NCBI GenBank assembly: GCA_039593775.1
Contig: JBCNOP010000003.1
Coordinates: forward strand, 19,521 to 83,520
Direction of reading: 5' to 3'
Length of the DNA: 64,000 bases
Source of the DNA: Pseudoduganella sp.
GTDB lineage: Bacteria; Pseudomonadota; Gammaproteobacteria; Burkholderiales; Burkholderiaceae_D
Of the stretch, positions 1-64,000 are shown in pieces. How positions within the stretch are numbered: the stretch's first letter is position 1; every line of letters starts with the position of its first letter. The translations under genes and the position numbers were made by a program. Below the pieces are notes generated by a model that worked only from the letters and a program-made list of their open reading frames with translations, did not search any database and was not told the origin of the DNA.

Positions 1-506
1 AGCAATAAAGCAGTAAATGCCAGCAGCCAGGCCCAGGAAAATCCCCGGCCAGCCAGCCATGACGCTAGGAAGCCCAACAGGCACATGCCCAGCACGTCGG
101 TCGCCCGGTCCACCACGAAGGCGGCAAGGCTGTGCGGTGCGCGCACGCCTTGTTGCAGCAACAGCGCAGTGCGGAAGGTCTCCCCCGATTTGCCTGGCGT
201 AGCGGTCAGTGCCAACCCAGAAAGATAGATAGCCAAGTGGTGCAAGCGCGGTACCCGGTAGCCGAAACAGCGCAGCACAGCCTCCCAACGCGCAAAGCGC
301 CAGAGGTACGCCGACGAAGCAAGGCCGGCGCCGCCAAGCAGAATGGCGGGACCCAAAGCCGCCAGCGCAGCGGCCGTGTCCTGCCAACCAAACCAGAAAA
401 TGGCCGCAAGGTATAACAGGACACCGGCACTGACGAACAGGACGATTGCCCGGATGATGCGCGGGTCGCCAAGGATGGACTGTATGCGCGCAGCAGTCCG
501 GCTCAT
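1..506 (-). CDS. Lysylphosphatidylglycerol-synthase TM (UPF0104/AglD2-like) flippase-like membrane protein; runs off the window edge
   Basis: Not in the ORF track. Manual translation from ATG 506 (ATGA overlap with gtrA stop) gives [41 protein letters not shown]...LWRFARWEAVL...LTATPGKSGETFR...VVDRATDVLG, with the RxxRW, TPGxxGExxR and (D/E)RxxD motifs of this family. Open to base 1. Confidence 0.8.
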   Translation of the reverse strand, partial: MSRTAARIQSILGDPRIIRAIVLFVSAGVLLYLAAIFWFGWQDTAAALAALGPAILLGGAGLASSAYLWRFARWEAVLRCFGYRVPRLHHLAIYLSGLALTATPGKSGETFRTALLLQQGVRAPHSLAAFVVDRATDVLGMCLLGFLASWLAGRGFSWAWLLAFTALL

Positions 507-892
507 CGGAAGGTCAGGAACTTATGGCCGAAATAGCTGGTCACTACCGGTACCAGTACACCAGCCAGGTGCGCCAACGCCTCGGCGTGCTGCACGATGC
601 CGAGCGACGGCAGCACCCAGCGCGCCAGCAGCAGGCTGATGGCCAGCGTCTGCAGCACGGCCAGCACGTTCACGCCGACAAACTTGCTGACCTGGGAGGC
701 CAGCGCTCCGTCCTGCGCCTTGAACACATGGCCGCGCATCAGGGTGAAAGCGACCAGCATGCCGACTAGATAGGCAAAGAACACCGCCGGTGCGTAATCG
801 AGGAAGGTGCTGAACACGAAGCGCGAGCCGAAGTTTGCGCCTGCGGCGATGCCGCCGGCGACCAGGAAACGCAGGAACTCTTTATTCAGCAT
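503..892 (-). CDS. gtrA: GtrA-family polyprenyl-phosphate-sugar flippase
   Basis: 129 aa, 4 TM; starts '[10 protein letters not shown]', has 'HVFK', ends '[11 protein letters not shown]'. Confidence 0.85.
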
Positions 893-2180
893 GGGCCGCC
901 ATCTTCGCCATATTGCGGCCGAAATCGATGCTCTCCGAGATGCCGCGGTCTTCCGGATAATAGTACGAGGTATCCGCCACCCACAGCCCCTTCACCGGCA
1001 ATGCCACCGGCGGCAGCTTGTCCAGGTAGCCCGGATCGCAAATCGGCTGCGCATAACGGTAACGGCTGGCACGCATGTCGAGGAAGTCTTCGTCGCGCAG
1101 GGCCGGGTTGATCTTCTTCAGGTAGCTGCGCACCTTGTCCAGGAAGACCTGGTCGGCATCGGCGAATTTCGGATGCTCGCCCGGCATGTAGAACGGCACA
1201 TAGGTGATGTGCTCGTCGAGCGGGCGCAGGTTCGAATACTCGACCAGGCCCGGGATGTCCATCTCGGGATCGTTGGTGTTGAGCCAGAAGTTTTCCGTCA
1301 CAGCCTTGCGCAGCTTGGCAATCACGCATACCACAGCGATGTTTTTCACAGCCTGGAACTTGCCCAGCACTTCAGGCGGCAGGTCCGGCATCACGCGCGG
1401 CACGTACGGCAGCGGGATGGTGCTGACCACCTTGTCGAAAGCCTCGAACTTGCCGCCGGCCTCGATGCCGCGCACCTGGCCCTGCTCCATCACGACCTTG
1501 CTGGCCGGCGTGGACAGGCGCACTTCGCCGCCGTGCTTGACGATGTCGTCGCGCATGGCGTTGAGCAGCGTCTCCGAGCCGCCATCGAGGTAGCCCAGCT
1601 TCTCTTCGAACAGGCTGGCGCGCGAAGTGCCGATGCGGCGGATGCGGCTCCAGATCCAGGCCGCCGACAGGTTGCTGCTGTAGTCGTAGAACTTGTAGTC
1701 GAACAGGCGGCGCCACAGCACTTCCCAGGCTTCCTCGCCGACCCAGCGGCGGATCCAGCCGGTCGCTTCAACATTGTCGAGCGGACGCCATTCTTCGCGC
1801 TTGCGCTTGGTGGACAGGAAGGCATGCAAGCCATAGCGGAACTTGGCGATCGGGCTCAGGCCGCGGAACTTCAGCAGCGCGAGCGGGTTGCCCCAGGGCT
1901 GCAGGCGGTTCTGGTACCAGTAGCCCATCTTGGTGGCGACCCAGTGCATCTTCGACTGCAGGCCCAGCTCGTCCAGCACCTGCAGGAAGCCGGTATCGGA
2001 GATGCAGTGGAAGTGGTAATAGCGCTCGATCGACAAGCCTGAAAAATCGAAAGCGGCTGCCATGCCGCCGACGCGGTCATCGGCTTCGAACACCACCGGG
2101 TGGTGGCCATCTCGTGCCAGTTGATACGCGACCGCAAGCCCCATCGGCCCGGCACCCAGGACAGCAATTCGTTGGCCCAT
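882..2180 (-). CDS. FAD-dependent oxidoreductase (amine oxidase/protoporphyrinogen oxidase-like fold) in a glycan locus
   Basis: GAGPMG dinucleotide-binding motif, '[10 protein letters not shown]', 'ERYYHF', C-terminal '[10 protein letters not shown]'. Confidence 0.8.
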
Positions 2181-2182
2181 AG

Positions 2183-3130
2183 TCAGAATTCCAGAATAAT
2201 CGAGTTGTAACGCGCGTCGTTGAACGTCGCATCAAGGGCTTTGTCGAACGGCGTGTAGGGAACGCCGAACTTGCCGGGCCAGTCGATCACTTCGAACTCG
2301 TCCTTGGCGCTCAGCGCAGTAAGTTGCTGGGTGGTGAATGGCGGTTTTTTATCAAACAGCGACCAGGTCCAGATCAACGCATAGAACAAGCCATAAGGGA
2401 TCTTGACGATAGGCGTCCTGGTGCCAGTGGTCTTCTTGATCATGCGGATGATGTCGATGTAGTCGATCTTTTCATGGCCTGAAATATTGAAAATGCCGCC
2501 CGCAATGCGCTGCTCGAAACAGCTGATGATAATGTCCGAAAAATCGCGCGCCCACAGCGGCTGGCGCATGTAGCGACCGTGCCCTGGTATCGGGAATACC
2601 GGTACCTTCTTCATAAAGCGCGACAGCCAGCCCAGGTGTTTCCGGTCGAACCAGCCAAACATCAAGGTCGGGCGCAAGATCGGGCACTCGATGCCGCTGG
2701 CAAGGACCACTTGTTCCTGCTCGATCTTGCTGCGCGTGTAAAAGTCGTCTGCGACCGAACATACGACCGACGAACTGATATGTACCAGGTAGGGCTGCTT
2801 CGGGCTCGCCTTGATCAAGTCAAGAATATGTTTGGTCGAATCGATGTTATTGCGCTGGAAGTCCCTGTAGTCCAGGCCACCTATCTGCGCTTGCAGCATC
2901 AGCACCACATCAGCGCCATCGAAATGGCGCATCCATTCGCCGGGTTCGGCCAGGTCGGCGTACACGCAAGTAATACCGGGCTGTGCCTTCTTCAAGATAT
3001 CGAGGTTGGCCTGATGCTTGTCGAGCACAACCAGATTAGTGTAGCCGCGGTCAATCAAGCGTGCCACCAGGTTTTGGCCCACCAGGCCAGCGCCACCAGG
3101 CAAAAGTATTTTTTGGTCGAGAGAACTCAT
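2183..3130 (-). CDS. NAD-dependent epimerase/dehydratase (extended SDR)
   Basis: GGAGLVG, 'HISSS', YTRSK (YxxxK). Start moved to ATG 3130 (MSSLDQK). Confidence 0.85.
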
Positions 3131-3170
3131 AAACAATCCTGTATAAAGATAATCACTTCGCGGCGACCGA

Positions 3171-4814
3171 TCAGTCGCTCTTGATGGCGACAGCCGACCA
3201 TTCGCCCCAGCCTTGCCCGGTGTCACTGATGCGCAGTGTGAACTCTTCCGGCAAGCGTTGATTTGCGAATTCCAGTGTCACCCAATCAGAGGCCTTGGGC
3301 AGTTGCGCGGAAAACTCGCGCTCATGGCCAACGACCTGCATCGTTTGTCCGTCGCGTCCTGGGCCCGAACGATACAAAATACTGCCGCCACGGCGCACTT
3401 TCAGCAGTACTTCGCCAGTGGCGGCGTCGCCACGCTCCGTATAGCTGCCCAGCACCCGGTATCCTTCAAGCGTTGATTTCGCAAAATCCGTGCCGTCCAT
3501 CGTGCTGCTTACCAGTTCTGCATGCCCTGCAGAGGGTCGTTGCGGGAGGGCCGTGTAAGCGAACAGCGGCGGCACAGTTTGCGCCACGCCATCAAACAAT
3601 GCGCGCCCGGTGAGCGCCCGGCAATTCTCGCCACTCAAGAGTAGTTCCCATGCCCGGTTACGGTTGCCATCGAAATGCACAGGCAGCGCATAATTCGAGA
3701 AGTACTGACAGCTCAGCAAGTGTTCGCGCCATTGCAAATTGTCATGGCTGCGCGACCAGACCGGCACGGCATTCGCTACTGCAACGGCCAACAAGGCGCC
3801 CATCAGGGCCCGTGCCGTGGTCCTGGTCAAGCCAGCGCCAAACTGGATCAAAACCCAGAACAGCAAGATGAACGGGAAGAAGAAGTAGCGTGGCCCGGCC
3901 CAGTGCGGATGCATAATTGCAGGATCGACACGCGCTACCGACAGGCCGATTGCCCCCAGCAGCAGGTACATCAGCACCCAGGCACTGACACGCACTCGAG
4001 ACCGGATCAGCCACATTGCCGTCAGCCCCGTTAAACCGACACCAACAATCCACAATCCTGGAATCGTACGAAGCAAATTACCAATCAAGAAATTGCCAAA
4101 GAATGTAGGGACAACATTCAGGAGCACAGACTTGATTGGCGGTACACTGCCCGCAGAGCCCGCAACCATGAAGTATACCTGCACTGCAGTGACCAGAGTC
4201 GCTACTACAGCAAGGACCAGTTCGACCCGCTGGCGACGATACATCGCGGCACGCAGCCACAGCACAGGCAGCACCATCACGATGACCGGCGAGGACAGCC
4301 CTGCGAGCAACAGGAACAGCAAGCGCCAACCCAATGCCGGCGTTTGCTCGTCCCATAGCGCCAGCAAGAACAACAAGATCGAGGCCCACCAAAAAGTGTA
4401 AAGCGGTAGCGCGAACACTTCCGGATCACATGGGATCACAAAGATCGACAGCGCGCACAGCGCCTTGGCCTGCAATTTGGTCGGCGACATCGCAATGGCA
4501 ACACCCACCAGAGCGATGAACAGCGCCGACAGCATTGTACTCACCATCGGGTAAGCGGCCGCCGACAAGGTCATCGACAGCATGCTGATCAATTTCGGCA
4601 CCGTGACGAGATAGCCATTGACTGGCACGATCAGCGATGACCAACCCTGTTCGACAAATGCCCGGATGATCTGCGTACCATCTTCGTCCCAGACCTGGGG
4701 AGACGTAAATTGCATGCTGCGGCGGCTTGCCAGCAGCAATACAAATACGAGCATCATGAGAATGCCACACTGCCAACGCGGCAAGCGCTCTCGCAAGGAA
4801 GAGAAATACATCAT
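3171..4814 (-). CDS. Polytopic membrane protein, putative GT-C glycosyltransferase with C-terminal periplasmic domain
   Basis: About 10-11 hydrophobic segments; acidic 'WDEDG' in the first external loop; 'GPRYFFFP'; soluble C-terminal domain; located inside the lipid-sugar donor operon. Confidence 0.6.
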   Translation of the reverse strand: MMYFSSLRERLPRWQCGILMMLVFVLLLASRRSMQFTSPQVWDEDGTQIIRAFVEQGWSSLIVPVNGYLVTVPKLISMLSMTLSAAAYPMVSTMLSALFIALVGVAIAMSPTKLQAKALCALSIFVIPCDPEVFALPLYTFWWASILLFLLALWDEQTPALGWRLLFLLLAGLSSPVIVMVLPVLWLRAAMYRRQRVELVLAVVATLVTAVQVYFMVAGSAGSVPPIKSVLLNVVPTFFGNFLIGNLLRTIPGLWIVGVGLTGLTAMWLIRSRVRVSAWVLMYLLLGAIGLSVARVDPAIMHPHWAGPRYFFFPFILLFWVLIQFGAGLTRTTARALMGALLAVAVANAVPVWSRSHDNLQWREHLLSCQYFSNYALPVHFDGNRNRAWELLLSGENCRALTGRALFDGVAQTVPPLFAYTALPQRPSAGHAELVSSTMDGTDFAKSTLEGYRVLGSYTERGDAATGEVLLKVRRGGSILYRSGPGRDGQTMQVVGHEREFSAQLPKASDWVTLEFANQRLPEEFTLRISDTGQGWGEWSAVAIKSD

Positions 4815-4878
4815 GAGTCAGTACGGCCTTTCAAATTGTTTAAAGAGTTTGCTCGCAAAGGTTGTTCAATTTCCCATA

Positions 4879-6588
4879 TCAAGTTGGCGTCTGGAGCTTC
4901 AACTGGCAAACCGGCCCGCCAGGTCCCTCTCCACGCAGCGACAGCTCCGTTCCCGCCGGTGTCGCCAACAAATAGCCTTGATAACCCGCCCGGCGCGCCG
5001 CAGGAGATATAGCTGCAGCGACGTCATCCCTCTGTTTGCCAGTCATCGCATAACCAAACTGTTTGCCATCAGCCCCCAAGATACGCACCGCTTGCGGCAC
5101 CGTGACGTTTGCAGGATCGTAGAGCCAGCCAATGACACGCAAGAAGCGGCTATCGCCCTCAATTACAACTGCAGTATCCAAGGCGCCTTGGCACGCAGGC
5201 AGCGCAACAGGCTCAAACACCGTGCCCATTTGTGCACGCACCCCGCGATAGGGAAACAGGCCAAAGACTGAGCGCCCCTTGTCGGCAGGCTGCTCGGCGA
5301 CCGCAATAACATCGGTGGTGGGGAATACATGGCCAATTTGTGCCTGGTCCTTGACGCGCATTTCAATCGCCAAGGCGGCAACGGCTCGCTCATACATCTC
5401 ATCTTCGTGCGATTGCAGCGCCTTCACCTGGTAAACCAGCATCAGCAAGGTCAGCACTGCCAAGCCCCCCCATGTCCAGCGGCGGCGCTGAGCTGGCAGC
5501 GCAAGCAGCGCTGGAGCATACAGGATCGCCAATGCCGCCCAGGCCATCAGGGCCGGCGTGGTATAGCGGTGGGACAAAGCCTGGTCCAGGCCAAAGAGCG
5601 CGCGCCCCCCCGCGGTGCCAAGTGCTGTGCCGACGATATAGGCGATGAAGGACAACAGCACCAGTTGCACGCTTGCGTGGCGCGACTGGCGCAATTGCAG
5701 CCAGGCGAACCTGGCTGAGCATGCCAAAAAGAACAGACCAGCAAGCTGGGCCATCACCTTGCCGAGCCCTCTTTCGCCCATCGCCAAGTTGAATGGCCCT
5801 CCGAGGTACATAAAGACGTAACGGAACACCCGACCTGGATGTTCACGCAGGGTCAGAGTCACGGAGCCATGCCCGCCAGGCGAAACAAATGCGTGGAAAT
5901 AGGCAAACACCACGACTGCAGCCAAGATCACCAGCACGCTGATGCGCCGCACGCCCTGACGCGTCAGGATGGCATATGCCGCCATGAGAGGCAGGGCCAG
6001 GATGCCATTTGCCATCGTGCCGATGCACAGGACACCAAGCAGGCAAGCCAGGGCGAACAGACCGGTCCCGCCTTGCACCGAGCGGTACAGTACGTACAAG
6101 GCCGTAAGTGGAAGCAACTGAGCCAGGATGAATTGGCTCTGGAAGCCCCACGTCAGGTTTTCATGCTGGCTCCAGAAAAACAGGCAGACAACGAGGAAAG
6201 CCGCCAACGCGTGCTTCTCGAGCGTGCGCTGTGACGTCGCCGTAGCTTCGCGCAGCATGCGGTAGAACAACACACTGCCAGCGGCCACCAACAGGTAATT
6301 CACGACAATCAGGAACCAACCAGTACCACTGAACCAGCTCAAGTCAGCCCAGAAAAACAGGCGCGAAAGTACAATCCGGTGCTCATTATGCTGCCGCCAC
6401 CACGCCTGCCAGCCGTTGCTTGCGACTTCGTCGAGAAATGGCAGGTAGCCGTCCCACATATCCCAGAATGGCACCACAGAGTAGCCGCGAACGCCCCCAA
6501 CGATCGCCAGCGCGACAAAAAGCAGCGCCAGGCTGGTGAGGCCATGGCGCAACAGGCGCTGCTGCGGCGCGGTGGTTGCGACGCTCAT
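4879..6588 (-). CDS. Polytopic membrane protein, putative GT-C glycosyltransferase with C-terminal periplasmic domain
   Basis: 'PFWDMWDGY...QHNEHRIV' first loop, 'ENLTWGFQSQF', 'SHRYTT', many TMs. Start ATG 6588 overlaps the SDR stop (ATGA). Confidence 0.65.
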   Translation of the reverse strand: MSVATTAPQQRLLRHGLTSLALLFVALAIVGGVRGYSVVPFWDMWDGYLPFLDEVASNGWQAWWRQHNEHRIVLSRLFFWADLSWFSGTGWFLIVVNYLLVAAGSVLFYRMLREATATSQRTLEKHALAAFLVVCLFFWSQHENLTWGFQSQFILAQLLPLTALYVLYRSVQGGTGLFALACLLGVLCIGTMANGILALPLMAAYAILTRQGVRRISVLVILAAVVVFAYFHAFVSPGGHGSVTLTLREHPGRVFRYVFMYLGGPFNLAMGERGLGKVMAQLAGLFFLACSARFAWLQLRQSRHASVQLVLLSFIAYIVGTALGTAGGRALFGLDQALSHRYTTPALMAWAALAILYAPALLALPAQRRRWTWGGLAVLTLLMLVYQVKALQSHEDEMYERAVAALAIEMRVKDQAQIGHVFPTTDVIAVAEQPADKGRSVFGLFPYRGVRAQMGTVFEPVALPACQGALDTAVVIEGDSRFLRVIGWLYDPANVTVPQAVRILGADGKQFGYAMTGKQRDDVAAAISPAARRAGYQGYLLATPAGTELSLRGEGPGGPVCQLKLQTPT

Positions 6589-7331
6589 ATGTCCATCCGG
6601 TTGAAAACGAAGCGCGGCAGGTTGGCAATGATCAGCATGATCAGCGCCCACTTGCCCGGCGTGTACAGCACCGGCTGGCCTTTGGCGGTCGCCGCCACGA
6701 TCTGGGCCGCGACGGACTCGACGCTGGCCATGCCGCGCTGTGGCATGTGCGCCGTCATCGGTGTCGCGGTCGGGCCCGGCTTGACCAGCACCACTTTGAC
6801 GGCGGTGCCGGCCAGGCGGTGCTGCAAGCCTTCCGCGTAGCGCGTGACCAGGCCCTTGGCGGCGCCGTAGACGTAATTGGATTTGCGGCCACGCTCGCCG
6901 GCCACCGAACCGATGATGGTCAGAGTGCCGCGGTTGACGCGCTGCATGTGGCCGGCAAACGCTTCGGCAAACAGGGCCGGCGAGACGCCGTTCACATCCA
7001 TGGCCTCGGCCGCCAGCGCCAGGTCGTCCTGGCAGGCTTGCTGGTCGGGCAGCGAACCGTGCGCCACCAGCACGATGTCCGGCACGCCGCCGGCAGCAAT
7101 GCCGTCCACCGTGGCGCGGATCTGCTGCGGATCGCTGAAGTTCGCTTCGATGACGGTGACCTTCGATTGCGGGCTGCGCACGCGCAGGTCGGCTGCCACG
7201 GCTTCGGTCTTTTCACGGTTGCGGCCCAGCAGGGTCAGGTCGAGCGCCTGGCCTGCCGCCCACAAACGGGCGCAGTGTTCCGCCATGGCGGAAGTCGCGC
7301 CGACGATTACGATTTTCTTGTTAGCAGACAC
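6585..7331 (-). CDS. DprE2-like SDR (polyprenylphosphoryl-2-keto-pentofuranose reductase)
   Basis: GATSAMA; 'GSVAGERGRKSNYVYGAAK' matches the DprE2-type signature; directly downstream of the DprE1 homolog. Confidence 0.85.
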   Translation of the reverse strand: MSANKKIVIVGATSAMAEHCARLWAAGQALDLTLLGRNREKTEAVAADLRVRSPQSKVTVIEANFSDPQQIRATVDGIAAGGVPDIVLVAHGSLPDQQACQDDLALAAEAMDVNGVSPALFAEAFAGHMQRVNRGTLTIIGSVAGERGRKSNYVYGAAKGLVTRYAEGLQHRLAGTAVKVVLVKPGPTATPMTAHMPQRGMASVESVAAQIVAATAKGQPVLYTPGKWALIMLIIANLPRFVFNRMDI

Positions 7332-8621
7332 TTATTTCCCCATCAAGCGACGCGACATCGCGGAACTGATGCCAGGGTCGCGGTATTGTAAAAATTCGGC
7401 AAGGCGCGGATAACCGGCCTCGAACAAGGCGCGCGGCATGCGCGCATCCTTGGCCATGTAGATGCGGCCGCCCGCTTCGGCAACGATGGCGTCGAGCCGT
7501 TCGAACAGGCGCAGCGTGCGTTCGCCGCGGTTCGGGAAGTCGAGCGCCAGCGTGACGCCAGGCTGCGGGAAGCTCAGCATGCCCAGCGCTTCGCGTTGGC
7601 CGAAAGTCTTCAGCACAGCCAGGAAGGAACCCTCGCCGCTGTCGCTGATCGCTGCCAGCATGGCCTGCACCGCAGCGCGGCCCACCGCGCGTGGCACCAC
7701 GCTCTGGTACTGGTAGAAGCCGGTGGGACCGTACATCCGGTTCCACTCGTGCAGGTTATCCAACGGATAGAAATAGCTCTCGTAATGCGCCACGCCCTTG
7801 CCGGCCCGGCTCTTCTGCAAGTTGTAATACGCAAAATTGAACGGCGCCAGCGACAGCTTGTTCACCAGCGACAGCGGCGGCACGAAAGGCATGGTGCGCG
7901 CGCGCGGCGCCGGCGCTTCCTTGCCCTCGATGGCGCAATGGTTGGCGCGCAGGAAGATGCCGCGCCCATTGCCGGACAGGCAGTCAATCCACGACACCGT
8001 ATGCTCCCAGTCCGCTTCGGAAGCATCGGACAGTGCGAAGAATTCGTCGAGATTAGTGTACGGCACGGTCTCGGTTTCCAGCCAGGGGCCGGCAACGCGG
8101 CGCAGCTGGATTTCAGCCGTGATAATCACGCCTGTCAGGCCCAGCCCGCCCACCGTGGCCGCAAACCATGCAGTTTCTTGTTCCGGGCCGCACAGGATGC
8201 GGCTGCCATCCGTGCGCAGCAATTCAATGCGGCGTACATGGTCGCCGAAGGAACCAACCGCATGATGGTTCTTGCCATGCACGTCGTTGGCGATGGCGCC
8301 GCCGACGGTGACCAGCTGGGTGCCCGGGGTCACCGGCAGCATCCAGCCGCGCGGAATTGCCAAGCGCTGGATATCGCGCAGCAGGACCCCGGCCTCGCAG
8401 CGCAGCAAGCCAGTTTCCTGGTCGAAGCTGATGAAGCGGTCAAGCCCGGTGGTACGCCACAGCACCCCTCCCGGATTGAGGCAGACATCGCCATAGCTGC
8501 GGCCCATGCCGTGCGCCAGGCCCGGCGCACCGGCCTGCAGCTGGCGCGCCACTTGCGCGCGCTCCGCCAGCGGACGCACCTCGTGCTCCCACTGCCCCAG
8601 CCGTCCCCAGGAAGAAACCAT
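7332..8621 (-). CDS. DprE1-like FAD-linked oxidase (polyprenylphosphoryl-ribose 2'-oxidase)
   Basis: 'GMGRSYGD', 'PVTPGTQLVTVGGAIANDVHGKNHH', 'SFLAVLKTFG', 'LSFP..G.TLALDFP', 'GGRIYMAKDAR'. Start ATG 8621 (TAATG overlap with UbiA stop). Confidence 0.9.
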   Translation of the reverse strand: MVSSWGRLGQWEHEVRPLAERAQVARQLQAGAPGLAHGMGRSYGDVCLNPGGVLWRTTGLDRFISFDQETGLLRCEAGVLLRDIQRLAIPRGWMLPVTPGTQLVTVGGAIANDVHGKNHHAVGSFGDHVRRIELLRTDGSRILCGPEQETAWFAATVGGLGLTGVIITAEIQLRRVAGPWLETETVPYTNLDEFFALSDASEADWEHTVSWIDCLSGNGRGIFLRANHCAIEGKEAPAPRARTMPFVPPLSLVNKLSLAPFNFAYYNLQKSRAGKGVAHYESYFYPLDNLHEWNRMYGPTGFYQYQSVVPRAVGRAAVQAMLAAISDSGEGSFLAVLKTFGQREALGMLSFPQPGVTLALDFPNRGERTLRLFERLDAIVAEAGGRIYMAKDARMPRALFEAGYPRLAEFLQYRDPGISSAMSRRLMGK

Positions 8622-10054
8622 TACCACGGCCACCCTGCCGCGCCCACTGCCAGGACTGCAGCGAAGCAAACGCCGGCGACCAGGCTGGCTTTGTCCTTGA
8701 CCGCAAAGACCAGTGGGTCATCATGCATATGGCCGCGATGCGCCTGCATCCACATCCAGCTGACCCAGAACAGCATAACCGGCACCGCGCCCCATACGAT
8801 TTCAGGCGTGCGGTACAACATCACCACCGCATCGCTATTCAGGTACAGCGCCAACACCACCAGCGCAGCGTAGCCCGCACTGACGCCCAGCATCTGGATC
8901 AGCGGGGCATCGGTGGTGTAGTAGCCGCGGCCATGCGCCTTCTTTTTGCCGTGCAAGACTTGCACCTGCAGTTCCGCATAGCGCTTGACAAAGGCCAGCG
9001 ACAGGAACAGGAACACAGAGAAGGCCAGCAGCCAGAACGACAACGGCATGCCCAGTGCGGCAGCGCCGGCAATGATGCGCAAGGTATACAGCAGCGCCAG
9101 CGTCACGCAATCGACCAGCATCAGCCGCTTGAGCAGCCACGAATAGGCGCAAGTCAGCAGGAAGTAGCCGGCCAGCCAGGCGCAGAAACTGCCGCCGACC
9201 TGCCAGGCCACGGCTGCACTGGCAAGCAGCAGCAACGGTGCGCACAGCACGCCCTGCCAGGCCGGCACCTGGCCGCTGGCGAAGGGGCGGTTGCGCTTGC
9301 GCGGGTGCTGGCGATCGCTCTCCAGGTCGAGCAAATCATTTGCGATATACACCGAGGAAGCGCACAGGCTGAAGGCAATGAACGCCAGCAGCAGCGGCAT
9401 CCAGTTGCCCGGGTCCATGAATTGATGGGCGGCGAACAGCGGCACGAACAGCAGCAGGTTCTTCAGCCATTGGTGCACGCGCAGCACGCGGCGCCAGGCG
9501 GTGAAGCCGGCGCCCGGGGCGGCGAAGGAACGCTCCACTTCGCAGCATTTGGCTGCACGCCGCGCCAACTCGGGCGGCGCGTTGACCACCACGGCGCGGC
9601 GCGCGCTGCGCCACACCGGCAGGTCGGCATGCGAGTTGCCGGCATAGTCGTAGCCGGCCTGGCCGAAGCGCTGCACCAGCGCGTCCGCCTTGTTCTTGCC
9701 TGCCAGGTTGACCTGGCCGTCGCTGGCCATGACTTCGTCGAACACGCCGAGGTGGTCGGCGATGGCGTTGGCGATCGACTGGTCGGAGGCGGTGCACAGG
9801 ATCAGCTTGCGGCCATTGCTGCGCTCCTGGCGCAGCCACTCCAGCAAGGCGGTGTTATACGGCAGCGAGGTCGCATCAAATTCGCCATGCTGCGCCAGGC
9901 GGCGCTTGAGCACGGCCTTGCCGCGCGCCAGCAGGAAAGGGATGCGCAGCACTTCGAATGGCTTGTCGCGCAAGGTGCGCAGCGCCGACTCGTGCAGCAT
10001 ATCGGTGTGGATCAACGTACCGTCGAGGTCGATGATGAGAGGCAGCATGCTCAT
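8621..10054 (-). CDS. HAD phosphatase / UbiA-family polyprenyl-phosphate phosphoribosyltransferase fusion
   Basis: N-terminal HAD motif 'IDLDGTL...CTAS...GNSHAD'. C-terminal 'RVHQWLKNLLLF', 'YIANDLLDLESDRQHPRKRNRPFASG' and 'HDDP' typical of DPPR-synthase-type UbiA proteins. Confidence 0.9.
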   Translation of the reverse strand: MSMLPLIIDLDGTLIHTDMLHESALRTLRDKPFEVLRIPFLLARGKAVLKRRLAQHGEFDATSLPYNTALLEWLRQERSNGRKLILCTASDQSIANAIADHLGVFDEVMASDGQVNLAGKNKADALVQRFGQAGYDYAGNSHADLPVWRSARRAVVVNAPPELARRAAKCCEVERSFAAPGAGFTAWRRVLRVHQWLKNLLLFVPLFAAHQFMDPGNWMPLLLAFIAFSLCASSVYIANDLLDLESDRQHPRKRNRPFASGQVPAWQGVLCAPLLLLASAAVAWQVGGSFCAWLAGYFLLTCAYSWLLKRLMLVDCVTLALLYTLRIIAGAAALGMPLSFWLLAFSVFLFLSLAFVKRYAELQVQVLHGKKKAHGRGYYTTDAPLIQMLGVSAGYAALVVLALYLNSDAVVMLYRTPEIVWGAVPVMLFWVSWMWMQAHRGHMHDDPLVFAVKDKASLVAGVCFAAVLAVGAAGWPW

Positions 10055-10153
10055 TAGATCGTATTTACAAATGACCGCTCAGCGAAAGTCGCGATAGCGC
10101 AGCACCTGGCTGCGCGTCATGAGCGGATGGGTTGGAATGAACTACCGCACTGG

Positions 10154-12310
10154 CTAACAAGATGGAACACGGGGCGGCCAAGCGTAGGAAAAATCTTCTC
10201 CGTCAAGCGTCAGGTTCGGGCTGTACGTTGGATCGTTCAATAAACCGTCGCCCCAGCGTGCTTTCATGTAATCGATCTCCCGCTTGAAACGGGCAATCTT
10301 TTCCGGCGAATCCTCTTCGCCTCGCGATGCTGATTCGTGATGGTTCATTTCCGCATATGGAGTCCAGACGTTGCGATAACCCGCGGCCTGCACCCGCAAA
10401 CAGAAGTCGACGTCGTTGAATGCCACTACGAGCTTTTCGTCGAGACCACCCATCTGTTCGAAGATCGAACGCCGCACCAGCAAGCAGGCTGCGGTCACGG
10501 CGCTGAACGACTGGTGCAACACCGCGCGCGCGAAATAGCCCGCCTGCCCTTTCGGCAGGTATTTATGGGAATGGCCGGCAATGCCGCCCACGCCGACGAC
10601 GCAACCGCCATGCTGCAGGCGGCCATCCGGATACCACAGGCGCGCGCCGACGCAGCCGACATCCTCACGCAACGCGAACGAGACCATCTCCTCCAGCCAG
10701 TCCGGCGTGAGGATCTCGATATCGTTATTCATAAGGCACAACAACTCGCCACGCGCCAGGCGGGCGGCATTATTGTTAAGCGCCGAATAGTTGAAGGGCC
10801 GGTCGTCCCGCACCACTTTGAAGCGCGGCGCCTGCAGCCGGTCGAACAAGGCCTGCGTGGCGGGTTCAACGCTGCCGTTGTCGACGATGATGACTTCATA
10901 ATTGGCATAGCTGGTCTTGGCCTCCAGGGAATTGAGGCACATTTCCAGCAGGTCCGCCCGGTCCTTGGTCGGGATAATGATGCTTACCAAGGGCTGCGGG
11001 GCCGGGCACGCAAAGCGCACGCGATTCAGCGCCGGCGCTTCCGGTGCCGGGCCTACTTGCGCGGCCAGCCCTTTTCTTGCCAGGTGTTCGGCCACGGCGC
11101 GACGCCCGGCGTCGGCCGCATAATTCTTTTCGCCAGCCGCAAGCGCGGTACTGCCCGCGATGGCGCGCCAGTGGTACAGCACCTGCGGCACATGGACCAC
11201 CTGCGTAGGCTCAAGCTGCTCAATGACGCGCAGCGCCAGGTCGTAATCCTGTGCACCCTCAAAGCCAGTGCGGAAGCCGCCCAGGCTGCGCAACAGGCTG
11301 GTGCGGTAAACGCCCAGGTGGCAAATCATGTTCTGCGCCAGCAGCAGTTCGTAATTCAGCTCGGACTTGAAATACGGGTCATAGCGGCGGTTGGTGGCGT
11401 CGACCTTGTCCTCGTCCGAGTAGATCAGGCCTGCCTGGGGATTGCGGTTGATGGCCTCCACGATCCAGTACAAGGCATGCTCAGTCAGCAAATCGTCGTG
11501 GTCAAACAACGCGACGAACTCGCCCTGCGCCAGCGCGAGGGCGGAATTGCTCGCCTGCGAAATGTGGCCGTTGGTTGCCCTAAAGTCGATTTTGATCCGG
11601 CTATCCTGGGCGGCAGCCGCCTCCAGCAGTGCACGCACTTGCGGGTTAGTTGAAGCGTCGTCCGCAATGCAAAGCTCCCAGTTGGGATATAACTGGCCGC
11701 GCACCGACTCGATCGCTTGCGACAGGAACTCCACTGGCGCGTTATACACTGGCATGAGTACCGAAATCAGCGGCTGCAATGCAAACCCAGCCATCTTGTT
11801 GCGCATTGCCGCATGCGACTCGTCGGTGGTAGTCGCATAGCGTTGCACCCAAGCCTGGTAATCGTTGCGGTCAAAGCTTGCGGAGCGCGTCTTGACGACC
11901 ATCATGCCGCGGCGGATACCAGCCAGGCCCTCGCGCCGGTATAAACCATATGCGATACTTGCAGTCCGGCCCCAACCGCCATAGCGCCGGCTGGCGCTCG
12001 ATGCAAACTGCCAGGCGCGGCGGAACTTCAGCACCAAGCCGCCAACGGCACGCCACGGCCGGGTCAGCCGCCAGCTTGTCGAGCTTCGCATGGCTTCGAC
12101 AGCCTGATTCAAGCCGGCGATCTGACGCTCGCGCTCGAGCAGGACGCCCAGCAAGTGATCGACGCCCCCTGGATAGTCGGTCGGGCGGCCCTCGGAGCGC
12201 CCTATCTTCACATAGTGCGCGTAGCCAGATGCAAACTCCTGTTTGCGCACCGCTTCAGCGACGTCAGGATTCACCTTCAAATAGACTGCTTCGTTAAATT
12301 CCGAATTCAT
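10154..12310 (-). CDS. Two-domain GT2 glycosyltransferase (O-antigen polymerising, probably a rhamnosyltransferase)
   Basis: Two GT-A domains ('ISVLMPVYN..DDAS..DHDD..QDYD'; 'VSIIIPTKD..DNGS..MNND..NDVD'). N-terminal 'SSTSWRLTRPWR' amphipathic motif. Start 12310 or 12319. Confidence 0.9.
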   Translation of the reverse strand: MNSEFNEAVYLKVNPDVAEAVRKQEFASGYAHYVKIGRSEGRPTDYPGGVDHLLGVLLERERQIAGLNQAVEAMRSSTSWRLTRPWRAVGGLVLKFRRAWQFASSASRRYGGWGRTASIAYGLYRREGLAGIRRGMMVVKTRSASFDRNDYQAWVQRYATTTDESHAAMRNKMAGFALQPLISVLMPVYNAPVEFLSQAIESVRGQLYPNWELCIADDASTNPQVRALLEAAAAQDSRIKIDFRATNGHISQASNSALALAQGEFVALFDHDDLLTEHALYWIVEAINRNPQAGLIYSDEDKVDATNRRYDPYFKSELNYELLLAQNMICHLGVYRTSLLRSLGGFRTGFEGAQDYDLALRVIEQLEPTQVVHVPQVLYHWRAIAGSTALAAGEKNYAADAGRRAVAEHLARKGLAAQVGPAPEAPALNRVRFACPAPQPLVSIIIPTKDRADLLEMCLNSLEAKTSYANYEVIIVDNGSVEPATQALFDRLQAPRFKVVRDDRPFNYSALNNNAARLARGELLCLMNNDIEILTPDWLEEMVSFALREDVGCVGARLWYPDGRLQHGGCVVGVGGIAGHSHKYLPKGQAGYFARAVLHQSFSAVTAACLLVRRSIFEQMGGLDEKLVVAFNDVDFCLRVQAAGYRNVWTPYAEMNHHESASRGEEDSPEKIARFKREIDYMKARWGDGLLNDPTYSPNLTLDGEDFSYAWPPRVPSC

Positions 12311-12566
12311 GAAAACCACTTAACCATCAACGATAACGGGGCTAAAGAGCTCATCCGCTCCAAGAGAGGTGAAAACAACACCATTGCATTCGCAATGCAC
12401 CAGACGCGGGCAGTTGCGAAGACGCAATCTAGTATTTTAACATCCAGCACGACTCGACCTCTACCCAGCCCGGCTAGCACCTAAGCGCCACCCTCTCCCA
12501 AATCTGCACGGCCGTGCTGACGTACTGGTAGTTTACGCTCAGGAATTTTTTGAACCGGACTCCTGA

Positions 12567-12728
12567 ATGCCTCCATCCGCCTCCACGGCTTCGGCACGGC
12601 CAATCTACCGGATTATAGTTTTCGGGTTTCTGGTCAGCACCTGGACATTTTTTCCCGGCTGGATGAGTAACGACTCCTTGGTCCAGTACAGAGAGGGGCG
12701 CGCCGGTATATTTAACAGCTGGCACCCA
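12567..12728 (+). pseudogene. Truncated 5' remnant of a GT-C-like membrane protein, paralogous to the C-terminal half of 16954..19152
   Basis: FFPGWMSNDSLVQYREGRAGIFNSWHP aligns without gaps to [27 protein letters not shown] (15/27 identical). Similarity stops after WHP; the ORF ends at 12782. Confidence 0.8.
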
Positions 12729-12734
12729 AAAAGG

Positions 12735-12763
12735 GTGACGCCCAGGCGCCCGCAGCTTATAAT
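12735..12763 (+). promoter_or_regulatory. Putative sigma70 promoter of the 12.8-20 kb operon
   Basis: GTGACG (12735-40), 17 bp spacer, TATAAT (12758-63). Confidence 0.65.
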
Positions 12764-12823
12764 CAGGGGTTTATCAAATTAATATCTGGCGTGAGCGATG
12801 CTTACGCCCGGGGAATCACGAGC

Positions 12824-13849
12824 ATGGCTTTCTATCCTGTCTTTCTATCGGTTGTATTTGTGGTCCGCAACCAGGGCGCGCAATTGGAGGGCGTTCTCAG
12901 GGCAGCCAGCCAGCAAGTGGCTTCGTATGCCAGCGACTATGAGCTGATCATCGTCGACAATGCCTCCGATGACGAGAGCGTGAGCCTACTCAAGACACTC
13001 ACCGCCCAGCAGGGCTTGCCAAACCTGCAAGTTTATGCTTTGACCAAGGAAGTGAACAGCGATACGGCGGCATGGGTTGGCCTGGAGAATGCGTTGGGAG
13101 ATTTTGTCGCAGTGATTGATCTTTTGATCGATGACATCGCATTCCTGCCCCAAATGCTTGAGAAAGCCGTCAGTGGTGCCGACGTGGTATTCGCCAACAA
13201 TACCCAAAAGCCACGCCAAAGCTTGCCATATCGTCTGGCCAATAGTGCATTCCACTCGCTGTACAAGAGCTTCAATGGCATCCACCTGGCAAAGGAAGCG
13301 CCGAGTTACAGGCTGCTCAGCAAGCGGGTCATCAATTTCATCCTGCAGCATCCGCAGCCTTCCGTCACCTACCGACACCTGCCTGCGACCGGCGGTTTTG
13401 CTCGTGTCAATATGGAGTACAGCGCGACGCCCATCGCGGGCGGCATGAAAAAGCTCGGCGAATCGATCGATCGCGGCATGCGCCTACTGGTTTCAACAAC
13501 CCAGGCGCCAATGCGCCTTGTGACGAGCCTGTCCCTGTTCGGCGCGGTTGCCAACCTGGTGTATTCGATCTATGTCGTTGCAATCGGCATCTTCAAATCC
13601 GACGTTGCGCCAGGCTGGATCAGCCTGTCGCTTCAACAGTCCGGTATGTTCTTCCTGATTTCGCTCGTACTGCTGGTGCTGGGTGAGTACATCCTGCACA
13701 TGGCAACCTTGTCGAATGAAGGCCCGCTCTACCATGTGGGACAGGAATTCACGAGCGCCCGCATGACCCGCAAGGAAAAACTGAACATTGAAACAGTGAA
13801 TGCCCAGCCTGTGAGCGTCGAGCATCAAGCTGCACGGGTGGGTACCTGA
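12824..13849 (+). CDS. GtrB/ArnC-like GT2 with two C-terminal TM helices and degenerate catalytic motifs
   Basis: 'LIIVDNASDD', 'GDFVAVIDLLIDD' in place of the usual DADLQD, C-terminal TMs 'APGWISL...LGEYI'. Alternative GTG start at 12791. Confidence 0.8.
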   Translation: MAFYPVFLSVVFVVRNQGAQLEGVLRAASQQVASYASDYELIIVDNASDDESVSLLKTLTAQQGLPNLQVYALTKEVNSDTAAWVGLENALGDFVAVIDLLIDDIAFLPQMLEKAVSGADVVFANNTQKPRQSLPYRLANSAFHSLYKSFNGIHLAKEAPSYRLLSKRVINFILQHPQPSVTYRHLPATGGFARVNMEYSATPIAGGMKKLGESIDRGMRLLVSTTQAPMRLVTSLSLFGAVANLVYSIYVVAIGIFKSDVAPGWISLSLQQSGMFFLISLVLLVLGEYILHMATLSNEGPLYHVGQEFTSARMTRKEKLNIETVNAQPVSVEHQAARVGT

Positions 13850-13857
13850 CTGTGAGC

Positions 13858-14988
13858 ATGACGGACGTAGATGCGGTCATCATTGGCGGCGGGTTTTATG
13901 GCGCAGCCATCGCCATCTACCTGGCCAAGGAGCGCGGCCTCAAGCGTGTGATCCTGCTCGAGCGGGAAGCGCGACTGCTGTGCCGGGCTTCGTATCACAA
14001 TCAGGCCCGTGTCCATAATGGATACCACTACCCGCGCAGCTTCACCACGGCTTTCCGCAGCCGCGTCAACCTGCCCCGTTTCGTTCGCGACTGGCCCGAG
14101 GCCGTCAAGCAGGATTTCACCAAGCTCTACGCCACTGCGCGGCGCAATTCAAAAGTGACAGCCAAGCAGTTCGAGCGCTTTTGCCACGAGATTGGCGCCA
14201 GGATCGAGCCGGCCGAAGCTGGCCTGCAAAAGTTGTTCGAACCGCGTTTGATCGAAGCGGTGTTCCTGGTGGAAGAATATGCGTTTGACTCCACTCGCCT
14301 TGCCGCCTGGGCACAAAAAGAGCTTCAGGAATCCGGCGTCGAAGTGCGCCTGTCGACCAGGGCAATGTCCGTCGCGCGCGCTGCGCAAGCGGGACTGCAG
14401 GTAACCACCTTGAATGAGAGCGGCGACTCGGATTCCTTGCGTTGCCGTTATCTGTTTAACTGCACCTATAGCGGGCTGAACCAACTGTCCGGCGAATTCC
14501 CTGGAACCCGGACCCGCTTGAAACACGAAATCACGGAGATGGCCCTGGTCAAGGCCCCGCCGGCATTGGAAGGACTTGGCGTGACCGTGATGGACGGCCC
14601 GTTCTTTTCCATGATGCCCTTCCCTGCCCGCGGCCTGCACACGCTTTCCCATGTGCGCTACACGCCTCATTTCAGCTGGCAGGACGAAGGCGGGGATGAC
14701 CCGTACAGGAAACTGCAGGAATATGCCCGCGACTCGCGCGTCGACCGCATGCTGCGCGATGTGGGCCGGTATATGCCATCGGTGCTCGACGCCAAATACG
14801 CCGACTCGCTGTTTGAGGTCAAAACGATTTTGCAAAAGAATGAGGGCGACGATGGCCGTCCAATCCTTTTCGAACAACACGCTGAACTGCCTGGCTGCTA
14901 TTCGGTGCTGGGCGGAAAGATCGACAATATTTACGACGTGCTTGAAAAACTCGAAACTGAAAAATTTGAGAACGTTGCGGAGCGATAA
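13858..14988 (+). CDS. FAD-dependent oxidoreductase (DAO/LhgO-like fold)
   Basis: GGGFYG, 'ASYHNQARVHNGYHYPRS', C-terminal 'GGKID'. Alternative GTG start at 13852. Confidence 0.8.
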   Translation: MTDVDAVIIGGGFYGAAIAIYLAKERGLKRVILLEREARLLCRASYHNQARVHNGYHYPRSFTTAFRSRVNLPRFVRDWPEAVKQDFTKLYATARRNSKVTAKQFERFCHEIGARIEPAEAGLQKLFEPRLIEAVFLVEEYAFDSTRLAAWAQKELQESGVEVRLSTRAMSVARAAQAGLQVTTLNESGDSDSLRCRYLFNCTYSGLNQLSGEFPGTRTRLKHEITEMALVKAPPALEGLGVTVMDGPFFSMMPFPARGLHTLSHVRYTPHFSWQDEGGDDPYRKLQEYARDSRVDRMLRDVGRYMPSVLDAKYADSLFEVKTILQKNEGDDGRPILFEQHAELPGCYSVLGGKIDNIYDVLEKLETEKFENVAER

Positions 14989-15774
14989 ATGAAAAAGAAC
15001 GCATTGATTGGCTATTCCGGTTTCGTCGGAACTACGCTGCTGAAGCAAGCATCCTTCGAGGCTTTGTACCGTTCGACCAATATCCAGGAAATCGACAACC
15101 AGCAATTCGATGTCGTCGTCTGTGCCGGCGCCCCTGCACAGAAATGGATCGCGAACGGCAATCCGGCAGAAGACAAAGCCAAGATCGAAGGGCTGATCAA
15201 GCACCTGAAGACCATTACCTGCGATACGTTTGTGCTGATCAGCACCGTTGACGTGTTCAAGAATCCGCAAGGGGTGGATGAAGATACTGCTGTTGACGAA
15301 GACGGGCTGCACGCCTATGGATTGCACCGCCGCCTGCTGGAGAAGTTTGTTGAGGAACACTTCCCCAAGCATTTGATCGTCCGCCTGCCTGGCCTGGTCG
15401 GCCCAGGCTTGAGAAAGAACGTTATTTTTGACTTCCTGAACAACAATAACCTGCACGCGATCGAGAGCCGTGGCGTGTTCCAGTTCTACCCGATGGTGAA
15501 CCTGTGGTTCGATATCCAGACCGCGCTGGAAAAAGGACTGAAGCTGGTACACCTGACCGCCGAGCCGGTCAGCGTGGCAGACGTTTCGCTGCAGGGCTTC
15601 GGGCGTTCCTTCACCCAGGAGCTGGCCAACGCGCCGGCCCGCTATGACATGCAGACACGTTATGCCGGTCAGTTCGGCACAGGCGGGCGCCATCAATACA
15701 GTGCGCGCGAAACGATTCTGGCCATCCGGGCTTATGCACAGTCCGAGCCGCGCAAGGCGGGGGATGCTGCATGA
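14989..15774 (+). CDS. Atypical NAD(P)-dependent SDR / sugar epimerase-reductase
   Basis: GYSGFVG, 'ISTVDV', YGLHR in place of YxxxK, 'VRLPGLVG'. Confidence 0.75.
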   Translation: MKKNALIGYSGFVGTTLLKQASFEALYRSTNIQEIDNQQFDVVVCAGAPAQKWIANGNPAEDKAKIEGLIKHLKTITCDTFVLISTVDVFKNPQGVDEDTAVDEDGLHAYGLHRRLLEKFVEEHFPKHLIVRLPGLVGPGLRKNVIFDFLNNNNLHAIESRGVFQFYPMVNLWFDIQTALEKGLKLVHLTAEPVSVADVSLQGFGRSFTQELANAPARYDMQTRYAGQFGTGGRHQYSARETILAIRAYAQSEPRKAGDAA

Positions 15775-16604
15775 GGCTCGCCATTTCCAATATTGCATGG
15801 GACGTCGTGGAAGACGAAGCCCTGGCATCGCTGCTGAAGAAATTCAGCATCGATGCCATTGATATCGCGCCCGGAAAGTATTTCCCGGAACCGGCCAAGG
15901 CAAGCGACGCCGATATCCACGCCGTCAAACAATGGTGGGCCGAGCGCGGCATCGAGATTACAGGAATGCAGGCGCTCCTGTTTGGCACCGTCGGCCTGAA
16001 TGTGTTCGGGCCGGCGGAAGTCCAGGATGCCCTGTTGGCGCACCTGGCCGCGGTTTGCCGCATCGCTTGCGGGCTGGGTGCTACGCGCCTGGTGTTCGGT
16101 TCGCCGAAAAATCGCGATCGCACCGGCTTGAGCGATGAACAGGCCTTGGCGGACGCGGTGGCATTCTTCCGGCGGCTCGGCGATATTGCCCGCGAACAGG
16201 GCGTAATCATCTGCCTGGAGCCGAATCCACGCTGCTATGGCGCCAATTTCATGACCACCAGCGCGGAAACGGCGCAGGTGGTCAGGAGCGTCGCCCATCC
16301 GGCTATCCGGATGCAGCTCGATACCGGTGCGCTGACTATCAACGGCGAGTCGGCTGCGACGGTGCTTGAAGACTGCGCGGAACTGATCGGCCATGTGCAC
16401 GTCAGCGAGCCGAACCTGGTCCCGATTGGCGACCTCGATACCGACCATGGCCGCCTGCACGAGGCGATGGCCAGGTTCATCCCCGCCCACGTCGCCTCGA
16501 TCGAAATGGTCGCCACCAAGGACGAGCCCCACCTTGCCGCCATCGAGCGCGCACTCACCCACGCTAACAATTTCTATCGACCCGTAGCAGGTACCTCAGC
16601 ATGA
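15771..16604 (+). CDS. Sugar phosphate isomerase/epimerase (xylose-isomerase-like TIM barrel)
   Basis: Metal-ligand pattern 'LEPN', 'LDTG', 'HVHVSE', 'SIEM'; 'VFGSPKNR'. Confidence 0.85.
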   Translation: MRLAISNIAWDVVEDEALASLLKKFSIDAIDIAPGKYFPEPAKASDADIHAVKQWWAERGIEITGMQALLFGTVGLNVFGPAEVQDALLAHLAAVCRIACGLGATRLVFGSPKNRDRTGLSDEQALADAVAFFRRLGDIAREQGVIICLEPNPRCYGANFMTTSAETAQVVRSVAHPAIRMQLDTGALTINGESAATVLEDCAELIGHVHVSEPNLVPIGDLDTDHGRLHEAMARFIPAHVASIEMVATKDEPHLAAIERALTHANNFYRPVAGTSA

Positions 16605-16957
16605 AGTGGATCATTCTGTTAACCGGCATTCTTGCGAATGCCTCCGCCAGCGTGCTGGTCAAAATTGCGATGATGCCACCTCGCAAATTTCCGTCGCCAG
16701 CCGATCCGATGGCTGCGCTCAGCAACTGGCCGTTCTGGCTGGGCCTCGGACTGTATGGCGCAGCGTTCCTGCTTTATGCCGCAGCGCTGGCACGACTGCC
16801 CTTGAATGTGGCGCACCCGATCCTGACTTCGGGCGCCGTTGCTACGGTCGCACTGTTCTCCATTTTCCTGTTCCGTGAACCGTTCCACTGGACCACGGTC
16901 GCCGGCATCGTCCTGGTGATTTCAGGTGTAACACTGATTACGGCACGCGTCGCATGA
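16601..16957 (+). CDS. SMR/EamA-fold 4-TM protein, ArnE/ArnF-like flippase candidate
   Basis: 118 aa; 'LPLNVAHP', 'FREP', 'GIVLVISGV'. Asn at the EmrE Glu14 position (ILAN vs ILAE). Confidence 0.75.
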   Translation: MKWIILLTGILANASASVLVKIAMMPPRKFPSPADPMAALSNWPFWLGLGLYGAAFLLYAAALARLPLNVAHPILTSGAVATVALFSIFLFREPFHWTTVAGIVLVISGVTLITARVA

Positions 16958-19152
16958 ATCACATGAATAACTCAGAAAACATCAAACCGGCGGGCCGCGA
17001 TACCTGGGAAGTGCCTGCAATGGAAGTGCCGCTTTGGCAGGGCAAGAAACACGCTTACTGCGTGGTCATTCCAGTGATCAACGAAGGCGACCGCATCCGC
17101 AACCTGCTGAAGCGGATGCAGGCCTGCCAGATCTCGGCAATTGCCGACATCATCATTGTCGATGGCGGCAGCACAGACGGCTCGATGGAACTCGAAGCGC
17201 TCAAGCGCTTCGATGTGAACGGACTGGTCGTCAAGAAGGGTCCGGGCAAATTGAGCGCCCAACTGCGTTGCGCTTATGCGTTTGCGCTGGACCAGGGGTA
17301 TCAAGGCATTGTCACGATTGACGGCAATGACAAGGACGACCCTGATGCCATTCCCAAGTTCATTGAGGCACTGGAAGCAGGCGTCGACTTTGTGCAGGCC
17401 TCCCGCTTCATTTCCGGTGGTGTAGCCGAGAACACGCCAAAGTCGCGCGACTTTGCGATTCGCTTTATTCACGCACCGGCACTCTCGATGAGTTCTGGCT
17501 TCAAGTGGACGGATACCACTCAAGGCTTCCGTGCATACAGTCGCAAGATGCTGCTGGATCCGGCCATCGGCACATTCCGCGACATTTTTCGCGACTACGA
17601 ACTCCTCGCTTATCTTTCGCACCGAGTTCCACAATTGAACTATCGTTGCCTGGAAATCGCAACGGTCCGTCGCTATCCGAAGGGCGAGGTCCCAACCAAG
17701 ATTTCGGCATTTCGCGGAAATCTAAAAGTCCTGCGGACACTCGCTCACGCCTGCTTGGGGCATTACAACATCAAAAAAAAAAGCCTTAACGACGGATACC
17801 CCAGCCCAGCGCTAGCATATCTGCTCTGCGCATTGGGTTTCCTGTTCTCGGTGCTGGCCTTTTTCCCAGGTTGGATGAGCCCAGACTCTTTCAACCAATA
17901 TCATGACGCTAAGTTTGGTGAGTACAGCGACTGGCATCCGGTACTGATGGCATGGCTATGGAGTAAGTTCGACAGAGTCTATCCCGGGCCGGCGCCAATG
18001 CTGCTGCTGCACTTGGTGCTGTACTGGTCGTCCTGGCTGCTTATTTCGCTGGCTAGCAGACGCTGGCTGCGCTACAGTGCCTACCTTGTGCCACTACTCG
18101 GTTTCTGGCCCGGCCTCGCTTATCCCTTGGGGCAGATCTGGAAAGACATCGCATTTGCGACCACCGTCTTCTTTGCATGGGCATATCTTTTTTATGTTTA
18201 TGCCCTATCGAGAAAGCTTGGCTGGCGCGATCTTGGGTTGGTGCTTCTCCTCTCAGCCTATGCGGTCGGAGTCAAAACAAATGGACTGGTTGTCCTGCCA
18301 TTTCTGTTTGCTTTTGCAGCGTATCTGCATGCTGATCGTAACGTTCGCTGGAAACGGGTACTGGCGTTTTCGGTCGCAATGCCACTCCTGTCACTGACAC
18401 TGGTGAGCGGCATTGCATCACGTTTAAAGATCGTCAAGACTTCGCCATTCCAGTACACCCAGACCTACGACCTCTTGGCCATATCGGTCAAAACTGGCGA
18501 AGTATTGCTACCTGGGTACATTACAAAGAAAGTCGGTAACACTCCCGACAAGCTGCAACCACTGTACTGGGTGGGTGGTAATAACGTGCTCTTTTATGGT
18601 GCGGCAGGAACAATGACTACTCTGGATCCGGGCGAGTTAGCCGATCTGCGCCACCGCTGGCAAGCCGCATTACGAAATCACCCCGCCCAGTACTTGGAAC
18701 ATCGTTGGGCAAACTTTAAAGAGTTAATGCGCTGGCAAGCGGCCACCCCAGCCTATATCGCGAATCCACGCATCGATGAAAATCAATATGGATTCCTGTT
18801 CTCGAACAATTCGTTCAGTAACTGGCTTTCCAGCTCGCCGGAAAAGCATCCGAAGATGTTTTTCCCCTGGATCTATGTCGGCGGTCTGCTGTTTTCGTCA
18901 CTGGCGCTGTTTGCAGCGGCACGTAAGCATCGCTTCCTGATTGCCTGCGTCTGCGGGTCGGCAGTTGCCTTTATCGTGCCGCATATTTTCATTGCACCGG
19001 CATCTGATTATAGGTATTTATATTATGTCTATTTCTGCTCGGTAGCCGTTGTGTTCTTCTTGCTTGCCGCTACCGCCAATCGTTTAATATTGGGCAACAC
19101 GCATTTGCGCCGACCTGACCAAGATTCAACCTCCCCTTCAAATTCACTATGA
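16954..19152 (+). CDS. Fusion of a DPM1-like GT2 (polyprenyl-phosphate glycosyltransferase) and a polytopic GT-C-like domain
   Basis: About aa 30-272: 'VIPVINE', 'VDGGSTDG', 'IDGNDKDD', 'QASRF', '[10 protein letters not shown]'. After the KKKS linker: '[14 protein letters not shown]', 'IWKD', multiple TMs, 'DYRY'. Confidence 0.85.
17773..17782 (+). repeat. A10 homopolymer at the GT2/GT-C domain junction
   Basis: atc AAAAAAAAAA gcc ttaa; the longest A run I noticed inside a gene in this GC-rich window. Confidence 0.9.
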
Positions 19153-20033
19153 AACAAATTAAGAAAGCAGTTTTCCCGATTGCTGGCCTTGGAACCCGCT
19201 TCCTGCCGGCTACTAAAGCATCCGCAAAAGAAATGCTGCCGGTGGTTGACAAGCCGCTCATTCAATACGCTGTCGAAGAGGCCTACGCCGCCGGCATCCG
19301 CCACATGGTCTTCGTGACCGGCCGAACCAAACGCAGCGTGGAAGATCACTTCGACACGGCCTACGAACTGGAAAATGAGCTGGAGCTGGCCGGCAAGACC
19401 GCATTGCTGAACGTTGCTCGCAGTATCGCGCCGGACGATATGGTGTGCACGTACGTGCGACAGCCGCGCGCCTTGGGCCTCGGCCATGCCGTTTTGTGCG
19501 CGAAAGAACTGGTGGGTGCCGAGCCGTTCGCCGTGCTGCTGGCCGACGACCTGATGGTTGGCAAGCCAGGCATCATGGCACAGATGGTGGAACAGTTCGC
19601 AGAGTGGCAGACCAGCATCCTGTCGGTACAGGACGTACCCCGCGACCAAACAAACCGTTACGGCATCGTGAGCGGTACTTCGATTGCCGAGGATATCGTT
19701 GACGTGACCGGCATTGTCGAAAAACCGGCTCCGGAAGACGCGCCAACCACGCTTGCGGTAGCCGGCCGCTATATCCTGACACCGGGCATTTTCAAGGAAC
19801 TGGAAAACGTGCAGCGCGGCGTCGGCGGCGAAATCCAGCTCACCGATGGCATCGCGCAACTGCTGCGCCGTGAAAAAGTATTCGCTTACCGTTATAAAGG
19901 CATGCGTTATGACTGCGGCAGCAAATTGGGCTTCCTTCAGGCCACGGTGGACCTGGGAGAACACCATGATGAAGTCGGGGCAGAGTTCGCTGCATGGCTG
20001 GAGCAACGCTGCTCGTCTTCAATAACGAGCTAA
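19149..20033 (+). CDS. galU: UTP-glucose-1-phosphate uridylyltransferase
   Basis: '[31 protein letters not shown]', 'VEKP', 'GEIQLTD', 'YDCGSK'. Confidence 0.97.
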
Positions 20034-20050
20034 GTTCAGGCTATTAAGTC

Positions 20051-20086
20051 AAAAAGCGGCAGTGCTCACGCACTGCCGCTTTTTTT
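20051..20086. terminator. Bidirectional intrinsic terminator between convergent galU and the MTase-GT gene
   Basis: aaaaagcggcagtgc-tcac-gcactgccgc followed by a T run. Confidence 0.9.
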
Positions 20087-20108
20087 AGATTGCCGTGTGG
20101 TCTCAGCC

Positions 20109-23100
20109 TCAAGAGACAACATTACGCACACGGCGCGCAATCTTCCATGTCAGTGTGCCAACCGCACGCACGAAACGGAAAAGGATCGGGAAGCGCGCCA
20201 AACGCGTGGCGATGCCGCGGACAGCACGAACCGACGCACGGTTCAACTCCGCCGACAACGCAACATTCTTACCGCATACAAGCACATACTCCGCATTCAG
20301 ACGGGTATGCTCCTCATTCAGACGGGCATGCTCCGCATTCAGTTGAGCGTGCGCCTCAGAAAGCGCATTGAACTCCAGACGCAGCGCATGACCAGCATCG
20401 CCGTTACGGCAGAGTTCTGCCTGGACTGCATACACTTCCTGTTGCAGCCTGCTGATTTCGTCGCGCAAGCCCTGTTCGTCGTCGCGCGCATGGCGCAACA
20501 CCGCCTGCAAACGGAAACTATCAAAGCGCGGCAATCCGGCCAGGTTGCGCGAAAGGCGGCGCATGGCCGGCCAGGTCTTGTAGGTGCGCAGCATGGATTG
20601 CTTGCGTACCCGGTACAAGCAGTCTGGCTGGGGAATGATGCCGATCCGGTGTCCCGACGATACCAGCTTGAGATATAAAGCCCAATCTTCCCACATCGAT
20701 TTTTCACTCTCATCCCAGCCACCGAGTTCGCGCATAATGCTGGTGCGGAATCCCGAATTGGCATGGCCCAGGTGGTTGGCGAGCAGGGATGCGACGACGC
20801 CGTCGCCCAGTGGGCGGTAAGAATGGCGGTCGAGCGAAAATTCGTTGAAGTCGGTCGTTTCGTCGAAAGCTTTCAGGTACGGCACGGCCGCGCCACAGCG
20901 CGGTTCCGCATCGAGCAAGCGAACAATATTGCGTACGAAGTCGTTCAACGGCACATCGTCCGAGTCGACGTTAATCACATATTCGGTGTTCGCTGCGTAC
21001 AGTGCCGTATTGCGGGCACCTGCCAGTCCCTTGTTCTTCGGATGGCTGATCAGCCGGTAAGGAAGGCGCAACTCACGCTGCAACAACTGTTCAAGCTGGC
21101 TCGCATAGCCCGGCTGCGAGGCGTCGTCGACAAAAATGACTTCAGTTGGCGTCAAGCTCTGGTTGTTCAATCCAAACACCAGGTCGCTAACCAGTTTCAG
21201 TTCCGTGTTAAAGACCGGGACGATAACCGTTGCCCGTCCCTGAGGACGCTTGACCTGCACTTGCTCCGGCGCTTTCGCGAAGCCGAACGTATGGAAGGCT
21301 TGATTGATTTCATCCTGCGCGGCGACCATCGCGCCGAGGAAGTTCGTCCGCAAGCGATGGCGCTCCTCGACTGGCATTTTGACCAAGGCGCTGACAGTTG
21401 CCAGCAGCGACTCTTCAGTGGCATCCGCTAGCAGGGCCCGGTCGAATGGTTCCGGATAGAGTTCGGGGACGCCGCCGGCTCGCACCATCACCGGCAAGAT
21501 CCCGGCAAAGGTAGCTTCCAGCATGGCGTACGGATGATTGTCCCCGAGATAAGGCATCATGCAGATTGCCCTGTTGGCCAAGCCCTGCAGTTGCTCGATG
21601 GCCGCAGCTTGACCCAGCGACGTGAGCTCGACCAATTCAAATTGGTGGCGCAGCGCTTCCATGCGCGCAGTATTTTCCGGCGTCTCGCCAACACGCGGAC
21701 CGATGACCACGATGCGCTTGATGCCGAGCGCGCGCAAGGATTCGGCGCCGAGGGCAAGTGCTCCAAGGCACAGGCCGAAGCCCTTCATGACCGAGCGCTT
21801 GCCGAAGAATACCAGCGTGTCAGCCCGCTCAGTCCGTCCCACCTCTGCCGCTTCCGCCAGGTACGGGTAACGCAGTTGGACAATCTTCTCGTCCGCGATT
21901 TCAATTCCGCTCTCGCGATAGAGGTTGCGCAGGAATACCGTGGGGAAGAAGACGATATCGGCATTCTCGATGGAGATCTTTTCACGCTCCGCGACGCCCA
22001 TATGCCCGGTCCCGTACCAGGTCTGATTCGCATTCTCCAGATAGTGGGTGGCGCCGTGGCAGTGCACCACCAGCCTCACCCATTGCGGGAACAGGCCTGC
22101 GCGCTTGGCTTGCGCCAGGCGGCAGCCATGGCCTTGGTAATCGCCGTATTCGATGGTGCCGATGTTCGGGAAATAGAACAGGAGCTGAAGTGTCGCCTTC
22201 AGGGTCAGGTCTTCCAGGGGCAGAGCCCAATCGGATTCGTCGACCAGCATTTGTGGCGTTACCAGCTGGTGGCGCTTGAACGCCGCGCTATCGATCTTGG
22301 CTTGTTGGCCATTGAACAGGCAGAGCGTATTCTCCAGTCCATACGTCATGCGCTGCGCCGCGACAAAGGCGCCAATGCCGCCGGTGGCGTGCAAGCCGGC
22401 ATATTCTGCCGTCACCAGCAGATGGCTTGGCAGCACGTCGCCATGCAGCAGCCCCCGCTCGCGCAGGAATGCCAGGTAGTACGCCGTCTCACAGCGCAGC
22501 TCAACATAGATGGTGGAGTATTTGTCGTCGAACTGGTTGGCCCGGGTATGGCCGTAGCGTTCAATCTGGAAACCCGCGGCCAGGCAGAAGGTCGCCAGTT
22601 CCTCATGGGTCCACTCGCGCACGTGGGCATTGTTGTCCGGCGCCGTGCCGTAGGTATCGTAGTTCATCACCTGGCGGTCCGGGGTGGACAACACGAGGCG
22701 GTTGGAGCCATGCTGCATCAACACCGTGCGGAGCTGCGCCAGCAGCAGCCTCGGATCGGGGATATGTTCGATAACGTCCGACAAAATCATCAGGACCGGT
22801 TCGCCCGAGCTCAGCTCGCCGAACACACGGGCCAGGTCGCCGCTGGAATTCAGGTCGCATTCCACCCAGCGCGCATTGGGGAAGGTGCCGGATGCCAGTT
22901 CGAGCGAACCATGGAAATCCAGTCCAACGGTTTCGAACTGATCGGCCGGAAAGTAATGGATCAGCTTTTCGCCATTGCCGCAGCCGACATCGATAACGCG
23001 CTTGATGCCGCAACGGTCGGCCACGGCACGCGCTTCCGCGTAGACGTCCGGTTGCCAGATCACATTGTTGCTCGGGGTGTCCGCATACAAGGCGTTGATT

Positions 23101-23219
23101 TCGCGCGCCACGCCATGGCTTGCGAAATTGCGCTCAGGCGTGGCCATGCGCACGTCCAGCGGTACACCTGGCAGTTCGCGCCGATGGATGGGTTCTGAGG
23201 AGAAGTTGAATTTAGTCAT
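20109..23219 (-). CDS. Multidomain SAM methyltransferase - GT4 - GT2 - coiled-coil protein (O-antigen synthesis and chain termination)
   Basis: MTase: 'IDVGCGNG', 'DVIEH', 'LSTP'. GT4-like: 'GGIG', 'HCHG', 'FFGKRSVMKG', 'DNHPYAMLEA'. GT2: 'IVPVFN', 'DDAS', 'VDSDD', 'WEDW'. Heptad-repeat tail. Confidence 0.85.
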   Translation of the reverse strand: MTKFNFSSEPIHRRELPGVPLDVRMATPERNFASHGVAREINALYADTPSNNVIWQPDVYAEARAVADRCGIKRVIDVGCGNGEKLIHYFPADQFETVGLDFHGSLELASGTFPNARWVECDLNSSGDLARVFGELSSGEPVLMILSDVIEHIPDPRLLLAQLRTVLMQHGSNRLVLSTPDRQVMNYDTYGTAPDNNAHVREWTHEELATFCLAAGFQIERYGHTRANQFDDKYSTIYVELRCETAYYLAFLRERGLLHGDVLPSHLLVTAEYAGLHATGGIGAFVAAQRMTYGLENTLCLFNGQQAKIDSAAFKRHQLVTPQMLVDESDWALPLEDLTLKATLQLLFYFPNIGTIEYGDYQGHGCRLAQAKRAGLFPQWVRLVVHCHGATHYLENANQTWYGTGHMGVAEREKISIENADIVFFPTVFLRNLYRESGIEIADEKIVQLRYPYLAEAAEVGRTERADTLVFFGKRSVMKGFGLCLGALALGAESLRALGIKRIVVIGPRVGETPENTARMEALRHQFELVELTSLGQAAAIEQLQGLANRAICMMPYLGDNHPYAMLEATFAGILPVMVRAGGVPELYPEPFDRALLADATEESLLATVSALVKMPVEERHRLRTNFLGAMVAAQDEINQAFHTFGFAKAPEQVQVKRPQGRATVIVPVFNTELKLVSDLVFGLNNQSLTPTEVIFVDDASQPGYASQLEQLLQRELRLPYRLISHPKNKGLAGARNTALYAANTEYVINVDSDDVPLNDFVRNIVRLLDAEPRCGAAVPYLKAFDETTDFNEFSLDRHSYRPLGDGVVASLLANHLGHANSGFRTSIMRELGGWDESEKSMWEDWALYLKLVSSGHRIGIIPQPDCLYRVRKQSMLRTYKTWPAMRRLSRNLAGLPRFDSFRLQAVLRHARDDEQGLRDEISRLQQEVYAVQAELCRNGDAGHALRLEFNALSEAHAQLNAEHARLNEEHTRLNAEYVLVCGKNVALSAELNRASVRAVRGIATRLARFPILFRFVRAVGTLTWKIARRVRNVVS
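20289..20351 (-). repeat. 3 x 21-bp imperfect tandem repeat encoding coiled-coil heptads
   Basis: ctccgcattcagacgggtatg / ctcctcattcagacgggcatg / ctccgcattcagttgagcgtg, encoding HAQLNAE-HARLNEE-HTRLNAE. Confidence 0.85.
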
Positions 23220-23231
23220 ATTCGTGTTTCG

Positions 23232-24596
23232 TTAATTCGTAGTCGAGAGCGCTTCGGCGGCATGCTGGCCGGGGGCAGCTCCTGTCACCGCTCCGGCCGC
23301 CTCAACTTCCGCAGGCAGCCGGACCGCACCCCAGAACTTGCGGTTGCCGGTGACGGAAATGGCCGCGAAGTCGTATAGACCGTAGCACTCGCGATAGCTT
23401 TGCAGGGAATCGTGCTGCGCCACGCCGGCAATCAGCAGGTAGTCGCCTGGCATCAGGTCGGCCTTGACGCGCGCAGTCAGCAGGCGGCGTTCGCCCGCAC
23501 GCACCGGTCCGATCGGGTTTCCGGTATAGAAAGTATGTGCGCCACCAATCAGCGTCCCGGAGCGGTCGCGAATGCCAACACCGAAATCGAGTTGCTCATG
23601 GTCCGCGTGGAAGTGCACATCAAGCTTGATCGTAATCCAGTCGCCCACCGAATGATTGAGGCTGGTCTCGCCTTGCCCATTGAGTACATAAACCTGGTCG
23701 ATATAAACAGTACCGTCGTCGACCACATGGTCACGCCTGACCGGGACCGGCTCTGCCGCCGGCAGCGCAACCTGCGCCGTGGGTGCTGCGGTCGCATCCT
23801 GTCCTGCAACGCTGGACGGCTTGCTCGCGGCCGGCTGCTCGCGGCTCATCTTGTAATACACGTTCACCGCATCGGCAGTGGCGCCCTCGAACACCTTGCG
23901 TCCTTTATCGAGCACGATCGCGCGCGTGCATATCCGCTCTACCGAATACGTATCGTGCGTGACGAAGAATACCGTGCCACCGCGCTCGCGGAATTCATCC
24001 AGCTTGCGCATGCAGCGGGCCTGGAAGAACACGTCGCCCACCGACAGAATTTCGTCAACCACGAGGATTTCAGGATCGAGCGCAGTTGCCACGGCAAATG
24101 CCAAGCGGGCATACATACCACTGCTATACGTCTTGACCGGCTGCTCGATGAACTCGCCAATGTCGGCAAATGCGGCAATCTCTTCGAATTTGCGCTCGAT
24201 CTGTTCGCGTGGCAAGCCGAAGATGGCCGCATTCAGGAACACGTTTTCACGCCCGCTGAATTCGGGATTGAAGCCCGCGCCCAGTTCCAGCAAGGCCGTG
24301 ATCTTGCCGCCGATCGCAACCTCGCCACTGGACGGGGTCAGGGTGCCGGAAATCATCTGCAGCAAGGTCGATTTGCCCGAGCCATTGCGGCCTAGTACAC
24401 CAATGGTTTCGCCACGGCGGACTTCAAACGAAATATCCTGCAGGGCCCAGAAATCGCGGTAATACTGTTTCGGCGACAGCCCCGCCAGGCGCCGCGCAGG
24501 CGGCAGCAGGAACTGTTTCAGGCGATCGCGCGGCTGCTCGTAAATGTGGTAGCTCTTGCTAAGGTTTTTTACGGTAATAACTACTTCAGAGGACAT
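23232..24596 (-). CDS. wzt: O-antigen ABC transporter ATP-binding subunit with C-terminal carbohydrate-binding domain
   Basis: Walker A GRNGSGKS, signature YSSGM, 'VVDEILSVGD', roughly 150-aa Ig-like C-terminal extension. Start ATG 24596. Confidence 0.95.
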   Translation of the reverse strand: MSSEVVITVKNLSKSYHIYEQPRDRLKQFLLPPARRLAGLSPKQYYRDFWALQDISFEVRRGETIGVLGRNGSGKSTLLQMISGTLTPSSGEVAIGGKITALLELGAGFNPEFSGRENVFLNAAIFGLPREQIERKFEEIAAFADIGEFIEQPVKTYSSGMYARLAFAVATALDPEILVVDEILSVGDVFFQARCMRKLDEFRERGGTVFFVTHDTYSVERICTRAIVLDKGRKVFEGATADAVNVYYKMSREQPAASKPSSVAGQDATAAPTAQVALPAAEPVPVRRDHVVDDGTVYIDQVYVLNGQGETSLNHSVGDWITIKLDVHFHADHEQLDFGVGIRDRSGTLIGGAHTFYTGNPIGPVRAGERRLLTARVKADLMPGDYLLIAGVAQHDSLQSYRECYGLYDFAAISVTGNRKFWGAVRLPAEVEAAGAVTGAAPGQHAAEALSTTN

Positions 24597-25413
24597 CGGC
24601 AAAACCCTTCCGCGTTTTCTGGAACCACGCAAAACCCAACCACGCAACGAACGCCGAAATTGCGGTCCAATAGCCCCACTGCGCCCAGTCCAGCTGCTTA
24701 CCCCAGATCATGACATTGCGGGTATCTTCCACGATGTAGGTCAGTGGGCTGTACAGCATGGCTTCACGCAGGTTTTCAGGCACAGCTGCCATCGGATAGA
24801 ACACTGGCGACAAGTACATCAGCACCATGACCACTACGCTGATGACCTGGCCAACGTCGCGCAGGTAGACGCCCAGCGAAGCAAGCAGCCACGCCAAGCC
24901 CAGCGTCAGCAGCATCAACGGAATAAAGATCAGGAACACCTGCAGGGCCGCCAAGCTCGGCACGGTGAAAAAGACCAGGAAAAAGAGCAGCCAGACAATC
25001 AGGCTCACCATCAGATGGAAGGCGGCAGAACCCAGCGTGACCACCGGCAGGATCTCCAGCGGGAAAATGACCTTCTTCACGTAGTTGGCATTGTTCAGGA
25101 TCAGGCCCGGCGCCCGGTTGAGCACTTCGCCGAACAGGTTGAACATCAACATGCCGGTAAACATGATCAGGGCAAACTCAACCTTGGAGTCCGAGCCGCC
25201 AGCCCAGCGTGCCTTGAATACGACACTGAACATGAAGGTATACACTGCGAGCATCAACAAGGGGTTGAAGAACGACCAGAGCAAACCCATGGTGGAGCCA
25301 CGGTAGCGGCCCACCACTTCACGCTTGATCAGGTCAAAGATGAGGCGGCGATTCTTGTATAGCGACGCCAGCAGCGCCAACGGCTGCGTCGATTGCGGCG
25401 CGTGCGGATTCAT
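24586..25413 (-). CDS. wzm: O-antigen ABC transporter permease
   Basis: '[21 protein letters not shown]', 'YVKKVIFP', 'YLRD', 'YLSPVFYP', 'GFADVL'. Start ATG 25413. Confidence 0.95.
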
Positions 25414-26417
25414 TCGTAGCCCTGCGGGTTTTGTTTTTGCCAATTCCAATGGTCGCGGCACATGGCGGCGAGGTCGCGTTCGGCCTTCCAACCGAGATAG
25501 TGCTCGGCAAAGGTGGGGTCTGCAAAACAGGCGGCGACATCGCCCGGCCGGCGCGGCGAGACGCGATAGGGCACAGCCTGGCCGCTCGCAAACTCGAAGG
25601 CCTTGACGACATCCAGCACGCTGTAGCCGTTGCCGGTGCCCAGGTTCACCTCGGCACACTGGGGTGCATCCAGGCGCTCCAACGCTTTCAGGTGGCCCAA
25701 CGCCAGATCGACCACATGGATATAGTCGCGCACGCCAGTACCGTCGTCGGTCGCATAGTCGTTGCCCCATACGTTCAAGTATTCGCGGCGGCCGACTGCA
25801 ACCTGCGCCACGAAAGGCATCAGGTTATTAGGAATGCCCAGCGGGTTCTCACCGATCCGGCCGCTGTGGTGGGCCCCGACCGGGTTGAAATAGCGCAGGA
25901 TGGCAATGCGCCAGTCAGGGCTCGCACGATACAGGTCGCGCAGCATCTCTTCAATAATGAGCTTGCTGCGGCCGTAAGGATTGGTAGCCGACAGCGGATG
26001 GTCCTCGGTCAGCGGCAAGCGCTGCGGTTCACCGTAAACGGTGGCGGAGGAACTGAACACGAGCTTACTCACGCCGCAAGCTTGCATGGCAGCCAGCAGG
26101 CGGTGGGTACCCACCACGTTGTTATCGTAATACATCAGCGGCTTTTCAACCGATTCGCCGACTGCCTTCAAGCCGGCGAAATGGATTACGGCCTTGCAGC
26201 CATATTGGCGCAAAGTGGCTTCAATTGCGGCCTGATCGCGAATATCGCCTTCAACCAGGGCCAGCTTGCGCCCGGTGATCTGTTCAACACGCTTCAGTGC
26301 TTCAGGATGGCTGTTGCTGAAATTATCGAAAACAACGACCTCATGCCCTCCCTGGAGCAGTTCGACGCAGGTGTGCGAACCGATGTAGCCGGCTCCGCCG
26401 GTAACCAGAATACTCAT
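25410..26417 (-). CDS. galE: UDP-glucose 4-epimerase
   Basis: '[12 protein letters not shown]', 'FSSSATVYG', YGRSK, '[10 protein letters not shown]', '[10 protein letters not shown]'. Confidence 0.97.
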
Positions 26418-26959
26418 GCAAACACCTCCGCATGGCGCAACGCAGTACCCTGTGCATCCTTGGCCGACAGCGAAGGGGGGCCTTCGAAGCGCCAGTCGAT
26501 CGCCAGGTCCGGGTCATTCCAGGCGATGCTGCGTTCGTATTGCGGGGCGTAATAGTCGGTGGTCTTGTACAGGAACTCGGCGGAATCGCTCAGCACGACA
26601 AAGCCGTGGCCGAAGCCTTCCGGAACCCACAACTGGCGCTTGTTCTCGGCGCTCAGGATTTCCCCGACCCATTTGCCGAACGTCGGCGAACTTTTACGCA
26701 AGTCGACAGCGACGTCGAACACCGTGCCAGCCACTACGCGCACCAGCTTGCCCTGTGCTTGCTGGATCTGGTAATGCAGGCCGCGCAGCACGCCCTTGAC
26801 CGAGCGCGAATGATTATCCTGCACGAAGTCGACACTGCGGCCGACCGCTGCTTCAAAGCGTGCCTGATTGAAGCTCTCGTAGAAGAAACCGCGATCGTCG
26901 CCAAACACTTTCGGTTCAATCAGCAGCACGTCCGGAATACTCAAGCGGGTTACATTCAT
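26414..26959 (-). CDS. rmlC: dTDP-4-dehydrorhamnose 3,5-epimerase
   Basis: '[11 protein letters not shown]', 'VQDNHSRS', 'LRGLHYQ', 'GFGHGF'. Start ATG 26959. Confidence 0.97.
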
Positions 26960-27840
26960 CAATACACCTTTTCGTCCAGGATGCGCAGCAGGTATTGGCC
27001 ATAGCCGTTCTTGGCCAGCGGGCGCGCCAGTTGTTCCAGCTGCGCTGCGTCGATCCATTTCTGGCGGAAGGCGATTTCCTCAGGACACGCCACTTTCAGG
27101 CCTTGACGGTTTTCCAAGGTAGCAATGAACTGGCCGGCCTCGAGCAGCGACTCGTGGGTGCCGGTGTCGAGCCAGGCATAGCCGCGGCCCATGATTTCGA
27201 CATTGAGCTTGCCCTGCTCCAGGTACAGGCGGTTCAGGTCGGTGATTTCGAGCTCGCCGCGGGGCGAAGGCTTCAAGCTCTTGGCCAGTTCAGTCACGTG
27301 GTTGTCGTAGAAGTAAAGCCCGGTCACGGCATAGTTCGACTTCGGTTTGGCTGGCTTTTCCTCGAGCGACAGCACGCGCCGCTGCTCGTCGAACTCCGCC
27401 ACACCGTAGCGCTCCGGGTCCTGCACGTGGTAGGCGAAGACGCTGGCGCCTTCGGTGCGCGCCATGGCGTTACCGAGCAGGTCCTGGAATTCATGGCCAT
27501 AGAAAATGTTATCGCCCAGCACCAGAGCCGACAGGTCATTGCCGATGAATTTCTCGCCGATGATAAACGCTTGCGCCAGGCCATCGGGCGACTCTTGCAC
27601 AGCATACTCCAGGTTCAGACCCCAGCGCTCGCCGTTGCCCAGCAATTGCTGGAAGCGCGGCGTGTCCTGCGGGGTCGAAATGATCAGGATATCGCAGATG
27701 CCGGCCAGCATCAGGGTGCTGAGCGGGTAATAAATCATCGGCTTGTCAAACACCGGCAGCAATTGCTTGCTGATTGCCAGGGTGGCCGGATGCAGGCGGG
27801 TGCCGGAGCCGCCGGCGAGGATAATGCCTTTGCGTTTCAT
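26959..27840 (-). CDS. rmlA: Glucose-1-phosphate thymidylyltransferase
   Basis: '[14 protein letters not shown]', '[16 protein letters not shown]', 'RGELEITD', 'WLDTGT'. Confidence 0.98.
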
Positions 27841-27852
27841 GCGGTTTTCCGT

Positions 27853-28731
27853 TCAGGAGAGTTGTTCAATAAGGCGGTCGACGTGGATCTTCCAGTCAGG
27901 AAGCTGCAGGCCGAGAGCGGCGGACAGTTTGCTGGTGTCGAGCCGGGAATTCTTGGGCCGCTTGGCCGGCACCGGATAGGACTCAGTTGGGATCGGCTTG
28001 ATTTGCGCCGGATCGACTTTGAGAACCGCACCACGCGCCTTGGCACGCTCGATCGCATAACTGGCCAAGCCATGCCAGCTGGTGGCGCCGGAGGCAGTCA
28101 GGTGATAGATGCCGCCCGCCAGTGCGCCGCGGCGGTAGGCTGCCACGGCCAAGGCCGTGACGTCGGCAATCAGTTCGGCCGAAGTCGGGGCGCCGAACTG
28201 GTCGGCCACCACGTTCAGGCAGTCGCGTTCGCCAGCCAGGCGCAGCATTGTCTTGATGAAGTTGCCGCCATGGGCAGAAAACACCCAGCTCGTGCGGAAG
28301 ACCAAGGCCTTGCAGGCGCTGGCTAGGATGGCTTCTTCGCCGGCGCGCTTGCTCCGGCCATAGGCGCTTTGCGGTGCGGTGGCGTCGTCTTCGACATAAG
28401 GCGACGCCTTGTCGCCATCGAACACATAGTCGGTCGAGTAGTGCACCAGCAAGGCACCATGCGTGCTTGCATACGCCGCCATCGCAGCCACAGCGGCACC
28501 GTTGACTGCCAGCGCCCCGGCTTCGTCGGCCTCGGCGCGATCGACCGCCGTGTAGGCGGACGCGTTGACGATGACGTCGGCAGCCTGGCCCTCGAGCACC
28601 TGCTTCAATGCAGCAGGGTCGTTCAGGTCAAGGCCATCCCGCCCCAGCGCCACCAGCTCGCCCAAAGGCAGCAGGGTGCGCTGCAGTTCGTGACCAACCT
28701 GGCCATTCTTGCCGATCAGCAGGATCTTCAT
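27853..28731 (-). CDS. rmlD: dTDP-4-dehydrorhamnose reductase
   Basis: 'GKNGQVG', 'AYTAVDRAE', '[10 protein letters not shown]', YGRSK. Confidence 0.97.
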
Positions 28732-29786
28732 GCGTATTGTTTCTCAACCCAATTGCGGTAATTGCCGCTGGTGACGTTCTGCACCCAGTCGCCATTGGCC
28801 AGATACCACTGCACCGTCTTGCGGATGCCGGTTTCAAAGGTTTCGGCCGGCTTCCAGCCCAGTTCGCGCTCCAGCTTGCTGGCATCGATCGCGTAGCGCT
28901 TGTCGTGGCCCGGACGATCCTTCACGAAGGTAATCTGGGTCTTGTACGACTGCGCGTCGGCACGTGGCTGCAGTTCGTCGAGGATGGCGCACAGCGTATG
29001 GACGACGTCGAGGTTGGCCTTTTCATTCCAGCCGCCGACGTTATAGGTCTCGCCCAGGGTGCCGGCTTCCAGTACGCGGCGGATGGCGCTGCAGTGGTCC
29101 TTCACGTACAGCCAGTCGCGGATCTGCTGGCCGTCGCCGTAGATCGGCAGCGCCTTGCCGGACAGGGCGTTGTGGATCACCAGCGGAATCAGCTTTTCCG
29201 GGAAGTGGTAAGGGCCGTAGTTGTTCGAGCAATTGGTGGTCAGCACTGGCAAGCCATAAGTGTGGTGATAGGCGCGCACCAGATGGTCGCTGGCGGCCTT
29301 GCTGGCCGAATAGGGGCTGTTCGGCTCGTAGCGGTGATGCTCGGTGAAGGCCGGCGCCTGCGGCTCCAGCGAACCGTAGACTTCATCGGTCGACACGTGC
29401 AGGAAGCGGAAAGCCGCCTTGTCTTCGCCTTCCAGCCCGTCCCAATAGGCGCGCGTGGCTTCCAGCAGGTTGAACGTGCCGACGATGTTGGTCTGGATGA
29501 ACTCGCCAGGACCATGGATCGAACGGTCCACGTGGCTTTCGGCGGCAAAGTTCAGGATGGCGCGCGGCTGGTGCTCCGCCAGCAGCGTCGCCACCCTTTC
29601 GCGGTCGCCGATATCGGCATGCACGAACACGTGGCGAGGGTCGCCGTCGAGGCTGCGCAGGCTATCCAGGTTGCCAGCATAGGTCAGCTTGTCGAGATTG
29701 ACGACTTTCTCGTCGAATTGAGCCAGCCAGTCCAGGACAAAATTACCGCCAATGAATCCGGCGCCGCCGGTAACCAGAATTGTCAT
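28728..29786 (-). CDS. rmlB: dTDP-glucose 4,6-dehydratase
   Basis: 'GGAGFIG', '[10 protein letters not shown]', 'HVSTDEVYG', YSASK, 'DRPGHD'. Confidence 0.98.
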
Positions 29787-29790
29787 TTTC

Positions 29791-30729
29791 TCAAATCTTC
29801 TTAAAAATTGCCGCTGCCAGCAGGCCGAGGTTGCCTAGCAAGGTTTGGCGGTGAATGCCGGATTTCTTCAAATCTATCAGTCGCGGTACCAGGGAACGCT
29901 TGCGCGCCCGGGCCAGCAGTTCGAGCGTGTAGCGGCTCTCGGGCGTGAGGCGCGGACGCAGTCGCTCCAGCGCTACCAAATGGCGCTCATTCCAGGTGCG
30001 CAGGTGGCCCTGCCACAACATGCGGATGCGTACCCGCCGTGCTGCCCAGGTCGAATTGGTGCCCACCAGGTTGTTGCCATGCTGCCGATAACGCAGGGAT
30101 GGATAGGCGTCGTACTTGACCTTGCCGCCGCAACCCGTCACTACCATGTACACCCAGCTGTCATGCGAGACTACTTCAATATTCTCGCCGGCTTCGCACA
30201 ACAGGCGGCGCGCTGCTTGGTTGAACACCATCGTATTCGCGCCACCAATGCTCTGAATCAGGGCATTGGCAAAGCTTGGCGGCTTGGAAAACAATGCGGA
30301 CAGGCCGATATCGCGATTTTCGGCATCAACTAACCGTGTTCGCGAGCAATACAACGCAGGCACATCCGCCGGGTTGCCACGCAGCCATTCCACCGCCCGC
30401 CGCAATTTGTCCTTTTCCCAAATATCATCCTGGTCCGAAAAAGCGTAGTACTCGGCCTGGATATCGGCCTTGCAGGTTAGGGACAGGAAGTTGGAAACAA
30501 AACCTTCCGCCGGGCCGTAATGGATCGAGATGCGCTTGCCCCCCCACTTTTCCTGGTAGCGCTTCAGGATCGCATGGGTATCATCTTCCGAACCATCGTC
30601 CGAAGCCCATACCTCCCAATTCGGGTATGTTTGCCTCTCAATCGAGTCCAGTTGATCGGCCAGAAAATGCTGACCGTGATATGTACAAAGCAGAATCGCT
30701 ACCTTTGGCAGGGTATTGTCTTCTTGCAT
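29791..30729 (-). CDS. GT2 rhamnosyltransferase-like (WapR/MigA/RgpB-type)
   Basis: 'AILLCTYHG', 'SDDGSED', 'SDQDDIW', 'HDSW', 'YRQH'. Start ATG 30729. Confidence 0.85.
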
Positions 30730-30959
30730 AGTTAATACGCCTCTTCGCCTGGGGGCCATTTAGCCACCAAACATATTACATTTGCCACACAATTAGCCTG
30801 GTTAACGCAGAACGGCCCTCGCGGGCCCCTGTAAACCGGCGTAAGCATTCTGCTCTTGCGCCCGAAAATTGGCCAACATTCTAACATCCTGACACATCTA
30901 CCGCCACTTACAGCGCCTTCAGCGTGCATTCCGTTCCACAGTGGGGCTGCGGGCCATGG

Positions 30960-31892
30960 TCATATCTTTTTGAAAATTGCCGCTAAAAAAAGGCTTATAT
31001 TTCCAGCCAGAGTCTGCCGATAAACTCCGCTGCGATTAAAGTTAAGCATGCGCGGAATCAAATGCATTTCCCGGGCCTGGGCAAAGCGCTTTAATATTGC
31101 GCGGTTTTCCGGGGTGAGCCGGTGCTCCAGTTTGCGCAGAGCTTCGATATGGATGCCGTTCCATTCCCTGAACTGGCCCTGCCACTGCCGGCCCAGTCTC
31201 CTTAAGCGGGCGCGCCAGCCATCATTCATGCCGATCACGTTCGCAGCGTGCTGGCGATAGCGCAGCGTGGGCGAGCTGTCATAGTGCACCCTGCCGCCGC
31301 AACCGGTCACCACCATATATGCCCACCAGTCGTGCACAACGATCGGCAGTTGCGCTCCCGCTTCTTGCAGCAATGCGCGAGCCGCGTGATTGAAAACCAT
31401 CGTGTTGCCACCGGCGATGCTTTGGACCAGTGCATTGGCAAAGCAGGGCGATTTATCGAACAAGGGCGATAAGCCAATCTCCTGGTTCCGGTTATCGACC
31501 AGGCGGGTCCTTGCGCAGTATAAGGCCGGCGTTTCGGACGGAATGCCATTCAGCCATGCCAGGGCGCGTTCCAGCTTATTCGCCTCCCAGACATCATCCT
31601 GGTCAGAGTAGGCGTAATAATCGGCCTGGATGCCTTCATTGCAGGTCAACGACAAAAAGTTTGCAACCAGCCCTTTTGCCGGCCCGCCGAGAACCGACAA
31701 GCGGCCTGCCGGCCACATTTGACGATACCCGTCCAGGATCTCTCGAGTACCATCTTTAGAGCCATCATCCGATGCCCATGCTTCCCATCGGGCATGGGTC
31801 TGTGCCGCGAACGAATCAAGCTGCTGAGCCAGGTACTGTTGACCTTGATAAGTGCACAACAGGATCGCCACCTTGGATTCGTGCCCTTCCAT
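30960..31892 (-). CDS. GT2 rhamnosyltransferase-like, paralog of 29791..30729
   Basis: 'AILLCTYQG', 'SDDGSKD', 'SDQDDVW', 'HDWW', 'YRQH', same C-terminal 'AIFKKI'. Start uncertain (31892-31946). Confidence 0.85.
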   Translation of the reverse strand: MEGHESKVAILLCTYQGQQYLAQQLDSFAAQTHARWEAWASDDGSKDGTREILDGYRQMWPAGRLSVLGGPAKGLVANFLSLTCNEGIQADYYAYSDQDDVWEANKLERALAWLNGIPSETPALYCARTRLVDNRNQEIGLSPLFDKSPCFANALVQSIAGGNTMVFNHAARALLQEAGAQLPIVVHDWWAYMVVTGCGGRVHYDSSPTLRYRQHAANVIGMNDGWRARLRRLGRQWQGQFREWNGIHIEALRKLEHRLTPENRAILKRFAQAREMHLIPRMLNFNRSGVYRQTLAGNISLFLAAIFKKI

Positions 31893-32197
31893 CCCGTATT
31901 GCCTAGACATAACTTTCCAAAAAAACATCAACGCGTTGAGCTGCACATGATAACCCAGCGAAGAGCTTGGCCCTGTGATACCTGCAGCTGCAGGCAGAAT
32001 GTCGTGACGGTGGATTCAACTAGGGACTTCGAGATCGCGGACCCAGGCGAGTTGCGTTGCAACTGCCCTGCTGGGCCGGTCCGCAACTGACAGATCAGAT
32101 GGCCGCGCCCTGGCGCCCAATTGCTGCGGGTGCGTGTGCTGGAAGGCGTTATACCAGCAGGAACACGCCTGTGGATGCTTCCGCTGAACGTGGCCGT

Positions 32198-32884
32198 TCA
32201 GTCAAGAAAATCGCCGTAATCGCGCTGGGCGTAGCCTTTGAGTTGCTGCCATGGCAGTGCGCTTGCCACAGTGGCCTGCGGCTGCACTTCCATGCGATGG
32301 AAGATGGTTGCGGCCTGGTCGCCGCTTTCGATCACCAGCGGGATCTGGCGCTGCTCGTCCCAGAGAACGCGGCGATAGCTGCCGTTGCGCACCTGTTCGC
32401 GCCAGCGCGCGCCCGGCACCGTGGACGGGCGCTGGGACAGCGGCATGGCCTGCACCAGCTTGGGGTCGCACAGGTAATAAGCGTTCGCCCAGGAACCGTC
32501 GAAGTCGACATTGCCATATTCGCCTTGCGGCACGGAGATCACTTCCTTGTTACGAGCGTCGACGTATTCCAGGCGCGTCTTGCCGCCGTCCTGTTGCACG
32601 TGGCGTGGCAGCAGCACCGGGTTGAAGTGCTTGTGCACACTGTGCTCGTGATCGCTGGCCTGGCCCGCGGCCTGGGTTTGCGGCGGCAGCACGCGCGTCA
32701 CCCAGACGTGGCCGGGACGGCGCAGCATGGTTTCTTCATAGCGCACTTCGCGCGTCACGCCTTCCGGGGTTACGGCCTTGCTGTAGTACTGGATGCGCAA
32801 GTCCAGTGCGGGCGCCTGCGCTGGCGGGGCGGCTTGCGCCTGGGTGGCGACCAACGCCAAGGTGAAAATTGCTGTACGGATCAT
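32198..32884 (-). CDS. Secreted hypothetical protein, last gene of the phosphatase cluster
   Basis: Sec signal ending 'AQA'; 'DHEHSVHKH' His patch; ends 'DYGDFLD'. Confidence 0.7.
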   Translation of the reverse strand: MIRTAIFTLALVATQAQAAPPAQAPALDLRIQYYSKAVTPEGVTREVRYEETMLRRPGHVWVTRVLPPQTQAAGQASDHEHSVHKHFNPVLLPRHVQQDGGKTRLEYVDARNKEVISVPQGEYGNVDFDGSWANAYYLCDPKLVQAMPLSQRPSTVPGARWREQVRNGSYRRVLWDEQRQIPLVIESGDQAATIFHRMEVQPQATVASALPWQQLKGYAQRDYGDFLD

Positions 32885-32905
32885 CGTGCTTTGAAACCGG
32901 TAAGG

Positions 32906-32934
32906 CGGGGTCAGACCCTCAGGGTCCGACCCCG
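32906..32934. repeat. REP-like palindrome
   Basis: cggggtcagaccct-c-agggtccgaccccg, an intergenic near-perfect inverted repeat. Confidence 0.7.
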
Positions 32935-32939
32935 GTGCA

Positions 32940-34337
32940 TCAGAAGCCGAAGGCTGCCTTCAGCAGGGTGAACACTTTGGTGTTGTCGATGGTGCCCTTG
33001 AAGGCTTTGGCGCCGGCGCCGGTGGCGAACAGCTTGACGTCGCCGCCGCCATGGGTTTCGCTGGACAGGCGCACGCCGGTTTCCTGCAGGTAGTTGTCGC
33101 CCAGCGCGGCAGCGCTGTCGACATTGGTGCGCAGGTTCGGGCGGTTCGGGCCATTGCCGAACACCAGGGTGGTGTAGGTATTGCCGTCGGCGTCCTTGCT
33201 TGGCTGGCCGGTCTTGTAATCGCGGTTGATGTCCAGGATCGGGTTGCCGCGCTTGCCGTAGCCGTTGAAGGCCAGGGTGTGATCATGGTCGGCGGTGACC
33301 ACGATCAGGGTGTTGGCCAGGGTCGGGTCAGTCAGCCTGGCCTTGTCCAGCGCAGCCTTGACCGCGTCGTCGAAAGCGATGGTGTCGGTCAGGGCGCGCT
33401 TGGCGTTGGTGCCGTGCAGGGCGTGGTCGATGCGGCCGCCTTCCACCATCAGGAAGTAGCCATTGCTGTTTTGCGACAGCAGGTCCATCGCCTTCACGGT
33501 CATCTCGGCCAGGCTTGGCTGGCTGGCGCCCTCGCCTACCGGCGGCGTGGCGCTGCGGTCCAGTTCATATTCGAGGTGGCTCTTGCTGCTGTACAGGCCA
33601 ATGAACTTCTTGCCGTTCGGCGCGGCCGCCATTTCCGCCTTGGTGGCAGCCACGGTGTAGCCCTTGGCAGCCAGTTCGGCCAGCAGGTCGCGGCCATCGG
33701 CGCGGCCGGCCTTATTGGTGGTGGCGTTGTAGGGGGTGAAGTGGTTGCGGCCACCGCCCATCAGCACGTCTACGCCGTCGCCCAGCGCAGTGTTGTAGCC
33801 GGCGCCGCCTGGCACCGCCTGTGCTGCGATGGCGTATTGCGCGTTGCGGTTGCAGATGTGCGAGTAGGTTGCGGCCGGGGTGGCGTGGGTCAGCTCGGTA
33901 GTGGTGATCGAACCGACGGCCTTGCCCTTGGCCTTGGCCAGCTCCAGGATGGTGGCAACGGCGGTGCCATTATTGGCGGCGCAGTTATTGACGCCCAGGT
34001 TGCCGTTGGCGTCCTTCGATGGCGAAGTGGCTACGGTTTCCGACGACATCGAGATGACTTCATTGGCCATCTTCACGCCAGTCATATAAGCTGCCATGGA
34101 AGGTGCGCTGTCGGTGGTCTGCGCGTCGTAAGAGTAGGTCTTGACGCGTGCGGTACGTTCCAGCTTGTCCATCGTCAGGCTGCCGTCTTCACCGTATTTG
34201 TAGATGCGGGAAGCGGTGATGGTGGACGGGCCCATGCCGTCGCCCAGGAAGAAGATGATGTTCTTGGCTTCGCCGGCAGCATTGGCGGCGTTGACAAAGC
34301 CCAACGCCAGTGCGGCGGCAATCAGAGTGTGCTTCAT
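32940..34337 (-). CDS. phoA: Alkaline phosphatase (PhoA family), Sec-exported
   Basis: 'FLGDGMG', 'TDSAPS' (catalytic Ser), 'THATPAA', 'VEGGRIDHALH', 'TADHDH', 'ETHGG'. Confidence 0.93.
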   Translation of the reverse strand: MKHTLIAAALALGFVNAANAAGEAKNIIFFLGDGMGPSTITASRIYKYGEDGSLTMDKLERTARVKTYSYDAQTTDSAPSMAAYMTGVKMANEVISMSSETVATSPSKDANGNLGVNNCAANNGTAVATILELAKAKGKAVGSITTTELTHATPAATYSHICNRNAQYAIAAQAVPGGAGYNTALGDGVDVLMGGGRNHFTPYNATTNKAGRADGRDLLAELAAKGYTVAATKAEMAAAPNGKKFIGLYSSKSHLEYELDRSATPPVGEGASQPSLAEMTVKAMDLLSQNSNGYFLMVEGGRIDHALHGTNAKRALTDTIAFDDAVKAALDKARLTDPTLANTLIVVTADHDHTLAFNGYGKRGNPILDINRDYKTGQPSKDADGNTYTTLVFGNGPNRPNLRTNVDSAAALGDNYLQETGVRLSSETHGGGDVKLFATGAGAKAFKGTIDNTKVFTLLKAAFGF

Positions 34338-34362
34338 AGTCGATTCCAGTTCTTAGATGTGG

Positions 34363-35823
34363 TCACAGTCCGGCGGCGGCCTTCACCAGGGCGTTCACCC
34401 TGGTGTTGTCGATGGTGCCGTTGAAGGTGTCGGCGCCCTTGCCGATCGCGCCCAGGAACACGTCGGTGCCGCCGTGGGTTTCGTTGCCGACAGAGACGCG
34501 TACCACGGCCTCCTGGTGGTAGGTATTGGCGCTGGTCACGCTGTCGTCCATGCTGGCCATGGAGGAGCGGCTGCCCTGGGTGCGGTTCTCGCCGTTGCCG
34601 AAGCCGATGATGGAATACGGCGCGCCGTCGGCATCCTTGCTCACGGCGCCGGTAACGTAATCCTTCACCACGCCCAGCACGCCGGCATTGCCAGCGGTGG
34701 TCTTGCCGGTGCGTTTGGCATAGCCGTTCAGGACCAGGGTGTGGTCGTGGTCCGCCGTCACAACAATCAGGGTGTTCTTCAGTTCGGGGTCAGTGGTGCG
34801 GGCCTTGGCAATGGCTGCCTTGATGGCGTTGTCGAAAGCAGCGGTATCCTGCAGCGCTTTCTTGGCGGTGGTTTCGTGCAGCGCATGGTCGATGCGGCCG
34901 CCTTCCACCATCAGGAAGTAACCCTTGCCGTTCTTCGACAGAACGTCCATGGCCTTGGTGGTCATGTCGGCCAGACTCGGCTCCTTGGCCGGGTCGCGGT
35001 CCAGGTCATAGCTCATGTGGCCGGAGGTGAACAGGCCCAGCAGGCGGCCGGTCTTGCTGGCGTCAATCGCATTCAGTTCCGCGGCATTGCTGGCGTAGGC
35101 ATAGCTCATGACCTTCATTTCCGCGATCAGGTCGCGGCCGTCGGCGCGCTTGCCGCCGGCAGCTACTGGCTGGAAGAACTGGCGGCCGCCGCCCATCAGG
35201 ACGTCCAGGCCGTTGCCCAGCGCGGCGTTGTAGCCGGTGCCGCCAGGTACGGCCTGCACGGCGATATCGTTTTCCAGGTCGCGGTGGCAGATGTGCGAAT
35301 AGGTCGCAGCCGGCGTGGCGTGGGTAACGCGGGTAGTGGTCACGACGCCGGTCGACCAGCCCTTGGCCTTGGCCTGTTCCAGCAGGGTTGGTACCGGTTT
35401 GCCGTTGCCGCTGCCGCAGTTGTTGCCCAGCTTGTTGCCGTTGGCATCGGCCACCGGATCGATGGCCTTGGTGTCGGCGCTCATCGAAATCACTTCATTG
35501 TTCATCTTCACGCCGGTCATGTAGGCCGACATGGACGGCGCGCTGTCGGTCACTTGCGCATCGTTCGAGAACGTCTTGACGAAAGCCGTTTCCGGCAGCG
35601 TGTCCATGGTCAGCTCGCCATCTTCGCCAACGGCGTAGATGCGGGCGGCGGTCATGGTGGTCATGCCCATGCCATCGCCGAGGAAGAAGATGACATTGGT
35701 CGGCGTGCCAGAGGACTGCCCATCCGTCACAGCGGAGTTGTTGGTGCCACTTTGGCTGCAGCCAGCCAGCAACGTGGCGATGGCAACGCTGATGGCCGTG
35801 AATAGGGAGGCTTTGCGTTTCAT
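34363..35823 (-). CDS. phoA: Alkaline phosphatase (PhoA family), lipoprotein
   Basis: Same motifs as its neighbour; lipobox 'LLAGC'. Start ATG 35823. Confidence 0.93.
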   Translation of the reverse strand: MKRKASLFTAISVAIATLLAGCSQSGTNNSAVTDGQSSGTPTNVIFFLGDGMGMTTMTAARIYAVGEDGELTMDTLPETAFVKTFSNDAQVTDSAPSMSAYMTGVKMNNEVISMSADTKAIDPVADANGNKLGNNCGSGNGKPVPTLLEQAKAKGWSTGVVTTTRVTHATPAATYSHICHRDLENDIAVQAVPGGTGYNAALGNGLDVLMGGGRQFFQPVAAGGKRADGRDLIAEMKVMSYAYASNAAELNAIDASKTGRLLGLFTSGHMSYDLDRDPAKEPSLADMTTKAMDVLSKNGKGYFLMVEGGRIDHALHETTAKKALQDTAAFDNAIKAAIAKARTTDPELKNTLIVVTADHDHTLVLNGYAKRTGKTTAGNAGVLGVVKDYVTGAVSKDADGAPYSIIGFGNGENRTQGSRSSMASMDDSVTSANTYHQEAVVRVSVGNETHGGTDVFLGAIGKGADTFNGTIDNTRVNALVKAAAGL

Positions 35824-35856
35824 GTGGTGTTTTTCCAGCATGGTTGAAAAGCCAAT

Positions 35857-35890
35857 ACGATACGGGCGCTTTATGACGGTCTCATGACTG
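35857..35890 (-). promoter_or_regulatory. Pho box plus -10 element for the phosphatase operon
   Basis: Minus strand CAGTCAT-gaga-CCGTCAT (35890-35873; 7-4-7 PhoB direct repeat), followed after exactly 10 bp by TATCGT. Confidence 0.8.
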
Positions 35891-35938
35891 CTTTCAAGGC
35901 GGGAGCGGGCAGTCCTGCCGCAGGCCTAGCAATACATT

Positions 35939-37138
35939 TCAGCTTGCCGCAGCCTTGCGCGCGGCCTTCGATGCGTACATGGCCTGGTCGGCATGCCGCA
36001 TCAGCTGGTCGATGACTTCCCCGTGTTCGGGATAGAGGGCGATGCCGATGCTGGCGTGCGGCTGCAGGGTGTGGCCGGCCAATACCAGCGGGGTCGAAAT
36101 CACTTGCTGGATCTTGCTGGCCAGGGCTGCGGCCTGCGCATGGCCGGCCACGTTTTCCAGCAGGGTGACAAACTCGTCGCCGCCGATGCGCGCCACCGTG
36201 TCGGCTTCGCGCACGCAGGAAGTGATGCGGCGGGCAATGGCATGCAATAGCTGGTCGCCCACCACATGGCCATACTTGTCGTTGACCTGCTTGAAGTCGT
36301 CCAGGTCGATGAACAGCAGCGCGCCGCGCGATTGGCCGCGCCGGCAGCGCGCAATGGCGGACAGGATGCGGTCCTGGAACAGGCGCCGGTTGGGCAGGCC
36401 GGTCAGCTCGTCGTAGCGCGCGGCGTGGGCCAGGTCGGCATGCAGCGCCAGCCTTTCAATGACGGCGCCGGCCTGGCCGGCGGTAAATTCCAGCAAATCG
36501 ATTTCCTTGGCCGACAGCGCGCCGTGGCGCCCCAGGTCCAGCCGCATTTCGCCGAACGCGATGCCGGAGGCCGACAGGCTGACGTGGTGCCAGCCCGCCA
36601 GGTCCGGCGGGGCAGCGCCCGTTGGCGTGCTGGCATACGCCTGGCGTTCGCCCGGCTGCAGCACCACGGCCATGCCGCGCAGCGGCAGCAAGCCTTGCAG
36701 AATCTGGTCGAAGGCGGCAAACAGTTCGGGCAGCGTTTCCGCGCCGTGGGCGGCGGTGGCCAGCGCCAGCATGCCGGCCTGGCGCTGCTCCGCAAGTTTG
36801 CGCTCGCTGATGTCGCGCGCCACGCCAATGCGCAGCCGGTCCCGCTCCGACCAGCGTGCCGTCCACATGATGTGGGCCACGCTGCCGTCCTTGCGCAGGT
36901 AGCGGTTCTCGAAACCGAGCCGGGGATGGCCGTTCAGCACATGTCCCATTTCCGCCACAGTGCGGGCCTTGTCGTCGGGATGGATGAAGTCAAGGATGAC
37001 GCGGCCGATCATTTCTTCCGGCGCATAACCGAAGATCGCCCGGCAGGCGGGATTGACGAACACGATGCGCCCGCCCTCGTCCACCATGAAGACGGCGTCC
37101 AGTAACAACTCCGGCAGGCGCTCTAATGCATCGGTCAT
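35939..37138 (-). CDS. PAS / degenerate GAF / GGDEF diguanylate cyclase
   Basis: PAS 'FIHPDD..ENRYLRKDG'; 'DELTGLPNRR', 'FIDLDDFKQVND', I-site READ, intact GGDEF. Confidence 0.92.
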   Translation of the reverse strand: MTDALERLPELLLDAVFMVDEGGRIVFVNPACRAIFGYAPEEMIGRVILDFIHPDDKARTVAEMGHVLNGHPRLGFENRYLRKDGSVAHIMWTARWSERDRLRIGVARDISERKLAEQRQAGMLALATAAHGAETLPELFAAFDQILQGLLPLRGMAVVLQPGERQAYASTPTGAAPPDLAGWHHVSLSASGIAFGEMRLDLGRHGALSAKEIDLLEFTAGQAGAVIERLALHADLAHAARYDELTGLPNRRLFQDRILSAIARCRRGQSRGALLFIDLDDFKQVNDKYGHVVGDQLLHAIARRITSCVREADTVARIGGDEFVTLLENVAGHAQAAALASKIQQVISTPLVLAGHTLQPHASIGIALYPEHGEVIDQLMRHADQAMYASKAARKAAAS

Positions 37139-37174
37139 GCGCCGAGGATACCGCAAAACCAGTTGCCTTCAGAT

Positions 37175-37534
37175 TTATTGGCAGGCCTGCTTCAGGTAGG
37201 CGATCAGGTCGGCGCGCTCAGTGCCGTCCTTGACACCGGCATAGCCCATGCTGGTGCCTGGCACGGTTTTCAGCGGGTCGGCCAGGAACAGGTTCAGCGT
37301 CTTTTCGTTCCAGACGATGCGCGAGCGACGCATCGCCTCCGAATAAGGGAAGCCGGCAACGCTGCCGGCGCGGCGGCCGAACAGGCCGCAGTGGCGCGGC
37401 CCGGTGCGGTCGTATGCCAGCGCATGGCAGGCGAGGCAGCGCTCGTAGACCACCTTGCCGGCCGCCACGCTGGCGGGTGGTGCGGCCAGCGCCGGGGCGC
37501 ACGCCAGCGCCAGAGCGGCCAACACGCCTCTCAT
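37175..37534 (-). CDS. Class I cytochrome c (c2-like)
   Basis: Signal peptide, CLACH, 'TGP..GLFGRRAGS', 'PGTSM' axial Met. Start ATG 37534 overlaps the upstream stop (ATGA). Confidence 0.92.
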   Translation of the reverse strand: MRGVLAALALACAPALAAPPASVAAGKVVYERCLACHALAYDRTGPRHCGLFGRRAGSVAGFPYSEAMRRSRIVWNEKTLNLFLADPLKTVPGTSMGYAGVKDGTERADLIAYLKQACQ

Positions 37535-38079
37535 GACATGAAGGCCGAGGGCACCGGCGCTTCGCCGAGCGCGTTGCGCAGCACGGCCCAGTGCATCGCC
37601 TCGTCGCCCAGGATGCTGGCGGCGGCCTTGGCCAGCTCGCGGTTGCCGAACAGCGGCACGGCGCCGAGATAGGCGCTGACAGCGCCCTTTTCCAGTGCGG
37701 CGGCAAAACGCAGCACGTCCGCCTGCGATTTCAGGTTCTCGGTCGGGAAGTTGTACTTCGCCTTCGCGCTGACGGCTTTGCCGCCAAGCTTGCCAATGGT
37801 CCTGGCCAGAATGTCGGCGTGCTCCTTGTGGTGGCCCTGGAAAGTCACGGCCAGGTCGAGCACGGGCTTTTGCAGCAAGCCGCTCTCTGCGCCCAGCTGG
37901 TAAGCGGCAATGGCTTCGAGTTCGGCGCCGAGCGCCGTGTTCAGGATGCGCAGGTCTTCGTCGGTCGACTTGTCGCTTTTGGCGGCTAGCGCATCTTCGC
38001 CCGCCAGCAGCGCCACGGCGGCGCCGGACAGCAGCAGGCCCGATTTGGAGAGGAAGAAGCGGCGGTTCAGGAAGGACAT
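37531..38079 (-). CDS. Tat-exported ferritin-like (di-metal carboxylate) protein
   Basis: 'NRRFFL' twin-arginine signal; helices 'ELEAIAAY', 'HHKEH', 'LEKGAVSAY', 'DEAMH'. Confidence 0.85.
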   Translation of the reverse strand: MSFLNRRFFLSKSGLLLSGAAVALLAGEDALAAKSDKSTDEDLRILNTALGAELEAIAAYQLGAESGLLQKPVLDLAVTFQGHHKEHADILARTIGKLGGKAVSAKAKYNFPTENLKSQADVLRFAAALEKGAVSAYLGAVPLFGNRELAKAAASILGDEAMHWAVLRNALGEAPVPSAFMS

Positions 38080-38102
38080 GATTTTCTCCTTGTTGTGGGT
38101 GG

Positions 38103-38693
38103 CTAGTTTTGCAGGCGTTGCAGGACGTTGGCGACAATACGGTCGCAGCGCGCGCCGTCGAAGGCAAACGCGTCTTCCAGCGCAACATCGAGTTCGCGCG
38201 ACAAGGCTTCACGCAGCAGGCCGCGGGCACGGAAGTAGCGCGTGCGCACGGTCGCTTCCGGGATGTCGAGACAGGCGGCGGTTTCCTCCACCGTCATTTC
38301 CTCCAGCGCGCGCAGGACGAACACCGTGCGGAAGCTGTCGGGCAGGTCGTCTATCTTCTGCTCGATCAGGCGCCGCGCCTCGCTGCGCAACAGCGCCTGT
38401 TCCGGCTGTTCGTGGTGTTCGTCCATTGCTGCCTCTCCGTCAAGCTGGATGATCTCGGCGCTGCGGCCCTTCTTGCGCGAACGGGCGATTGCTTCATTGA
38501 TGACAATCCGGGTCAGCCAGGTCGACATGCTGGATTCGCCGCGAAAGCCCTCCATCGCGCGGAAAGCTCGCAGGTAAGCTTCCTGCAGCACGTCTTCCGC
38601 TTCGGCGTCGTCCTTCACGATGCTGCGTGCCGTGCGATAGAGCGCGCGGTTGTGGCGGCGCATCAGCTGTTCGAATGCGGCTAGGTCGTTCAT
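38103..38693 (-). CDS. ECF sigma-70 factor with short Cys-containing C-terminal extension
   Basis: 'DAEAEDVLQEAYLRAF', 'TWLTRIVIN', region 4 'ETAACLDIPEATVRTRYFRAR', tail 'FAFDGARCDRIVANV'. GGGGA RBS before ATG 38693. Confidence 0.92.
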   Translation of the reverse strand: MNDLAAFEQLMRRHNRALYRTARSIVKDDAEAEDVLQEAYLRAFRAMEGFRGESSMSTWLTRIVINEAIARSRKKGRSAEIIQLDGEAAMDEHHEQPEQALLRSEARRLIEQKIDDLPDSFRTVFVLRALEEMTVEETAACLDIPEATVRTRYFRARGLLREALSRELDVALEDAFAFDGARCDRIVANVLQRLQN

Positions 38694-38724
38694 TGCTTTC
38701 CCCGTTCTGGCTGTTTTCATGACA

Positions 38725-38754
38725 TTGGATGTCACGAGTTCCTTCTGCGTTCCC
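38725..38754 (-). promoter_or_regulatory. Candidate autoregulated ECF promoter
   Basis: Minus strand GGGAAC-N17-CATCCAA just upstream of the sigma gene; a GGAAC -35 is typical of ECF promoters. Confidence 0.5.
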
Positions 38755-38767
38755 GAAAAATGAAAAT

Positions 38768-38792
38768 AAAAAAAGCCACCCGAAGGTGGCTT
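38768..38792 (-). terminator. Intrinsic terminator of the MCP gene
   Basis: Stem aagccacc-cgaa-ggtggctt, with an A run on + (U run on -). Confidence 0.85.
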
Positions 38793-38822
38793 GTATTATG
38801 CCGGGCGCGCGCAGCCGCGAAT

Positions 38823-40400
38823 TCAGCGCAGTGCCAGCTGCCGGCCCGGCATGCCGGCCAGCCGGAACTGGCTGACTACACCTGCCAGTTGCGCGGCCTG
38901 GTCCTGCAGCGCGCCGGCTGCGGCGGCAGCCTGCTCCACCAGGGCGGCGTTCTGCTGGGTGACTTCGTCCATCTGGCCGATGGCGCGGTTGACTTCATCG
39001 ATGCCGGTGCTTTGCTCCGCGCTGGCGACCGAGATTTCCGCCACCACGTCGCTGACGCGGCGCACGCTGGCCAGCACCTGCTCCATGGTGCTGCCGGCCT
39101 GCTGCACCAGCTGGGTGCCGGAATTCACCTGCAGCGCCGAGTCGTCGATCAACTGCTTGATTTCCTTGGCCGCCATGGCACTGCGCTGGGCCAGGTTGCG
39201 TACCTCCGATGCCACGACGGCAAAGCCGCGCCCCTGCTCGCCGGCGCGCGCTGCTTCCACTGCCGCATTCAGCGCAAGGATATTGGTCTGGAACGCAATG
39301 CCGTCGATCACCGCAATGATGTCGACGATCTTGCCGGAAGCGGCGCTGATGTTCTCCATCGTCAGGATTACCTGCTGCACCACCTTGCCGCCATCGCTGG
39401 CGACATTCCATGCCGACTGCGCGAGCTGGTTCGCTTCACGCGCATTGTCGGCATTCTGGCGCACGGTGGAAGTCAGTTCTTCCATGGCCGACGCGGTTTC
39501 TTCCAGCGAACTGGCCTGGCTTTCGGTGCGGGCCGAAAGGTCGAGGTTACCGCTGGCGATTTGCGCCGATGCGGTGGCAATGGCATCCGTTCCGCCGCGC
39601 ACCTGGCCCACTACGTGAGCCAGGCTGTCATTCATCTCGCGCAGCGAGTGCATCAGGGTGCCGGTTTCATCGCGCGAATTGACCTGGATATCGGCAGTCA
39701 GGTCGCCGCCCGCCACACGCTGCGCCACCGCCACGGCTCCATTCAATGGCGTGGCCACGATGCGCGCCACCCAGAGCGCCAGCAGCACGCCAATCACCAC
39801 CAGCGCGGCCAGCATGCCAATGATCAGCTTGCGCGACATGTCGAAACGTTCTGCCGCGGCTTTCTCGGAACCGCTGCTCCCTTCGTCGTTATATTTCGAC
39901 AGCGCCTCGAATTGCTCATTGAGCTTGCGGTAAATCTTGTTGGAAGCACCACGAAACAGCACGCGCGCTTCGTCCTTGTTGCCTGCCCGCGACAGCGCGA
40001 CCAGTTTTGTGCTCTGCGCCAGGTAGGCATCGACGTCCTGTTTCAGTTCGGCGTAAATACGTGACTCTTCGGCATCGGTCACCAACGCGGCCAGCGCTTC
40101 CTGCTGCTTGCGCATGGTCTCCAGGCGGCTTGCCATGGATTTTTCGATGGTGGTCATTTCGTCGCCTTCATCCACCAGGATGTGGCTGGCCTCAGAAATG
40201 CGGTAGCGCGCCAGCGAAGTCTGCACCTGTCCCACATAGCGCACTGCGGGCAGCCAGTTGGTGGCGATATCGGTTGAAGATTTGCTGACCTTGACCAGTT
40301 CGACGATGGAGAACAACCCCATCACACAGGTGAATGCGATGACCAGGCTGAAGGCGCATAGCAGCTTCTTCCCGATCTTCAGGTTGTAGAACCAACTCAT
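38823..40400 (-). CDS. Methyl-accepting chemotaxis protein (4HB sensor, HAMP)
   Basis: Two TMs, 'WLPAVR' 4HB start, '[34 protein letters not shown]'. Confidence 0.96.
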
Positions 40401-40553
40401 GATGTCTCCCTATTATTTTGTTACCCTTGGGTTGTTACCAAGAAGCAAATTTCAGGATAGCAAACAACAGCTTTCAGTTTCCTTTCATCCATTGCCCTGC
40501 GGCAAATCGTTCGGTATCGTGTCTGGATTGTGGACACCTCACCGGAGCCGGAC

Positions 40554-41015
40554 ATGGCAGAGCAAGACATCCCGCAGCTGGAAATTCCCGAATCAGTCAC
40601 GGCTGCACTGAACAGCTGGGTGCAGCAAGCCGCCCAACAGGTGGGCAGCCCCCTGCGCAGCGAGATCGAAGACCTGCGCGCGCAACTGGCAGCCGCCCAC
40701 GCCACGCTGGAAGAAAACGAAGACCAGATCACGCGACTGAACGGGGAATTGCGCAACGCGCGCAATATCGCTGCCGACGCCCTGGTCGGCAAGGCCAAGG
40801 ACCAGTTGGCGATCGAAGGCAAGGATGCCCAGATCGCCGACCTGCGCGGCCAGCTCGAACGCAGCGTAGCCATTGCAGCCACGCTGTCCGACGCCAAGCT
40901 GGCGGCGGAAATGGAACTGGTCGGCGCCACCACGGCGCGCGACAACTACCTGGCCGAAGCCTCCGAGCTGCGCACCCAGCTCGAAGCGTGCCGCGCCGCG
41001 CGCCGCACCGCCTGA
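40554..41015 (+). CDS. Coiled-coil hypothetical protein (weakly reminiscent of the KfrA C-terminal part)
   Basis: GGAG RBS; continuous heptad pattern; no HTH seen. Confidence 0.6.
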   Translation: MAEQDIPQLEIPESVTAALNSWVQQAAQQVGSPLRSEIEDLRAQLAAAHATLEENEDQITRLNGELRNARNIAADALVGKAKDQLAIEGKDAQIADLRGQLERSVAIAATLSDAKLAAEMELVGATTARDNYLAEASELRTQLEACRAARRTA

Positions 41016-41034
41016 GGTCACGCACCGTTGGCGC

Positions 41035-41080
41035 TTGCAAGCATGCATCCAACTGTATAGGATGAATGCATTGAATGCAT
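41035..41080 (+). promoter_or_regulatory. Sigma70 promoter and candidate RHH operator of the toxin-antitoxin operon
   Basis: TTGCAA-17 bp-TAGGAT; three ATGCAT palindromes (41043, 41066, 41075) and a TGAATGCAT direct repeat overlap it. Confidence 0.6.
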
Positions 41081-41099
41081 ATTTGCCGGGGCGACTTCG

Positions 41100-41354
41100 A
41101 TGGCAATGATAACAATTCGCAACCTTCCAGATGAGGTTCATCGTGCGCTGCGCGTAAGGGCCGCTGAGAACGGACGCAGCACAGAGGCTGAGGTACGCGA
41201 GATTCTGGCCAGTGCGGTAAAACCGGAATCCCGGCTTCGCATGGGTGAAGCCTTGTCAGCGCTTGGCCGCGAAGTCGGCATTACCGATAGCGAGATCGAA
41301 GCAATTGTTCGATCCCGGGACAAAGAACCCGCTGTGCCGTTGACTTTCGAATGA
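41100..41354 (+). CDS. fitA: FitA/StbC-like ribbon-helix-helix antitoxin
   Basis: 'MAMITIRNLPDEVHRALRVRAAENGRSTEAEVREIL'. Confidence 0.9.
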   Translation: MAMITIRNLPDEVHRALRVRAAENGRSTEAEVREILASAVKPESRLRMGEALSALGREVGITDSEIEAIVRSRDKEPAVPLTFE

Positions 41355-41782
41355 TCGTCCTCGATACCAACGTAGTTTCCGAGGCGATGAAAGCGGCGCC
41401 ACATCCCGCTGTGAAAACCTGGTTGGATAATCAAGCGGCCGAAACCCTTTACTTGTCCAGCATTACGCTCGCGGAGCTTTTGTTTGGCATCCGCGCGCTG
41501 CCGGCAGGTCGGCGCAAAGAAGCGTTGACCGCAGCGCTGGACGGCCTGATTACCCTGTTCCGGGGCCGCATCCTTTCCTTCGATATTGAAGCCGCTCGGC
41601 ATTATGCGGAACTTGCTACGGCTGCAAAATCATCTGGTCGTGGCTTCCCTACGCCGGACGGATACATTGCCGCAATAGCCGCCTCGCGCAAGTTCATTGT
41701 GGCATCGCGCGACGTAGGCCCCTATCAAGCCGCAGGCGTCTCCGTTTATAACCCTTGGGAGCCGCCCGGCAAGCCAGAATAA
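41351..41782 (+). CDS. vapC: PIN-domain toxin (FitB/VapC)
   Basis: 'MIVLDTNVVSE', 'ITLAEL', 'DGYIAAIA', 'ASRD', 'NPW'; ATGA coupling to the antitoxin. Confidence 0.93.
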   Translation: MIVLDTNVVSEAMKAAPHPAVKTWLDNQAAETLYLSSITLAELLFGIRALPAGRRKEALTAALDGLITLFRGRILSFDIEAARHYAELATAAKSSGRGFPTPDGYIAAIAASRKFIVASRDVGPYQAAGVSVYNPWEPPGKPE

Positions 41783-41787
41783 GCCAC

Positions 41788-44226
41788 CTACTCCGAGATC
41801 TCGACCAGCTTGTAGCCCGGGTCGGAAGTGATCTGGGCTTCGGTATAGGGCAGCTTGATCCACTGGCCTTTGACGTACAGCTTGGTCTCGTCGTTGAAAT
41901 GCGGGCTGTCCGGGTTCGAGGACTGGCCGTAGGTGAGGATGCCCTCCGCCACCGGCCCGCTATCGTCCCAGGTCACGAACTGGATGTAGCTGTTGCCGTA
42001 GGCGCCGGCATTGGTTTTCGAATCGGCCGTATAAATCCAGATGCCCGGATAGATCTGGTTCTTCACGCCGCGCCAGTTCATGAAGGTGTAACGCCCGCCC
42101 GGCACCGCCAGGCTGCCATCGGGGCGCGAAATGGATTGCACTTCCTCCGGGCGGGTGCGGCGTTTTGCCGCGGTGTCGAACTGGCTGCTGGCAACCAGCG
42201 CTTCCAGCTTCGCCATGGCGGCAGGAATGCCGGCGGCGCCACGCGGCGTTTCCAGCGGGTCAGCGGGGTTGTAAGGCACGCTCCACCACGAGGCCGCATT
42301 CAATTCGCCCAGCGCCGCATACAGCTCGAAGAACAGGATGGCGCCCGCGCTGCCCGGCGCATGGGTCTTGTCCCACGCTTGCAGTACCGAGCAGGCATCC
42401 TTGGCCGCCGCCGTTGCAGTGCTCGATGCCAGGCAGGCGGCAGTGAATTCCGGCAGCCATTTCTGCGCTTTGAAAAAGCGCGCCTGCAGGTAAATCTGCT
42501 GCAGGTTGGCCATCGTGAAGCGGTTGCCCGGCAGGCCGTCCGCACTGGCCAGGCGGTCGCGCACGATGGCGTGGCCGGTGCGGGTGCGGTTGTTCTGCGG
42601 CGCGCCTTCCAGGTTCGGGCCGGTCGCGATGATCTTCGGATAGCCGGTGAGGAAGGTGCTGGCGGACGGCCACCAGTGGCTGTCGTTGGCATTCAGGATG
42701 TAGTCGCTGCGCTTGACCCACGGCCGTTGCGCAGCGCCGATCGCGCCCGACCAGTCGCAGGCCGACGACGTGCCCGCCATCACCACCACGCCGGTGGTGG
42801 CCATGATGTCCTGGAACGGCGCGCCCTGTGCGGCACCGGGAACGCAGCCGGCCAGTTGCGCATTCTGCACATTGGCTGCCACCGAGAAGTCGCCGTACAT
42901 GGTGTCGCCGGCGCGGTCGGCCGCCATGGTGTTCACCCATGGCAGGGCGACGTAGGTGGACGCCGCGGTGCGCAAGTCGTCCACGCTGCTTGCCTTGCCG
43001 TTCAGGATGACCTGGTCGATCAGCTTGTAGTTCGCCAGGTTGGCGTCCTGGATTGCAAACGCCGATGAAGTACCCCAGGCGAAGGAACTGTCCATCAGCA
43101 TCGGGCCGAACTCGGTGGTGTACAGGGTACGCGACAGCGGCGTCACCGCCCCGTCGGCGCCTTTGACGCTGATCGTCAGCGGCACCGCCGTCATCGCCAC
43201 CGGCTTGCCGTCCTTGATGTAGCGCGTCGGGTTGCTTGGGTCGAGCGCCAGGTAGCGCAAGGTGAAGCGGTTGTCGGTCGAGAAGGTATGGGTCCAGGCC
43301 ACCTTGTCGTTAAAGCCGATCAGCGGCAGCGGCACGCCGAGCAGCGTGGCGCCATACACGTCGTAGCCCTTGCCGGTGACGGTCAGGTGCAGCTGGTTCA
43401 GGCGCAGCGCGCCCCACCACGGGAAGTGGGGATTGCCGAACACCATTCCCTTGCCGGACTGCGTCACGTCCTTGCCCAGGCCAAAGCCATTGGAGCCGAT
43501 GGTGTGCTCCTGGAGCGCCTGCAGGCCTTTGGCGATCGAGGAATTGGCATAGTCGGTAGCTGCCAGCAGACGCGGCTTGCCGCGCTTGAGCAGCGCGGCC
43601 GTGGCGGTTTTCGGCGGCTGCGCGGAGCCGATCTGCTTGATGAAGGCCAGCGAGCTGCCAGCCATTGCCGCTTGCGCGAAGCGCAGGTAGGCGTCGTCCT
43701 CCGTCATCGGCTGCACCCAGGCGGCGTTGTTGCAGGCCGCCGGCAGGCTGGCGGGCGGGGTCTCCTTCAGGTAGCGGTTGTAACCCGCGACGAAGCCGGA
43801 GGTCAGCTCTTGCGCGTCCTGGCTGGAAGCGGCCTTGATCTTCGCCGCCAGCACAGGCGTGAACTGCAGCTTGTAGAAGAAATCGGAATCGATATTGCCG
43901 AAGGTGTCGCCAAGTTGGCCAAGGTAGCTGCCGGCGCCGCCGAAATGCTTCGCGCGCTCGCCGTGCAGGGTGACCAGTTCTTCCGCATACAGGCAGATGT
44001 TCTCCTTGGCGAAGGCATAGCCATAACCATAGCCGGCGCCCTTGAAGTTCTCCGCCTTGATATGCGGCACGCCATAGGAGGTGTAGCGGATCGAGGCGAC
44101 GTAGTTGCTGCCGGTGATGGGTGTGGTGGCGGGCGGCGCCGGAGTGTCATCGCTGCTGTTGCCGCAGGCTGCCAGCAGGGCGAAAGGGACCAACATCAGA
44201 ATACGGGATAAAACTTGCTGTCTCAT
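41788..44226 (-). CDS. Ntn-hydrolase acylase (PvdQ/AHL acylase/aculeacin acylase family), lipoprotein
   Basis: Lipobox 'LLAAC'; 'IRYTSYGVPHI', 'GYGYGYAFA', beta-chain nucleophile 'GSNG', 'GNPHFPW', 'WTHTFS', 'NANDSHW'. Start ATG 44226. Confidence 0.92.
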   Translation of the reverse strand: MRQQVLSRILMLVPFALLAACGNSSDDTPAPPATTPITGSNYVASIRYTSYGVPHIKAENFKGAGYGYGYAFAKENICLYAEELVTLHGERAKHFGGAGSYLGQLGDTFGNIDSDFFYKLQFTPVLAAKIKAASSQDAQELTSGFVAGYNRYLKETPPASLPAACNNAAWVQPMTEDDAYLRFAQAAMAGSSLAFIKQIGSAQPPKTATAALLKRGKPRLLAATDYANSSIAKGLQALQEHTIGSNGFGLGKDVTQSGKGMVFGNPHFPWWGALRLNQLHLTVTGKGYDVYGATLLGVPLPLIGFNDKVAWTHTFSTDNRFTLRYLALDPSNPTRYIKDGKPVAMTAVPLTISVKGADGAVTPLSRTLYTTEFGPMLMDSSFAWGTSSAFAIQDANLANYKLIDQVILNGKASSVDDLRTAASTYVALPWVNTMAADRAGDTMYGDFSVAANVQNAQLAGCVPGAAQGAPFQDIMATTGVVVMAGTSSACDWSGAIGAAQRPWVKRSDYILNANDSHWWPSASTFLTGYPKIIATGPNLEGAPQNNRTRTGHAIVRDRLASADGLPGNRFTMANLQQIYLQARFFKAQKWLPEFTAACLASSTATAAAKDACSVLQAWDKTHAPGSAGAILFFELYAALGELNAASWWSVPYNPADPLETPRGAAGIPAAMAKLEALVASSQFDTAAKRRTRPEEVQSISRPDGSLAVPGGRYTFMNWRGVKNQIYPGIWIYTADSKTNAGAYGNSYIQFVTWDDSGPVAEGILTYGQSSNPDSPHFNDETKLYVKGQWIKLPYTEAQITSDPGYKLVEISE

Positions 44227-44349
44227 CTTGTCTCCTAGTTTTTCGGTATTCGCAAACTTAACTGCTTGGCAATAATACCCCGCCCCGGGCATGAAAAACC
44301 GGAATGCTCCATAATCGCGATTCATTGTCCAACCCAAGAGAGATTGAGC

Positions 44350-45054
44350 ATGACTGGCATTACTGACTTCCCTATCAACGCCAAATGGCCCGCCCAGCAT
44401 CCTGAACGCCTGCAGCTGTATTCCCTGCCTACGCCAAACGGCGTCAAGGTATCGATCATGCTGGAAGAAATCGGCCTGCCTTACGAGCCGCACCTGGTCA
44501 GCTTCGAGACCAACGACCAGATGTCGCCGGAATTCCTGTCGCTGAACCCGAACAACAAGATCCCGGCCATCATCGACCCGGACGGCCCGGGCGGCAAACC
44601 GCTGCCGCTGTTCGAATCGGGCGCGATCCTGCTCTACCTGGCAGAAAAGACCGGCAAGCTGATTCCGCAGGATGCGGCGGCGCGCTATGAAAGCATCCAG
44701 TGGGTGATGTTCCAGATGGGCGGCATCGGCCCGATGTTCGGCCAGGTGGGCTTCTTCCACAAATTCGCCGGCAAGGACTATGAGGACAAGCGTCCGCGCG
44801 ACCGCTACATCAACGAATCGGCGCGCCTGCTCGCCGTGCTGGACCAGCGCCTTGAAGGCCGCAAATGGATCATGGGCGAGCAGTTCACCATTGCCGACGT
44901 CGCGATCTTCCCGTGGGTGCGCAACCTGGTAGAGTACTACGGTGCCGGCGATTTGGTTGGCTTCGAGAAATTCGCCAACGTGCGCCGCGTACTGGGCGCC
45001 TTCGTCGACCGTCCGGCTGTGGCGCGCGGCCTGAAAATTCCAGCGCGCGGGTAA
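44350..45054 (+). CDS. Glutathione S-transferase (YfcG/YghU-like)
   Basis: 'SLPTPNG', 'NPNNKIPAI', 'LFESGAILLYLAEK', 'GIGPMFGQ'. Confidence 0.93.
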   Translation: MTGITDFPINAKWPAQHPERLQLYSLPTPNGVKVSIMLEEIGLPYEPHLVSFETNDQMSPEFLSLNPNNKIPAIIDPDGPGGKPLPLFESGAILLYLAEKTGKLIPQDAAARYESIQWVMFQMGGIGPMFGQVGFFHKFAGKDYEDKRPRDRYINESARLLAVLDQRLEGRKWIMGEQFTIADVAIFPWVRNLVEYYGAGDLVGFEKFANVRRVLGAFVDRPAVARGLKIPARG

Positions 45055-45116
45055 ATTCCTGCAAGTGAGGGGCGTACAATGGCCGGGCAGGATTCACCTA
45101 GCCCGGGAGCATCGCC

Positions 45117-46097
45117 ATGGTACGCCTCCACCGCTTGTTTGCTGTCTTCCTGTTGCTGGCCGCCGCGCTGGCAGCACCCGCCCATGCGGGCAAGCCTTAC
45201 CAGTATTACGCGGTGGGCGATCCCACCAACGCCGTCCTGCCGCAGCCCAAAAAACCCAGCCTGGTGCTGATGGGCGGAGGGCCGGACGTCGACGCGGCCT
45301 TCAGCTGGATGATCCAGAAAGGCGGCGGCGGCAATTTCGTCGTAATCCGCAGCCGCGGCACCGACGCCTACAATCCCTATATCTACGCCATGGGCGGCGC
45401 GCAGTCGGTGGAAACGCTGGTGATCCCGAGCCGCGAAGCCGCCAGTGATCCCTTCGTGATCGAGCGCATCCGCAATGCGGAAGAATTGTTCATCGCCGGC
45501 GGCGACCAGTCCGATTACATCAGCTTCTGGCAAGGCACGCCGGTGCAGGCAGCGATCCAGGAACTGGCTGCACGCAGGATCCCGATCGGCGGCACGAGCG
45601 CCGGCCTGGCCCTGATGGGGCGCTTCGGCTTTGCTGCGCTGAACGGCAGCATCACGTCGGCGGATGCGCTGGCCGATCCCTTCGACAAGCGCATGACGCT
45701 GGAGCGCGACTTCCTGCTGCTGCCCGACCTGGGCAGCGTGATTACCGACGCCCACTTCGACACGCGCGACCGCATGGGCCGCCTGGTGGCCTTCATCGCG
45801 CGCATCGTCAACGATGGCTGGGCCGGCATGGCGCGCGGCATCGGGGTCGACGTGGAGACGGCGCTGCTGGTGGAAGACGGCAAGGGCACGCGCGTCGGCG
45901 TGGGCTCGGTCACCTTCCTGCAATCGGTCGGTCTCCCGCAGGTATGCAAGCCGAAGCAGCCTTTGACTTACCTGAACCTGCAAGGCCAGCGCATGTCGGG
46001 CGGCGGCAGCTTCGACCTGCGCAACTGGGCCGGCTATGGCGGCGCGACCGTGCCGTTTACCGTGTCCGCCGAGGCCGGCGTGCTGGTTACCAGGTAA
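45117..46097 (+). CDS. Secreted cyanophycinase-like peptidase (S51)
   Basis: Signal peptide ending 'AHA'; 'LMGGG', 'IAGGDQ', GTSAG nucleophile, 'DAHF..RDRMGRL'. Confidence 0.85.
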   Translation: MVRLHRLFAVFLLLAAALAAPAHAGKPYQYYAVGDPTNAVLPQPKKPSLVLMGGGPDVDAAFSWMIQKGGGGNFVVIRSRGTDAYNPYIYAMGGAQSVETLVIPSREAASDPFVIERIRNAEELFIAGGDQSDYISFWQGTPVQAAIQELAARRIPIGGTSAGLALMGRFGFAALNGSITSADALADPFDKRMTLERDFLLLPDLGSVITDAHFDTRDRMGRLVAFIARIVNDGWAGMARGIGVDVETALLVEDGKGTRVGVGSVTFLQSVGLPQVCKPKQPLTYLNLQGQRMSGGGSFDLRNWAGYGGATVPFTVSAEAGVLVTR

Positions 46098-46626
46098 AGT
46101 CGTCCGGGATCTTGTAGTCGGCGTAAGGATCGTCTTCCGCCGGCTGCTCGCTGGCGGCCTTCTTGACCGCGACCACCACTTCCGGCGCGCGCTCGGCGAT
46201 CTTCTCGCCCACCACTTTCGGCACCAGTTCGGCCACGCCGTCCAGCACCACGATCACCAGGCGGCCGTTGACCAGGTGCTGCTGCACCGCGTTCGACACG
46301 TAGATGCGGTCGATCTTGCTGCCGATGGTGAAGTTGTAGGCCACGTCGCCATTGCCCTTCGGCTGGCGGTGCTGCTGCACCATCTGGACCACCTGCGCCA
46401 TGATGGCCTTCTGGCTGGCCGCCGCATCGCGCTGCGCATTCAGTTCGCGCGCCCGTTCGGCGGCCTTGCGCTGCTGCTCCAGCGCCGCTTCGCGCGACTG
46501 GTCGACGGCCTTGGTGCCGCTGCGCAGTTCTTCCTTGTGCTGCTTGGACTTTTCCTGCTGCACCTTGTTGACCTTCTTCTTGTCGACCAGGCCAGCCTTC
46601 ATCAATTGTTCTTGTAACGAAACCAT
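46087..46626 (-). CDS. DUF2058 (YaiL-like) protein
   Basis: 'SLQEQLMKAGLV', 'YNF', ends 'DDPYADYKIPDDFTW'. Confidence 0.9.
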   Translation of the reverse strand: MVSLQEQLMKAGLVDKKKVNKVQQEKSKQHKEELRSGTKAVDQSREAALEQQRKAAERARELNAQRDAAASQKAIMAQVVQMVQQHRQPKGNGDVAYNFTIGSKIDRIYVSNAVQQHLVNGRLVIVVLDGVAELVPKVVGEKIAERAPEVVVAVKKAASEQPAEDDPYADYKIPDDFTW

Positions 46627-46676
46627 GTCTTACTCCTTTGTTGCCCGCAGTTTACCAGAGCAGGTATATTGGCCGC

Positions 46677-47525
46677 ATGAAGAGGCTTATCATTCTCACA
46701 ATCGCATGCGCGGCGCAACTTCCCGCCGCCCAGGCCGGCGATGCGGACCAGCTGGCCGCCATGGTCAACGCCTGGCGCGCCGCCCCGGCCACTTGCCAGG
46801 GCAAGCAGCGCCCTGCCGTGCCGGTGCTGGCGCCAAAGGCGGTGCTGTCGCGCATCGCGCTCCGGCCCGGCACCATCCTGCTGGCCGCCTTGGACAGCGC
46901 CGGCTACGATCCCGAAGTGGCGGACGCGGTCAACGTGGAAGGCCCCACCGACGCCCGCAGCGCATTCGAAGCCTTGCGCGAATCGTATTGTGCAACCCTG
47001 GGCAGCACGCGCTACCGCGACATCGGCGCGCACCGCATGGGCAATGAATGGACCGTCGTGCTGGCAAGGGCTGCGCCAAACCCCGCCACGCTGATTCCCG
47101 ATACCGCCGGCGCCGCGCAGCAGGTCTTCAAAGCCACCAACGCGGCACGCGCTGAAGCGCGCCAATGCGGCGACACCTGGATGGAGGCCGCGCCGCCGCT
47201 GGCCTGGAACCAGCAACTGGCCGAAGCAGCACAGGCGCATAGCGAGGACATGGCGCAGCAAGGCTACTTCGCCCACAAAAACAAGCAAGGCAACGAGGTG
47301 CCGCAGCGTGTCGAAGCGCGTGGCTACCGCTGGCGCCATGTCGGGGAAAACATCTCGCGCGGCCAGGTCACTGCGCAGGAAGCCGTGACCAGCTGGATCA
47401 ACAGCCCGGGCCACTGCTACAACCTGATGAACCCGAAATTTACCGAGTTCGGCGCCGGCGTCAGCATCCGCCAAAGCAAGCACCCGGCAGCTTACTGGAC
47501 CCAGGTATTTGCAGCCCCGCGCTGA
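46677..47525 (+). CDS. Secreted CAP/SCP-domain protein (degenerate plus intact CAP domain)
   Basis: 'AQAHSEDMA', 'YFAH', 'GENI', 'WINSPGHCYNLM', 'YWTQVF'. Confidence 0.9.
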   Translation: MKRLIILTIACAAQLPAAQAGDADQLAAMVNAWRAAPATCQGKQRPAVPVLAPKAVLSRIALRPGTILLAALDSAGYDPEVADAVNVEGPTDARSAFEALRESYCATLGSTRYRDIGAHRMGNEWTVVLARAAPNPATLIPDTAGAAQQVFKATNAARAEARQCGDTWMEAAPPLAWNQQLAEAAQAHSEDMAQQGYFAHKNKQGNEVPQRVEARGYRWRHVGENISRGQVTAQEAVTSWINSPGHCYNLMNPKFTEFGAGVSIRQSKHPAAYWTQVFAAPR

Positions 47526-47611
47526 GCTTGACATCTGCCCCCTGCGTACTAGGCTTATCTGATCGGCAGCCTGCGGCATGCCGCTGCAGGTGCCGGTGTT
47601 TGGGGGATGTC

Positions 47612-48043
47612 ATGGACACCAAAAAACTCATTAGTGAAGCATACAAGCAGTTTGCAGCAGGCGACATCAAGGGCCTGCTTGAGCGCTACTACGACGATGC
47701 CGAATTCATCAATCCGGAATCCGACTACCTGCCCATAGGTGGGACCTATCACGGCAAGAAAGAGATAGCCGAGTACTTCATGAAGCTGAATGAGACTGTC
47801 CAGTGCCTGATGCTGGAGCCCAAGACCATGGTGGCCGAAGGCGATACGGTGGTCGTCACCGGCGACTCACGCTGGATGGCACGCAGCACCGGCATCGAAT
47901 ATGAAAATCCCTTTGTCCACGTGATCAAGATGCGCGATGATAAGGTCGTGTCCCAGCGCGCGTACTACGACACCAGCAAGCTGGAACATGCCCTGCAGCC
48001 GGCTACCACAGGAAAAACCACCGGCAAGCCACTGCACCACTAA
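47612..48043 (+). CDS. SnoaL-like / NTF2-family protein
   Basis: 'YKQFAAGDI', 'GGTYHGK', 'AEGDTVVV', 'YYDT'. Confidence 0.85.
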   Translation: MDTKKLISEAYKQFAAGDIKGLLERYYDDAEFINPESDYLPIGGTYHGKKEIAEYFMKLNETVQCLMLEPKTMVAEGDTVVVTGDSRWMARSTGIEYENPFVHVIKMRDDKVVSQRAYYDTSKLEHALQPATTGKTTGKPLHH

Positions 48044-48056
48044 CAGGAGAGCGAAC

Positions 48057-49835
48057 ATGCCGACCGTCCGTGCCCTGCCTTTGATGCTGTGCCTGGCGGC
48101 CGGCGCCCTGCCCTCCGGCTCGCAGGCAGTACGCGAGCCGGTCTTTGACCCGCTGCTGGATGGCCCCTTATGCGCCAATCCAGCCGGCGGCAGGCGGCTG
48201 TTGCTGGCCATGGCGGCGCCAACCGAAACGGCGCCATTCAAGCCGGTACAACAGGCACGCAAAGCCGGCGAGGACAGCCCGCCGCCGCTGTACAAGGACC
48301 TGGGCAAGCTGCATTTCTCGATCACCACGCGCAGCCCGCGCGCCCAGGCCTATTTCGACCAGGGCTTGCGCCTGCTGTTCTCCTTCAACCATTCCGAAGC
48401 CGCACGCGCCTTCCGCGCCGCGCAACAGGCCGACCCGCAGTGCGCCATGTGTCACTGGGGCGAGGCACTGGTGCTGGGCCCGAACATCAACGCGCCGATG
48501 TTCCCAGAAATGGTGGCGCCGGCCTATGCGGCGGCCGAACGCGCAGCGGCGGCGGCCAACACGGCCAGCCCGGTGGAACAGGCGCTGGTGCGCGCCGTGA
48601 ACAAACGCTATGCTGCACAGCCGCCGGCCGAGCGCGCGCCGCTGGACCAGGCTTACGCTGCCGCCATGGCCGAAGCCGCACGCAGCTTCCCCAACGACGA
48701 CACGGTGCAGGTGCTGTTCGCCGAAGCGTTGATGGACTTGTCGCCGTGGGATTACTGGGAAACCGGCGGCGCCAGCCCGAAAGGCCGCACGCAGGAACTG
48801 GTCGACGCGCTGGAGCGGGTACTGGAGCGCAACCCCAGCCATCCCGGCGCCATCCACTACTACATCCACGCGATGGAGGCGTCGACCCATCCAGAAAAAG
48901 CCCTGCCCTACGCGCGCCAGCTGGCAAAACAGATTCCCGGCGCCGGCCATATCGTGCACATGCCCTCGCACATCTACTACCGTGTGGGCCTGTATAAGGA
49001 CGCCCTGCAGGCGAATCTCGATGCCATTGCCATCGACGAAAGATACTTCCGGGGAGCCGCAAGCGATCCGGTGTACAAGGGCGCCTATTACCCGCACAAC
49101 ATCCACTTCGCGATGGTCTCGGCGCTGATGGGCGGCGACGGCAAAGCCGCACTGCAAGCGACGCAGCGGCTGGAGCAGTCGATCAGTCCCGAACAGCTGC
49201 GCGCAATCCCGCCCATGCAGCCGGTGCGCGCCGCGCCCTACTTCGCCCATGTCCAGTTCAGCAGCCCGGACACGCTGCTCGGGCTTGCCCTGCCGGCCGA
49301 GGAGTTCGTGCTGCTGCGCGCGATGTGGCATTACGCACGCGCGGTCGGCTTTGCGCGCAAGGGCATGTGGGACGACAGCCAGCGCGAAGTCGACAGCATC
49401 GCCGCCATCGAGCAGAAGGCCGACTTCAAGCCGCTGGCCGATTGGGGCGTGCCCGGCGCCGATATCGTGCGCACCGCGCGCCTGGTGGCCGCCGGCAAGC
49501 TGGCCGAAGCGAAAGGCGAACTGCCCGGCGCAATCACGCTGTTCACGCAGGCGGTGTCGGCACAGGATGCCTTGCCTTATACCGAGCCGCCCTACTGGTA
49601 CTACCCGGTGCGCCAGTCGCTCGGTGCGGCGCTGCTGAAGGCCGGCCGGCTGGAAGAAGCGGAAGCGGCCTTCCGCGCCTCGTTCGCCAAGACGCCAAGC
49701 AATGGCTGGGCCTTGCGCGGGCTGGTCGAGGTGTATGAAAAGCGCGGCGACAAGGCTGCTGCCGCTGCCGCGCGCAAGCGCTTCGACGCGACCTGGCTCG
49801 GCGCGAAGGGCGGCCCGGAACTATCGCGTTTATAG
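48057..49835 (+). CDS. Exported TPR-repeat protein with His-rich motifs
   Basis: AGGAGA RBS, signal peptide; 'AQAYFDQGL..FNH.EA', 'HPGAIHYYIH', 'GHIVHMPSHIY', 'EPPYWYYP'. Confidence 0.8.
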   Translation: MPTVRALPLMLCLAAGALPSGSQAVREPVFDPLLDGPLCANPAGGRRLLLAMAAPTETAPFKPVQQARKAGEDSPPPLYKDLGKLHFSITTRSPRAQAYFDQGLRLLFSFNHSEAARAFRAAQQADPQCAMCHWGEALVLGPNINAPMFPEMVAPAYAAAERAAAAANTASPVEQALVRAVNKRYAAQPPAERAPLDQAYAAAMAEAARSFPNDDTVQVLFAEALMDLSPWDYWETGGASPKGRTQELVDALERVLERNPSHPGAIHYYIHAMEASTHPEKALPYARQLAKQIPGAGHIVHMPSHIYYRVGLYKDALQANLDAIAIDERYFRGAASDPVYKGAYYPHNIHFAMVSALMGGDGKAALQATQRLEQSISPEQLRAIPPMQPVRAAPYFAHVQFSSPDTLLGLALPAEEFVLLRAMWHYARAVGFARKGMWDDSQREVDSIAAIEQKADFKPLADWGVPGADIVRTARLVAAGKLAEAKGELPGAITLFTQAVSAQDALPYTEPPYWYYPVRQSLGAALLKAGRLEEAEAAFRASFAKTPSNGWALRGLVEVYEKRGDKAAAAAARKRFDATWLGAKGGPELSRL

Positions 49836-49864
49836 CCTGACGGAAAATCGCCTACACTACGGGG

Positions 49865-52800
49865 ATGTTTTCCCGCTCGCTGATTGCTGCCATCCTGTTT
49901 GCAGCAGGCGTGGCCGCGCAAGCCGCGCCGCCACGCCTGCTCGCCGATTTCACCCACACCGCCTGGACCGGCCTGCAAGGCGCCCCCAGCGACGTCGTCA
50001 AGTTCGCACAGACGCAGGATGGCTGGCTGTGGATTTCCTCGCCGGGCGGCTTGCAGCGTTTCGACGGCGCCCGCTTCGAACGCGTCGAAACCCTGGCCGG
50101 GCACCGCCTGCGCTCGTCCAGCACCATGGGCTTGCTGGCCACGCGCGACGGCGGCTTGTGGATCGGCCACCGCTTCGGCGGCATTACCGCACTGGTGGGC
50201 GGCAAGGTGCGCGAATACGGCGCGGCGCAAGGCTTGCCGCCATCCGCCGTCTTTAGCCTGACCGAAGGGCCGGACGGCAGCATCTGGGCTTGCACCAGCG
50301 GCGGGCTGGCCCAGCTCAAACCGGGAGCCGCACACTTTGTCCATCTCGCGCCCGACACCGGCCTGCCGGCCGGGCCGCTGCGCCAGGTGCTGTTTGCACG
50401 TGACGGGCGGCAATGGGTGTCGGTGCAGGGCGGCGTGTACTGGCGCGATGGCGAACAGCCCTTCCGCCGCGCCTGGCCCTACCTGGACCTGATGGCCATG
50501 GCGGAAGGGCCGGACGGCACCATGTGGGCGACCGATGGCGTCAACCGCGGCTATCGCCTGCAGGCGGAAGCGCCATCCGGCAAGCCTGAGCCGCGCCCGG
50601 CATTCGCCGCCAACGGCATCCACTTCGACCGCAGCGGCACCATGTGGCTGCTGAAGGGCGACGCGCTGGAACGGGTGCCGGCCAGCAGCATCGGCAGCAG
50701 CGACGCCACCCAGCAGCTGACGCGCGAAAGCGGCATCAGCGGATCGCTGCCGCAAACCTGGTTTGAAGACCGCGAAGGCAATATCTGGATCGGCACCTCG
50801 TCCGGCCTGGACCGGCTGCGCCGCAACCGCCTGCGCGTGCTGGCCACCGGAACGGTGCTGGACCACCCCGGCATACTGGCCGACAGCGACGGCCGCATCC
50901 TGATCGGCAACATGGCCGGCGCCGTCTACAGCTACAGCGCCGATGGCCAGCGGCTGCGGCGCGAAGCCAATATGATGACGGCTGGCTACCGCGCGCCGGA
51001 CGGTGCGCTGTGGATCGGCAATGCCAACGAACGCTGGCGCCGCGCGCCGTCCGGGCTGGTGTCCTGGTATCCGCATCCGGCCGCCTACGCGGGCCACGAC
51101 GTGCAAGCAATGACGCTCGATGGCGAGGGCAGCATGTGGCTGTCGATTTCGCGCAAGGGCCTGTTCCGCGCCGACGGCAACAGCTGGATCAAGGACGGCG
51201 GCGTGCCCGGCCTGCCGGAAGGCATCGTGCCTGCCGTCGCCACCGATGCCCAGGGCCGCGTGTGGGCCGCCTATCTTGGCAGCCGCGTCGCCGTCATCGA
51301 GCATGGCAAGGCGCGCGTGTTCGGCGAAGCGGATGGCATCCAGCTTGGCAACGTGCTGTCGCTGCTGGCTGACGGCCCGCGCGTTTGGGCCGGCGGCGAG
51401 TACGGCGTGGGCTGGTTCGACGCGGCAGGTTTCCACATGGTGAACGCGGCGCTGCGCGGCATCTCCGGCATGGCGCGCACGGCGCAGGGCGAGCTTTGGC
51501 TGCATGGCTCGGAGGGCATTACGCGTATTGCGGCGCCCGAGGTGGCAGGACTGCTGGCGCCCGGCGGCGCGCGCGAAGCGCTGCGCTTCGAGCGCTTCGA
51601 TGCGCAGGACGGTTTGCTGGGCAGCGCCGAGCAGTTCCGCCCCCTGCCTTCGCTGGTGCAGGGCAGCGACGGGCGGCTGTGGTTTTCCACCGCCAGCGAG
51701 GTCGCCAGCATCGATCCGGCGCAGATCGCTCGCAATCCCCTGGCGCCTTCGGTGCAGATCCGCGCGCTGCGCTCGGGCGGCGCTTCCTACCTGCCGCTGC
51801 CCGAAGTGCGTCTGCCCCAGGGCAGCAAGGACGTGGAGATCGCCTTCACGGCCCTCAGCCTGTCGATGCCGGAGCGCGTGCACTTCAGCTATATGCTGGA
51901 AGGGGTCGACAGCGGCTGGCAGGACGTGCAGGGCCGGCGCGAAGCCTTTTATACCAACCTGCAGCCGGGCAGCTACCGCTTCCGCGTCATTGCCGCCAAC
52001 GAGGACGGCGTGTGGAACGGCGAAGGCGCCACGCTGCAGCTGGACATTCCGCCCACCTTCACCCAGACCCGCTGGTTCACCGCCCTGCTGGTGGGCGCCG
52101 GCGTGCTGGTCCTGGCGGCGCTGTATGCGCTGCGCGTGCGCCAGCTGACGGCGCGCATGCAGGACCTGCTGCAGGAACGCCTGGCCGAACGGGGCCGCAT
52201 CGCGCGCGGCCTGCACGACACCCTGCTGCAAAGCGTGCAGGGCCTGATCATGCTGTTCGACCGCCAGGCGGCGCGGCTGGCGCCCGGCAGCGAGGAAAAG
52301 GCCAAGCTGGAACAGACGCTGGAGCTGGCTGACCAGCTGATGGCCGAAGGCCGCAACACCATCATGGACCTGCGCGCCAGCGGCGAGCCGGAAGAACTGG
52401 CGCAGGCGCTGCGCCAGTACGGCACGGTGCTGCTGCCGGGCCGCTTCCAGCTCGAACTGCAGCACATCCCGCGTGCCATGCCCTCCCATGTGCATAGCGA
52501 AGTGCTGTCGATTGCGCGCGAAGCGCTGTTCAATGCGGCGCGCCACGCCGAAGCTTCCAACGTGCGCCTGCTGCTCGACTACGACGCCCGCACCTTCCTG
52601 CTGGAAGTGCGCGACGACGGCCGTGGACTGCCGGCCGACTGCGCCGCGGGCACGGCGGCCGGGCTGCCGGCCCGCCCCGGCCACTTCGGCCTGGTTGGCA
52701 TGCGCGAGCGCGCCGCGGCCATGGGCGCCACCTGCACGCTGGTCACGCCGGCCGGCGGCGGCACCGTGGTGCGCCTGCAGATGCCGGCGCAACTGGCTTA

Positions 52801-52894
52801 CGCCGAGCGGCGCAAAGCGGGCTGGTGGGGCAGACTGCAACGCAGGCTTGCCAGCCAGGCGATGCTCCCGGGTAAGATAGCTGCCGGAAAATAA
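49865..52894 (+). CDS. Sensor histidine kinase: periplasmic beta-propellers, Y_Y_Y, TM, HisKA_3, HATPase
   Basis: Repeated 'DGxLW' blades; 'YTNLQPGSYRFRVIAANEDGVW'; H-box 'ERGRIARGLHDTLLQ'; 'REALFNAARH', 'DDGRG', 'HFGLVGMRER'. Confidence 0.93.
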   Translation: MFSRSLIAAILFAAGVAAQAAPPRLLADFTHTAWTGLQGAPSDVVKFAQTQDGWLWISSPGGLQRFDGARFERVETLAGHRLRSSSTMGLLATRDGGLWIGHRFGGITALVGGKVREYGAAQGLPPSAVFSLTEGPDGSIWACTSGGLAQLKPGAAHFVHLAPDTGLPAGPLRQVLFARDGRQWVSVQGGVYWRDGEQPFRRAWPYLDLMAMAEGPDGTMWATDGVNRGYRLQAEAPSGKPEPRPAFAANGIHFDRSGTMWLLKGDALERVPASSIGSSDATQQLTRESGISGSLPQTWFEDREGNIWIGTSSGLDRLRRNRLRVLATGTVLDHPGILADSDGRILIGNMAGAVYSYSADGQRLRREANMMTAGYRAPDGALWIGNANERWRRAPSGLVSWYPHPAAYAGHDVQAMTLDGEGSMWLSISRKGLFRADGNSWIKDGGVPGLPEGIVPAVATDAQGRVWAAYLGSRVAVIEHGKARVFGEADGIQLGNVLSLLADGPRVWAGGEYGVGWFDAAGFHMVNAALRGISGMARTAQGELWLHGSEGITRIAAPEVAGLLAPGGAREALRFERFDAQDGLLGSAEQFRPLPSLVQGSDGRLWFSTASEVASIDPAQIARNPLAPSVQIRALRSGGASYLPLPEVRLPQGSKDVEIAFTALSLSMPERVHFSYMLEGVDSGWQDVQGRREAFYTNLQPGSYRFRVIAANEDGVWNGEGATLQLDIPPTFTQTRWFTALLVGAGVLVLAALYALRVRQLTARMQDLLQERLAERGRIARGLHDTLLQSVQGLIMLFDRQAARLAPGSEEKAKLEQTLELADQLMAEGRNTIMDLRASGEPEELAQALRQYGTVLLPGRFQLELQHIPRAMPSHVHSEVLSIAREALFNAARHAEASNVRLLLDYDARTFLLEVRDDGRGLPADCAAGTAAGLPARPGHFGLVGMRERAAAMGATCTLVTPAGGGTVVRLQMPAQLAYAERRKAGWWGRLQRRLASQAMLPGKIAAGK

Positions 52895-52903
52895 GGATTT
52901 AGG

Positions 52904-55879
52904 ATGTCGATATCACGCTGGCTGGTGTTGATTCTGTATTGGCTGCTCACGCTGGCCGCACATGCCGCCCCGGCGGTCAACAGCGCGCCGGAGCTGTTCC
53001 CGGACGGACAATCTTATGAGCGGCGGCGCTGGACACAGGCGGACGGCGCCCCGCAGCAGGGCCTGACGATCGCCCAGACCGATGACGGCCTGTTGTGGTT
53101 TGCTTCCGCTGTCGGGCTCTACAGCTTTGATGGCGTGCATTTCCGCAAGGTCAGCAAGGTCTACGGCCACGACCTGCTCTCGACCAACGTCATGTATGCC
53201 GGCAAGGTGGCCGGCGGCCTAATCGTCGGCTATTACTTCGGGGGCATCAGCATTTTCACGCCGGAGCGCGTGATCCATTATCGGGCCGGCCAGGGCTTGC
53301 CGTACGGTTCAGTGATGGCCATCAGCATCGCCAAGGATGGCACCATCTATGCCGCTACGGGCGGCGGGCTGGCCATGCTGCGAAACGGCAGATGGCAGCT
53401 AGTGGGGCAAGACTCGCTGCCCAAAGGCTATGTGCGCTGGGTCGATCACGACCTGTCCGGCCGGCTGTGGGTGGACGTCGCCTCGAACTATTACGTACGG
53501 CCGCTGGACAGCCAACGCTTTGTCCCGGTCCCTGTGTCCGTTTCCGTTCCGATGCAATCCCAGCTGGTCCACTGGCGCAGGGACGGCTTGTACGCACTGC
53601 TGCCAGGCCAGGACTTGCAAGTGCTGGAACCCCAGTCGGCCACGCCTCCGGCCGGGCTTGACCATGCGCAGATGTACCTGAACCCACCCATGCAGGGACC
53701 GGACGGTACCGAGTGGGCAGGCCGCGCGGACGGCCTGGTGCGCCTGGTGCGCGGCAAAGATAACGTGCTGCGTGCGGCCGAGCTCTTTACCGGCAATATT
53801 TCCCGGGAAGAGATCATGCACCGCGCGCTCGCCGATCGCGAGGGAAATTTCTGGGTGGTCACCTCCGGCGGCGTGGAACGCTTCCGGCGCCATCGCTTTC
53901 ACCGCCTGGAAACGCCGGGCAGTTCATTTCACTGGCTGGCGCAGCGCGGCTTAGGCGAAGAACTCTGGCTGGGTGCCCTGCGTTACCCGCTGGTGCGCAT
54001 CAAGGCCGACGGCAGCCGGCAGCAGACAACGCTCGATACGCCGAGCGCCTTGCTGCGCCTGGGACCCGACAACGTCTGGGTAGGCAGCGCCGGGCTGTGG
54101 CAATTCCATGGCCAGACGCAGCAGCACTGGGCTCTTCCGCCCGGCCTGGCACCGGGTGCCGATATCCAGGCCTTGGCTGCGGAAGGCGATGGCCGCCTGC
54201 TGGTATCGATCGCGCGCCACGGCCTGTGGACCTTTGCCAACGGCGAGTGGCGCCAGGACCCGCGCCTGCAGGGCCTGGATGATCCGACCCCGATCAGCAT
54301 GCTGACCGACGCCGGCGGCAGGACCTGGCTTGGCCTGACCCGCAACCGGCTGCTTGAGCTGACAGCGGGAGCGGCCAGGCCGCTGGCAGCCGGTGCCGGC
54401 CTCCAGGTCGGCAACGTGTACTGCCTGCAGGACTTTGGCGGCAAGCTGCTGGTGGGAGGCGACCACGGTGTCGCCTGGGTTGACGGTGGCCGGGCGCACG
54501 TGCTCAAGCTGCAGGGCATGGAGAACCTGGACCGCGTTACCGGCCTGGTGCTGGACCGCCAGGGCAGCCTGTGGATACACAGCAATGACGGCCTGCACCG
54601 CGTCAAGGCGCAAGCCCTGGCGCAGTTCTGGCAAATGCCGGCGCAAGCGCTGGAGGCCGAACTGTTCAACTTCGAGGATGGCGTCAGCGGCATGGCGCCG
54701 GCGGCGCGGCCGCTGCCATCCCTGGCGCTGGCGCAAGATGGGCGGCTATATTATGCAACCGTGACGAAAGTAGGCTGGATCGACCCGGCCACCATCCCGC
54801 GCAACGAGCGTGCGCCAACGGTGCTGCTGCAATCCCTGCGCACGCCGGCGCGCGAGTACCTGCCTGCCGGCCGGCTGGTGCTGCCGCAGCAGACCACCTC
54901 GATCGAGCTGGCCTTCACTGCCACCGCGCTGTCGATTCCGGAACGGGTGCGCCTGAAATTTCGCCTGGATGGCGTCGACCGCGGCTGGCGCGAGGCAGGC
55001 CGCGAACGCAGTGCGCAGTACACCAACCTGGCGCCCGGCAGCTACCGCTTCCACGTCATTGCCGCCAATGAGGACGGCGTGTGGAATACCGAGGGCGCCC
55101 AGTTCCGCTTCGAGATCGAGCCAGCCTTCTGGCAGACCGGCTGGTTCCACCTGGCCTGCGCGCTGGCAGCACTGGCGGCAGGCGTGCTGCTGTACCGCTG
55201 GCGCATCGGCGTGATCGAGCGCCGCGCGGAACAGCACGCCGCGCTGCGGGCCGAGGCGACGCTGCAGGAGCGCAGCCGGATAGCGCGCTCGCTGCACGAC
55301 AACCTGCTGCAGGCGGTGCAGGCGCTGCTGCTGCGTTTCCACCTGGTGGAACAAAAGCTGGCCAAGGAGCCTGAATTGCAATCCATGGTGGGCAGCGCCC
55401 TCGATTACGCCGAATCGGTGGTCGCCATCACGCGCGACGAGGTAATGGAGTTGCGCCGCGCGCAGGATGCCGACGAACTGTTTGCGGCGTTGCGCCATGC
55501 CGCCTCCCAGGCGGCGCCGGGCGACGAACTGCGCCTCAGCTGCACCATCGTCGGCCAGCCGCGCCCCTTGCGCGCCGACAGCTGCGCCGAACTGGCCAGC
55601 GTGCTGCGCGAAGCAGTGCTGAACAGCGTGGCGCATGCCGAGGCGCAGCACATCGAGGTGCGCCTGACCTTCCGCGACGATGCCTTGCTGGCGGAAGTGC
55701 GCGACGACGGCGTTGGCCTGGATGCAGCGGTGGCGCTGCATGGCAAGAGCGGTCACTGGGGCATTCCCGGCATGCGCGAGCGCATCGGGCGCCTGGGCGG
55801 GCAGATCGAGATCGCGTCCGCCGGCAAGGGCGGCGTGGCGGTGAGCCTGTCGATTCCGGCGCAGCAGGCGTATGCCTGA
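52904..55879 (+). CDS. Second sensor histidine kinase of the same architecture
   Basis: 'YTNLAPGSYRFHVIAANEDGVW'; H-box 'ERSRIARSLHDNLLQ'; 'DDGVG', 'HWGIPGMRER'. Confidence 0.93.
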   Translation: MSISRWLVLILYWLLTLAAHAAPAVNSAPELFPDGQSYERRRWTQADGAPQQGLTIAQTDDGLLWFASAVGLYSFDGVHFRKVSKVYGHDLLSTNVMYAGKVAGGLIVGYYFGGISIFTPERVIHYRAGQGLPYGSVMAISIAKDGTIYAATGGGLAMLRNGRWQLVGQDSLPKGYVRWVDHDLSGRLWVDVASNYYVRPLDSQRFVPVPVSVSVPMQSQLVHWRRDGLYALLPGQDLQVLEPQSATPPAGLDHAQMYLNPPMQGPDGTEWAGRADGLVRLVRGKDNVLRAAELFTGNISREEIMHRALADREGNFWVVTSGGVERFRRHRFHRLETPGSSFHWLAQRGLGEELWLGALRYPLVRIKADGSRQQTTLDTPSALLRLGPDNVWVGSAGLWQFHGQTQQHWALPPGLAPGADIQALAAEGDGRLLVSIARHGLWTFANGEWRQDPRLQGLDDPTPISMLTDAGGRTWLGLTRNRLLELTAGAARPLAAGAGLQVGNVYCLQDFGGKLLVGGDHGVAWVDGGRAHVLKLQGMENLDRVTGLVLDRQGSLWIHSNDGLHRVKAQALAQFWQMPAQALEAELFNFEDGVSGMAPAARPLPSLALAQDGRLYYATVTKVGWIDPATIPRNERAPTVLLQSLRTPAREYLPAGRLVLPQQTTSIELAFTATALSIPERVRLKFRLDGVDRGWREAGRERSAQYTNLAPGSYRFHVIAANEDGVWNTEGAQFRFEIEPAFWQTGWFHLACALAALAAGVLLYRWRIGVIERRAEQHAALRAEATLQERSRIARSLHDNLLQAVQALLLRFHLVEQKLAKEPELQSMVGSALDYAESVVAITRDEVMELRRAQDADELFAALRHAASQAAPGDELRLSCTIVGQPRPLRADSCAELASVLREAVLNSVAHAEAQHIEVRLTFRDDALLAEVRDDGVGLDAAVALHGKSGHWGIPGMRERIGRLGGQIEIASAGKGGVAVSLSIPAQQAYA

Positions 55880-55899
55880 AACACAGGCGCCGCCGGCCA

Positions 55900-55967
55900 T
55901 CCCCCAAAAGAGGTAGGCGGCGCGCCCCCGGATGGGCGATTTCTTTGCGGCTACGGCTGGCTATTCT
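55900..55967 (+). promoter_or_regulatory. Candidate NarL-type 7-2-7 binding site(s) and -10 of the hydrolase operon
   Basis: TCCCCCA-aa-AGAGGTA (55900-15), a weaker GCCCCCG-ga-TGGGCGA (55924-39), and TATTCT at 55962-67. Confidence 0.4.
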
Positions 55968-56008
55968 TTCTAGTGCTTATTAACCACTTAAAGAAAGAAG
56001 AACTCACC

Positions 56009-56980
56009 ATGCCATCCCCTATCAGCAACCGCCGCCGCAACGTCCTGCTGGGCGCTGCCACCGCCGTCGCCGCCGCTGGCGCTTCCCTCTCCGCTACCGC
56101 ATCCGCTGCACCGGCCGCAGCCAAGGCTTCCGCAGCCACCGGCCGCACCTCCGGCACCTTCACCACGCGCGATGGCGTGGAAATCTATTACAAGGACTGG
56201 GGTCCGCGCAACGGCCCGGTCGTCGTGTTCAGCCACGGCTGGCCGCTGAATTCCGACAGCTGGGAATCGCAGATGCTGTTCCTGGCCGACCACGGCTACC
56301 GCACCATCGCCCACGACCGCCGCGGCCATGGCCGTTCCAGCCAGCCTTGGGAAGGCAACGACATGGACCACTACGCTGACGACCTGGCGCAGCTGCTGGA
56401 CCTGCTGGACGTGAAGAACGCAGCGCTGTTCGGCTTCTCCACCGGCGGCGGCGAAGTGGCGCGCTACCTGAGCCGCCATGGCAGCAAGCGTATCGCCAAG
56501 GCCGGCCTGATTTCCGCCGTGCCGCCGCTGATGCTGAAAACCGCCACCAACCCGGGCGGCCTGCCGATCGAAGTCTTTGACGGCATCCGCGCCGGCTCGC
56601 TGAAAGACCGCTCGCAGCTCTACCTGGACATCGCTTCCGGCCCGTTCTTCAACTTCAACCGCCCGGGCGCCAAGCCATCGCAAGGCATGATCAACGCCTG
56701 GTGGATGCAGGGCATGATGGCCGGCCACAAGAACACCTATGACTGCATCAAGGCTTTCTCGGAAACCGACTTCACCGCCGACCTGAAAAAGATCGACATC
56801 CCGATGCTGGTGCTGCACGGCGACGACGACCAGATCGTGCCGATCGACGCTTCGGCCAAAGCGGCGGCAAAACTGCTGAAAAATGCCAAGCTGGTGGTGT
56901 ACCCTGGCGCGCCGCATGGCCTGACCGATACCCACAAGGACAAGCTGAACGCCGACCTGCTGGCCTTCATCAAGGGCTAA
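56009..56980 (+). CDS. cpo: Non-heme chloroperoxidase/perhydrolase (alpha/beta hydrolase) with Tat-like signal
   Basis: 'NRRRNVLLG' plus Ala-rich leader; 'IYYKDWG', 'FSHGWPL', 'HDRRGHGRS', GFSTGG, 'HGDDDQIVP', 'PHG'. Confidence 0.9.
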
Positions 56981-56983
56981 TCC

Positions 56984-58429
56984 ATGGACCGCAAACTGAC
57001 CACCGCTGCCGGCGCGCCGGTAGCGGACAACCAGAACGTGGAAACGGCGGGCCCGCGCGGCCCCATGCTGCTGCAGGACGTCTGGCACCTGGAGAAGCTG
57101 GCCCACTTCCATCGAGAAGTGATCCCTGAGCGCCGCATGCATGCCAAGGGCTCGGGCGCTTTCGGCACCTTCACCGTGACGCACGACATCACGCGCTACA
57201 CCAAGGCTGCCATCTTTGGCGCGGTAGGCAAGAAGACCGAAGTGTTTGCGCGCTTCTCCACCGTCGCCGGCGAGCGCGGCGCGGCCGATGCGGAACGCGA
57301 TATCCGCGGCTTCGCCGTCAAGTTTTACACCGAGCAGGGCAACTGGGACGTGGTGGGCAACAACACGCCGGTGTTCTTCATGCGCGACCCGCTGAAGTTC
57401 CCTGACCTGAACCACGCCGTCAAGCGCGACCCGCGCACCAACCTGCGCAGCGCCGAAAACAACTGGGACTACTGGACCCTGCTGCCGGAAGCGCTGCACC
57501 AGGTGACCATCGTGATGAGCGAGCGCGGCATCCCTGCTTCGTACCGCCACATGCACGGCTTCGGCAGCCACACCTTCAGCTTCATCAACGCTGAAGGCGA
57601 GCGGCACTGGGTCAAGTTCCATTTCACCACCCAGCAAGGCATCGTCAACCTGAGCGACGAGGAAGCGGCGGCGCTGATCGCGAAGGACCGCGAATCCTCG
57701 CAGCGCGACCTGTACGAAGCGATCGAGCGCGGCGAATACCCGCGCTGGACGCTGAAGGTGCAGCTGATGACCGAGCAGCAGGCGGCGCAGGCAGCCTTCA
57801 ACCCGTTCGACCTGACCAAGGTCTGGCCGCACAAGGACTACCCGCTGCATGAAGTGGGCGTGCTGGAGCTGAACCGCAACCCGGACAACTACCATGCCGA
57901 CGTCGAGCAGGCCGCATTTACCCCGGCCAATGTGGTGCCGGGCATCGGCTTCTCGCCCGACCGCATGCTGCAATCGCGCCTGTTCGCTTATGGCGACGCA
58001 CAGCGCTACCGCCTGGGCGTCAACCACCATGCCATCCCGGTCAACACGCCGCGCTGCCCCTTCCACAGCTATCACCGCGACGGCGCCATGCGCGTCGACG
58101 GCAACCAGGGCGGCACCATCGGCTACGAGCCGAACTCGAAAGGCGAATGGCAGGAACAAGCTGCCTACGCCGAGCCGCCCCTGGCCCTGGACGGTGCTGC
58201 CGCGCGCTGGAACCACCGCGCGGATGACGACTACTACAGCCAGCCGCGCGCCCTGTTCCGCCTGATGGACGAGCAGCAGCGCCAGGCCCTGTTCGACAAC
58301 ACCGCGCGTTCGCTGGCCGGCGTGCCGCTGCACATCCAGCAGCGCCACATCGAAAACTGCAACAAGGCCGATGAAGCCTACGGCGCCGGTGTCTCGGCCG
58401 CGCTCGACAAGTTGCGCCCACTTTGGTAA
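56984..58429 (+). CDS. katA: Monofunctional small-subunit heme catalase
   Basis: '[17 protein letters not shown]', '[10 protein letters not shown]', 'VGNNTPVFF', proximal 'RLFAYGDAQ'. Confidence 0.95.
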
Positions 58430-58449
58430 ATCCACGAAAGGAAACACAA

Positions 58450-59106
58450 ATGACCATTACCGCTAAAGCCACCCCAGGCGCCATGCTTCTGACCCCGAAA
58501 GACCACACCCTGGTCATGATCGACCACCAGTCGCAGATGGCCTTCGCCACCCACTCGATCGACGCCGTCACCCTGCGCAGCAACGCCGCCCTGGTGGCGC
58601 ATGCCGCCGCCGGCTTCGACGTGTCGACCATCATCACCAGCGTGGCCGAGAAGAGCTTCTCCGGCCCGGTGTTTGACGAGATCAAGGAAGCCTTCCCTGG
58701 CGCGGAAATCACCGACCGCACTTCGATGAACACCTGGGAAGACGAGAACGTGATCCGCCGCATCAACGCCATCGGCAAGAAGCGCATTGTGCTCGCAGGC
58801 TTGTGGACCGGCGTCTGCATCGTCGGCCCTGCGCTGTCGGCGCTGGACCAGGGCTTCGAGGTGTACGTGATCGCCGATGCCTGCGGCGACGTGTCGACCG
58901 AAGCGCACGAACGCGCCATGGACCGCATGGTGCAGGCTGGCGCACGTCCAATGACCTCGCTGCAATACCTGCTGGAACTGCAGCGCGACTGGGCGCGTAC
59001 CGGCACCTACGAGCTGACCACCGGCATCGCCAAGAAATTCGGCGGCGCTTACGGTTTGGGTATCATCTACGCACAGACCATGTTCCACGCCAAGGAAGGC
59101 CAGTGA
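58450..59106 (+). CDS. ycaC: YcaC-like isochorismatase-family cysteine hydrolase
   Basis: 'IDHQ', 'DRTSMNTW', 'GLWTGVC' (Asp-Arg-Cys), 'ELQRDW'. Confidence 0.9.
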   Translation: MTITAKATPGAMLLTPKDHTLVMIDHQSQMAFATHSIDAVTLRSNAALVAHAAAGFDVSTIITSVAEKSFSGPVFDEIKEAFPGAEITDRTSMNTWEDENVIRRINAIGKKRIVLAGLWTGVCIVGPALSALDQGFEVYVIADACGDVSTEAHERAMDRMVQAGARPMTSLQYLLELQRDWARTGTYELTTGIAKKFGGAYGLGIIYAQTMFHAKEGQ

Positions 59107-59360
59107 AGATTTATCTTCTCTCGCTGGGTGCCGGCCTGCTGGCCGGCATCCTGTACGGCGTGCTGAACGTGCGCTCGCCGGCGCCGCCCGTGGTGGCGCT
59201 GGTGGGGCTGCTCGGCATCCTGCTGGGAGAACAGGTGCCGCCGCTGGTTCGCCAGTGGCTGGCGCCGAAGGAACAGCAGGTATCCTGGCTGCATGAGCAG
59301 GTCAAGCCGCATTGTTTCGGCGAACTGCCATGCGCCGGCACGAAGGAGGACAAGCAATGA
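59103..59360 (+). CDS. XapX/DUF1427-family small membrane protein
   Basis: GTG start overlapping the ycaC stop; 'KIYLLSLGAGLLAGILYGVLNVRSPAPPVVALVGLLGILLGEQ'. Confidence 0.85.
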   Translation: MKIYLLSLGAGLLAGILYGVLNVRSPAPPVVALVGLLGILLGEQVPPLVRQWLAPKEQQVSWLHEQVKPHCFGELPCAGTKEDKQ

Positions 59361-61273
59361 ATGCTGCACCGGAGCTGATACTCCATAACGGCCGCTTCAC
59401 GACGCTGGACAAGAGCCAGCCCGAGGCCGCTGCGGTCGCCGTTTCCGGCGGCCGTTTTTCCCATGTCGGCGAGGCGCGCGAGATCCTGCCGCTGGCAGGA
59501 CCGCACACCCGCATCATCGACCTGCAAGGCCGGCGCGTGCTGCCCGGCCTGATCGACAACCACCTGCACCTGATCCGCGGTGGCCTGAACTTCAATATGG
59601 AATTGCGCTGGGACGGCGTGCGCTCGCTGGCCGATGCCATGGCCATGCTGCGCGCGCAAGTCGCGATCACCCCGGCGCCGCAATGGGTGCGCGTGGTGGG
59701 CGGCTTCACCGAGCACCAGTTCGTGGAAAAGCGCCTGCCGACCATCGAAGAACTGAACGCCGTGGCGCCCGACACGCCGGTGTTCATCCTGCACCTGTAC
59801 GACCGCGCGCTGCTGAACGGCGCCGCGCTGCGCGCCGTGGGCTACGACCGCGACACGCCGGAGCCGCCGGGCGGCCAGATCCTGCGCGACAGCGCGGGCA
59901 ATCCGACCGGGCTGCTGCTGGCAAAGCCGAATGCTTCGATCCTGTACGCCACGCTGGCCAAAGGTCCCAAGCTGCCGCCGGAATACCAGCTCAATTCGAC
60001 GCGCCACTTCATGCGCGAACTCAATCGCCTGGGCGTAACCGGCGCGCTGGACGCGGGCGGCGGCAACCAGAATTACCCCGAGGATTACCAGGTGATCCAG
60101 CAGCTGGCCGATGCCGGCGAGCTGACCATCCGCCTGGCGTACAACCTGTTCACGCAAAAGCCCAAGCAGGAGAAGGACGACTTCCTCAACTGGGCCGCCA
60201 GCAGCAAGTACCAGCAGGGCGACGACTACTTCCGCCACAACGGCGCCGGCGAAATGCTGACCTTCTCGGCCGCCGACTTCGAAGACTTCCGCCAGCCGCG
60301 TCCGGACATGCCGGCCAATATGGAAGACGACCTGGAAGGCGTGATCCGCATCCTGGTGCAGAACCGCTGGCCGTGGCGCATGCACGCGACCTACGACGAG
60401 ACCATCTCGCGCGCGCTGGACGTCTTCGAGAAGGTCAACCGCGACATGCCGCTCGATGGCCTGCACTGGTTCTTCGACCATGCGGAAACCATTTCGCCGC
60501 AGTCGATCGACCGCATTGCCGCGCTGGGCGGCGGCGTGGCGGTACAGCACCGCATGGCTTACCAGGGCGAGTATTTCGTCGAGCGCTACGGCGCGGCGGC
60601 GGCCGAGGCGACGCCGCCGGTAAAGTACCTGCTGGAGTCGGGCGTCAAGGTCTCGGCCGGCACGGACGCGACGCGCGTGGCGTCCTACAACCCGTGGGTT
60701 TCGCTGTCCTGGCTGACCACCGGGCGCACGGTGGGCGGTATGCGGCTTTACCCGCAGCGCAACCTGCTGGACCGCGAAGCGGCGCTGCGCATGTGGACCG
60801 AGAACGTCACCTGGTTCTCCAACGAGGAAGGCAAGAAGGGCCGCATCGCGGTCGGCCAGCTGGCGGACCTGATGGTGCCGGACCGCGATTTCCTGCGCTG
60901 CCCGGAGGACGAGATTGCCGATACCACCTCGCTGCTCACCGTGGTGGGCGGCAAGGTGGTGTACGGCGCCGGGCCGTTCGGCAGCTATGACCCGCCCATG
61001 CCGCCGGCGATGCCGGACTGGTCGCCGGTCAGCCGCTATGGCGGCTACGGCGCCTGGGGCGCGATGCCGGGCGCGCTGGCGACAGGCGCGGTCCACGGCG
61101 CCAGCGCTGGGCACGCGCGCACGGCTGCCATGGCGGCGGCGGCAGCCTGCGGCTGCTCCAGCAAGTGCGGCATGCACGGCCACCAGCACGCGACGGCGTG
61201 GACCCGTTCCCTGCCGATCGCGGACCTGAAGTCGTTCTGGGGCGCGCTGGGCTGCTCCTGCTGGGCGGTGTGA
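59357..61273 (+). CDS. Amidohydrolase_3 (YtcJ/NfdA-like) metal-dependent hydrolase with Cys/His-rich tail
   Basis: 'PGLIDNHLH', 'MHAT', 'DHAE', 'GTDA', 'GQLADL', 'TVVGGKVVY'. GGAGG RBS. Confidence 0.9.
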   Translation: MNAAPELILHNGRFTTLDKSQPEAAAVAVSGGRFSHVGEAREILPLAGPHTRIIDLQGRRVLPGLIDNHLHLIRGGLNFNMELRWDGVRSLADAMAMLRAQVAITPAPQWVRVVGGFTEHQFVEKRLPTIEELNAVAPDTPVFILHLYDRALLNGAALRAVGYDRDTPEPPGGQILRDSAGNPTGLLLAKPNASILYATLAKGPKLPPEYQLNSTRHFMRELNRLGVTGALDAGGGNQNYPEDYQVIQQLADAGELTIRLAYNLFTQKPKQEKDDFLNWAASSKYQQGDDYFRHNGAGEMLTFSAADFEDFRQPRPDMPANMEDDLEGVIRILVQNRWPWRMHATYDETISRALDVFEKVNRDMPLDGLHWFFDHAETISPQSIDRIAALGGGVAVQHRMAYQGEYFVERYGAAAAEATPPVKYLLESGVKVSAGTDATRVASYNPWVSLSWLTTGRTVGGMRLYPQRNLLDREAALRMWTENVTWFSNEEGKKGRIAVGQLADLMVPDRDFLRCPEDEIADTTSLLTVVGGKVVYGAGPFGSYDPPMPPAMPDWSPVSRYGGYGAWGAMPGALATGAVHGASAGHARTAAMAAAAACGCSSKCGMHGHQHATAWTRSLPIADLKSFWGALGCSCWAV

Positions 61274-61274
61274 C

Positions 61275-61739
61275 ATGGCGCCGCACATTCCCGGCGCCGC
61301 GCGCCTGCACACCAGCCAGGCCGGCGCGGGCATCCGTGCCCTGCGCTGGCTCACCCTGCTCCTGCTGTGCGCGGCCTACCTGCAGGGCGGCTTGAACAAG
61401 CTGCTGGACTTCGGCGGCGCCGTCGCCGAAATGCAGCATTTCGGGCTGCAGCCGGCAGCGCCGCTGGCAGCTGCCGTCATCATCGGTGAACTGGGCGCAG
61501 TGGCCATGGTGCTCTCGGGCCGCCTGCGCTGGCTGGGCGCGGCCTGGCTGGCGCTGTTCACGGTGGCGGCCAGCTTCATTGCCAACCGCTATTGGGAAAT
61601 GGCGGGCATGGAGCGCTTCGCTGCCGCCAACAGCTTCTACGAGCACCTGGGCCTGGCCGGCGGCTTCCTGCTGGTGGCCTGGCATGACCTCGCGGTGAAA
61701 CCGGGCAAGGAGGGCGCATGGCACGCGGAACGTCCCTGA
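61275..61739 (+). CDS. DoxX-family membrane protein
   Basis: 'YLQGGLNKL', 'GEL', 'FYEHLGLAGG'. Confidence 0.85.
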   Translation: MAPHIPGAARLHTSQAGAGIRALRWLTLLLLCAAYLQGGLNKLLDFGGAVAEMQHFGLQPAAPLAAAVIIGELGAVAMVLSGRLRWLGAAWLALFTVAASFIANRYWEMAGMERFAAANSFYEHLGLAGGFLLVAWHDLAVKPGKEGAWHAERP

Positions 61740-62365
61740 GTTTCCTGGCCGGGTATGTCGATACCCTGGGCTTCGTGGCCTTGCACGGGCTGTTCACGGC
61801 CCATGTGACGGGCAACTTCGTGCTGCTCGGGCGAGAGATCGTGGCGCCGGGCAATGACGTGCTGCTCAAGCTGCTGGCCTTCCCGGCTTTCGTGGCGGGC
61901 GTGGTCGCAGTGCGGGCCCTGGTGCGCCACTGCCAGGGCCGCGGCAGCGAAGCGCTGCGCCCGGCCCACCTGCTGCAGGCGGCGCTGATGCTGGCCGCTG
62001 CCGCCAGCGCGCGCTGGGACATGGCGGTCGGCCTGCTGTGCGCCGCAGCCATGGGCGCGCAGAACGGCTACGGCAAGCTGCTGCTGGCGAAACTGCCGGC
62101 CAGCACGGTCATGACCGGCAATGTGACGCAGCTGGTGATCGATTGCCTGGACCGCGTGGGCGGCGCCGAACGGCCGGCGCTGGCGGCGCTGGGCAGCGGC
62201 ATCCTGGCCTTTGCGGCGGGCTGCGTGATGGGTGCGCTGGCTTCGCGCTGGGGCATGGGCGTTGGCTTGCTGCCGGCGGTGGCGCTGCTGCTGGTTATGG
62301 CGGTGCAGGCCGGGCCGGACGAAGCCAAGCCCGAATCGAAGCCCGGATCTAAGCCTGCTTCATAG
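61718..62365 (+). CDS. YoaK/DUF1275-family membrane protein
   Basis: 'AGYVD', 'FTAHVTGN', 'AMGAQN', 'TVMTGN'. Confidence 0.88.
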   Translation: MARGTSLSFLAGYVDTLGFVALHGLFTAHVTGNFVLLGREIVAPGNDVLLKLLAFPAFVAGVVAVRALVRHCQGRGSEALRPAHLLQAALMLAAAASARWDMAVGLLCAAAMGAQNGYGKLLLAKLPASTVMTGNVTQLVIDCLDRVGGAERPALAALGSGILAFAAGCVMGALASRWGMGVGLLPAVALLLVMAVQAGPDEAKPESKPGSKPAS

Positions 62366-63007
62366 GACGATGATGCCGCGCTTTAAGGCAATGGTGACGG
62401 CGTGCGTGCGGTCGTTCGCATCGAGCTTGGCCAGGATGCTGCGCATGTGCGCCTTCACCGTTTCCTCGGAAATGCCAAGCTGGCTGGCGATGCGCTTGTT
62501 GGCATTGCCGGCCGCCGCGCAGCGCAGCACTTCGACTTCGCGCTCGCTGAGCAGGGAAGCGCCCAGGTGGCTGGCCAGCTGCTGCGCGATCTCCGGCGAG
62601 ATGTAGCGCTGGCCGCCGTGCACGGCACGGATCATGCCGACCAGTTCCTTGCGCAGGCTGCTTTTCAGCAGGAAGCCGCTGGCACCGGCTTCCAGCGCGC
62701 GCCGCACCTGGGCGTCGCCGCCGAAGGTGGTCAGCATCACGATGCGCGCCGCCGGGAACTGGGCACGGATGGACTGCAGCGCCTCGAGGCCGCACATGCC
62801 GGGCATGGCAAGGTCCATGATGGCCAGGTCCGGGCGCACGGCGGCCCAGGCGGCCACCGCCTCATAGCCGTCGCTGGCTTCGGCCACCACCTGCATGTCG
62901 GGCTGGCTGGCAATGGCATCGGCAAGGCCGGCGCGCAGCATGGGATGGTCGTCCACCAGCAGCACCCGGATTGGCGCGGCGGTGTCTGGAATGGTATCGG
63001 TGTTCAA
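62360..63007 (-). CDS. NarL/LuxR-family response regulator
   Basis: 'VLLVDDHP', 'IMDLAMP', 'LTT', 'LLK', HTH 'LSEREVEVL..GNANKRIA..ISEETVKAHM'. Start uncertain (TTG 63007). Confidence 0.93.
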   Translation of the reverse strand: MNTDTIPDTAAPIRVLLVDDHPMLRAGLADAIASQPDMQVVAEASDGYEAVAAWAAVRPDLAIMDLAMPGMCGLEALQSIRAQFPAARIVMLTTFGGDAQVRRALEAGASGFLLKSSLRKELVGMIRAVHGGQRYISPEIAQQLASHLGASLLSEREVEVLRCAAAGNANKRIASQLGISEETVKAHMRSILAKLDANDRTHAVTIALKRGIIVL

Positions 63008-63068
63008 GGTATAGCTCCGCGCAGGACTGCAACGGGGAACTATAGCAATGGAAGGCAGGTCTGGCAAT

Positions 63069-63095
63069 TTGCCGGGCGTACGGTACGCCCGGCAA
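63069..63095 (-). terminator. Perfect GC-rich hairpin after the CsgG-like gene (terminator or mRNA-stabilising stem)
   Basis: ttgccgggcgtac-g-gtacgcccggcaa; weak U tract. Confidence 0.5.
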
Positions 63096-63105
63096 GCCGG
63101 CGGGA

Positions 63106-63984
63106 TTACTTCTTCTTGGCTTTGGTTTTCGACGATTGGGTCTGTGACTGGGCTGCCACCGGCTGCTGCGAAGCCGGCGTGCTGCCGCCCTGCACGCCCA
63201 GCGCGCCACCGGTGCCCAGGCCGCCCGCTACTTCCTGCTGCTTGTAGTTGCGCACGGCGCGCACCACGTTGTTGTACGAATCCATGAAGGCTGCCACCAG
63301 GATCTTGCCTTCCGGAGTATTGGTGTAGCCGCCCGCGCCGCCGGCTGCGCCGCCGCCGAACATGGCGCCGAACATGCCGAAGTCGGTGTTCTTGGCGCTG
63401 CCTTCGGCCGCTGCCAGCTGCACGCCGGAGCGGTTGTCGATCATCAGCAGCATGGTCGACGCTTCATTGGTTTTCATATTACCGGCCACTACGCCAGCCA
63501 CGCTGCCGATCAGGCCAAAGCCGCCCAGCGCGCCGCCCACGCCCGAAGTGCCCTTCTGGCTGAAGGTGATGGTCGGGCTCATCGTGTAGTCGGCAGCAGC
63601 GATCTGGCCTTTGCCGTAGTTGCTGTTGGCGCGCATTTCGCCGGATTTTTCCAGCGCGCGTTCGCCCATCATGTGGTCCATGGCGGCGCCGCGTTCCACC
63701 ACCACGAAGCAGTTCGACTGCTGGATCATCATGCGCAGCACGGGGGTAGTGGAGCCCAGCTTGTACTGGCTCAATTGCTGGAACCACGGCATGCTGCGGT
63801 CTTCCACCACCGACAGGGTGCCCAGCGGACGGTCGCATTTTTCCAGCTGGGTGCTGGCATTGGCAGCGGTGGCGCCGCCGGCGCTGCCGGTGGCTACCGT
63901 ACTGCCGCCGCCGAGGGTTGGTTGGGTGCCGGCACAGCCAGCCAGTGCCAGGGCCGCCACGGCCGCAAACAGTTTGGTCTTCAT
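63106..63984 (-). CDS. CsgG/HfaB-family lipoprotein
   Basis: Lipobox 'LAGC'; 'QQSNCFVVVERG', 'AADY', Gly-rich segments. Confidence 0.8.
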   Translation of the reverse strand: MKTKLFAAVAALALAGCAGTQPTLGGGSTVATGSAGGATAANASTQLEKCDRPLGTLSVVEDRSMPWFQQLSQYKLGSTTPVLRMMIQQSNCFVVVERGAAMDHMMGERALEKSGEMRANSNYGKGQIAAADYTMSPTITFSQKGTSGVGGALGGFGLIGSVAGVVAGNMKTNEASTMLLMIDNRSGVQLAAAEGSAKNTDFGMFGAMFGGGAAGGAGGYTNTPEGKILVAAFMDSYNNVVRAVRNYKQQEVAGGLGTGGALGVQGGSTPASQQPVAAQSQTQSSKTKAKKK

Positions 63985-64000
63985 ACGTAGATCCCCTAGT

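Follow-up and report, generated by a model that had tools for sequence, protein, structure and literature searches.

The closest described relatives of the locus analysed here are three-component extracytoplasmic pentofuranose systems. In C. youngae O1/O2 the system consists of ORF15 (PRP-PPPRS), ORF14 (flippase) and ORF12 (a GT-C, GT136), accompanied by the SDR epimerase ORF13, a single SDR that epimerises C3 (Kelly et al., PNAS 2024, PMC11127046). The same paper also notes 'more elaborate systems' in which several epimerases and GT-Cs occur (SI Fig. S12: Xanthomonas citri CFBP 6533, Bacillus sp. NP157), the functional significance of which 'warrants investigation'. A second point of reference is the mycobacterial decaprenyl-phospho-arabinose pathway with the UbiA protein Rv3806c, the phosphatase Rv3807c, DprE1/DprE2, the GtrA-like Rv3789 and the Emb/Aft GT-Cs.

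Here we compare these systems with a gene run in a 64,000-nucleotide stretch of Pseudoduganella DNA (the window). The first-pass annotation of this DNA considered the core of the run to be known already, and this is correct: pathways of this type have been known since 2024 (PMC11127046). The run adds a conserved extra redox pair to it.

A pentofuranose gene run in an O-polysaccharide locus

The run is co-oriented on the minus strand and reads from 10054 to 503. ORF and family searches recovered all eight genes of the first-pass annotation in the order and at the coordinates it had given, with tight junctions. Past 503 the run continues into a tenth gene, which leaves the window at its start. 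From the dual GT2 gene onwards, in the direction of transcription, the features are:

10154..12319, minus strand: dual GT2 glycosyltransferase, 721 aa; two PF00535 domains
8621..10054, minus strand: PRP(HAD)-UbiA (PPPRS) fusion; NF006088 698 bits (cut-off 351), PF01040, PF12710
7332..8669, minus strand: DprE1-like FAD oxidase; PF01565 (FAD_binding_4), NF053785 361 bits (actinobacterial cut-off 500)
6585..7331, minus strand: DprE2-like classical SDR; PF00106, NF053786 146 bits (cut-off 250)
4879..6588 (longest ORF to 6651), minus strand: Mem1, GT-C family 1, 569 aa from Met22; structural matches, without Pfam/NCBIfam match
3171..4814, minus strand: Mem2, GT-C family 2, 547 aa; structural matches, without Pfam match
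2183..3130 (longest ORF to 3226), minus strand: extended SDR, 315 aa from Met33; PF01370
882..2180, minus strand: PRK07233-type FAD oxidoreductase (flavoprotein), 432 aa; NF005560 564 bits (cut-off 252), PF01593, PF13450
503..892, minus strand: GtrA-family small membrane protein; PF04138, E 2e-14
1..506, minus strand: LPG_synthase_TM / MprF flippase-domain-like protein, 337 aa, 5' part in the window; PF03706, TIGR00374

The genes are packed closely. DprE1 and DprE2 abut directly, and DprE2 and Mem1 share an ATGA overlap, provided that Mem1 starts at Met22 (position 6588), its probable start. The extended SDR probably starts at Met33 (3130). It is separated from the flavoprotein by 2 nt, the flavoprotein overlaps GtrA by 11 nt, and GtrA overlaps the MprF-like gene by 4 nt. 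The full reading frame of the latter (337 aa) was recovered from the contig (C223). Since the same gene order recurs across dozens of genomes, the arrangement far exceeds chance.

The surrounding genes encode Wzm, Wzt with a Wzt_C module, rmlBDAC-like proteins and several GT2 enzymes. The locus is a Wzm/Wzt ABC-transporter-type, rhamnose-type O-polysaccharide locus, which bears out the earlier description as an O-antigen locus. The dual GT2 gene lies directly upstream of the UbiA fusion on the same strand, and homologues (56-67% identity) adjoin the cassette in three other loci (L019, L027, L034). It probably serves synthesis of the polysaccharide backbone and not the pentose module.

The predicted core pathway

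The first three enzymes match a mycobacterial-type polyprenyl-phospho-pentofuranose pathway, as had been proposed. The UbiA part of the fusion matches M. tuberculosis DPPRS (8j8j) with E 5e-29, and the motifs DLDGT and NDLxDxxxD are invariant in an alignment of its relatives. The order HAD-then-UbiA is also that of C. youngae ORF15. From these similarities we infer that the fusion converts PRPP and polyprenyl phosphate to polyprenyl-P-ribofuranose. The DprE1-like protein aligns over its full length with M. tuberculosis DprE1 (E 2.7e-78), keeps the equivalent of the catalytic Lys418 and would oxidise the C2-OH of the lipid-linked ribofuranose. A DprE2 homologue follows in nearly all related loci that have DprE1; the predicted reaction is an NADH-dependent reduction of the 2-keto intermediate to arabinofuranose. 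However, both homologues score under the NCBIfam equivalog cut-offs (NF053785, 361 against 500; NF053786, 146 against 250), which counts against the core assignment. We nevertheless have high confidence in the core as a whole, that is, UbiA, epimerisation by DprE1/E2, flipping and transfer by two GT-Cs.

Two unrelated GT-C folds

Mem1 yielded no match in Pfam or NCBIfam, and Mem2 none in Pfam. Mem1 has 915 relatives at E <= 0.001; among the matches listed, every named one is 'hypothetical'. Its N-terminal polytopic domain, with an invariant Asp43 right after TM1, is followed by a C-terminal beta-strand domain. With an AF2 model (pLDDT 88.8), the best 19 matches of a VIA structure search were all GT-C or GT-C-like chains, led by AglB (Z 15.8 over 324 aa), AftB (14.4) and ArnT (13.8). 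In Mem2, TM1 is followed by a WDEDG motif whose Glu44 is invariant, and the protein ends in a CBM-like beta-sandwich (about residues 427-545). Its model (pLDDT 92.3) gave EmbC/EmbB as the best Foldseek matches (E 5e-7), and again every one of the best 19 VIA matches was GT-C or GT-C-like, with STT3 at Z 17.2 and AftA at 15.3. Its C-terminal domain resembles CBM35/36 and that of EmbC (Z 5-7).

These structure searches support the GT-C fold that the first-pass annotation had supposed for both proteins; the contrary outcome, a lack of this fold, did not occur. A profile comparison of Mem1 with Mem2 (hhalign) gave a probability of 1%. Mem1 and Mem2 are thus unrelated by profile, although both models have a GT-C fold.

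Co-occurrence of the redox pair with DprE1 and DprE2

We compared about 130 related loci. The counts come from related genomes, and the loci are not independent. SDR and flavoprotein occur together in 46/46 loci of the best-80 set and in 6/6 of the unbiased set. Where UbiA has at least 7 kb of sequence on each side, 34 loci have DprE and the pair, 13 DprE only and 4 neither. The unbiased class sample contains 5, 14 and 12 such loci, respectively. The pair without DprE1/E2 beside UbiA was found in none of 71 adequately flanked loci and none of 9 flavoprotein-anchored loci. Searches anchored on the flavoprotein found UbiA, DprE1, DprE2 and SDR within 10 kb in all 9 assessable orthologues (at least 46% identity). 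A pair that is independent of UbiA, named beforehand as a possible objection, was thus not found in this check.

One GT-C family (cluster 14, 53-58% identity) follows DprE2 both with the pair (Massilia L016) and without it (Massilia L021, Herbaspirillum L028). Between close relatives the pair comes and goes as a whole, in the manner of a modular indel. The GtrA type of the window (cluster 5) accompanies the pair: it was found in 20 loci that have the pair and in 1 that lacks it. The MprF-like protein occurs in DprE loci both with and without GtrA.

These patterns bear on the first-pass idea of a single operon that provides each of two dedicated transferases with a different pentose. DprE1/E2 would then make Araf, the pair would independently convert Ribf to Xylf at C3, and each donor would have its own GT-C. 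The window does contain two redox pairs, two unrelated GT-Cs and two candidate flippases, Xylf side chains made through an added epimerase are known (PMC11127046), and GT-Cs of the Mem1 family were found only in loci with the pair or on contigs too short for judging. Yet a stand-alone C3 epimerase would be expected beside UbiA without DprE1/E2, where the pair was never found in the loci compared, and known Xylf formation takes one SDR only. Moreover, a single donor is favoured by the number of large polytopic (GT-C-like) proteins in or near the cassette: of the 46 loci that have both redox pairs, 26 contain exactly one. Cluster-14 GT-Cs, in addition, serve loci of both kinds, with the pair and without. 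Two parallel donors are therefore distinctly unlikely, and this part of the earlier proposal is not supported.

The position of the pair is also constant. It lies between DprE2 (or a GT-C) and GtrA, with gaps of 2-11 nt or with overlaps, across Alpha-, Beta- and Gammaproteobacteria, regardless of the backbone genes around it. This argues against a nucleotide sugar or other soluble backbone precursor as the substrate of a pair whose only tie to the pentose genes is genetic linkage. The SDR does belong to the nucleotide-sugar epimerase/dehydratase Pfam family. Some distant flavoprotein paralogues lie in nucleotide-sugar-like contexts (L007, P0455), beside a DegT aminotransferase, an acetyltransferase and a GDP_Man_Dehyd-type SDR (L007) or beside two extended SDRs. 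However, the cassette contains no nucleotidyltransferase, and every orthologue examined is located in the cassette. We regard a soluble substrate as very unlikely.

The SDR and the flavoprotein

A literature search on the pair found no papers. In the SDR, a cytoplasmic, NAD-type enzyme, GGAGxxG, an Asp ending beta2, SSS and YxxxK are invariant across 25 orthologues. The flavoprotein, also cytoplasmic, has the amine-oxidase/PPO/phytoene-desaturase fold, and hydropathy analysis predicts no TM segment in either protein. The flavoprotein is better conserved than any other protein of the cassette: in Massilia, Pseudomonas and methanotroph loci its counterparts are 76-81% identical to it, compared to only 49-70% for UbiA in the same loci.

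The neighbours of flavoprotein paralogues (25-38% identity) point to the kind of substrate. These paralogues adjoin, or are fused to, ArnC/GtrB/PpgS-like polyprenyl-P-sugar synthases or UbiA, and they also adjoin GtrA and GT-C genes (PMT, PMT_2, YfhO). One such locus (L005) combines an SDR, an ArnC-like GT2, GtrA, the flavoprotein and a 647-aa membrane protein. Together with the lack of TM segments in the pair, this makes a lipid-linked sugar a plausible substrate.

For known members of the PPO/phytoene-desaturase/amine-oxidase superfamily, the usual targets are C-C or C-N bonds in isoprenoids and amines, not sugar hydroxyls. A role on the polyprenyl chain is therefore possible. The pair would saturate, desaturate, isomerise or hydrate an isoprene unit of the carrier and so provide a dedicated carrier pool for GT-C donors. 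The nearest characterised relatives of the flavoprotein (PPO, phytoene desaturase, HpnE-type) act on isoprenoids, and the best matches of the SDR, although weak, include lipid-associated SDRs (HpnA, OleD, 3beta-HSD, NDUFA9). Furthermore, the polyprenyl-P-sugar synthases found with the flavoprotein paralogues are GT2 or UbiA enzymes, two unrelated kinds that have the lipid in common. All of these family similarities are remote, however (E 1e-8 to 1e-17). The closest solved structures are PPO and phytoene desaturase for the flavoprotein (E 1e-8 or weaker) and the WbmF-like 2pzj (E 2e-8) and NDUFA9 for the SDR. A modified carrier also gives no reason for the strict dependence on DprE1/E2 or for the absence of the pair from Ribf-type UbiA loci. 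We consider it unlikely.

The pair could also duplicate the C2 epimerisation of DprE1/E2, redundantly or under particular conditions, using a different electron acceptor or running in reverse. In formal terms it resembles DprE1/E2, as both combine a flavin oxidase with an NAD(P)H reductase. A metagenomic UbiA/GT-C locus (L145) with a flavoprotein paralogue and DUF362 proteins, without DprE1/E2, is a hint that members of the flavoprotein family may take the place of DprE1 in other systems. But replacement predicts orthologues that sometimes lack DprE1/E2, and none were found. The very high conservation of the pair (up to 81%), next to DprE genes that evolve fast (42-45% in Pseudomonas loci), speaks for a separate function under constraint. 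We regard a second C2 epimerase as very unlikely.

A proposed model with one further-tailored donor

The constant pairing of SDR and flavoprotein in the loci compared, their dependence on DprE1/E2, their gain and loss as a unit and the mostly single GT-C are new here. Therefore we favour one donor that is tailored in series over two donors. The locus would contain an extracytoplasmic pentofuranosylation module within an ABC-transporter-dependent, rhamnose-type O-polysaccharide locus, with the pair tailoring the donor. We believe this model in its entirety to be somewhat better than an even bet.

First, PRP(HAD)-UbiA would make polyprenyl-P-beta-D-ribofuranose from PRPP, and second, the DprE1-like and DprE2-like enzymes would epimerise C2 to give polyprenyl-P-arabinofuranose; strong homology argues for both steps. 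Third, the cytoplasmic SDR and flavoprotein would act as one unit on the same lipid-linked pentose, after or with DprE1/E2, to yield a tailored donor. This in-series step, which we derive from comparative genomics only, is tentative and has slightly less than an even chance. Fourth, the donor would be flipped by GtrA and/or the MprF-like protein, the two candidate flippases. Fifth, the two unrelated GT-Cs, assigned by fold, would attach it to the polysaccharide on the periplasmic side. They probably serve two acceptor sites or linkages and not two donors.

For the third step, the most economical chemistry would be another round of oxidation and reduction that inverts a second carbon. At C3 this would lead to a lyxo-configured furanose, and at C4, via a C5 aldehyde, to an L-pentofuranose; the product may also be a deoxy, keto or branched sugar. 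The in-series option of the first-pass annotation, lyxofuranose or another doubly modified pentose, fits the loci better than its two-pentose idea. However, C. youngae ORF13 epimerises C3 as a single SDR, so a two-enzyme solution is unnecessary for such a step. Lyxofuranose has also never been reported in a solved glycan (PMC11127046), which counts against a lyxo product as the cassette is widespread.

Comparison with known systems

The Gtr-type systems (GtrA flippase, GtrB polyprenyl-P-hexose synthase, GtrC GT-C) and ArnC/ArnT follow the same logic of a lipid-linked monosaccharide, a flippase and a periplasmic GT-C. Flavoprotein paralogues even occur in such GT2-based systems, as in L005. The donor here comes from PRPP via UbiA, however, and there from a UDP-sugar via GT2.

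The mycobacterial pathway shares the UbiA-type PRPP transferase, DprE1 with its full-length match, a DprE2-type SDR, a GtrA-family protein and Emb/Aft-like GT-C folds, one with a CBM-like C-terminal domain. In contrast, the phosphatase is a fused HAD here and a separate PAP2-type enzyme there, the acceptor is probably O-polysaccharide here and arabinogalactan or LAM there, and the SDR/flavoprotein pair is extra here.

The 'more elaborate systems' resemble this locus in that candidate epimerases and GT-Cs, several of each, surround an ORF15 homologue. In Xanthomonas albilineans, one locus (L070) has the same cassette of UbiA, DprE1, DprE2, SDR, flavoprotein and GtrA; therefore, by analogy, the published Xanthomonas citri example is probably of the same cassette type.

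The C. youngae system differs in its flippase, which is antiparallel ArnEF/EmrE-like (MATE-family in the paper), compared to the GtrA and MprF-like candidates here. It also lacks the PRK07233 flavoprotein with which the SDR is always paired here; DprE1/E2 and two GT-Cs of Pfam-less families are further differences of our locus. Yet in both a HAD phosphatase is fused N-terminally to a UbiA-type PPPRS, and both have a small flippase, a GT-C with a C-terminal carbohydrate-binding domain and a Wzm/Wzt O-polysaccharide locus. In both, auxiliary cytoplasmic epimerases would fix the identity of the pentose, and the epimerase behaves as an optional extra that some loci have and others lack: the indel of the pair parallels the presence and absence of orf13 in O2 and O1.

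The operon and its core pathway

A co-oriented run of genes occupies the minus strand at the start of the window. ORF listing and Pfam/NCBIfam scans confirm the gene run described in the first-pass annotation and extend it by one gene, which encodes a 337-aa MprF-like protein. In the ORF listing, neighboring genes abut, overlap or are separated by a few bases. A scan for promoters and terminators gave counts not above those of shuffled controls. The nearest relatives of the operon proteins are found in Massilia, Duganella and Pseudoduganella.

Genes of the operon and its upstream neighbor
10154-12319: dual GT2 gene, upstream of the operon
8621-10054, minus strand: HAD + UbiA fusion (PRP-UbiA), a HAD phosphatase (PRP) joined to a UbiA-type polyprenyl-phosphate phosphoribosyltransferase (PPPRS); NF006088 with 698 bits (cut-off 351), PF01040, PF12710
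7332-8669, minus strand: FAD_binding_4 protein, DprE1-like; PF01565
6585-7331, minus strand: classical SDR, DprE2-like (Pfam/NCBIfam scan)
4879-6651, minus strand: polytopic membrane protein Mem1, without any family match
3171-4814, minus strand: polytopic membrane protein Mem2, without any family match
2183-3226, minus strand: extended SDR; PF01370
882-2180, minus strand: amine-oxidase-fold flavoprotein; NF005560/PRK07233 with 564 bits over the full length (cut-off 252)
503-892, minus strand: GtrA; PF04138
from 506 out of the window, minus strand: LPG_synthase_TM protein (MprF flippase-like), 337 aa (domain scan and reading frame)

The proposed mycobacterial-type pentofuranose pathway holds. 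The UbiA half of the fusion matches the decaprenyl-phosphate phosphoribosyltransferase of M. tuberculosis (8j8j) with an E value of 5e-29. The invariant motifs are kept in both halves of PRP-UbiA: DxDxT in the HAD half and NDxxDxxxD in the UbiA half. The FAD_binding_4 protein aligns with M. tuberculosis DprE1 over its whole length (residues 19-430, E 2.7e-78), and the equivalent of Lys418 is conserved, the lysine of YMAKDAR pairing with K418. The DprE2-like SDR adjoins the DprE1 homologue in the window and in nearly all related loci.

Both redox enzymes score below the NCBIfam cut-offs. The DprE1 homologue reaches 361 bits with the actinobacterial equivalog model NF053785 (cut-off 500). The DprE2 homologue reaches 146 bits with NF053786 (cut-off 250), and its top model is the generic PRK07102 (244 bits, cut-off 267). 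Hence they are homologues with the same predicted chemistry and not equivalogs by NCBI's rule. Judged by gene presence, the flippase candidates are the GtrA-family protein (PF04138) and the LPG_synthase_TM protein.

In tuberculosis, drug development has a major target in the DprE1/DprE2 pathway. Benzothiazinone drugs bind Cys387 of M. tuberculosis DprE1; the aligned position is alanine in the window homologue (7332-8669, minus strand).

The surrounding polysaccharide locus

O-antigen serotypes are shaped by pentofuranose side chains. The wider locus contains several GT2 genes, a Methyltransf_23-GT2 fusion, Wzt with a Wzt_C module, Wzm and rmlBDAC-like genes, and WaaL-type (Wzy_C) genes lie elsewhere in the genome. 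Because of these genes, 'O-antigen-type locus of a Gram-negative bacterium', as the region had been described, is a fair label.

Further genes of the polysaccharide locus
13852-14988, plus strand: DAO-type FAD oxidoreductase
14989-15774, plus strand: 261-aa protein without a family
15771-16604, plus strand: xylose-isomerase-like TIM-barrel protein
26414-29786: rmlBDAC-like genes

The 1036-aa Methyltransf_23-GT2 fusion adjoins Wzt, with its Wzt_C carbohydrate-binding module, and Wzm (20109-25770, minus strand), a layout typical of chain-terminator-coupled ABC export. The trio at 13852-16604 (plus strand) lies between GT2 genes and is a possible further sugar-modifying set. Just beyond the locus are two tandem genes of the alkaline-phosphatase family (465 and 492 aa; 32940-35841, minus strand).

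The SDR and the flavoprotein occur as a pair

The operon contains two redox enzymes in addition to the DprE1/E2 homologues, the extended SDR and the flavoprotein, which we call the pair. A PRP-UbiA alignment, run against a set with a single genome for each species, hit at least 527 encoding stretches. The best 80 loci were taken with flanks of up to 10 kb and searched with the window's proteins. The SDR and the flavoprotein are both present in 46 of these best 80 loci and neither ever occurs alone, although this count, like all co-occurrence counts here, comes from related genomes that are not independent. For 51 loci at least 7 kb are available on each side of UbiA. DprE1/E2 and the pair are found in 34 of them, DprE1/E2 only in 13, and neither in 4; the pair without DprE1/E2 was not seen among the 51.

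An unbiased sample of the class gives the same rule. PRP-UbiA scored over the cut-off in 49 of 400 genomes; of the 40 loci retrieved, 31 had complete flanks. DprE and the pair occur together in 5 of the 31, DprE only in 14 and neither in 12, and no full-flank locus had the pair without DprE. The pair is thus an add-on in a sizeable minority of PRP-UbiA loci.

The linkage also holds when the search starts from the flavoprotein, in samples of 151 genomes from the order and 401 from the phylum. All nine assessable orthologues (at least 46% identity) have UbiA, DprE1, DprE2 and the SDR within 10 kb, and one more lies at a contig end. Hence the FAD/NAD pair is indeed linked to UbiA, as the first-pass annotation had supposed. 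Three homologues with 25-34% identity (loci L005, L007 and L102) lack the cassette of UbiA, DprE1, DprE2, the pair and GtrA. A divergent homologue in locus L008 (26% identity) lies among homologues of UbiA, DprE1, DprE2 and the SDR.

The pair behaves as a unit that is gained or lost in an indel-like manner. Members of one GT-C family (53-58% identity) occupy the position behind DprE2 whether the pair is present (a Massilia locus) or absent (one Massilia and one Herbaspirillum locus). In Pseudomonas loci the pair is far better conserved than its neighbors: identity to the window is 80% for the flavoprotein and 71-73% for the SDR, compared to 49-51% for UbiA, 45% for DprE1 and 42% for DprE2. A bare cassette of six genes (UbiA, DprE1, DprE2, SDR, flavoprotein, GtrA) is carried on annotated plasmids of Burkholderia stagnalis and Agrobacterium salinitolerans.

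One locus outside this scheme is L110 (G770:C9, about 2800-8200). It encodes PRP-UbiA and a DprE1 homologue, DprE2 is not detectable, and an extended SDR nearby is only distantly related to the window's (23% identity). DprE1 may use this SDR as its reductase in place of DprE2.

Two membrane proteins with a GT-C fold

Mem1 and Mem2 have no match in Pfam or NCBIfam, and profile searches of both families against PDB sequences gave nothing useful. The Mem1 family has 915 matches and the Mem2 family 136; among the matches listed, any named ones are annotated 'hypothetical'. Only fold comparison recognizes the two proteins. We built AlphaFold2 models from the two family alignments, A1 for Mem1 (pLDDT 88.8) and A2 for Mem2 (pLDDT 92.3).

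The structure searches (VIA for both models, Foldseek for Mem2) confirm the prediction that both are GT-C proteins. For Mem1, every one of the best 19 VIA matches is a GT-C or GT-C-like chain, including AglB (Z 15.8 over 324 residues), AftB (14.4), ArnT (13.8), PglB, AftA and EmbA. For Mem2, the best 19 VIA matches are likewise all GT-C or GT-C-like (STT3 with Z 17.2, AftA with 15.3), and the first ranks in Foldseek are the mycobacterial arabinosyltransferases EmbC and EmbB (E 5e-7). The C-terminal 120 residues of Mem2 resemble CBM35/36-type modules and the C-terminal domain of EmbC (Z 5-7). An invariant acidic residue directly follows TM1 in both proteins: Asp43 in PFWDMWDGY of Mem1 and Glu44 in VWDEDG of Mem2.

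We rejected the idea that Mem1 and Mem2 are paralogues (BLASTP E about 1, hhalign probability 1%). Just before the window, on the same contig, a gene convergent to the operon end (L094:16971-18770, plus strand) encodes a polytopic membrane protein of 599 aa. This protein has no Pfam match and no profile match to the Mem1 family, and it could be a further GT-C-like enzyme.

What the pair may do

The first-pass annotation proposed that the operon supplies two lipid-linked pentoses in parallel, one for each GT-C. All GT-Cs of the Mem1 family come from loci that carry the pair or from contigs too short to show whether it is there. In the 46 loci that carry both redox pairs we counted the large polytopic proteins encoded in the cassette or up to 4 kb away: exactly one in 26 loci, two or more in 12, and none detected in 8. 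Several features argue against two parallel donors: most of these loci have a single GT-C, the pair strictly depends on DprE1/E2, its two members always occur together, and it lies between DprE2 (or the GT-C) and GtrA. For the same reasons we favor a single donor that is tailored further in series. For the two GT-Cs of the window, a role at two acceptor positions or in two linkages is more likely.

In the series model the pair would act after DprE1/E2. The simplest chemistry would be a second inversion by a flavin oxidase and an NAD(P)H reductase, at another carbon. Alternatively, the pair may yield a deoxy, keto or C-branched product, or the flavoprotein (or the pair) may run a redox-neutral, mutase-like reaction. 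All similarities of the SDR and the flavoprotein to characterized enzymes are remote. The SDR motifs GGAGLVG, SSS and YTRSK are invariant in orthologues and an Asp ends beta2. Hydropathy shows no TM segment in either protein.

The flavoprotein scores above the curated cut-off of NF005560/PRK07233, a family without an assigned function. Its own family comprises 889 representative clusters at E <= 1e-30, and in a protein-atlas look-up it matched nothing more specific than 'NAD(P)/FAD-dependent oxidoreductase' clusters. A UDP-galactopyranose mutase was considered; a Pfam scan at E <= 0.01 showed no GLF-domain match.

The surroundings of distant family members are informative. One is fused to an ArnC/PpgS-like GT2 (P0491) and three to SAM methyltransferases (P0373, P0386, P0427). 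Some adjoin ArnC/PgfS-like polyprenyl-P-sugar synthases, GtrA, UbiA or GT-C genes (PMT, PMT_2, YfhO); others have nucleotide-sugar-like or uninformative surroundings. In a genome from the same family as the window's organism (G009), locus L005:7628-13011 encodes an extended SDR, an ArnC-like GT2, GtrA, a flavoprotein paralogue (30% identical) and a 647-aa DUF7024 membrane protein. This Gtr-type system combines an SDR with a flavoprotein, and UbiA and DprE genes are absent.

Two metagenome contigs (L145/L146, 94-14266) encode UbiA, DUF362, a 1611-aa PMT-type GT-C, DUF362, a flavoprotein (34% identical to the window's) and two PMT_2 proteins. The arrangement resembles a pentofuranose-like system that lacks DprE1/E2, whose place the flavoprotein and the DUF362 proteins might take.

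The trend towards polyprenyl-P-sugar genes is real but has exceptions. It agrees with action on polyprenyl-phosphate-linked sugars and equally well with lipid recognition. The pair may instead modify the polyprenyl chain. NF005560 also scores over its cut-off in the control genomes of Haloferax volcanii and Methanosarcina acetivorans; these matches may be linked to archaeal isoprenoid-modifying phytoene-desaturase homologues.

Returning to a sugar donor tailored in series, we offer a tentative reading that we consider rather doubtful as a whole. The pair would be an unrecognized two-enzyme step after DprE1/E2, and the displayed pentofuranose would be other than Ribf, Araf or Xylf, with D-lyxofuranose as one candidate. 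PRK07233-like flavoproteins would then generally tailor polyprenyl-phosphate-linked monosaccharide donors, in UbiA-based as well as GtrB-based systems.

What makes the system interesting is the conserved SDR/flavoprotein add-on, for which genomic rules have now been defined. These comparative rules are what is new here: the two genes are always paired, always accompany DprE1/E2, and are gained and lost together. Should the pair prove to make a new lipid-linked sugar, one more pentose would be known from bacterial glycans, a large uncharacterized flavoprotein family would gain a function, and the 'elaborate' loci noted in 2024 (PMC11127046) would be explained.

Comparison with known pentofuranose systems

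The core had been described as not new, rightly so because Kelly et al. (PNAS 2024, PMC11127046) report the same type of three-component system. In Citrobacter youngae O1/O2, alpha-pentofuranose side chains are added in the periplasm to an ABC-transporter-type O-antigen by a PRP-PPPRS fusion (ORF15), a small flippase and a GT-C with a CBM (ORF12, the founding member of GT136). Xylf arises from the Ribf donor through one SDR, ORF13; glycans containing Araf are accompanied by DprE1/E2 homologues (PMC11127046). The GT-C is promiscuous towards its donor, and Lyxf is absent from every solved structure (PMC11127046). Accepted transporters belong to the MATE and SMR families, GtrA being modeled as an SMR-fold protein (PMC11127046). 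The supplement mentions 'more elaborate systems' in Xanthomonas and Bacillus with multiple epimerases and GT-Cs, whose significance warrants investigation (PMC11127046). Our literature search on the pair, lyxofuranose and GT136 follow-ups found no paper that explains the pair.

All three components are present in the window: a PRP-PPPRS, a putative transporter gene and the GT-C fold. ORF15 and the window fusion have an identical order, with an N-terminal PRP and a C-terminal PPPRS. The window SDR also has the extended-SDR features expected of an ORF13-type enzyme, a Gly-rich NAD motif and YxxxK. No SDR like the window's was seen in UbiA loci lacking DprE. The two differ in company: ORF13 works alone beside the PPPRS, whereas in the loci searched the window-type SDR was never found without the flavoprotein and never without DprE1/E2.

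Follow-up and report, generated by a model that had tools for sequence, protein, structure and literature searches.

The 64,000-nucleotide stretch analyzed here (the window), from a contig of a Pseudoduganella sp., carries a plus-strand operon embedded in a minus-strand ABC-transporter O-antigen locus, with minus-strand O-antigen genes on both flanks (Table 1). A first-pass annotation had described seven tightly coupled genes running opposite to the rest of the locus. Indeed, all seven open reading frames are present and translationally coupled, with 2 nt between g1 and g2, 0 nt between g2 and g3, and 4-nt overlaps at the remaining four junctions. The start of g1 (ATG at 12824) is backed by orthologue alignment, and domains were assigned to the seven proteins with Pfam and NCBIfam profiles. 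Since promoter-like sites in the region are no more numerous than in shuffled controls, it is position that singles out the one upstream of g1.

Table 1. Features of the operon and its upstream region; positions are those of the window.
Feature	Coordinates	Strand	Evidence or remarks
Promoter-like site, GTGACG-17-TATAAT	12735-12763	+	60 bp 5′ of g1; 10/12 consensus positions
Operon, seven genes	12824-20033	+	
g1, GT2a: GtrB-like GT2, two C-terminal TM helices, degenerate DxD	12824-13849	+	PF00535, E 2.8e-12
g2, DAO-family FAD-dependent oxidoreductase, proposed sugar C-OH oxidase	13852-14988	+	PF01266, E 1.6e-23
g3, short extended-SDR-like NAD(P) enzyme, proposed keto-sugar reductase	14989-15774	+	Weak SDR profile match
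g4, xylose-isomerase-like (AP_endonuc_2) TIM barrel, proposed keto-sugar dehydratase or epimerase	15771-16604	+	PF01261, E 1.3e-20
g5, four-TM SMR/DMT-like protein, proposed Und-P-sugar flippase	16601-16957	+	Pfam TMEM234, EamA, Multi_Drug_Res
g6, whole: GT2 plus 458-aa membrane domain	16954-19152	+	Pfam/NCBIfam
g6 N-terminal domain, GT2b: soluble, Dpm1/ArnC-like, proposed Und-P-hexose synthase	16954-17775	+	PF00535, E 8e-12
A10 tract in the GT2b/GT-C linker of g6	17773-17782	+	
g6 C-terminal domain, GT-C fold, proposed acceptor-specific side-branch transferase	17809-19152	+	AF2 model and structural matches
GalU gene	19149-20033	+	TIGR01099, 357.7 bits vs cut-off 326.8; 4-nt overlap with g6

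The g1 product, GT2a, can be aligned from end to end with the GtrB structure 5EKE, transmembrane helices included (E 3e-13, residue alignment). Its DxD motif is degenerate, reading D-L-L where GtrB has D117-A-D119, and Ser replaces the Asp of GDFR; this degenerate motif is kept in orthologues, and the Enterobacterales versions score under the Pfam GT2 cut-off. The g2 oxidoreductase is of the DAO type (PF01266) and not of the VAO type (PF01565). Its nearest NCBIfam models, L-2-hydroxyglutarate oxidase and GlpA, both score far under cut-off, and about 120 columns are invariant in ten orthologues that extend down to 45% identity. In the cassettes compared, the FAD enzyme never occurs without a membrane-anchored GtrB-like partner; we conjecture that GT2a may be an adaptor presenting a lipid-linked substrate to the FAD oxidase.

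The SDR encoded by g3 departs from the classical YxxxK triad, as an invariant Arg (R114) occupies the Lys position in 46/46 aligned family members; GxxGxxG (G8, G11, and G14), S85, and Y110 are likewise invariant in this alignment. The family profile matches RmlD, UDP-GlcA 4-epimerase, and GalE, and the best Foldseek matches of the AF2 model (pLDDT 96.0) are GalE and RmlD (E 5e-12, TM 0.73), although the matched chains exceed g3 in length by about 30-60 residues. The g4 TIM barrel scores 74.6 bits against PF01261 (gathering cut-off 31.1). It had been credited with the E-D-H-E ligand set of ketose 3-epimerase-like enzymes, and the four metal ligands (E150, D184, H210, and E245) are indeed present and kept in distant homologues, the first three aligning with the matching ligands of psicose 3-epimerase. 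Ketose 3-epimerases can likewise be aligned with g4, as can YcjR, a 3-keto-D-glucoside 4-epimerase (E 0.008). Its NCBIfam matches are weak and all far under cut-off (IolO, 45.9 bits; psicose epimerase, 35.2; IolE, 21.5), placing the sequence nearer the epimerases IolO and psicose epimerase than the dehydratase IolE.

The Pfam matches of the four-helix g5 protein do not include the GtrA family (PF04138), and the NCBIfam models ArnF (29.4 bits vs cut-off 99) and ArnE (24.6 vs 92) are matched distantly. Asn13 and a NASAS motif are invariant in ten orthologues, and TM1 carries no acidic residue. The substitution of Asn for the TM1 Glu14 of EmrE-type SMR exporters, already remarked upon in the first-pass annotation, is a conserved trait, with positional equivalence judged by eye. 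g5 is proposed to be a flippase of the Arn/SMR kind, a distant relative encoded by one gene and not a pair.

The N-terminal domain of g6, GT2b, matches the Pyrococcus furiosus Dol-P-Man synthase (5mlz, E 2.9e-9) and ArnC. Its identity is 66-76% in most full cassettes (65% in L013) and 46-49% in distant variants; in many other cassettes GT2b is a separate gene, whereas here it is fused to the GT-C domain. The A10 tract in the linker is the only homopolymer of at least eight bases in the window, and fused orthologues have an equally long linker without it. For the C-terminal domain, which had been assumed to be a GT-C, the fold model (pLDDT 93.5) now supports that assignment. The best 20 hits of a VIA structural search are all GT-C (Z 18.2 to 9.4, followed by a drop to 6.5), among them Pmt1/2 (18.2), ALG12 (16.3), ArnT (15.8), and PglB (14.8). 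The best Foldseek matches are likewise mostly GT-C (AglB, Pmt4, STT3, ArnT, Emb, and ALG9), with unrelated membrane proteins appearing from rank 14. The first periplasmic loop carries an invariant Asp, Asp311 (17884-17886; D36 of alignment A2). The earlier logic of a polyprenyl-phosphate GT2, a small flippase, and a GT-C stands, except that two such GT2s are present in place of one, the first with a degenerate DxD. GalU, which had been counted within the pathway set, is coupled to g6 but lies outside the conserved cassette: the gene is missing beside the cassette in most other loci, and the assembly, which is 87% complete, has no other galU match.

The core of the cassette comprises six functions in conserved order (GtrB-like GT2, DAO FAD oxidoreductase, YxxxR SDR, TIM barrel, SMR-like protein, and Dpm1-like GT2), and is syntenic and 60-86% identical in Pseudomonas, Aromatoleum, Methylobacter, Tenderia, Cupriavidus, and Rhodanobacter. 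After it comes a membrane protein of variable type, with at least five classes that share no BLAST similarity; a conserved core with an exchangeable transferase is the GtrC pattern. Natural fusions join TIM, DAO, and SDR (P0296), SDR and TIM (P0280 and P0325), and DAO and SDR (P0222), bearing out the earlier idea that the three extra enzymes form one route. P0217 has its SDR fused to a Gfo/Idh/MocA dehydrogenase, and the recovered part of that locus shows no FAD enzyme. SDR homologues amount to 5292 clusters (90% identity) at E ≤1e-40 and 2007 representatives (50% identity) at E ≤0.001. The cassette family is widespread, very large, and mobile. It lies in or adjoining an O-antigen cluster in this genome, Pseudomonas, Plesiomonas, Escherichia coli, and Franconibacter, whereas in Aromatoleum it is found outside any visible O-antigen locus, among unrelated genes and next to a transposase.

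The occurrence of 4-deoxy-D-arabino-hexose in Citrobacter O-antigens has been on record since the 1980s. In E. coli NCTC10973, genes for FAD, GT2a-like, SDR, TIM, SMR, GT2b, and GT-C proteins lie between gnd and ugd, adjoining a wzm/wzt cluster of the O89/O101/O162 family. All window cassette proteins match the E. coli locus L027 by tblastn over nearly their full length, with identities of 26-68% (FAD 43, GT2a 26, SDR 62, TIM 61, SMR 68, GT2b 67, and GT-C 39%). The O162 antigen consists of the O101 backbone with a 4-deoxy-D-arabino-hexose branch (Liu et al., 2020; PMC7685785). The gnd-ugd genes of the two serogroups are near-identical, except for an insertion sequence in the first gene of O101; the authors of this review attributed the O162-specific branch to these genes and called the pathway of the sugar unidentified (PMC7685785). 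In 2026 the genes were still termed hypothesized for 4-deoxy-D-arabino-hexose, in a serogroup pair that is common among bacteraemia isolates (PMC13168486). In three of six cassette-bearing E. coli genomes, IS4 sits at the 5′ end of the FAD gene, the first gene of the cassette, and the gene is annotated there with 357 codons rather than 371. The evidence from the O101/O162 contrast is correlative, and an insertion at this position also exerts polarity on the operon as a whole. In a locus named Franconibacter, the cassette follows gnd; its neighbors, a large gene of the methyltransferase-GT2 type and a gene with a HAD domain, are read as a putative Klebsiella pneumoniae O7-like O-antigen cluster. 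In Franconibacter pulveris O1, the backbone is KpO7-like and bears two side residues of 4-deoxy-D-arabino-hexose (PMC11231755). Thus, of the first-pass view of an undescribed enzyme set matching no characterized pathway, the second half holds, whereas the orthologues are already candidates in print (PMC7685785; PMC13168486).

The E. coli set shares with the window operon the same seven functions and a position next to an ABC-transporter O-antigen cluster with its own terminating methyltransferase. It differs in that FAD precedes the GT2a-like gene (GT2a precedes FAD in the window), GT2b and GT-C are separate genes, galU is lacking, and the backbone contains GlcNAc/GalNAc in O162 and rhamnose here. 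Because the FAD/GT2a pair is just 43%/26% identical and in opposite order, the product in the window organism could differ.

The cassette probably builds an unusual sugar on a membrane lipid carrier and joins it to the O-antigen outside the cytoplasm. We put at slightly better than even (about 55%) the reading that the operon encodes periplasmic glycosylation of a Gtr/Arn-like kind with built-in sugar tailoring, is orthologous to the E. coli O162 cassette, and makes Und-P-4-deoxy-D-arabino-hexose for an O-antigen branch. Gene content, folds, motifs, synteny, fusions, E. coli orthology, and IS4 insertions are its observed basis, from which we infer the chemical steps and the product. GalU would supply UDP-Glc, and GT2b, Dpm1-like and membrane-tethered here via its fusion to the GT-C, would load a hexose onto undecaprenyl phosphate. 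The FAD enzyme, paired with GT2a, would then oxidize a ring hydroxyl, most economically at C2 (as DprE1 does), and the metal-dependent TIM barrel, acting like IolE on inosose, would take the C3 proton and eliminate the C4 hydroxyl to give a 4-deoxy-2,3-diulose. The YxxxR SDR, possibly with reduced flavin, would reduce the carbonyls and set new stereochemistry at C2 and C3. The SMR-like protein would flip the resulting Und-P-4-deoxy-D-arabino-hexose; the GT-C domain would then add the sugar as a side branch to the rhamnose-containing O-antigen after Wzm/Wzt export.

Relative to glucose, 4-deoxy-D-arabino-hexose is altered at C2, C3, and C4. Its formation requires C4 deoxygenation with new stereochemistry at C2 and C3, and an oxidize-dehydrate-reduce route is therefore favored over the oxidize-epimerize-reduce or ketose-forming route suggested earlier, with a ketose not the end product. 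Reasoning from IolE and DprE1 chemistry, a 2-keto sugar passing through 3,4-elimination to a diketone would yield precisely this hexose. Whether the cassette also embodies an undescribed C4 deoxygenation of an Und-P-hexose, in which flavin-dependent C2 oxidation, IolE-like 3,4-dehydration, YxxxR SDR reduction, and a degenerate GtrB-like adaptor are combined in thousands of genomes, is a tentative suggestion that leans toward doubtful.

The proximity of g4 to epimerases counts against the dehydration scheme. YcjS is a glucoside 3-dehydrogenase, YcjR a 3-keto-glucoside 4-epimerase, and YcjQ a guloside 3-dehydrogenase, whereas IolE is an inosose dehydratase. The trio could turn Und-P-Glc into an epimeric hexose, for example gulose, allose, or altrose, with no deoxygenation and in the manner of YcjS/YcjR/YcjQ acting on free glucosides, and the epimer would become the side branch. 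The best scores of g4 against IolO and psicose and tagatose 3-epimerases, its match to YcjR, the P0217 fusion of the SDR to a member of the family of YcjS and YcjQ, and a FAD/GT2a block unlike the E. coli version all accord with such a route. Even so, we regard it as unlikely: the single structural correlate of the cassette is a 4-deoxy sugar, and g3, g4, SMR, and GT2b are 61-68% identical to O162-locus proteins with a GT-C of the same family, which argues for an identical or very similar donor. Given the link of the O162 cassette to 4-deoxy-D-arabino-hexose, a deoxy-sugar is the more likely product here than a simple epimer.

Two further points count against the preferred reading: it gives no account of why two polyprenyl-phosphate-type GT2s would be required, and the structural relatives of g3, RmlD and GalE, use nucleotide sugars rather than lipid-linked ones. 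The trio might instead convert UDP-Glc (or GDP-Man) in the cytoplasm, with the finished sugar, possibly the same 4-deoxy hexose, then loaded on undecaprenyl phosphate; both by sequence and by fold, g3 is related to NDP-sugar enzymes, and the two GT2s could handle different donors. This too seems improbable, as the short g3 chain, the constant pairing of the FAD enzyme with a membrane-anchored GtrB-like protein, and the placement of known published tailoring in such systems (DprE1/E2 and ORF13) on a lipid-linked sugar (PMC11127046) speak against it, none of them decisively. That lipid A-core, a periplasmic glucan, or a protein is the acceptor is very unlikely, for despite the isolated Aromatoleum cassette, an orphan GT-C paralogue (44% identical) among unrelated genes elsewhere in this genome, and the high diversity of transferase classes, the cassette recurrently accompanies O-antigen clusters and the extra sugar of E. 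coli O162 sits on the O-antigen (PMC7685785).

With orthology to the O162 cassette as the preferred reading, the biosynthesis of 4-deoxy-D-arabino-hexose becomes testable through candidate genes belonging to a very large, mobile cassette family, and the natural fusions supply a concrete enzymatic hypothesis for the trio. If correct, hexose tailoring on the lipid carrier would join the known sources of O-antigen diversity. Practical uses could include genome markers that predict O-antigen side branches and enzymes for rare deoxy-sugars.

Several known systems resemble parts of this scheme. The GtrA/GtrB/GtrC systems of Shigella and Salmonella phages likewise combine a polyprenyl-phosphate GT2 donor, a small membrane flippase, and a variable periplasmic GT-C, with conserved donor genes and an exchangeable transferase. 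In the window, by contrast, the flippase is SMR/DMT-like and not GtrA, there are two GT2s, three tailoring/redox enzymes are inserted, and the sugar is probably not glucose. YcjS/YcjR/YcjQ and IolE offer a parallel to the proposed role of g4, an E-D-H-E TIM barrel acting on a keto-sugar or keto-cyclitol between oxidation and reduction. However, these enzymes are catabolic, act on free glycosides or inositol, and employ Gfo/Idh/MocA dehydrogenases where the window has DAO-FAD and SDR enzymes, and the matches to them are weak.

The Citrobacter youngae O1/O2 pentofuranose systems (Kelly et al., 2024; PMC11127046) and mycobacterial DprE1/DprE2 share with the proposed route the re-shaping of a lipid-linked sugar via a keto intermediate, followed by flipping and GT-C transfer. 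They differ in that the donor is derived from PRPP via a UbiA-type synthase, the FAD enzyme is of the VAO type (PF01565), the SDR of DprE1/DprE2 is classical (g3 is extended-SDR-like with YxxxR), and a TIM barrel is lacking. Kelly et al. were aware of no further epimerases within systems for O-antigen side chains (PMC11127046). A pentofuranose-type system of this kind (HAD-UbiA, DprE1-like, and DprE2-like) is also present in the window at 503-10054, with the DprE1-like gene at 7332-8669 and the DprE2-like gene at 6585-7331.

The operon's role here is probably the addition of an O-antigen side branch, for which an Und-P-linked 4-deoxy-D-arabino-hexose is the best explanation. Its seven plus-strand open reading frames were described in the first-pass annotation as tightly coupled and opposite in strand to the rest of the locus; indeed, the first two are 2 nt apart, the second and third 0 nt, and the other four junctions overlap by 4 nt, forming an island opposite in strand to the neighboring O-antigen genes of the window. 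Orthologue alignments also bear out the start that it had given for gene 1, an ATG at 12824. Family scans identified the first four products as a GT2 protein (GT2a), a DAO-type FAD oxidoreductase, a sub-threshold SDR match, and an AP_endonuc_2 TIM barrel, followed by an SMR/EamA/TMEM234-like four-helix protein, a GT2 (GT2b) with a 458-residue membrane domain, and a GalU scoring above its equivalog cut-off. The last is the only galU copy found in the 87%-complete assembly, and a reading of it as a second, dedicated galU was rejected for this reason. G+C content is 54-58% in the operon region, compared with 63-70% across the window's second half. To the right of the operon lie genes for a 1035-aa methyltransferase-GT1-GT2 protein, Wzt, Wzm, RmlBDAC, and more GT2s; to the left lie a double GT2 and a HAD-UbiA/DprE1-like/DprE2-like pentofuranose module. 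The O-antigen probably carries two different side branches, both added periplasmically.

Coordinates of the operon and of associated features
Feature	Coordinates (strand)	Description
Seven-gene operon	window 12824-20033 (+)	GT2a, FAD oxidoreductase, SDR, TIM barrel, SMR-like protein, GT2b-GT-C, GalU
Pentofuranose side-chain system (kind of Kelly et al. 2024)	window 503-10054 (-)	HAD-UbiA fusion, DprE1-like FAD_binding_4 protein, DprE2-like SDR, two large membrane proteins without Pfam family, extra SDR, amine-oxidase-like flavoprotein
GT-C gene remnant	window 12567-12728 (+)	second GT-C gene, same family as the C-terminal domain of the operon's fused protein
A10 tract	window 17773-17782	sole homopolymer of at least 8 bases in the 64-kb window; exactly within the GT2b/GT-C linker
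Variant locus (Geobacter MAG)	L010 334-7377	GT2 with TM helices, 407-aa membrane protein, SDR, TIM barrel, GT2b
Orphan full-length GT-C paralogue	G000:C325:26643-27911 (-); L036 8614-9936	440-aa ORF, 44% identity

Relatives of the TIM barrel at 70-91% identity occur in many Proteobacteria, and a scan of the genome collection with this protein retrieved at least nine loci. GT2a, the FAD enzyme, SDR, TIM barrel, SMR-like protein, and GT2b are syntenic, with 60-86% identity, in loci from Pseudomonas (L001-L003, L005, L007), Aromatoleum (L004), Methylobacter (L006), Tenderia (L008), Cupriavidus (L009), and Rhodanobacter (L011). Culturable strains with the cassette include Pseudomonas proteolytica DSM 15321, Aromatoleum buckelii, and Plesiomonas shigelloides GCA_009183495.1. 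GalU falls outside this conserved set. The membrane protein after the core belongs to at least five classes (442 to 1057 residues) that share no BLAST similarity, and a Pfam scan of these variable proteins found no family. Among 400 sampled genomes of the phylum, the SDR was detected in just four others, and in no sampled relative from the genus, family, or order, so that the cassette is an accessory element with a patchy distribution. Plasmid-borne homologues of the SDR (H9-H20) were also observed in Psychrobacter (61% identical, 10.8-kb plasmid), Azospirillum, Mesorhizobium, Cereibacter, Ruegeria, and Sphingomonas, which fits a mobile cassette.

In Plesiomonas, Escherichia coli, Franconibacter, and a distant metagenomic locus, the FAD enzyme and GT2a are divergent (42-45% and 22-27% identity, respectively) and reversed in order, whereas the SDR-TIM-SMR-GT2b block is 61-77% identical in Plesiomonas and E. 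coli, the two measured. As judged from sequence, the cassette thus appears to be made of two sub-modules, the FAD/GT2a pair and this block. SDR, TIM barrel, and GT2b alone are kept, within the DNA recovered, in the Geobacter locus L010 and in locus L026; neither an FAD enzyme nor an SMR protein was found in the recovered DNA of L010. The 407-aa membrane protein of L010 resembles a GT-C, as judged by eye from its TM pattern and an ADE loop motif, and the genes downstream encode an AMP-binding enzyme and then a DltB-like MBOAT protein. A 3.7-kb contig binned as a Thermoplasmata archaeon (L012) encodes a TIM barrel, SMR protein, and GT2b 62-77% identical to the proteobacterial versions, reflecting either bin contamination or recent transfer.

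A full-text literature search found no paper on the cassette, and the link to a specific sugar was reached only through its presence in E. coli genomes and, from there, an O-antigen review. With the Plesiomonas version as a blastn query, 8 of 5426 complete E. coli genomes were found to carry the cassette. The NCTC10973 copy occupies the interval between gnd and ugd, immediately following a wzm/wzt cluster of the O89/O101/O162 family, and holds an orthologue of every cassette protein of the window. The O162 antigen consists of the O101 backbone with a 4-deoxy-D-arabino-hexose side branch, the two rfb clusters are 99.8% identical, the gnd-ugd genes are almost the same but for an IS that interrupts the first of them in O101, and the biosynthetic pathway of this sugar is yet to be identified (Liu et al., PMC7685785); the role of the gnd-ugd genes was still "hypothesised" in a 2026 paper (PMC13168486). 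Of six E. coli genomes grouped by their identical cassette, three were confirmed to have an IS4 element at the FAD gene's 5' end. In a locus named as Franconibacter, the cassette follows gnd; genes for a 1473-aa methyltransferase-GT2 protein and a 607-aa HAD-domain protein precede it, and two for membrane proteins come after it. We read these neighbors as a putative Klebsiella pneumoniae O7-like O-antigen cluster. For F. pulveris O1, a KpO7-like backbone has been reported whose side chain is two 4-deoxy-D-arabino-hexose residues (PMC11231755). Papers on Plesiomonas O-antigens describe neither these genes nor a matching sugar. Citrobacter type strains with this sugar include C. braakii PCM 1531 (O6), as well as those of O4, O27, and O36. 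The Citrobacter O4 O-antigen is a polymer of 4-deoxy-D-arabino-hexose. Its cluster lacks wzx, wzy, wzm, and wzt (PMC6240886), and a polymer made without these genes would be consistent with assembly in the periplasm using a lipid donor, providing a lead.

The cassette would work in the manner of the Gtr and Arn systems and of the pentofuranose systems from Kelly et al., to whose knowledge O-antigen side-chain systems contained no further epimerases (PMC11127046). By defining features, its enzymes are not members of DprE1/E2, and its SMR-like flippase candidate is neither a GtrA nor an EmrE.

Natural fusions place the FAD enzyme, TIM barrel, and SDR in one pathway. Across 2007 SDR-family representatives, TIM-DAO-SDR (903 aa), SDR-TIM (529 and 532 aa), and DAO-SDR (631 aa) proteins were found, along with a fusion of the SDR to a Gfo/Idh/MocA dehydrogenase. 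Loci encoding the SDR-TIM and SDR-Gfo fusions also hold GT2, GT-C-like, or Wzy-like genes; the triple-fusion contig has just one large protein with a faint GT61 match.

Relative to glucose, 4-deoxy-D-arabino-hexose is inverted at C2 and C3 and has lost its C4 hydroxyl. Elimination of this hydroxyl needs a C3 carbanion and therefore a carbonyl at C2, the position attacked by DprE1. IolE, which belongs to the same superfamily as the TIM barrel, couples metal-assisted deprotonation to hydroxyl loss; the TIM barrel itself scores closer to epimerases. By analogy, we infer an oxidise-dehydrate-reduce route, wherein FAD-dependent oxidation would take place at C2, as with DprE1, the TIM barrel would deprotonate C3 with metal assistance and expel the C4 hydroxyl through IolE-type chemistry, and the SDR would reduce the resulting 2,3-diulose, possibly sharing this work with the reduced flavin. 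Tailoring on the lipid is slightly favored over tailoring on the nucleotide sugar. The chemistry of the cassette is a problem that can now be tested.

GT2a aligns with GtrB over its full length; it carries D-L-L (D-P-L in most orthologues) in place of D117-A-D119 of GtrB, and Ser in place of the Asp of the GtrB GDFR motif. Enterobacterales versions do not reach the Pfam cut-off for GT2. The FAD enzyme is constantly paired with this motif-degenerate, GtrB-like membrane protein, which suggests that GT2a is a putative adaptor for the FAD enzyme; complex prediction for the two gave a score of 0.29 against a mark of 0.32, which weighs neither toward binding nor away from it. The SDR retains GxxGxxG, S85, and Y110, with an invariant Arg at the position of the catalytic Lys, and its family profile and model (pLDDT 96.0) match RmlD, GalE, and UDP-GlcA 4-epimerase. 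Two features noted in the first-pass annotation recur across homologues: the E-D-H-E ligand set of the TIM barrel (E150, D184, H210, E245) is kept even at about 32-41% identity, and in the flippase candidate an Asn stands, as judged by eye, in place of the proton-coupling Glu14 of EmrE; this Asn13 is invariant in ten orthologues, and TM1 lacks an acidic residue.

The C-terminal domain of the GT2b protein has no match in Pfam or in a PDB profile search; its predicted GT-C fold was identified by fold comparison only. An alignment-based AF2 model (pLDDT 93.5) matches Pmt1/2 (Z 18.2), ALG12 (16.3), ArnT (15.8), AglB (15.1), and PglB (14.8), then AftB, STT3, ALG9, Emb, and AftD, with unrelated folds from Z 6.5; GT-C proteins also form the majority of the best Foldseek matches. 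The invariant D311 sits in periplasmic loop 1. GT2b is similar to soluble Dpm1-type synthases; of the two GT2s, it is predicted to be the one that forms Und-P-hexose, and GT2a is predicted to be inactive. Fused orthologues of 693-737 aa, joined at the same point, occur in Cupriavidus gilardii, Plesiomonas shigelloides, Achromobacter, and Alcaligenes, whereas other forms, of 434-484 aa, stand alone. That the fusion stems from an indel error within the A10 tract of this fragmented assembly was considered and rejected because many such orthologues share both join point and linker length; by this comparison, the fusion appears natural.

As read from the sequence, one extra A in the A10 tract, whose length comes from an assembly in 386 contigs, would give a stop after codon 278; stand-alone GT2b proteins are 266-283 aa. 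Slippage would thus silence the transferase alone. At the join in the fused Plesiomonas gene, A or T runs of at least 7 are absent. The GT-C remnant, also picked up by the whole-genome search, is identical at 20 of 41 residues in a stretch spanning TM1 and the PGWMSxDS...WHP loop (E 3e-14) and stops just upstream of the operon's promoter-like site. The orphan GT-C paralogue, whose neighbors are unrelated (radical SAM, Hsp70-like/DUF3731, ChaC), could place the same lipid-linked donor onto a second acceptor.
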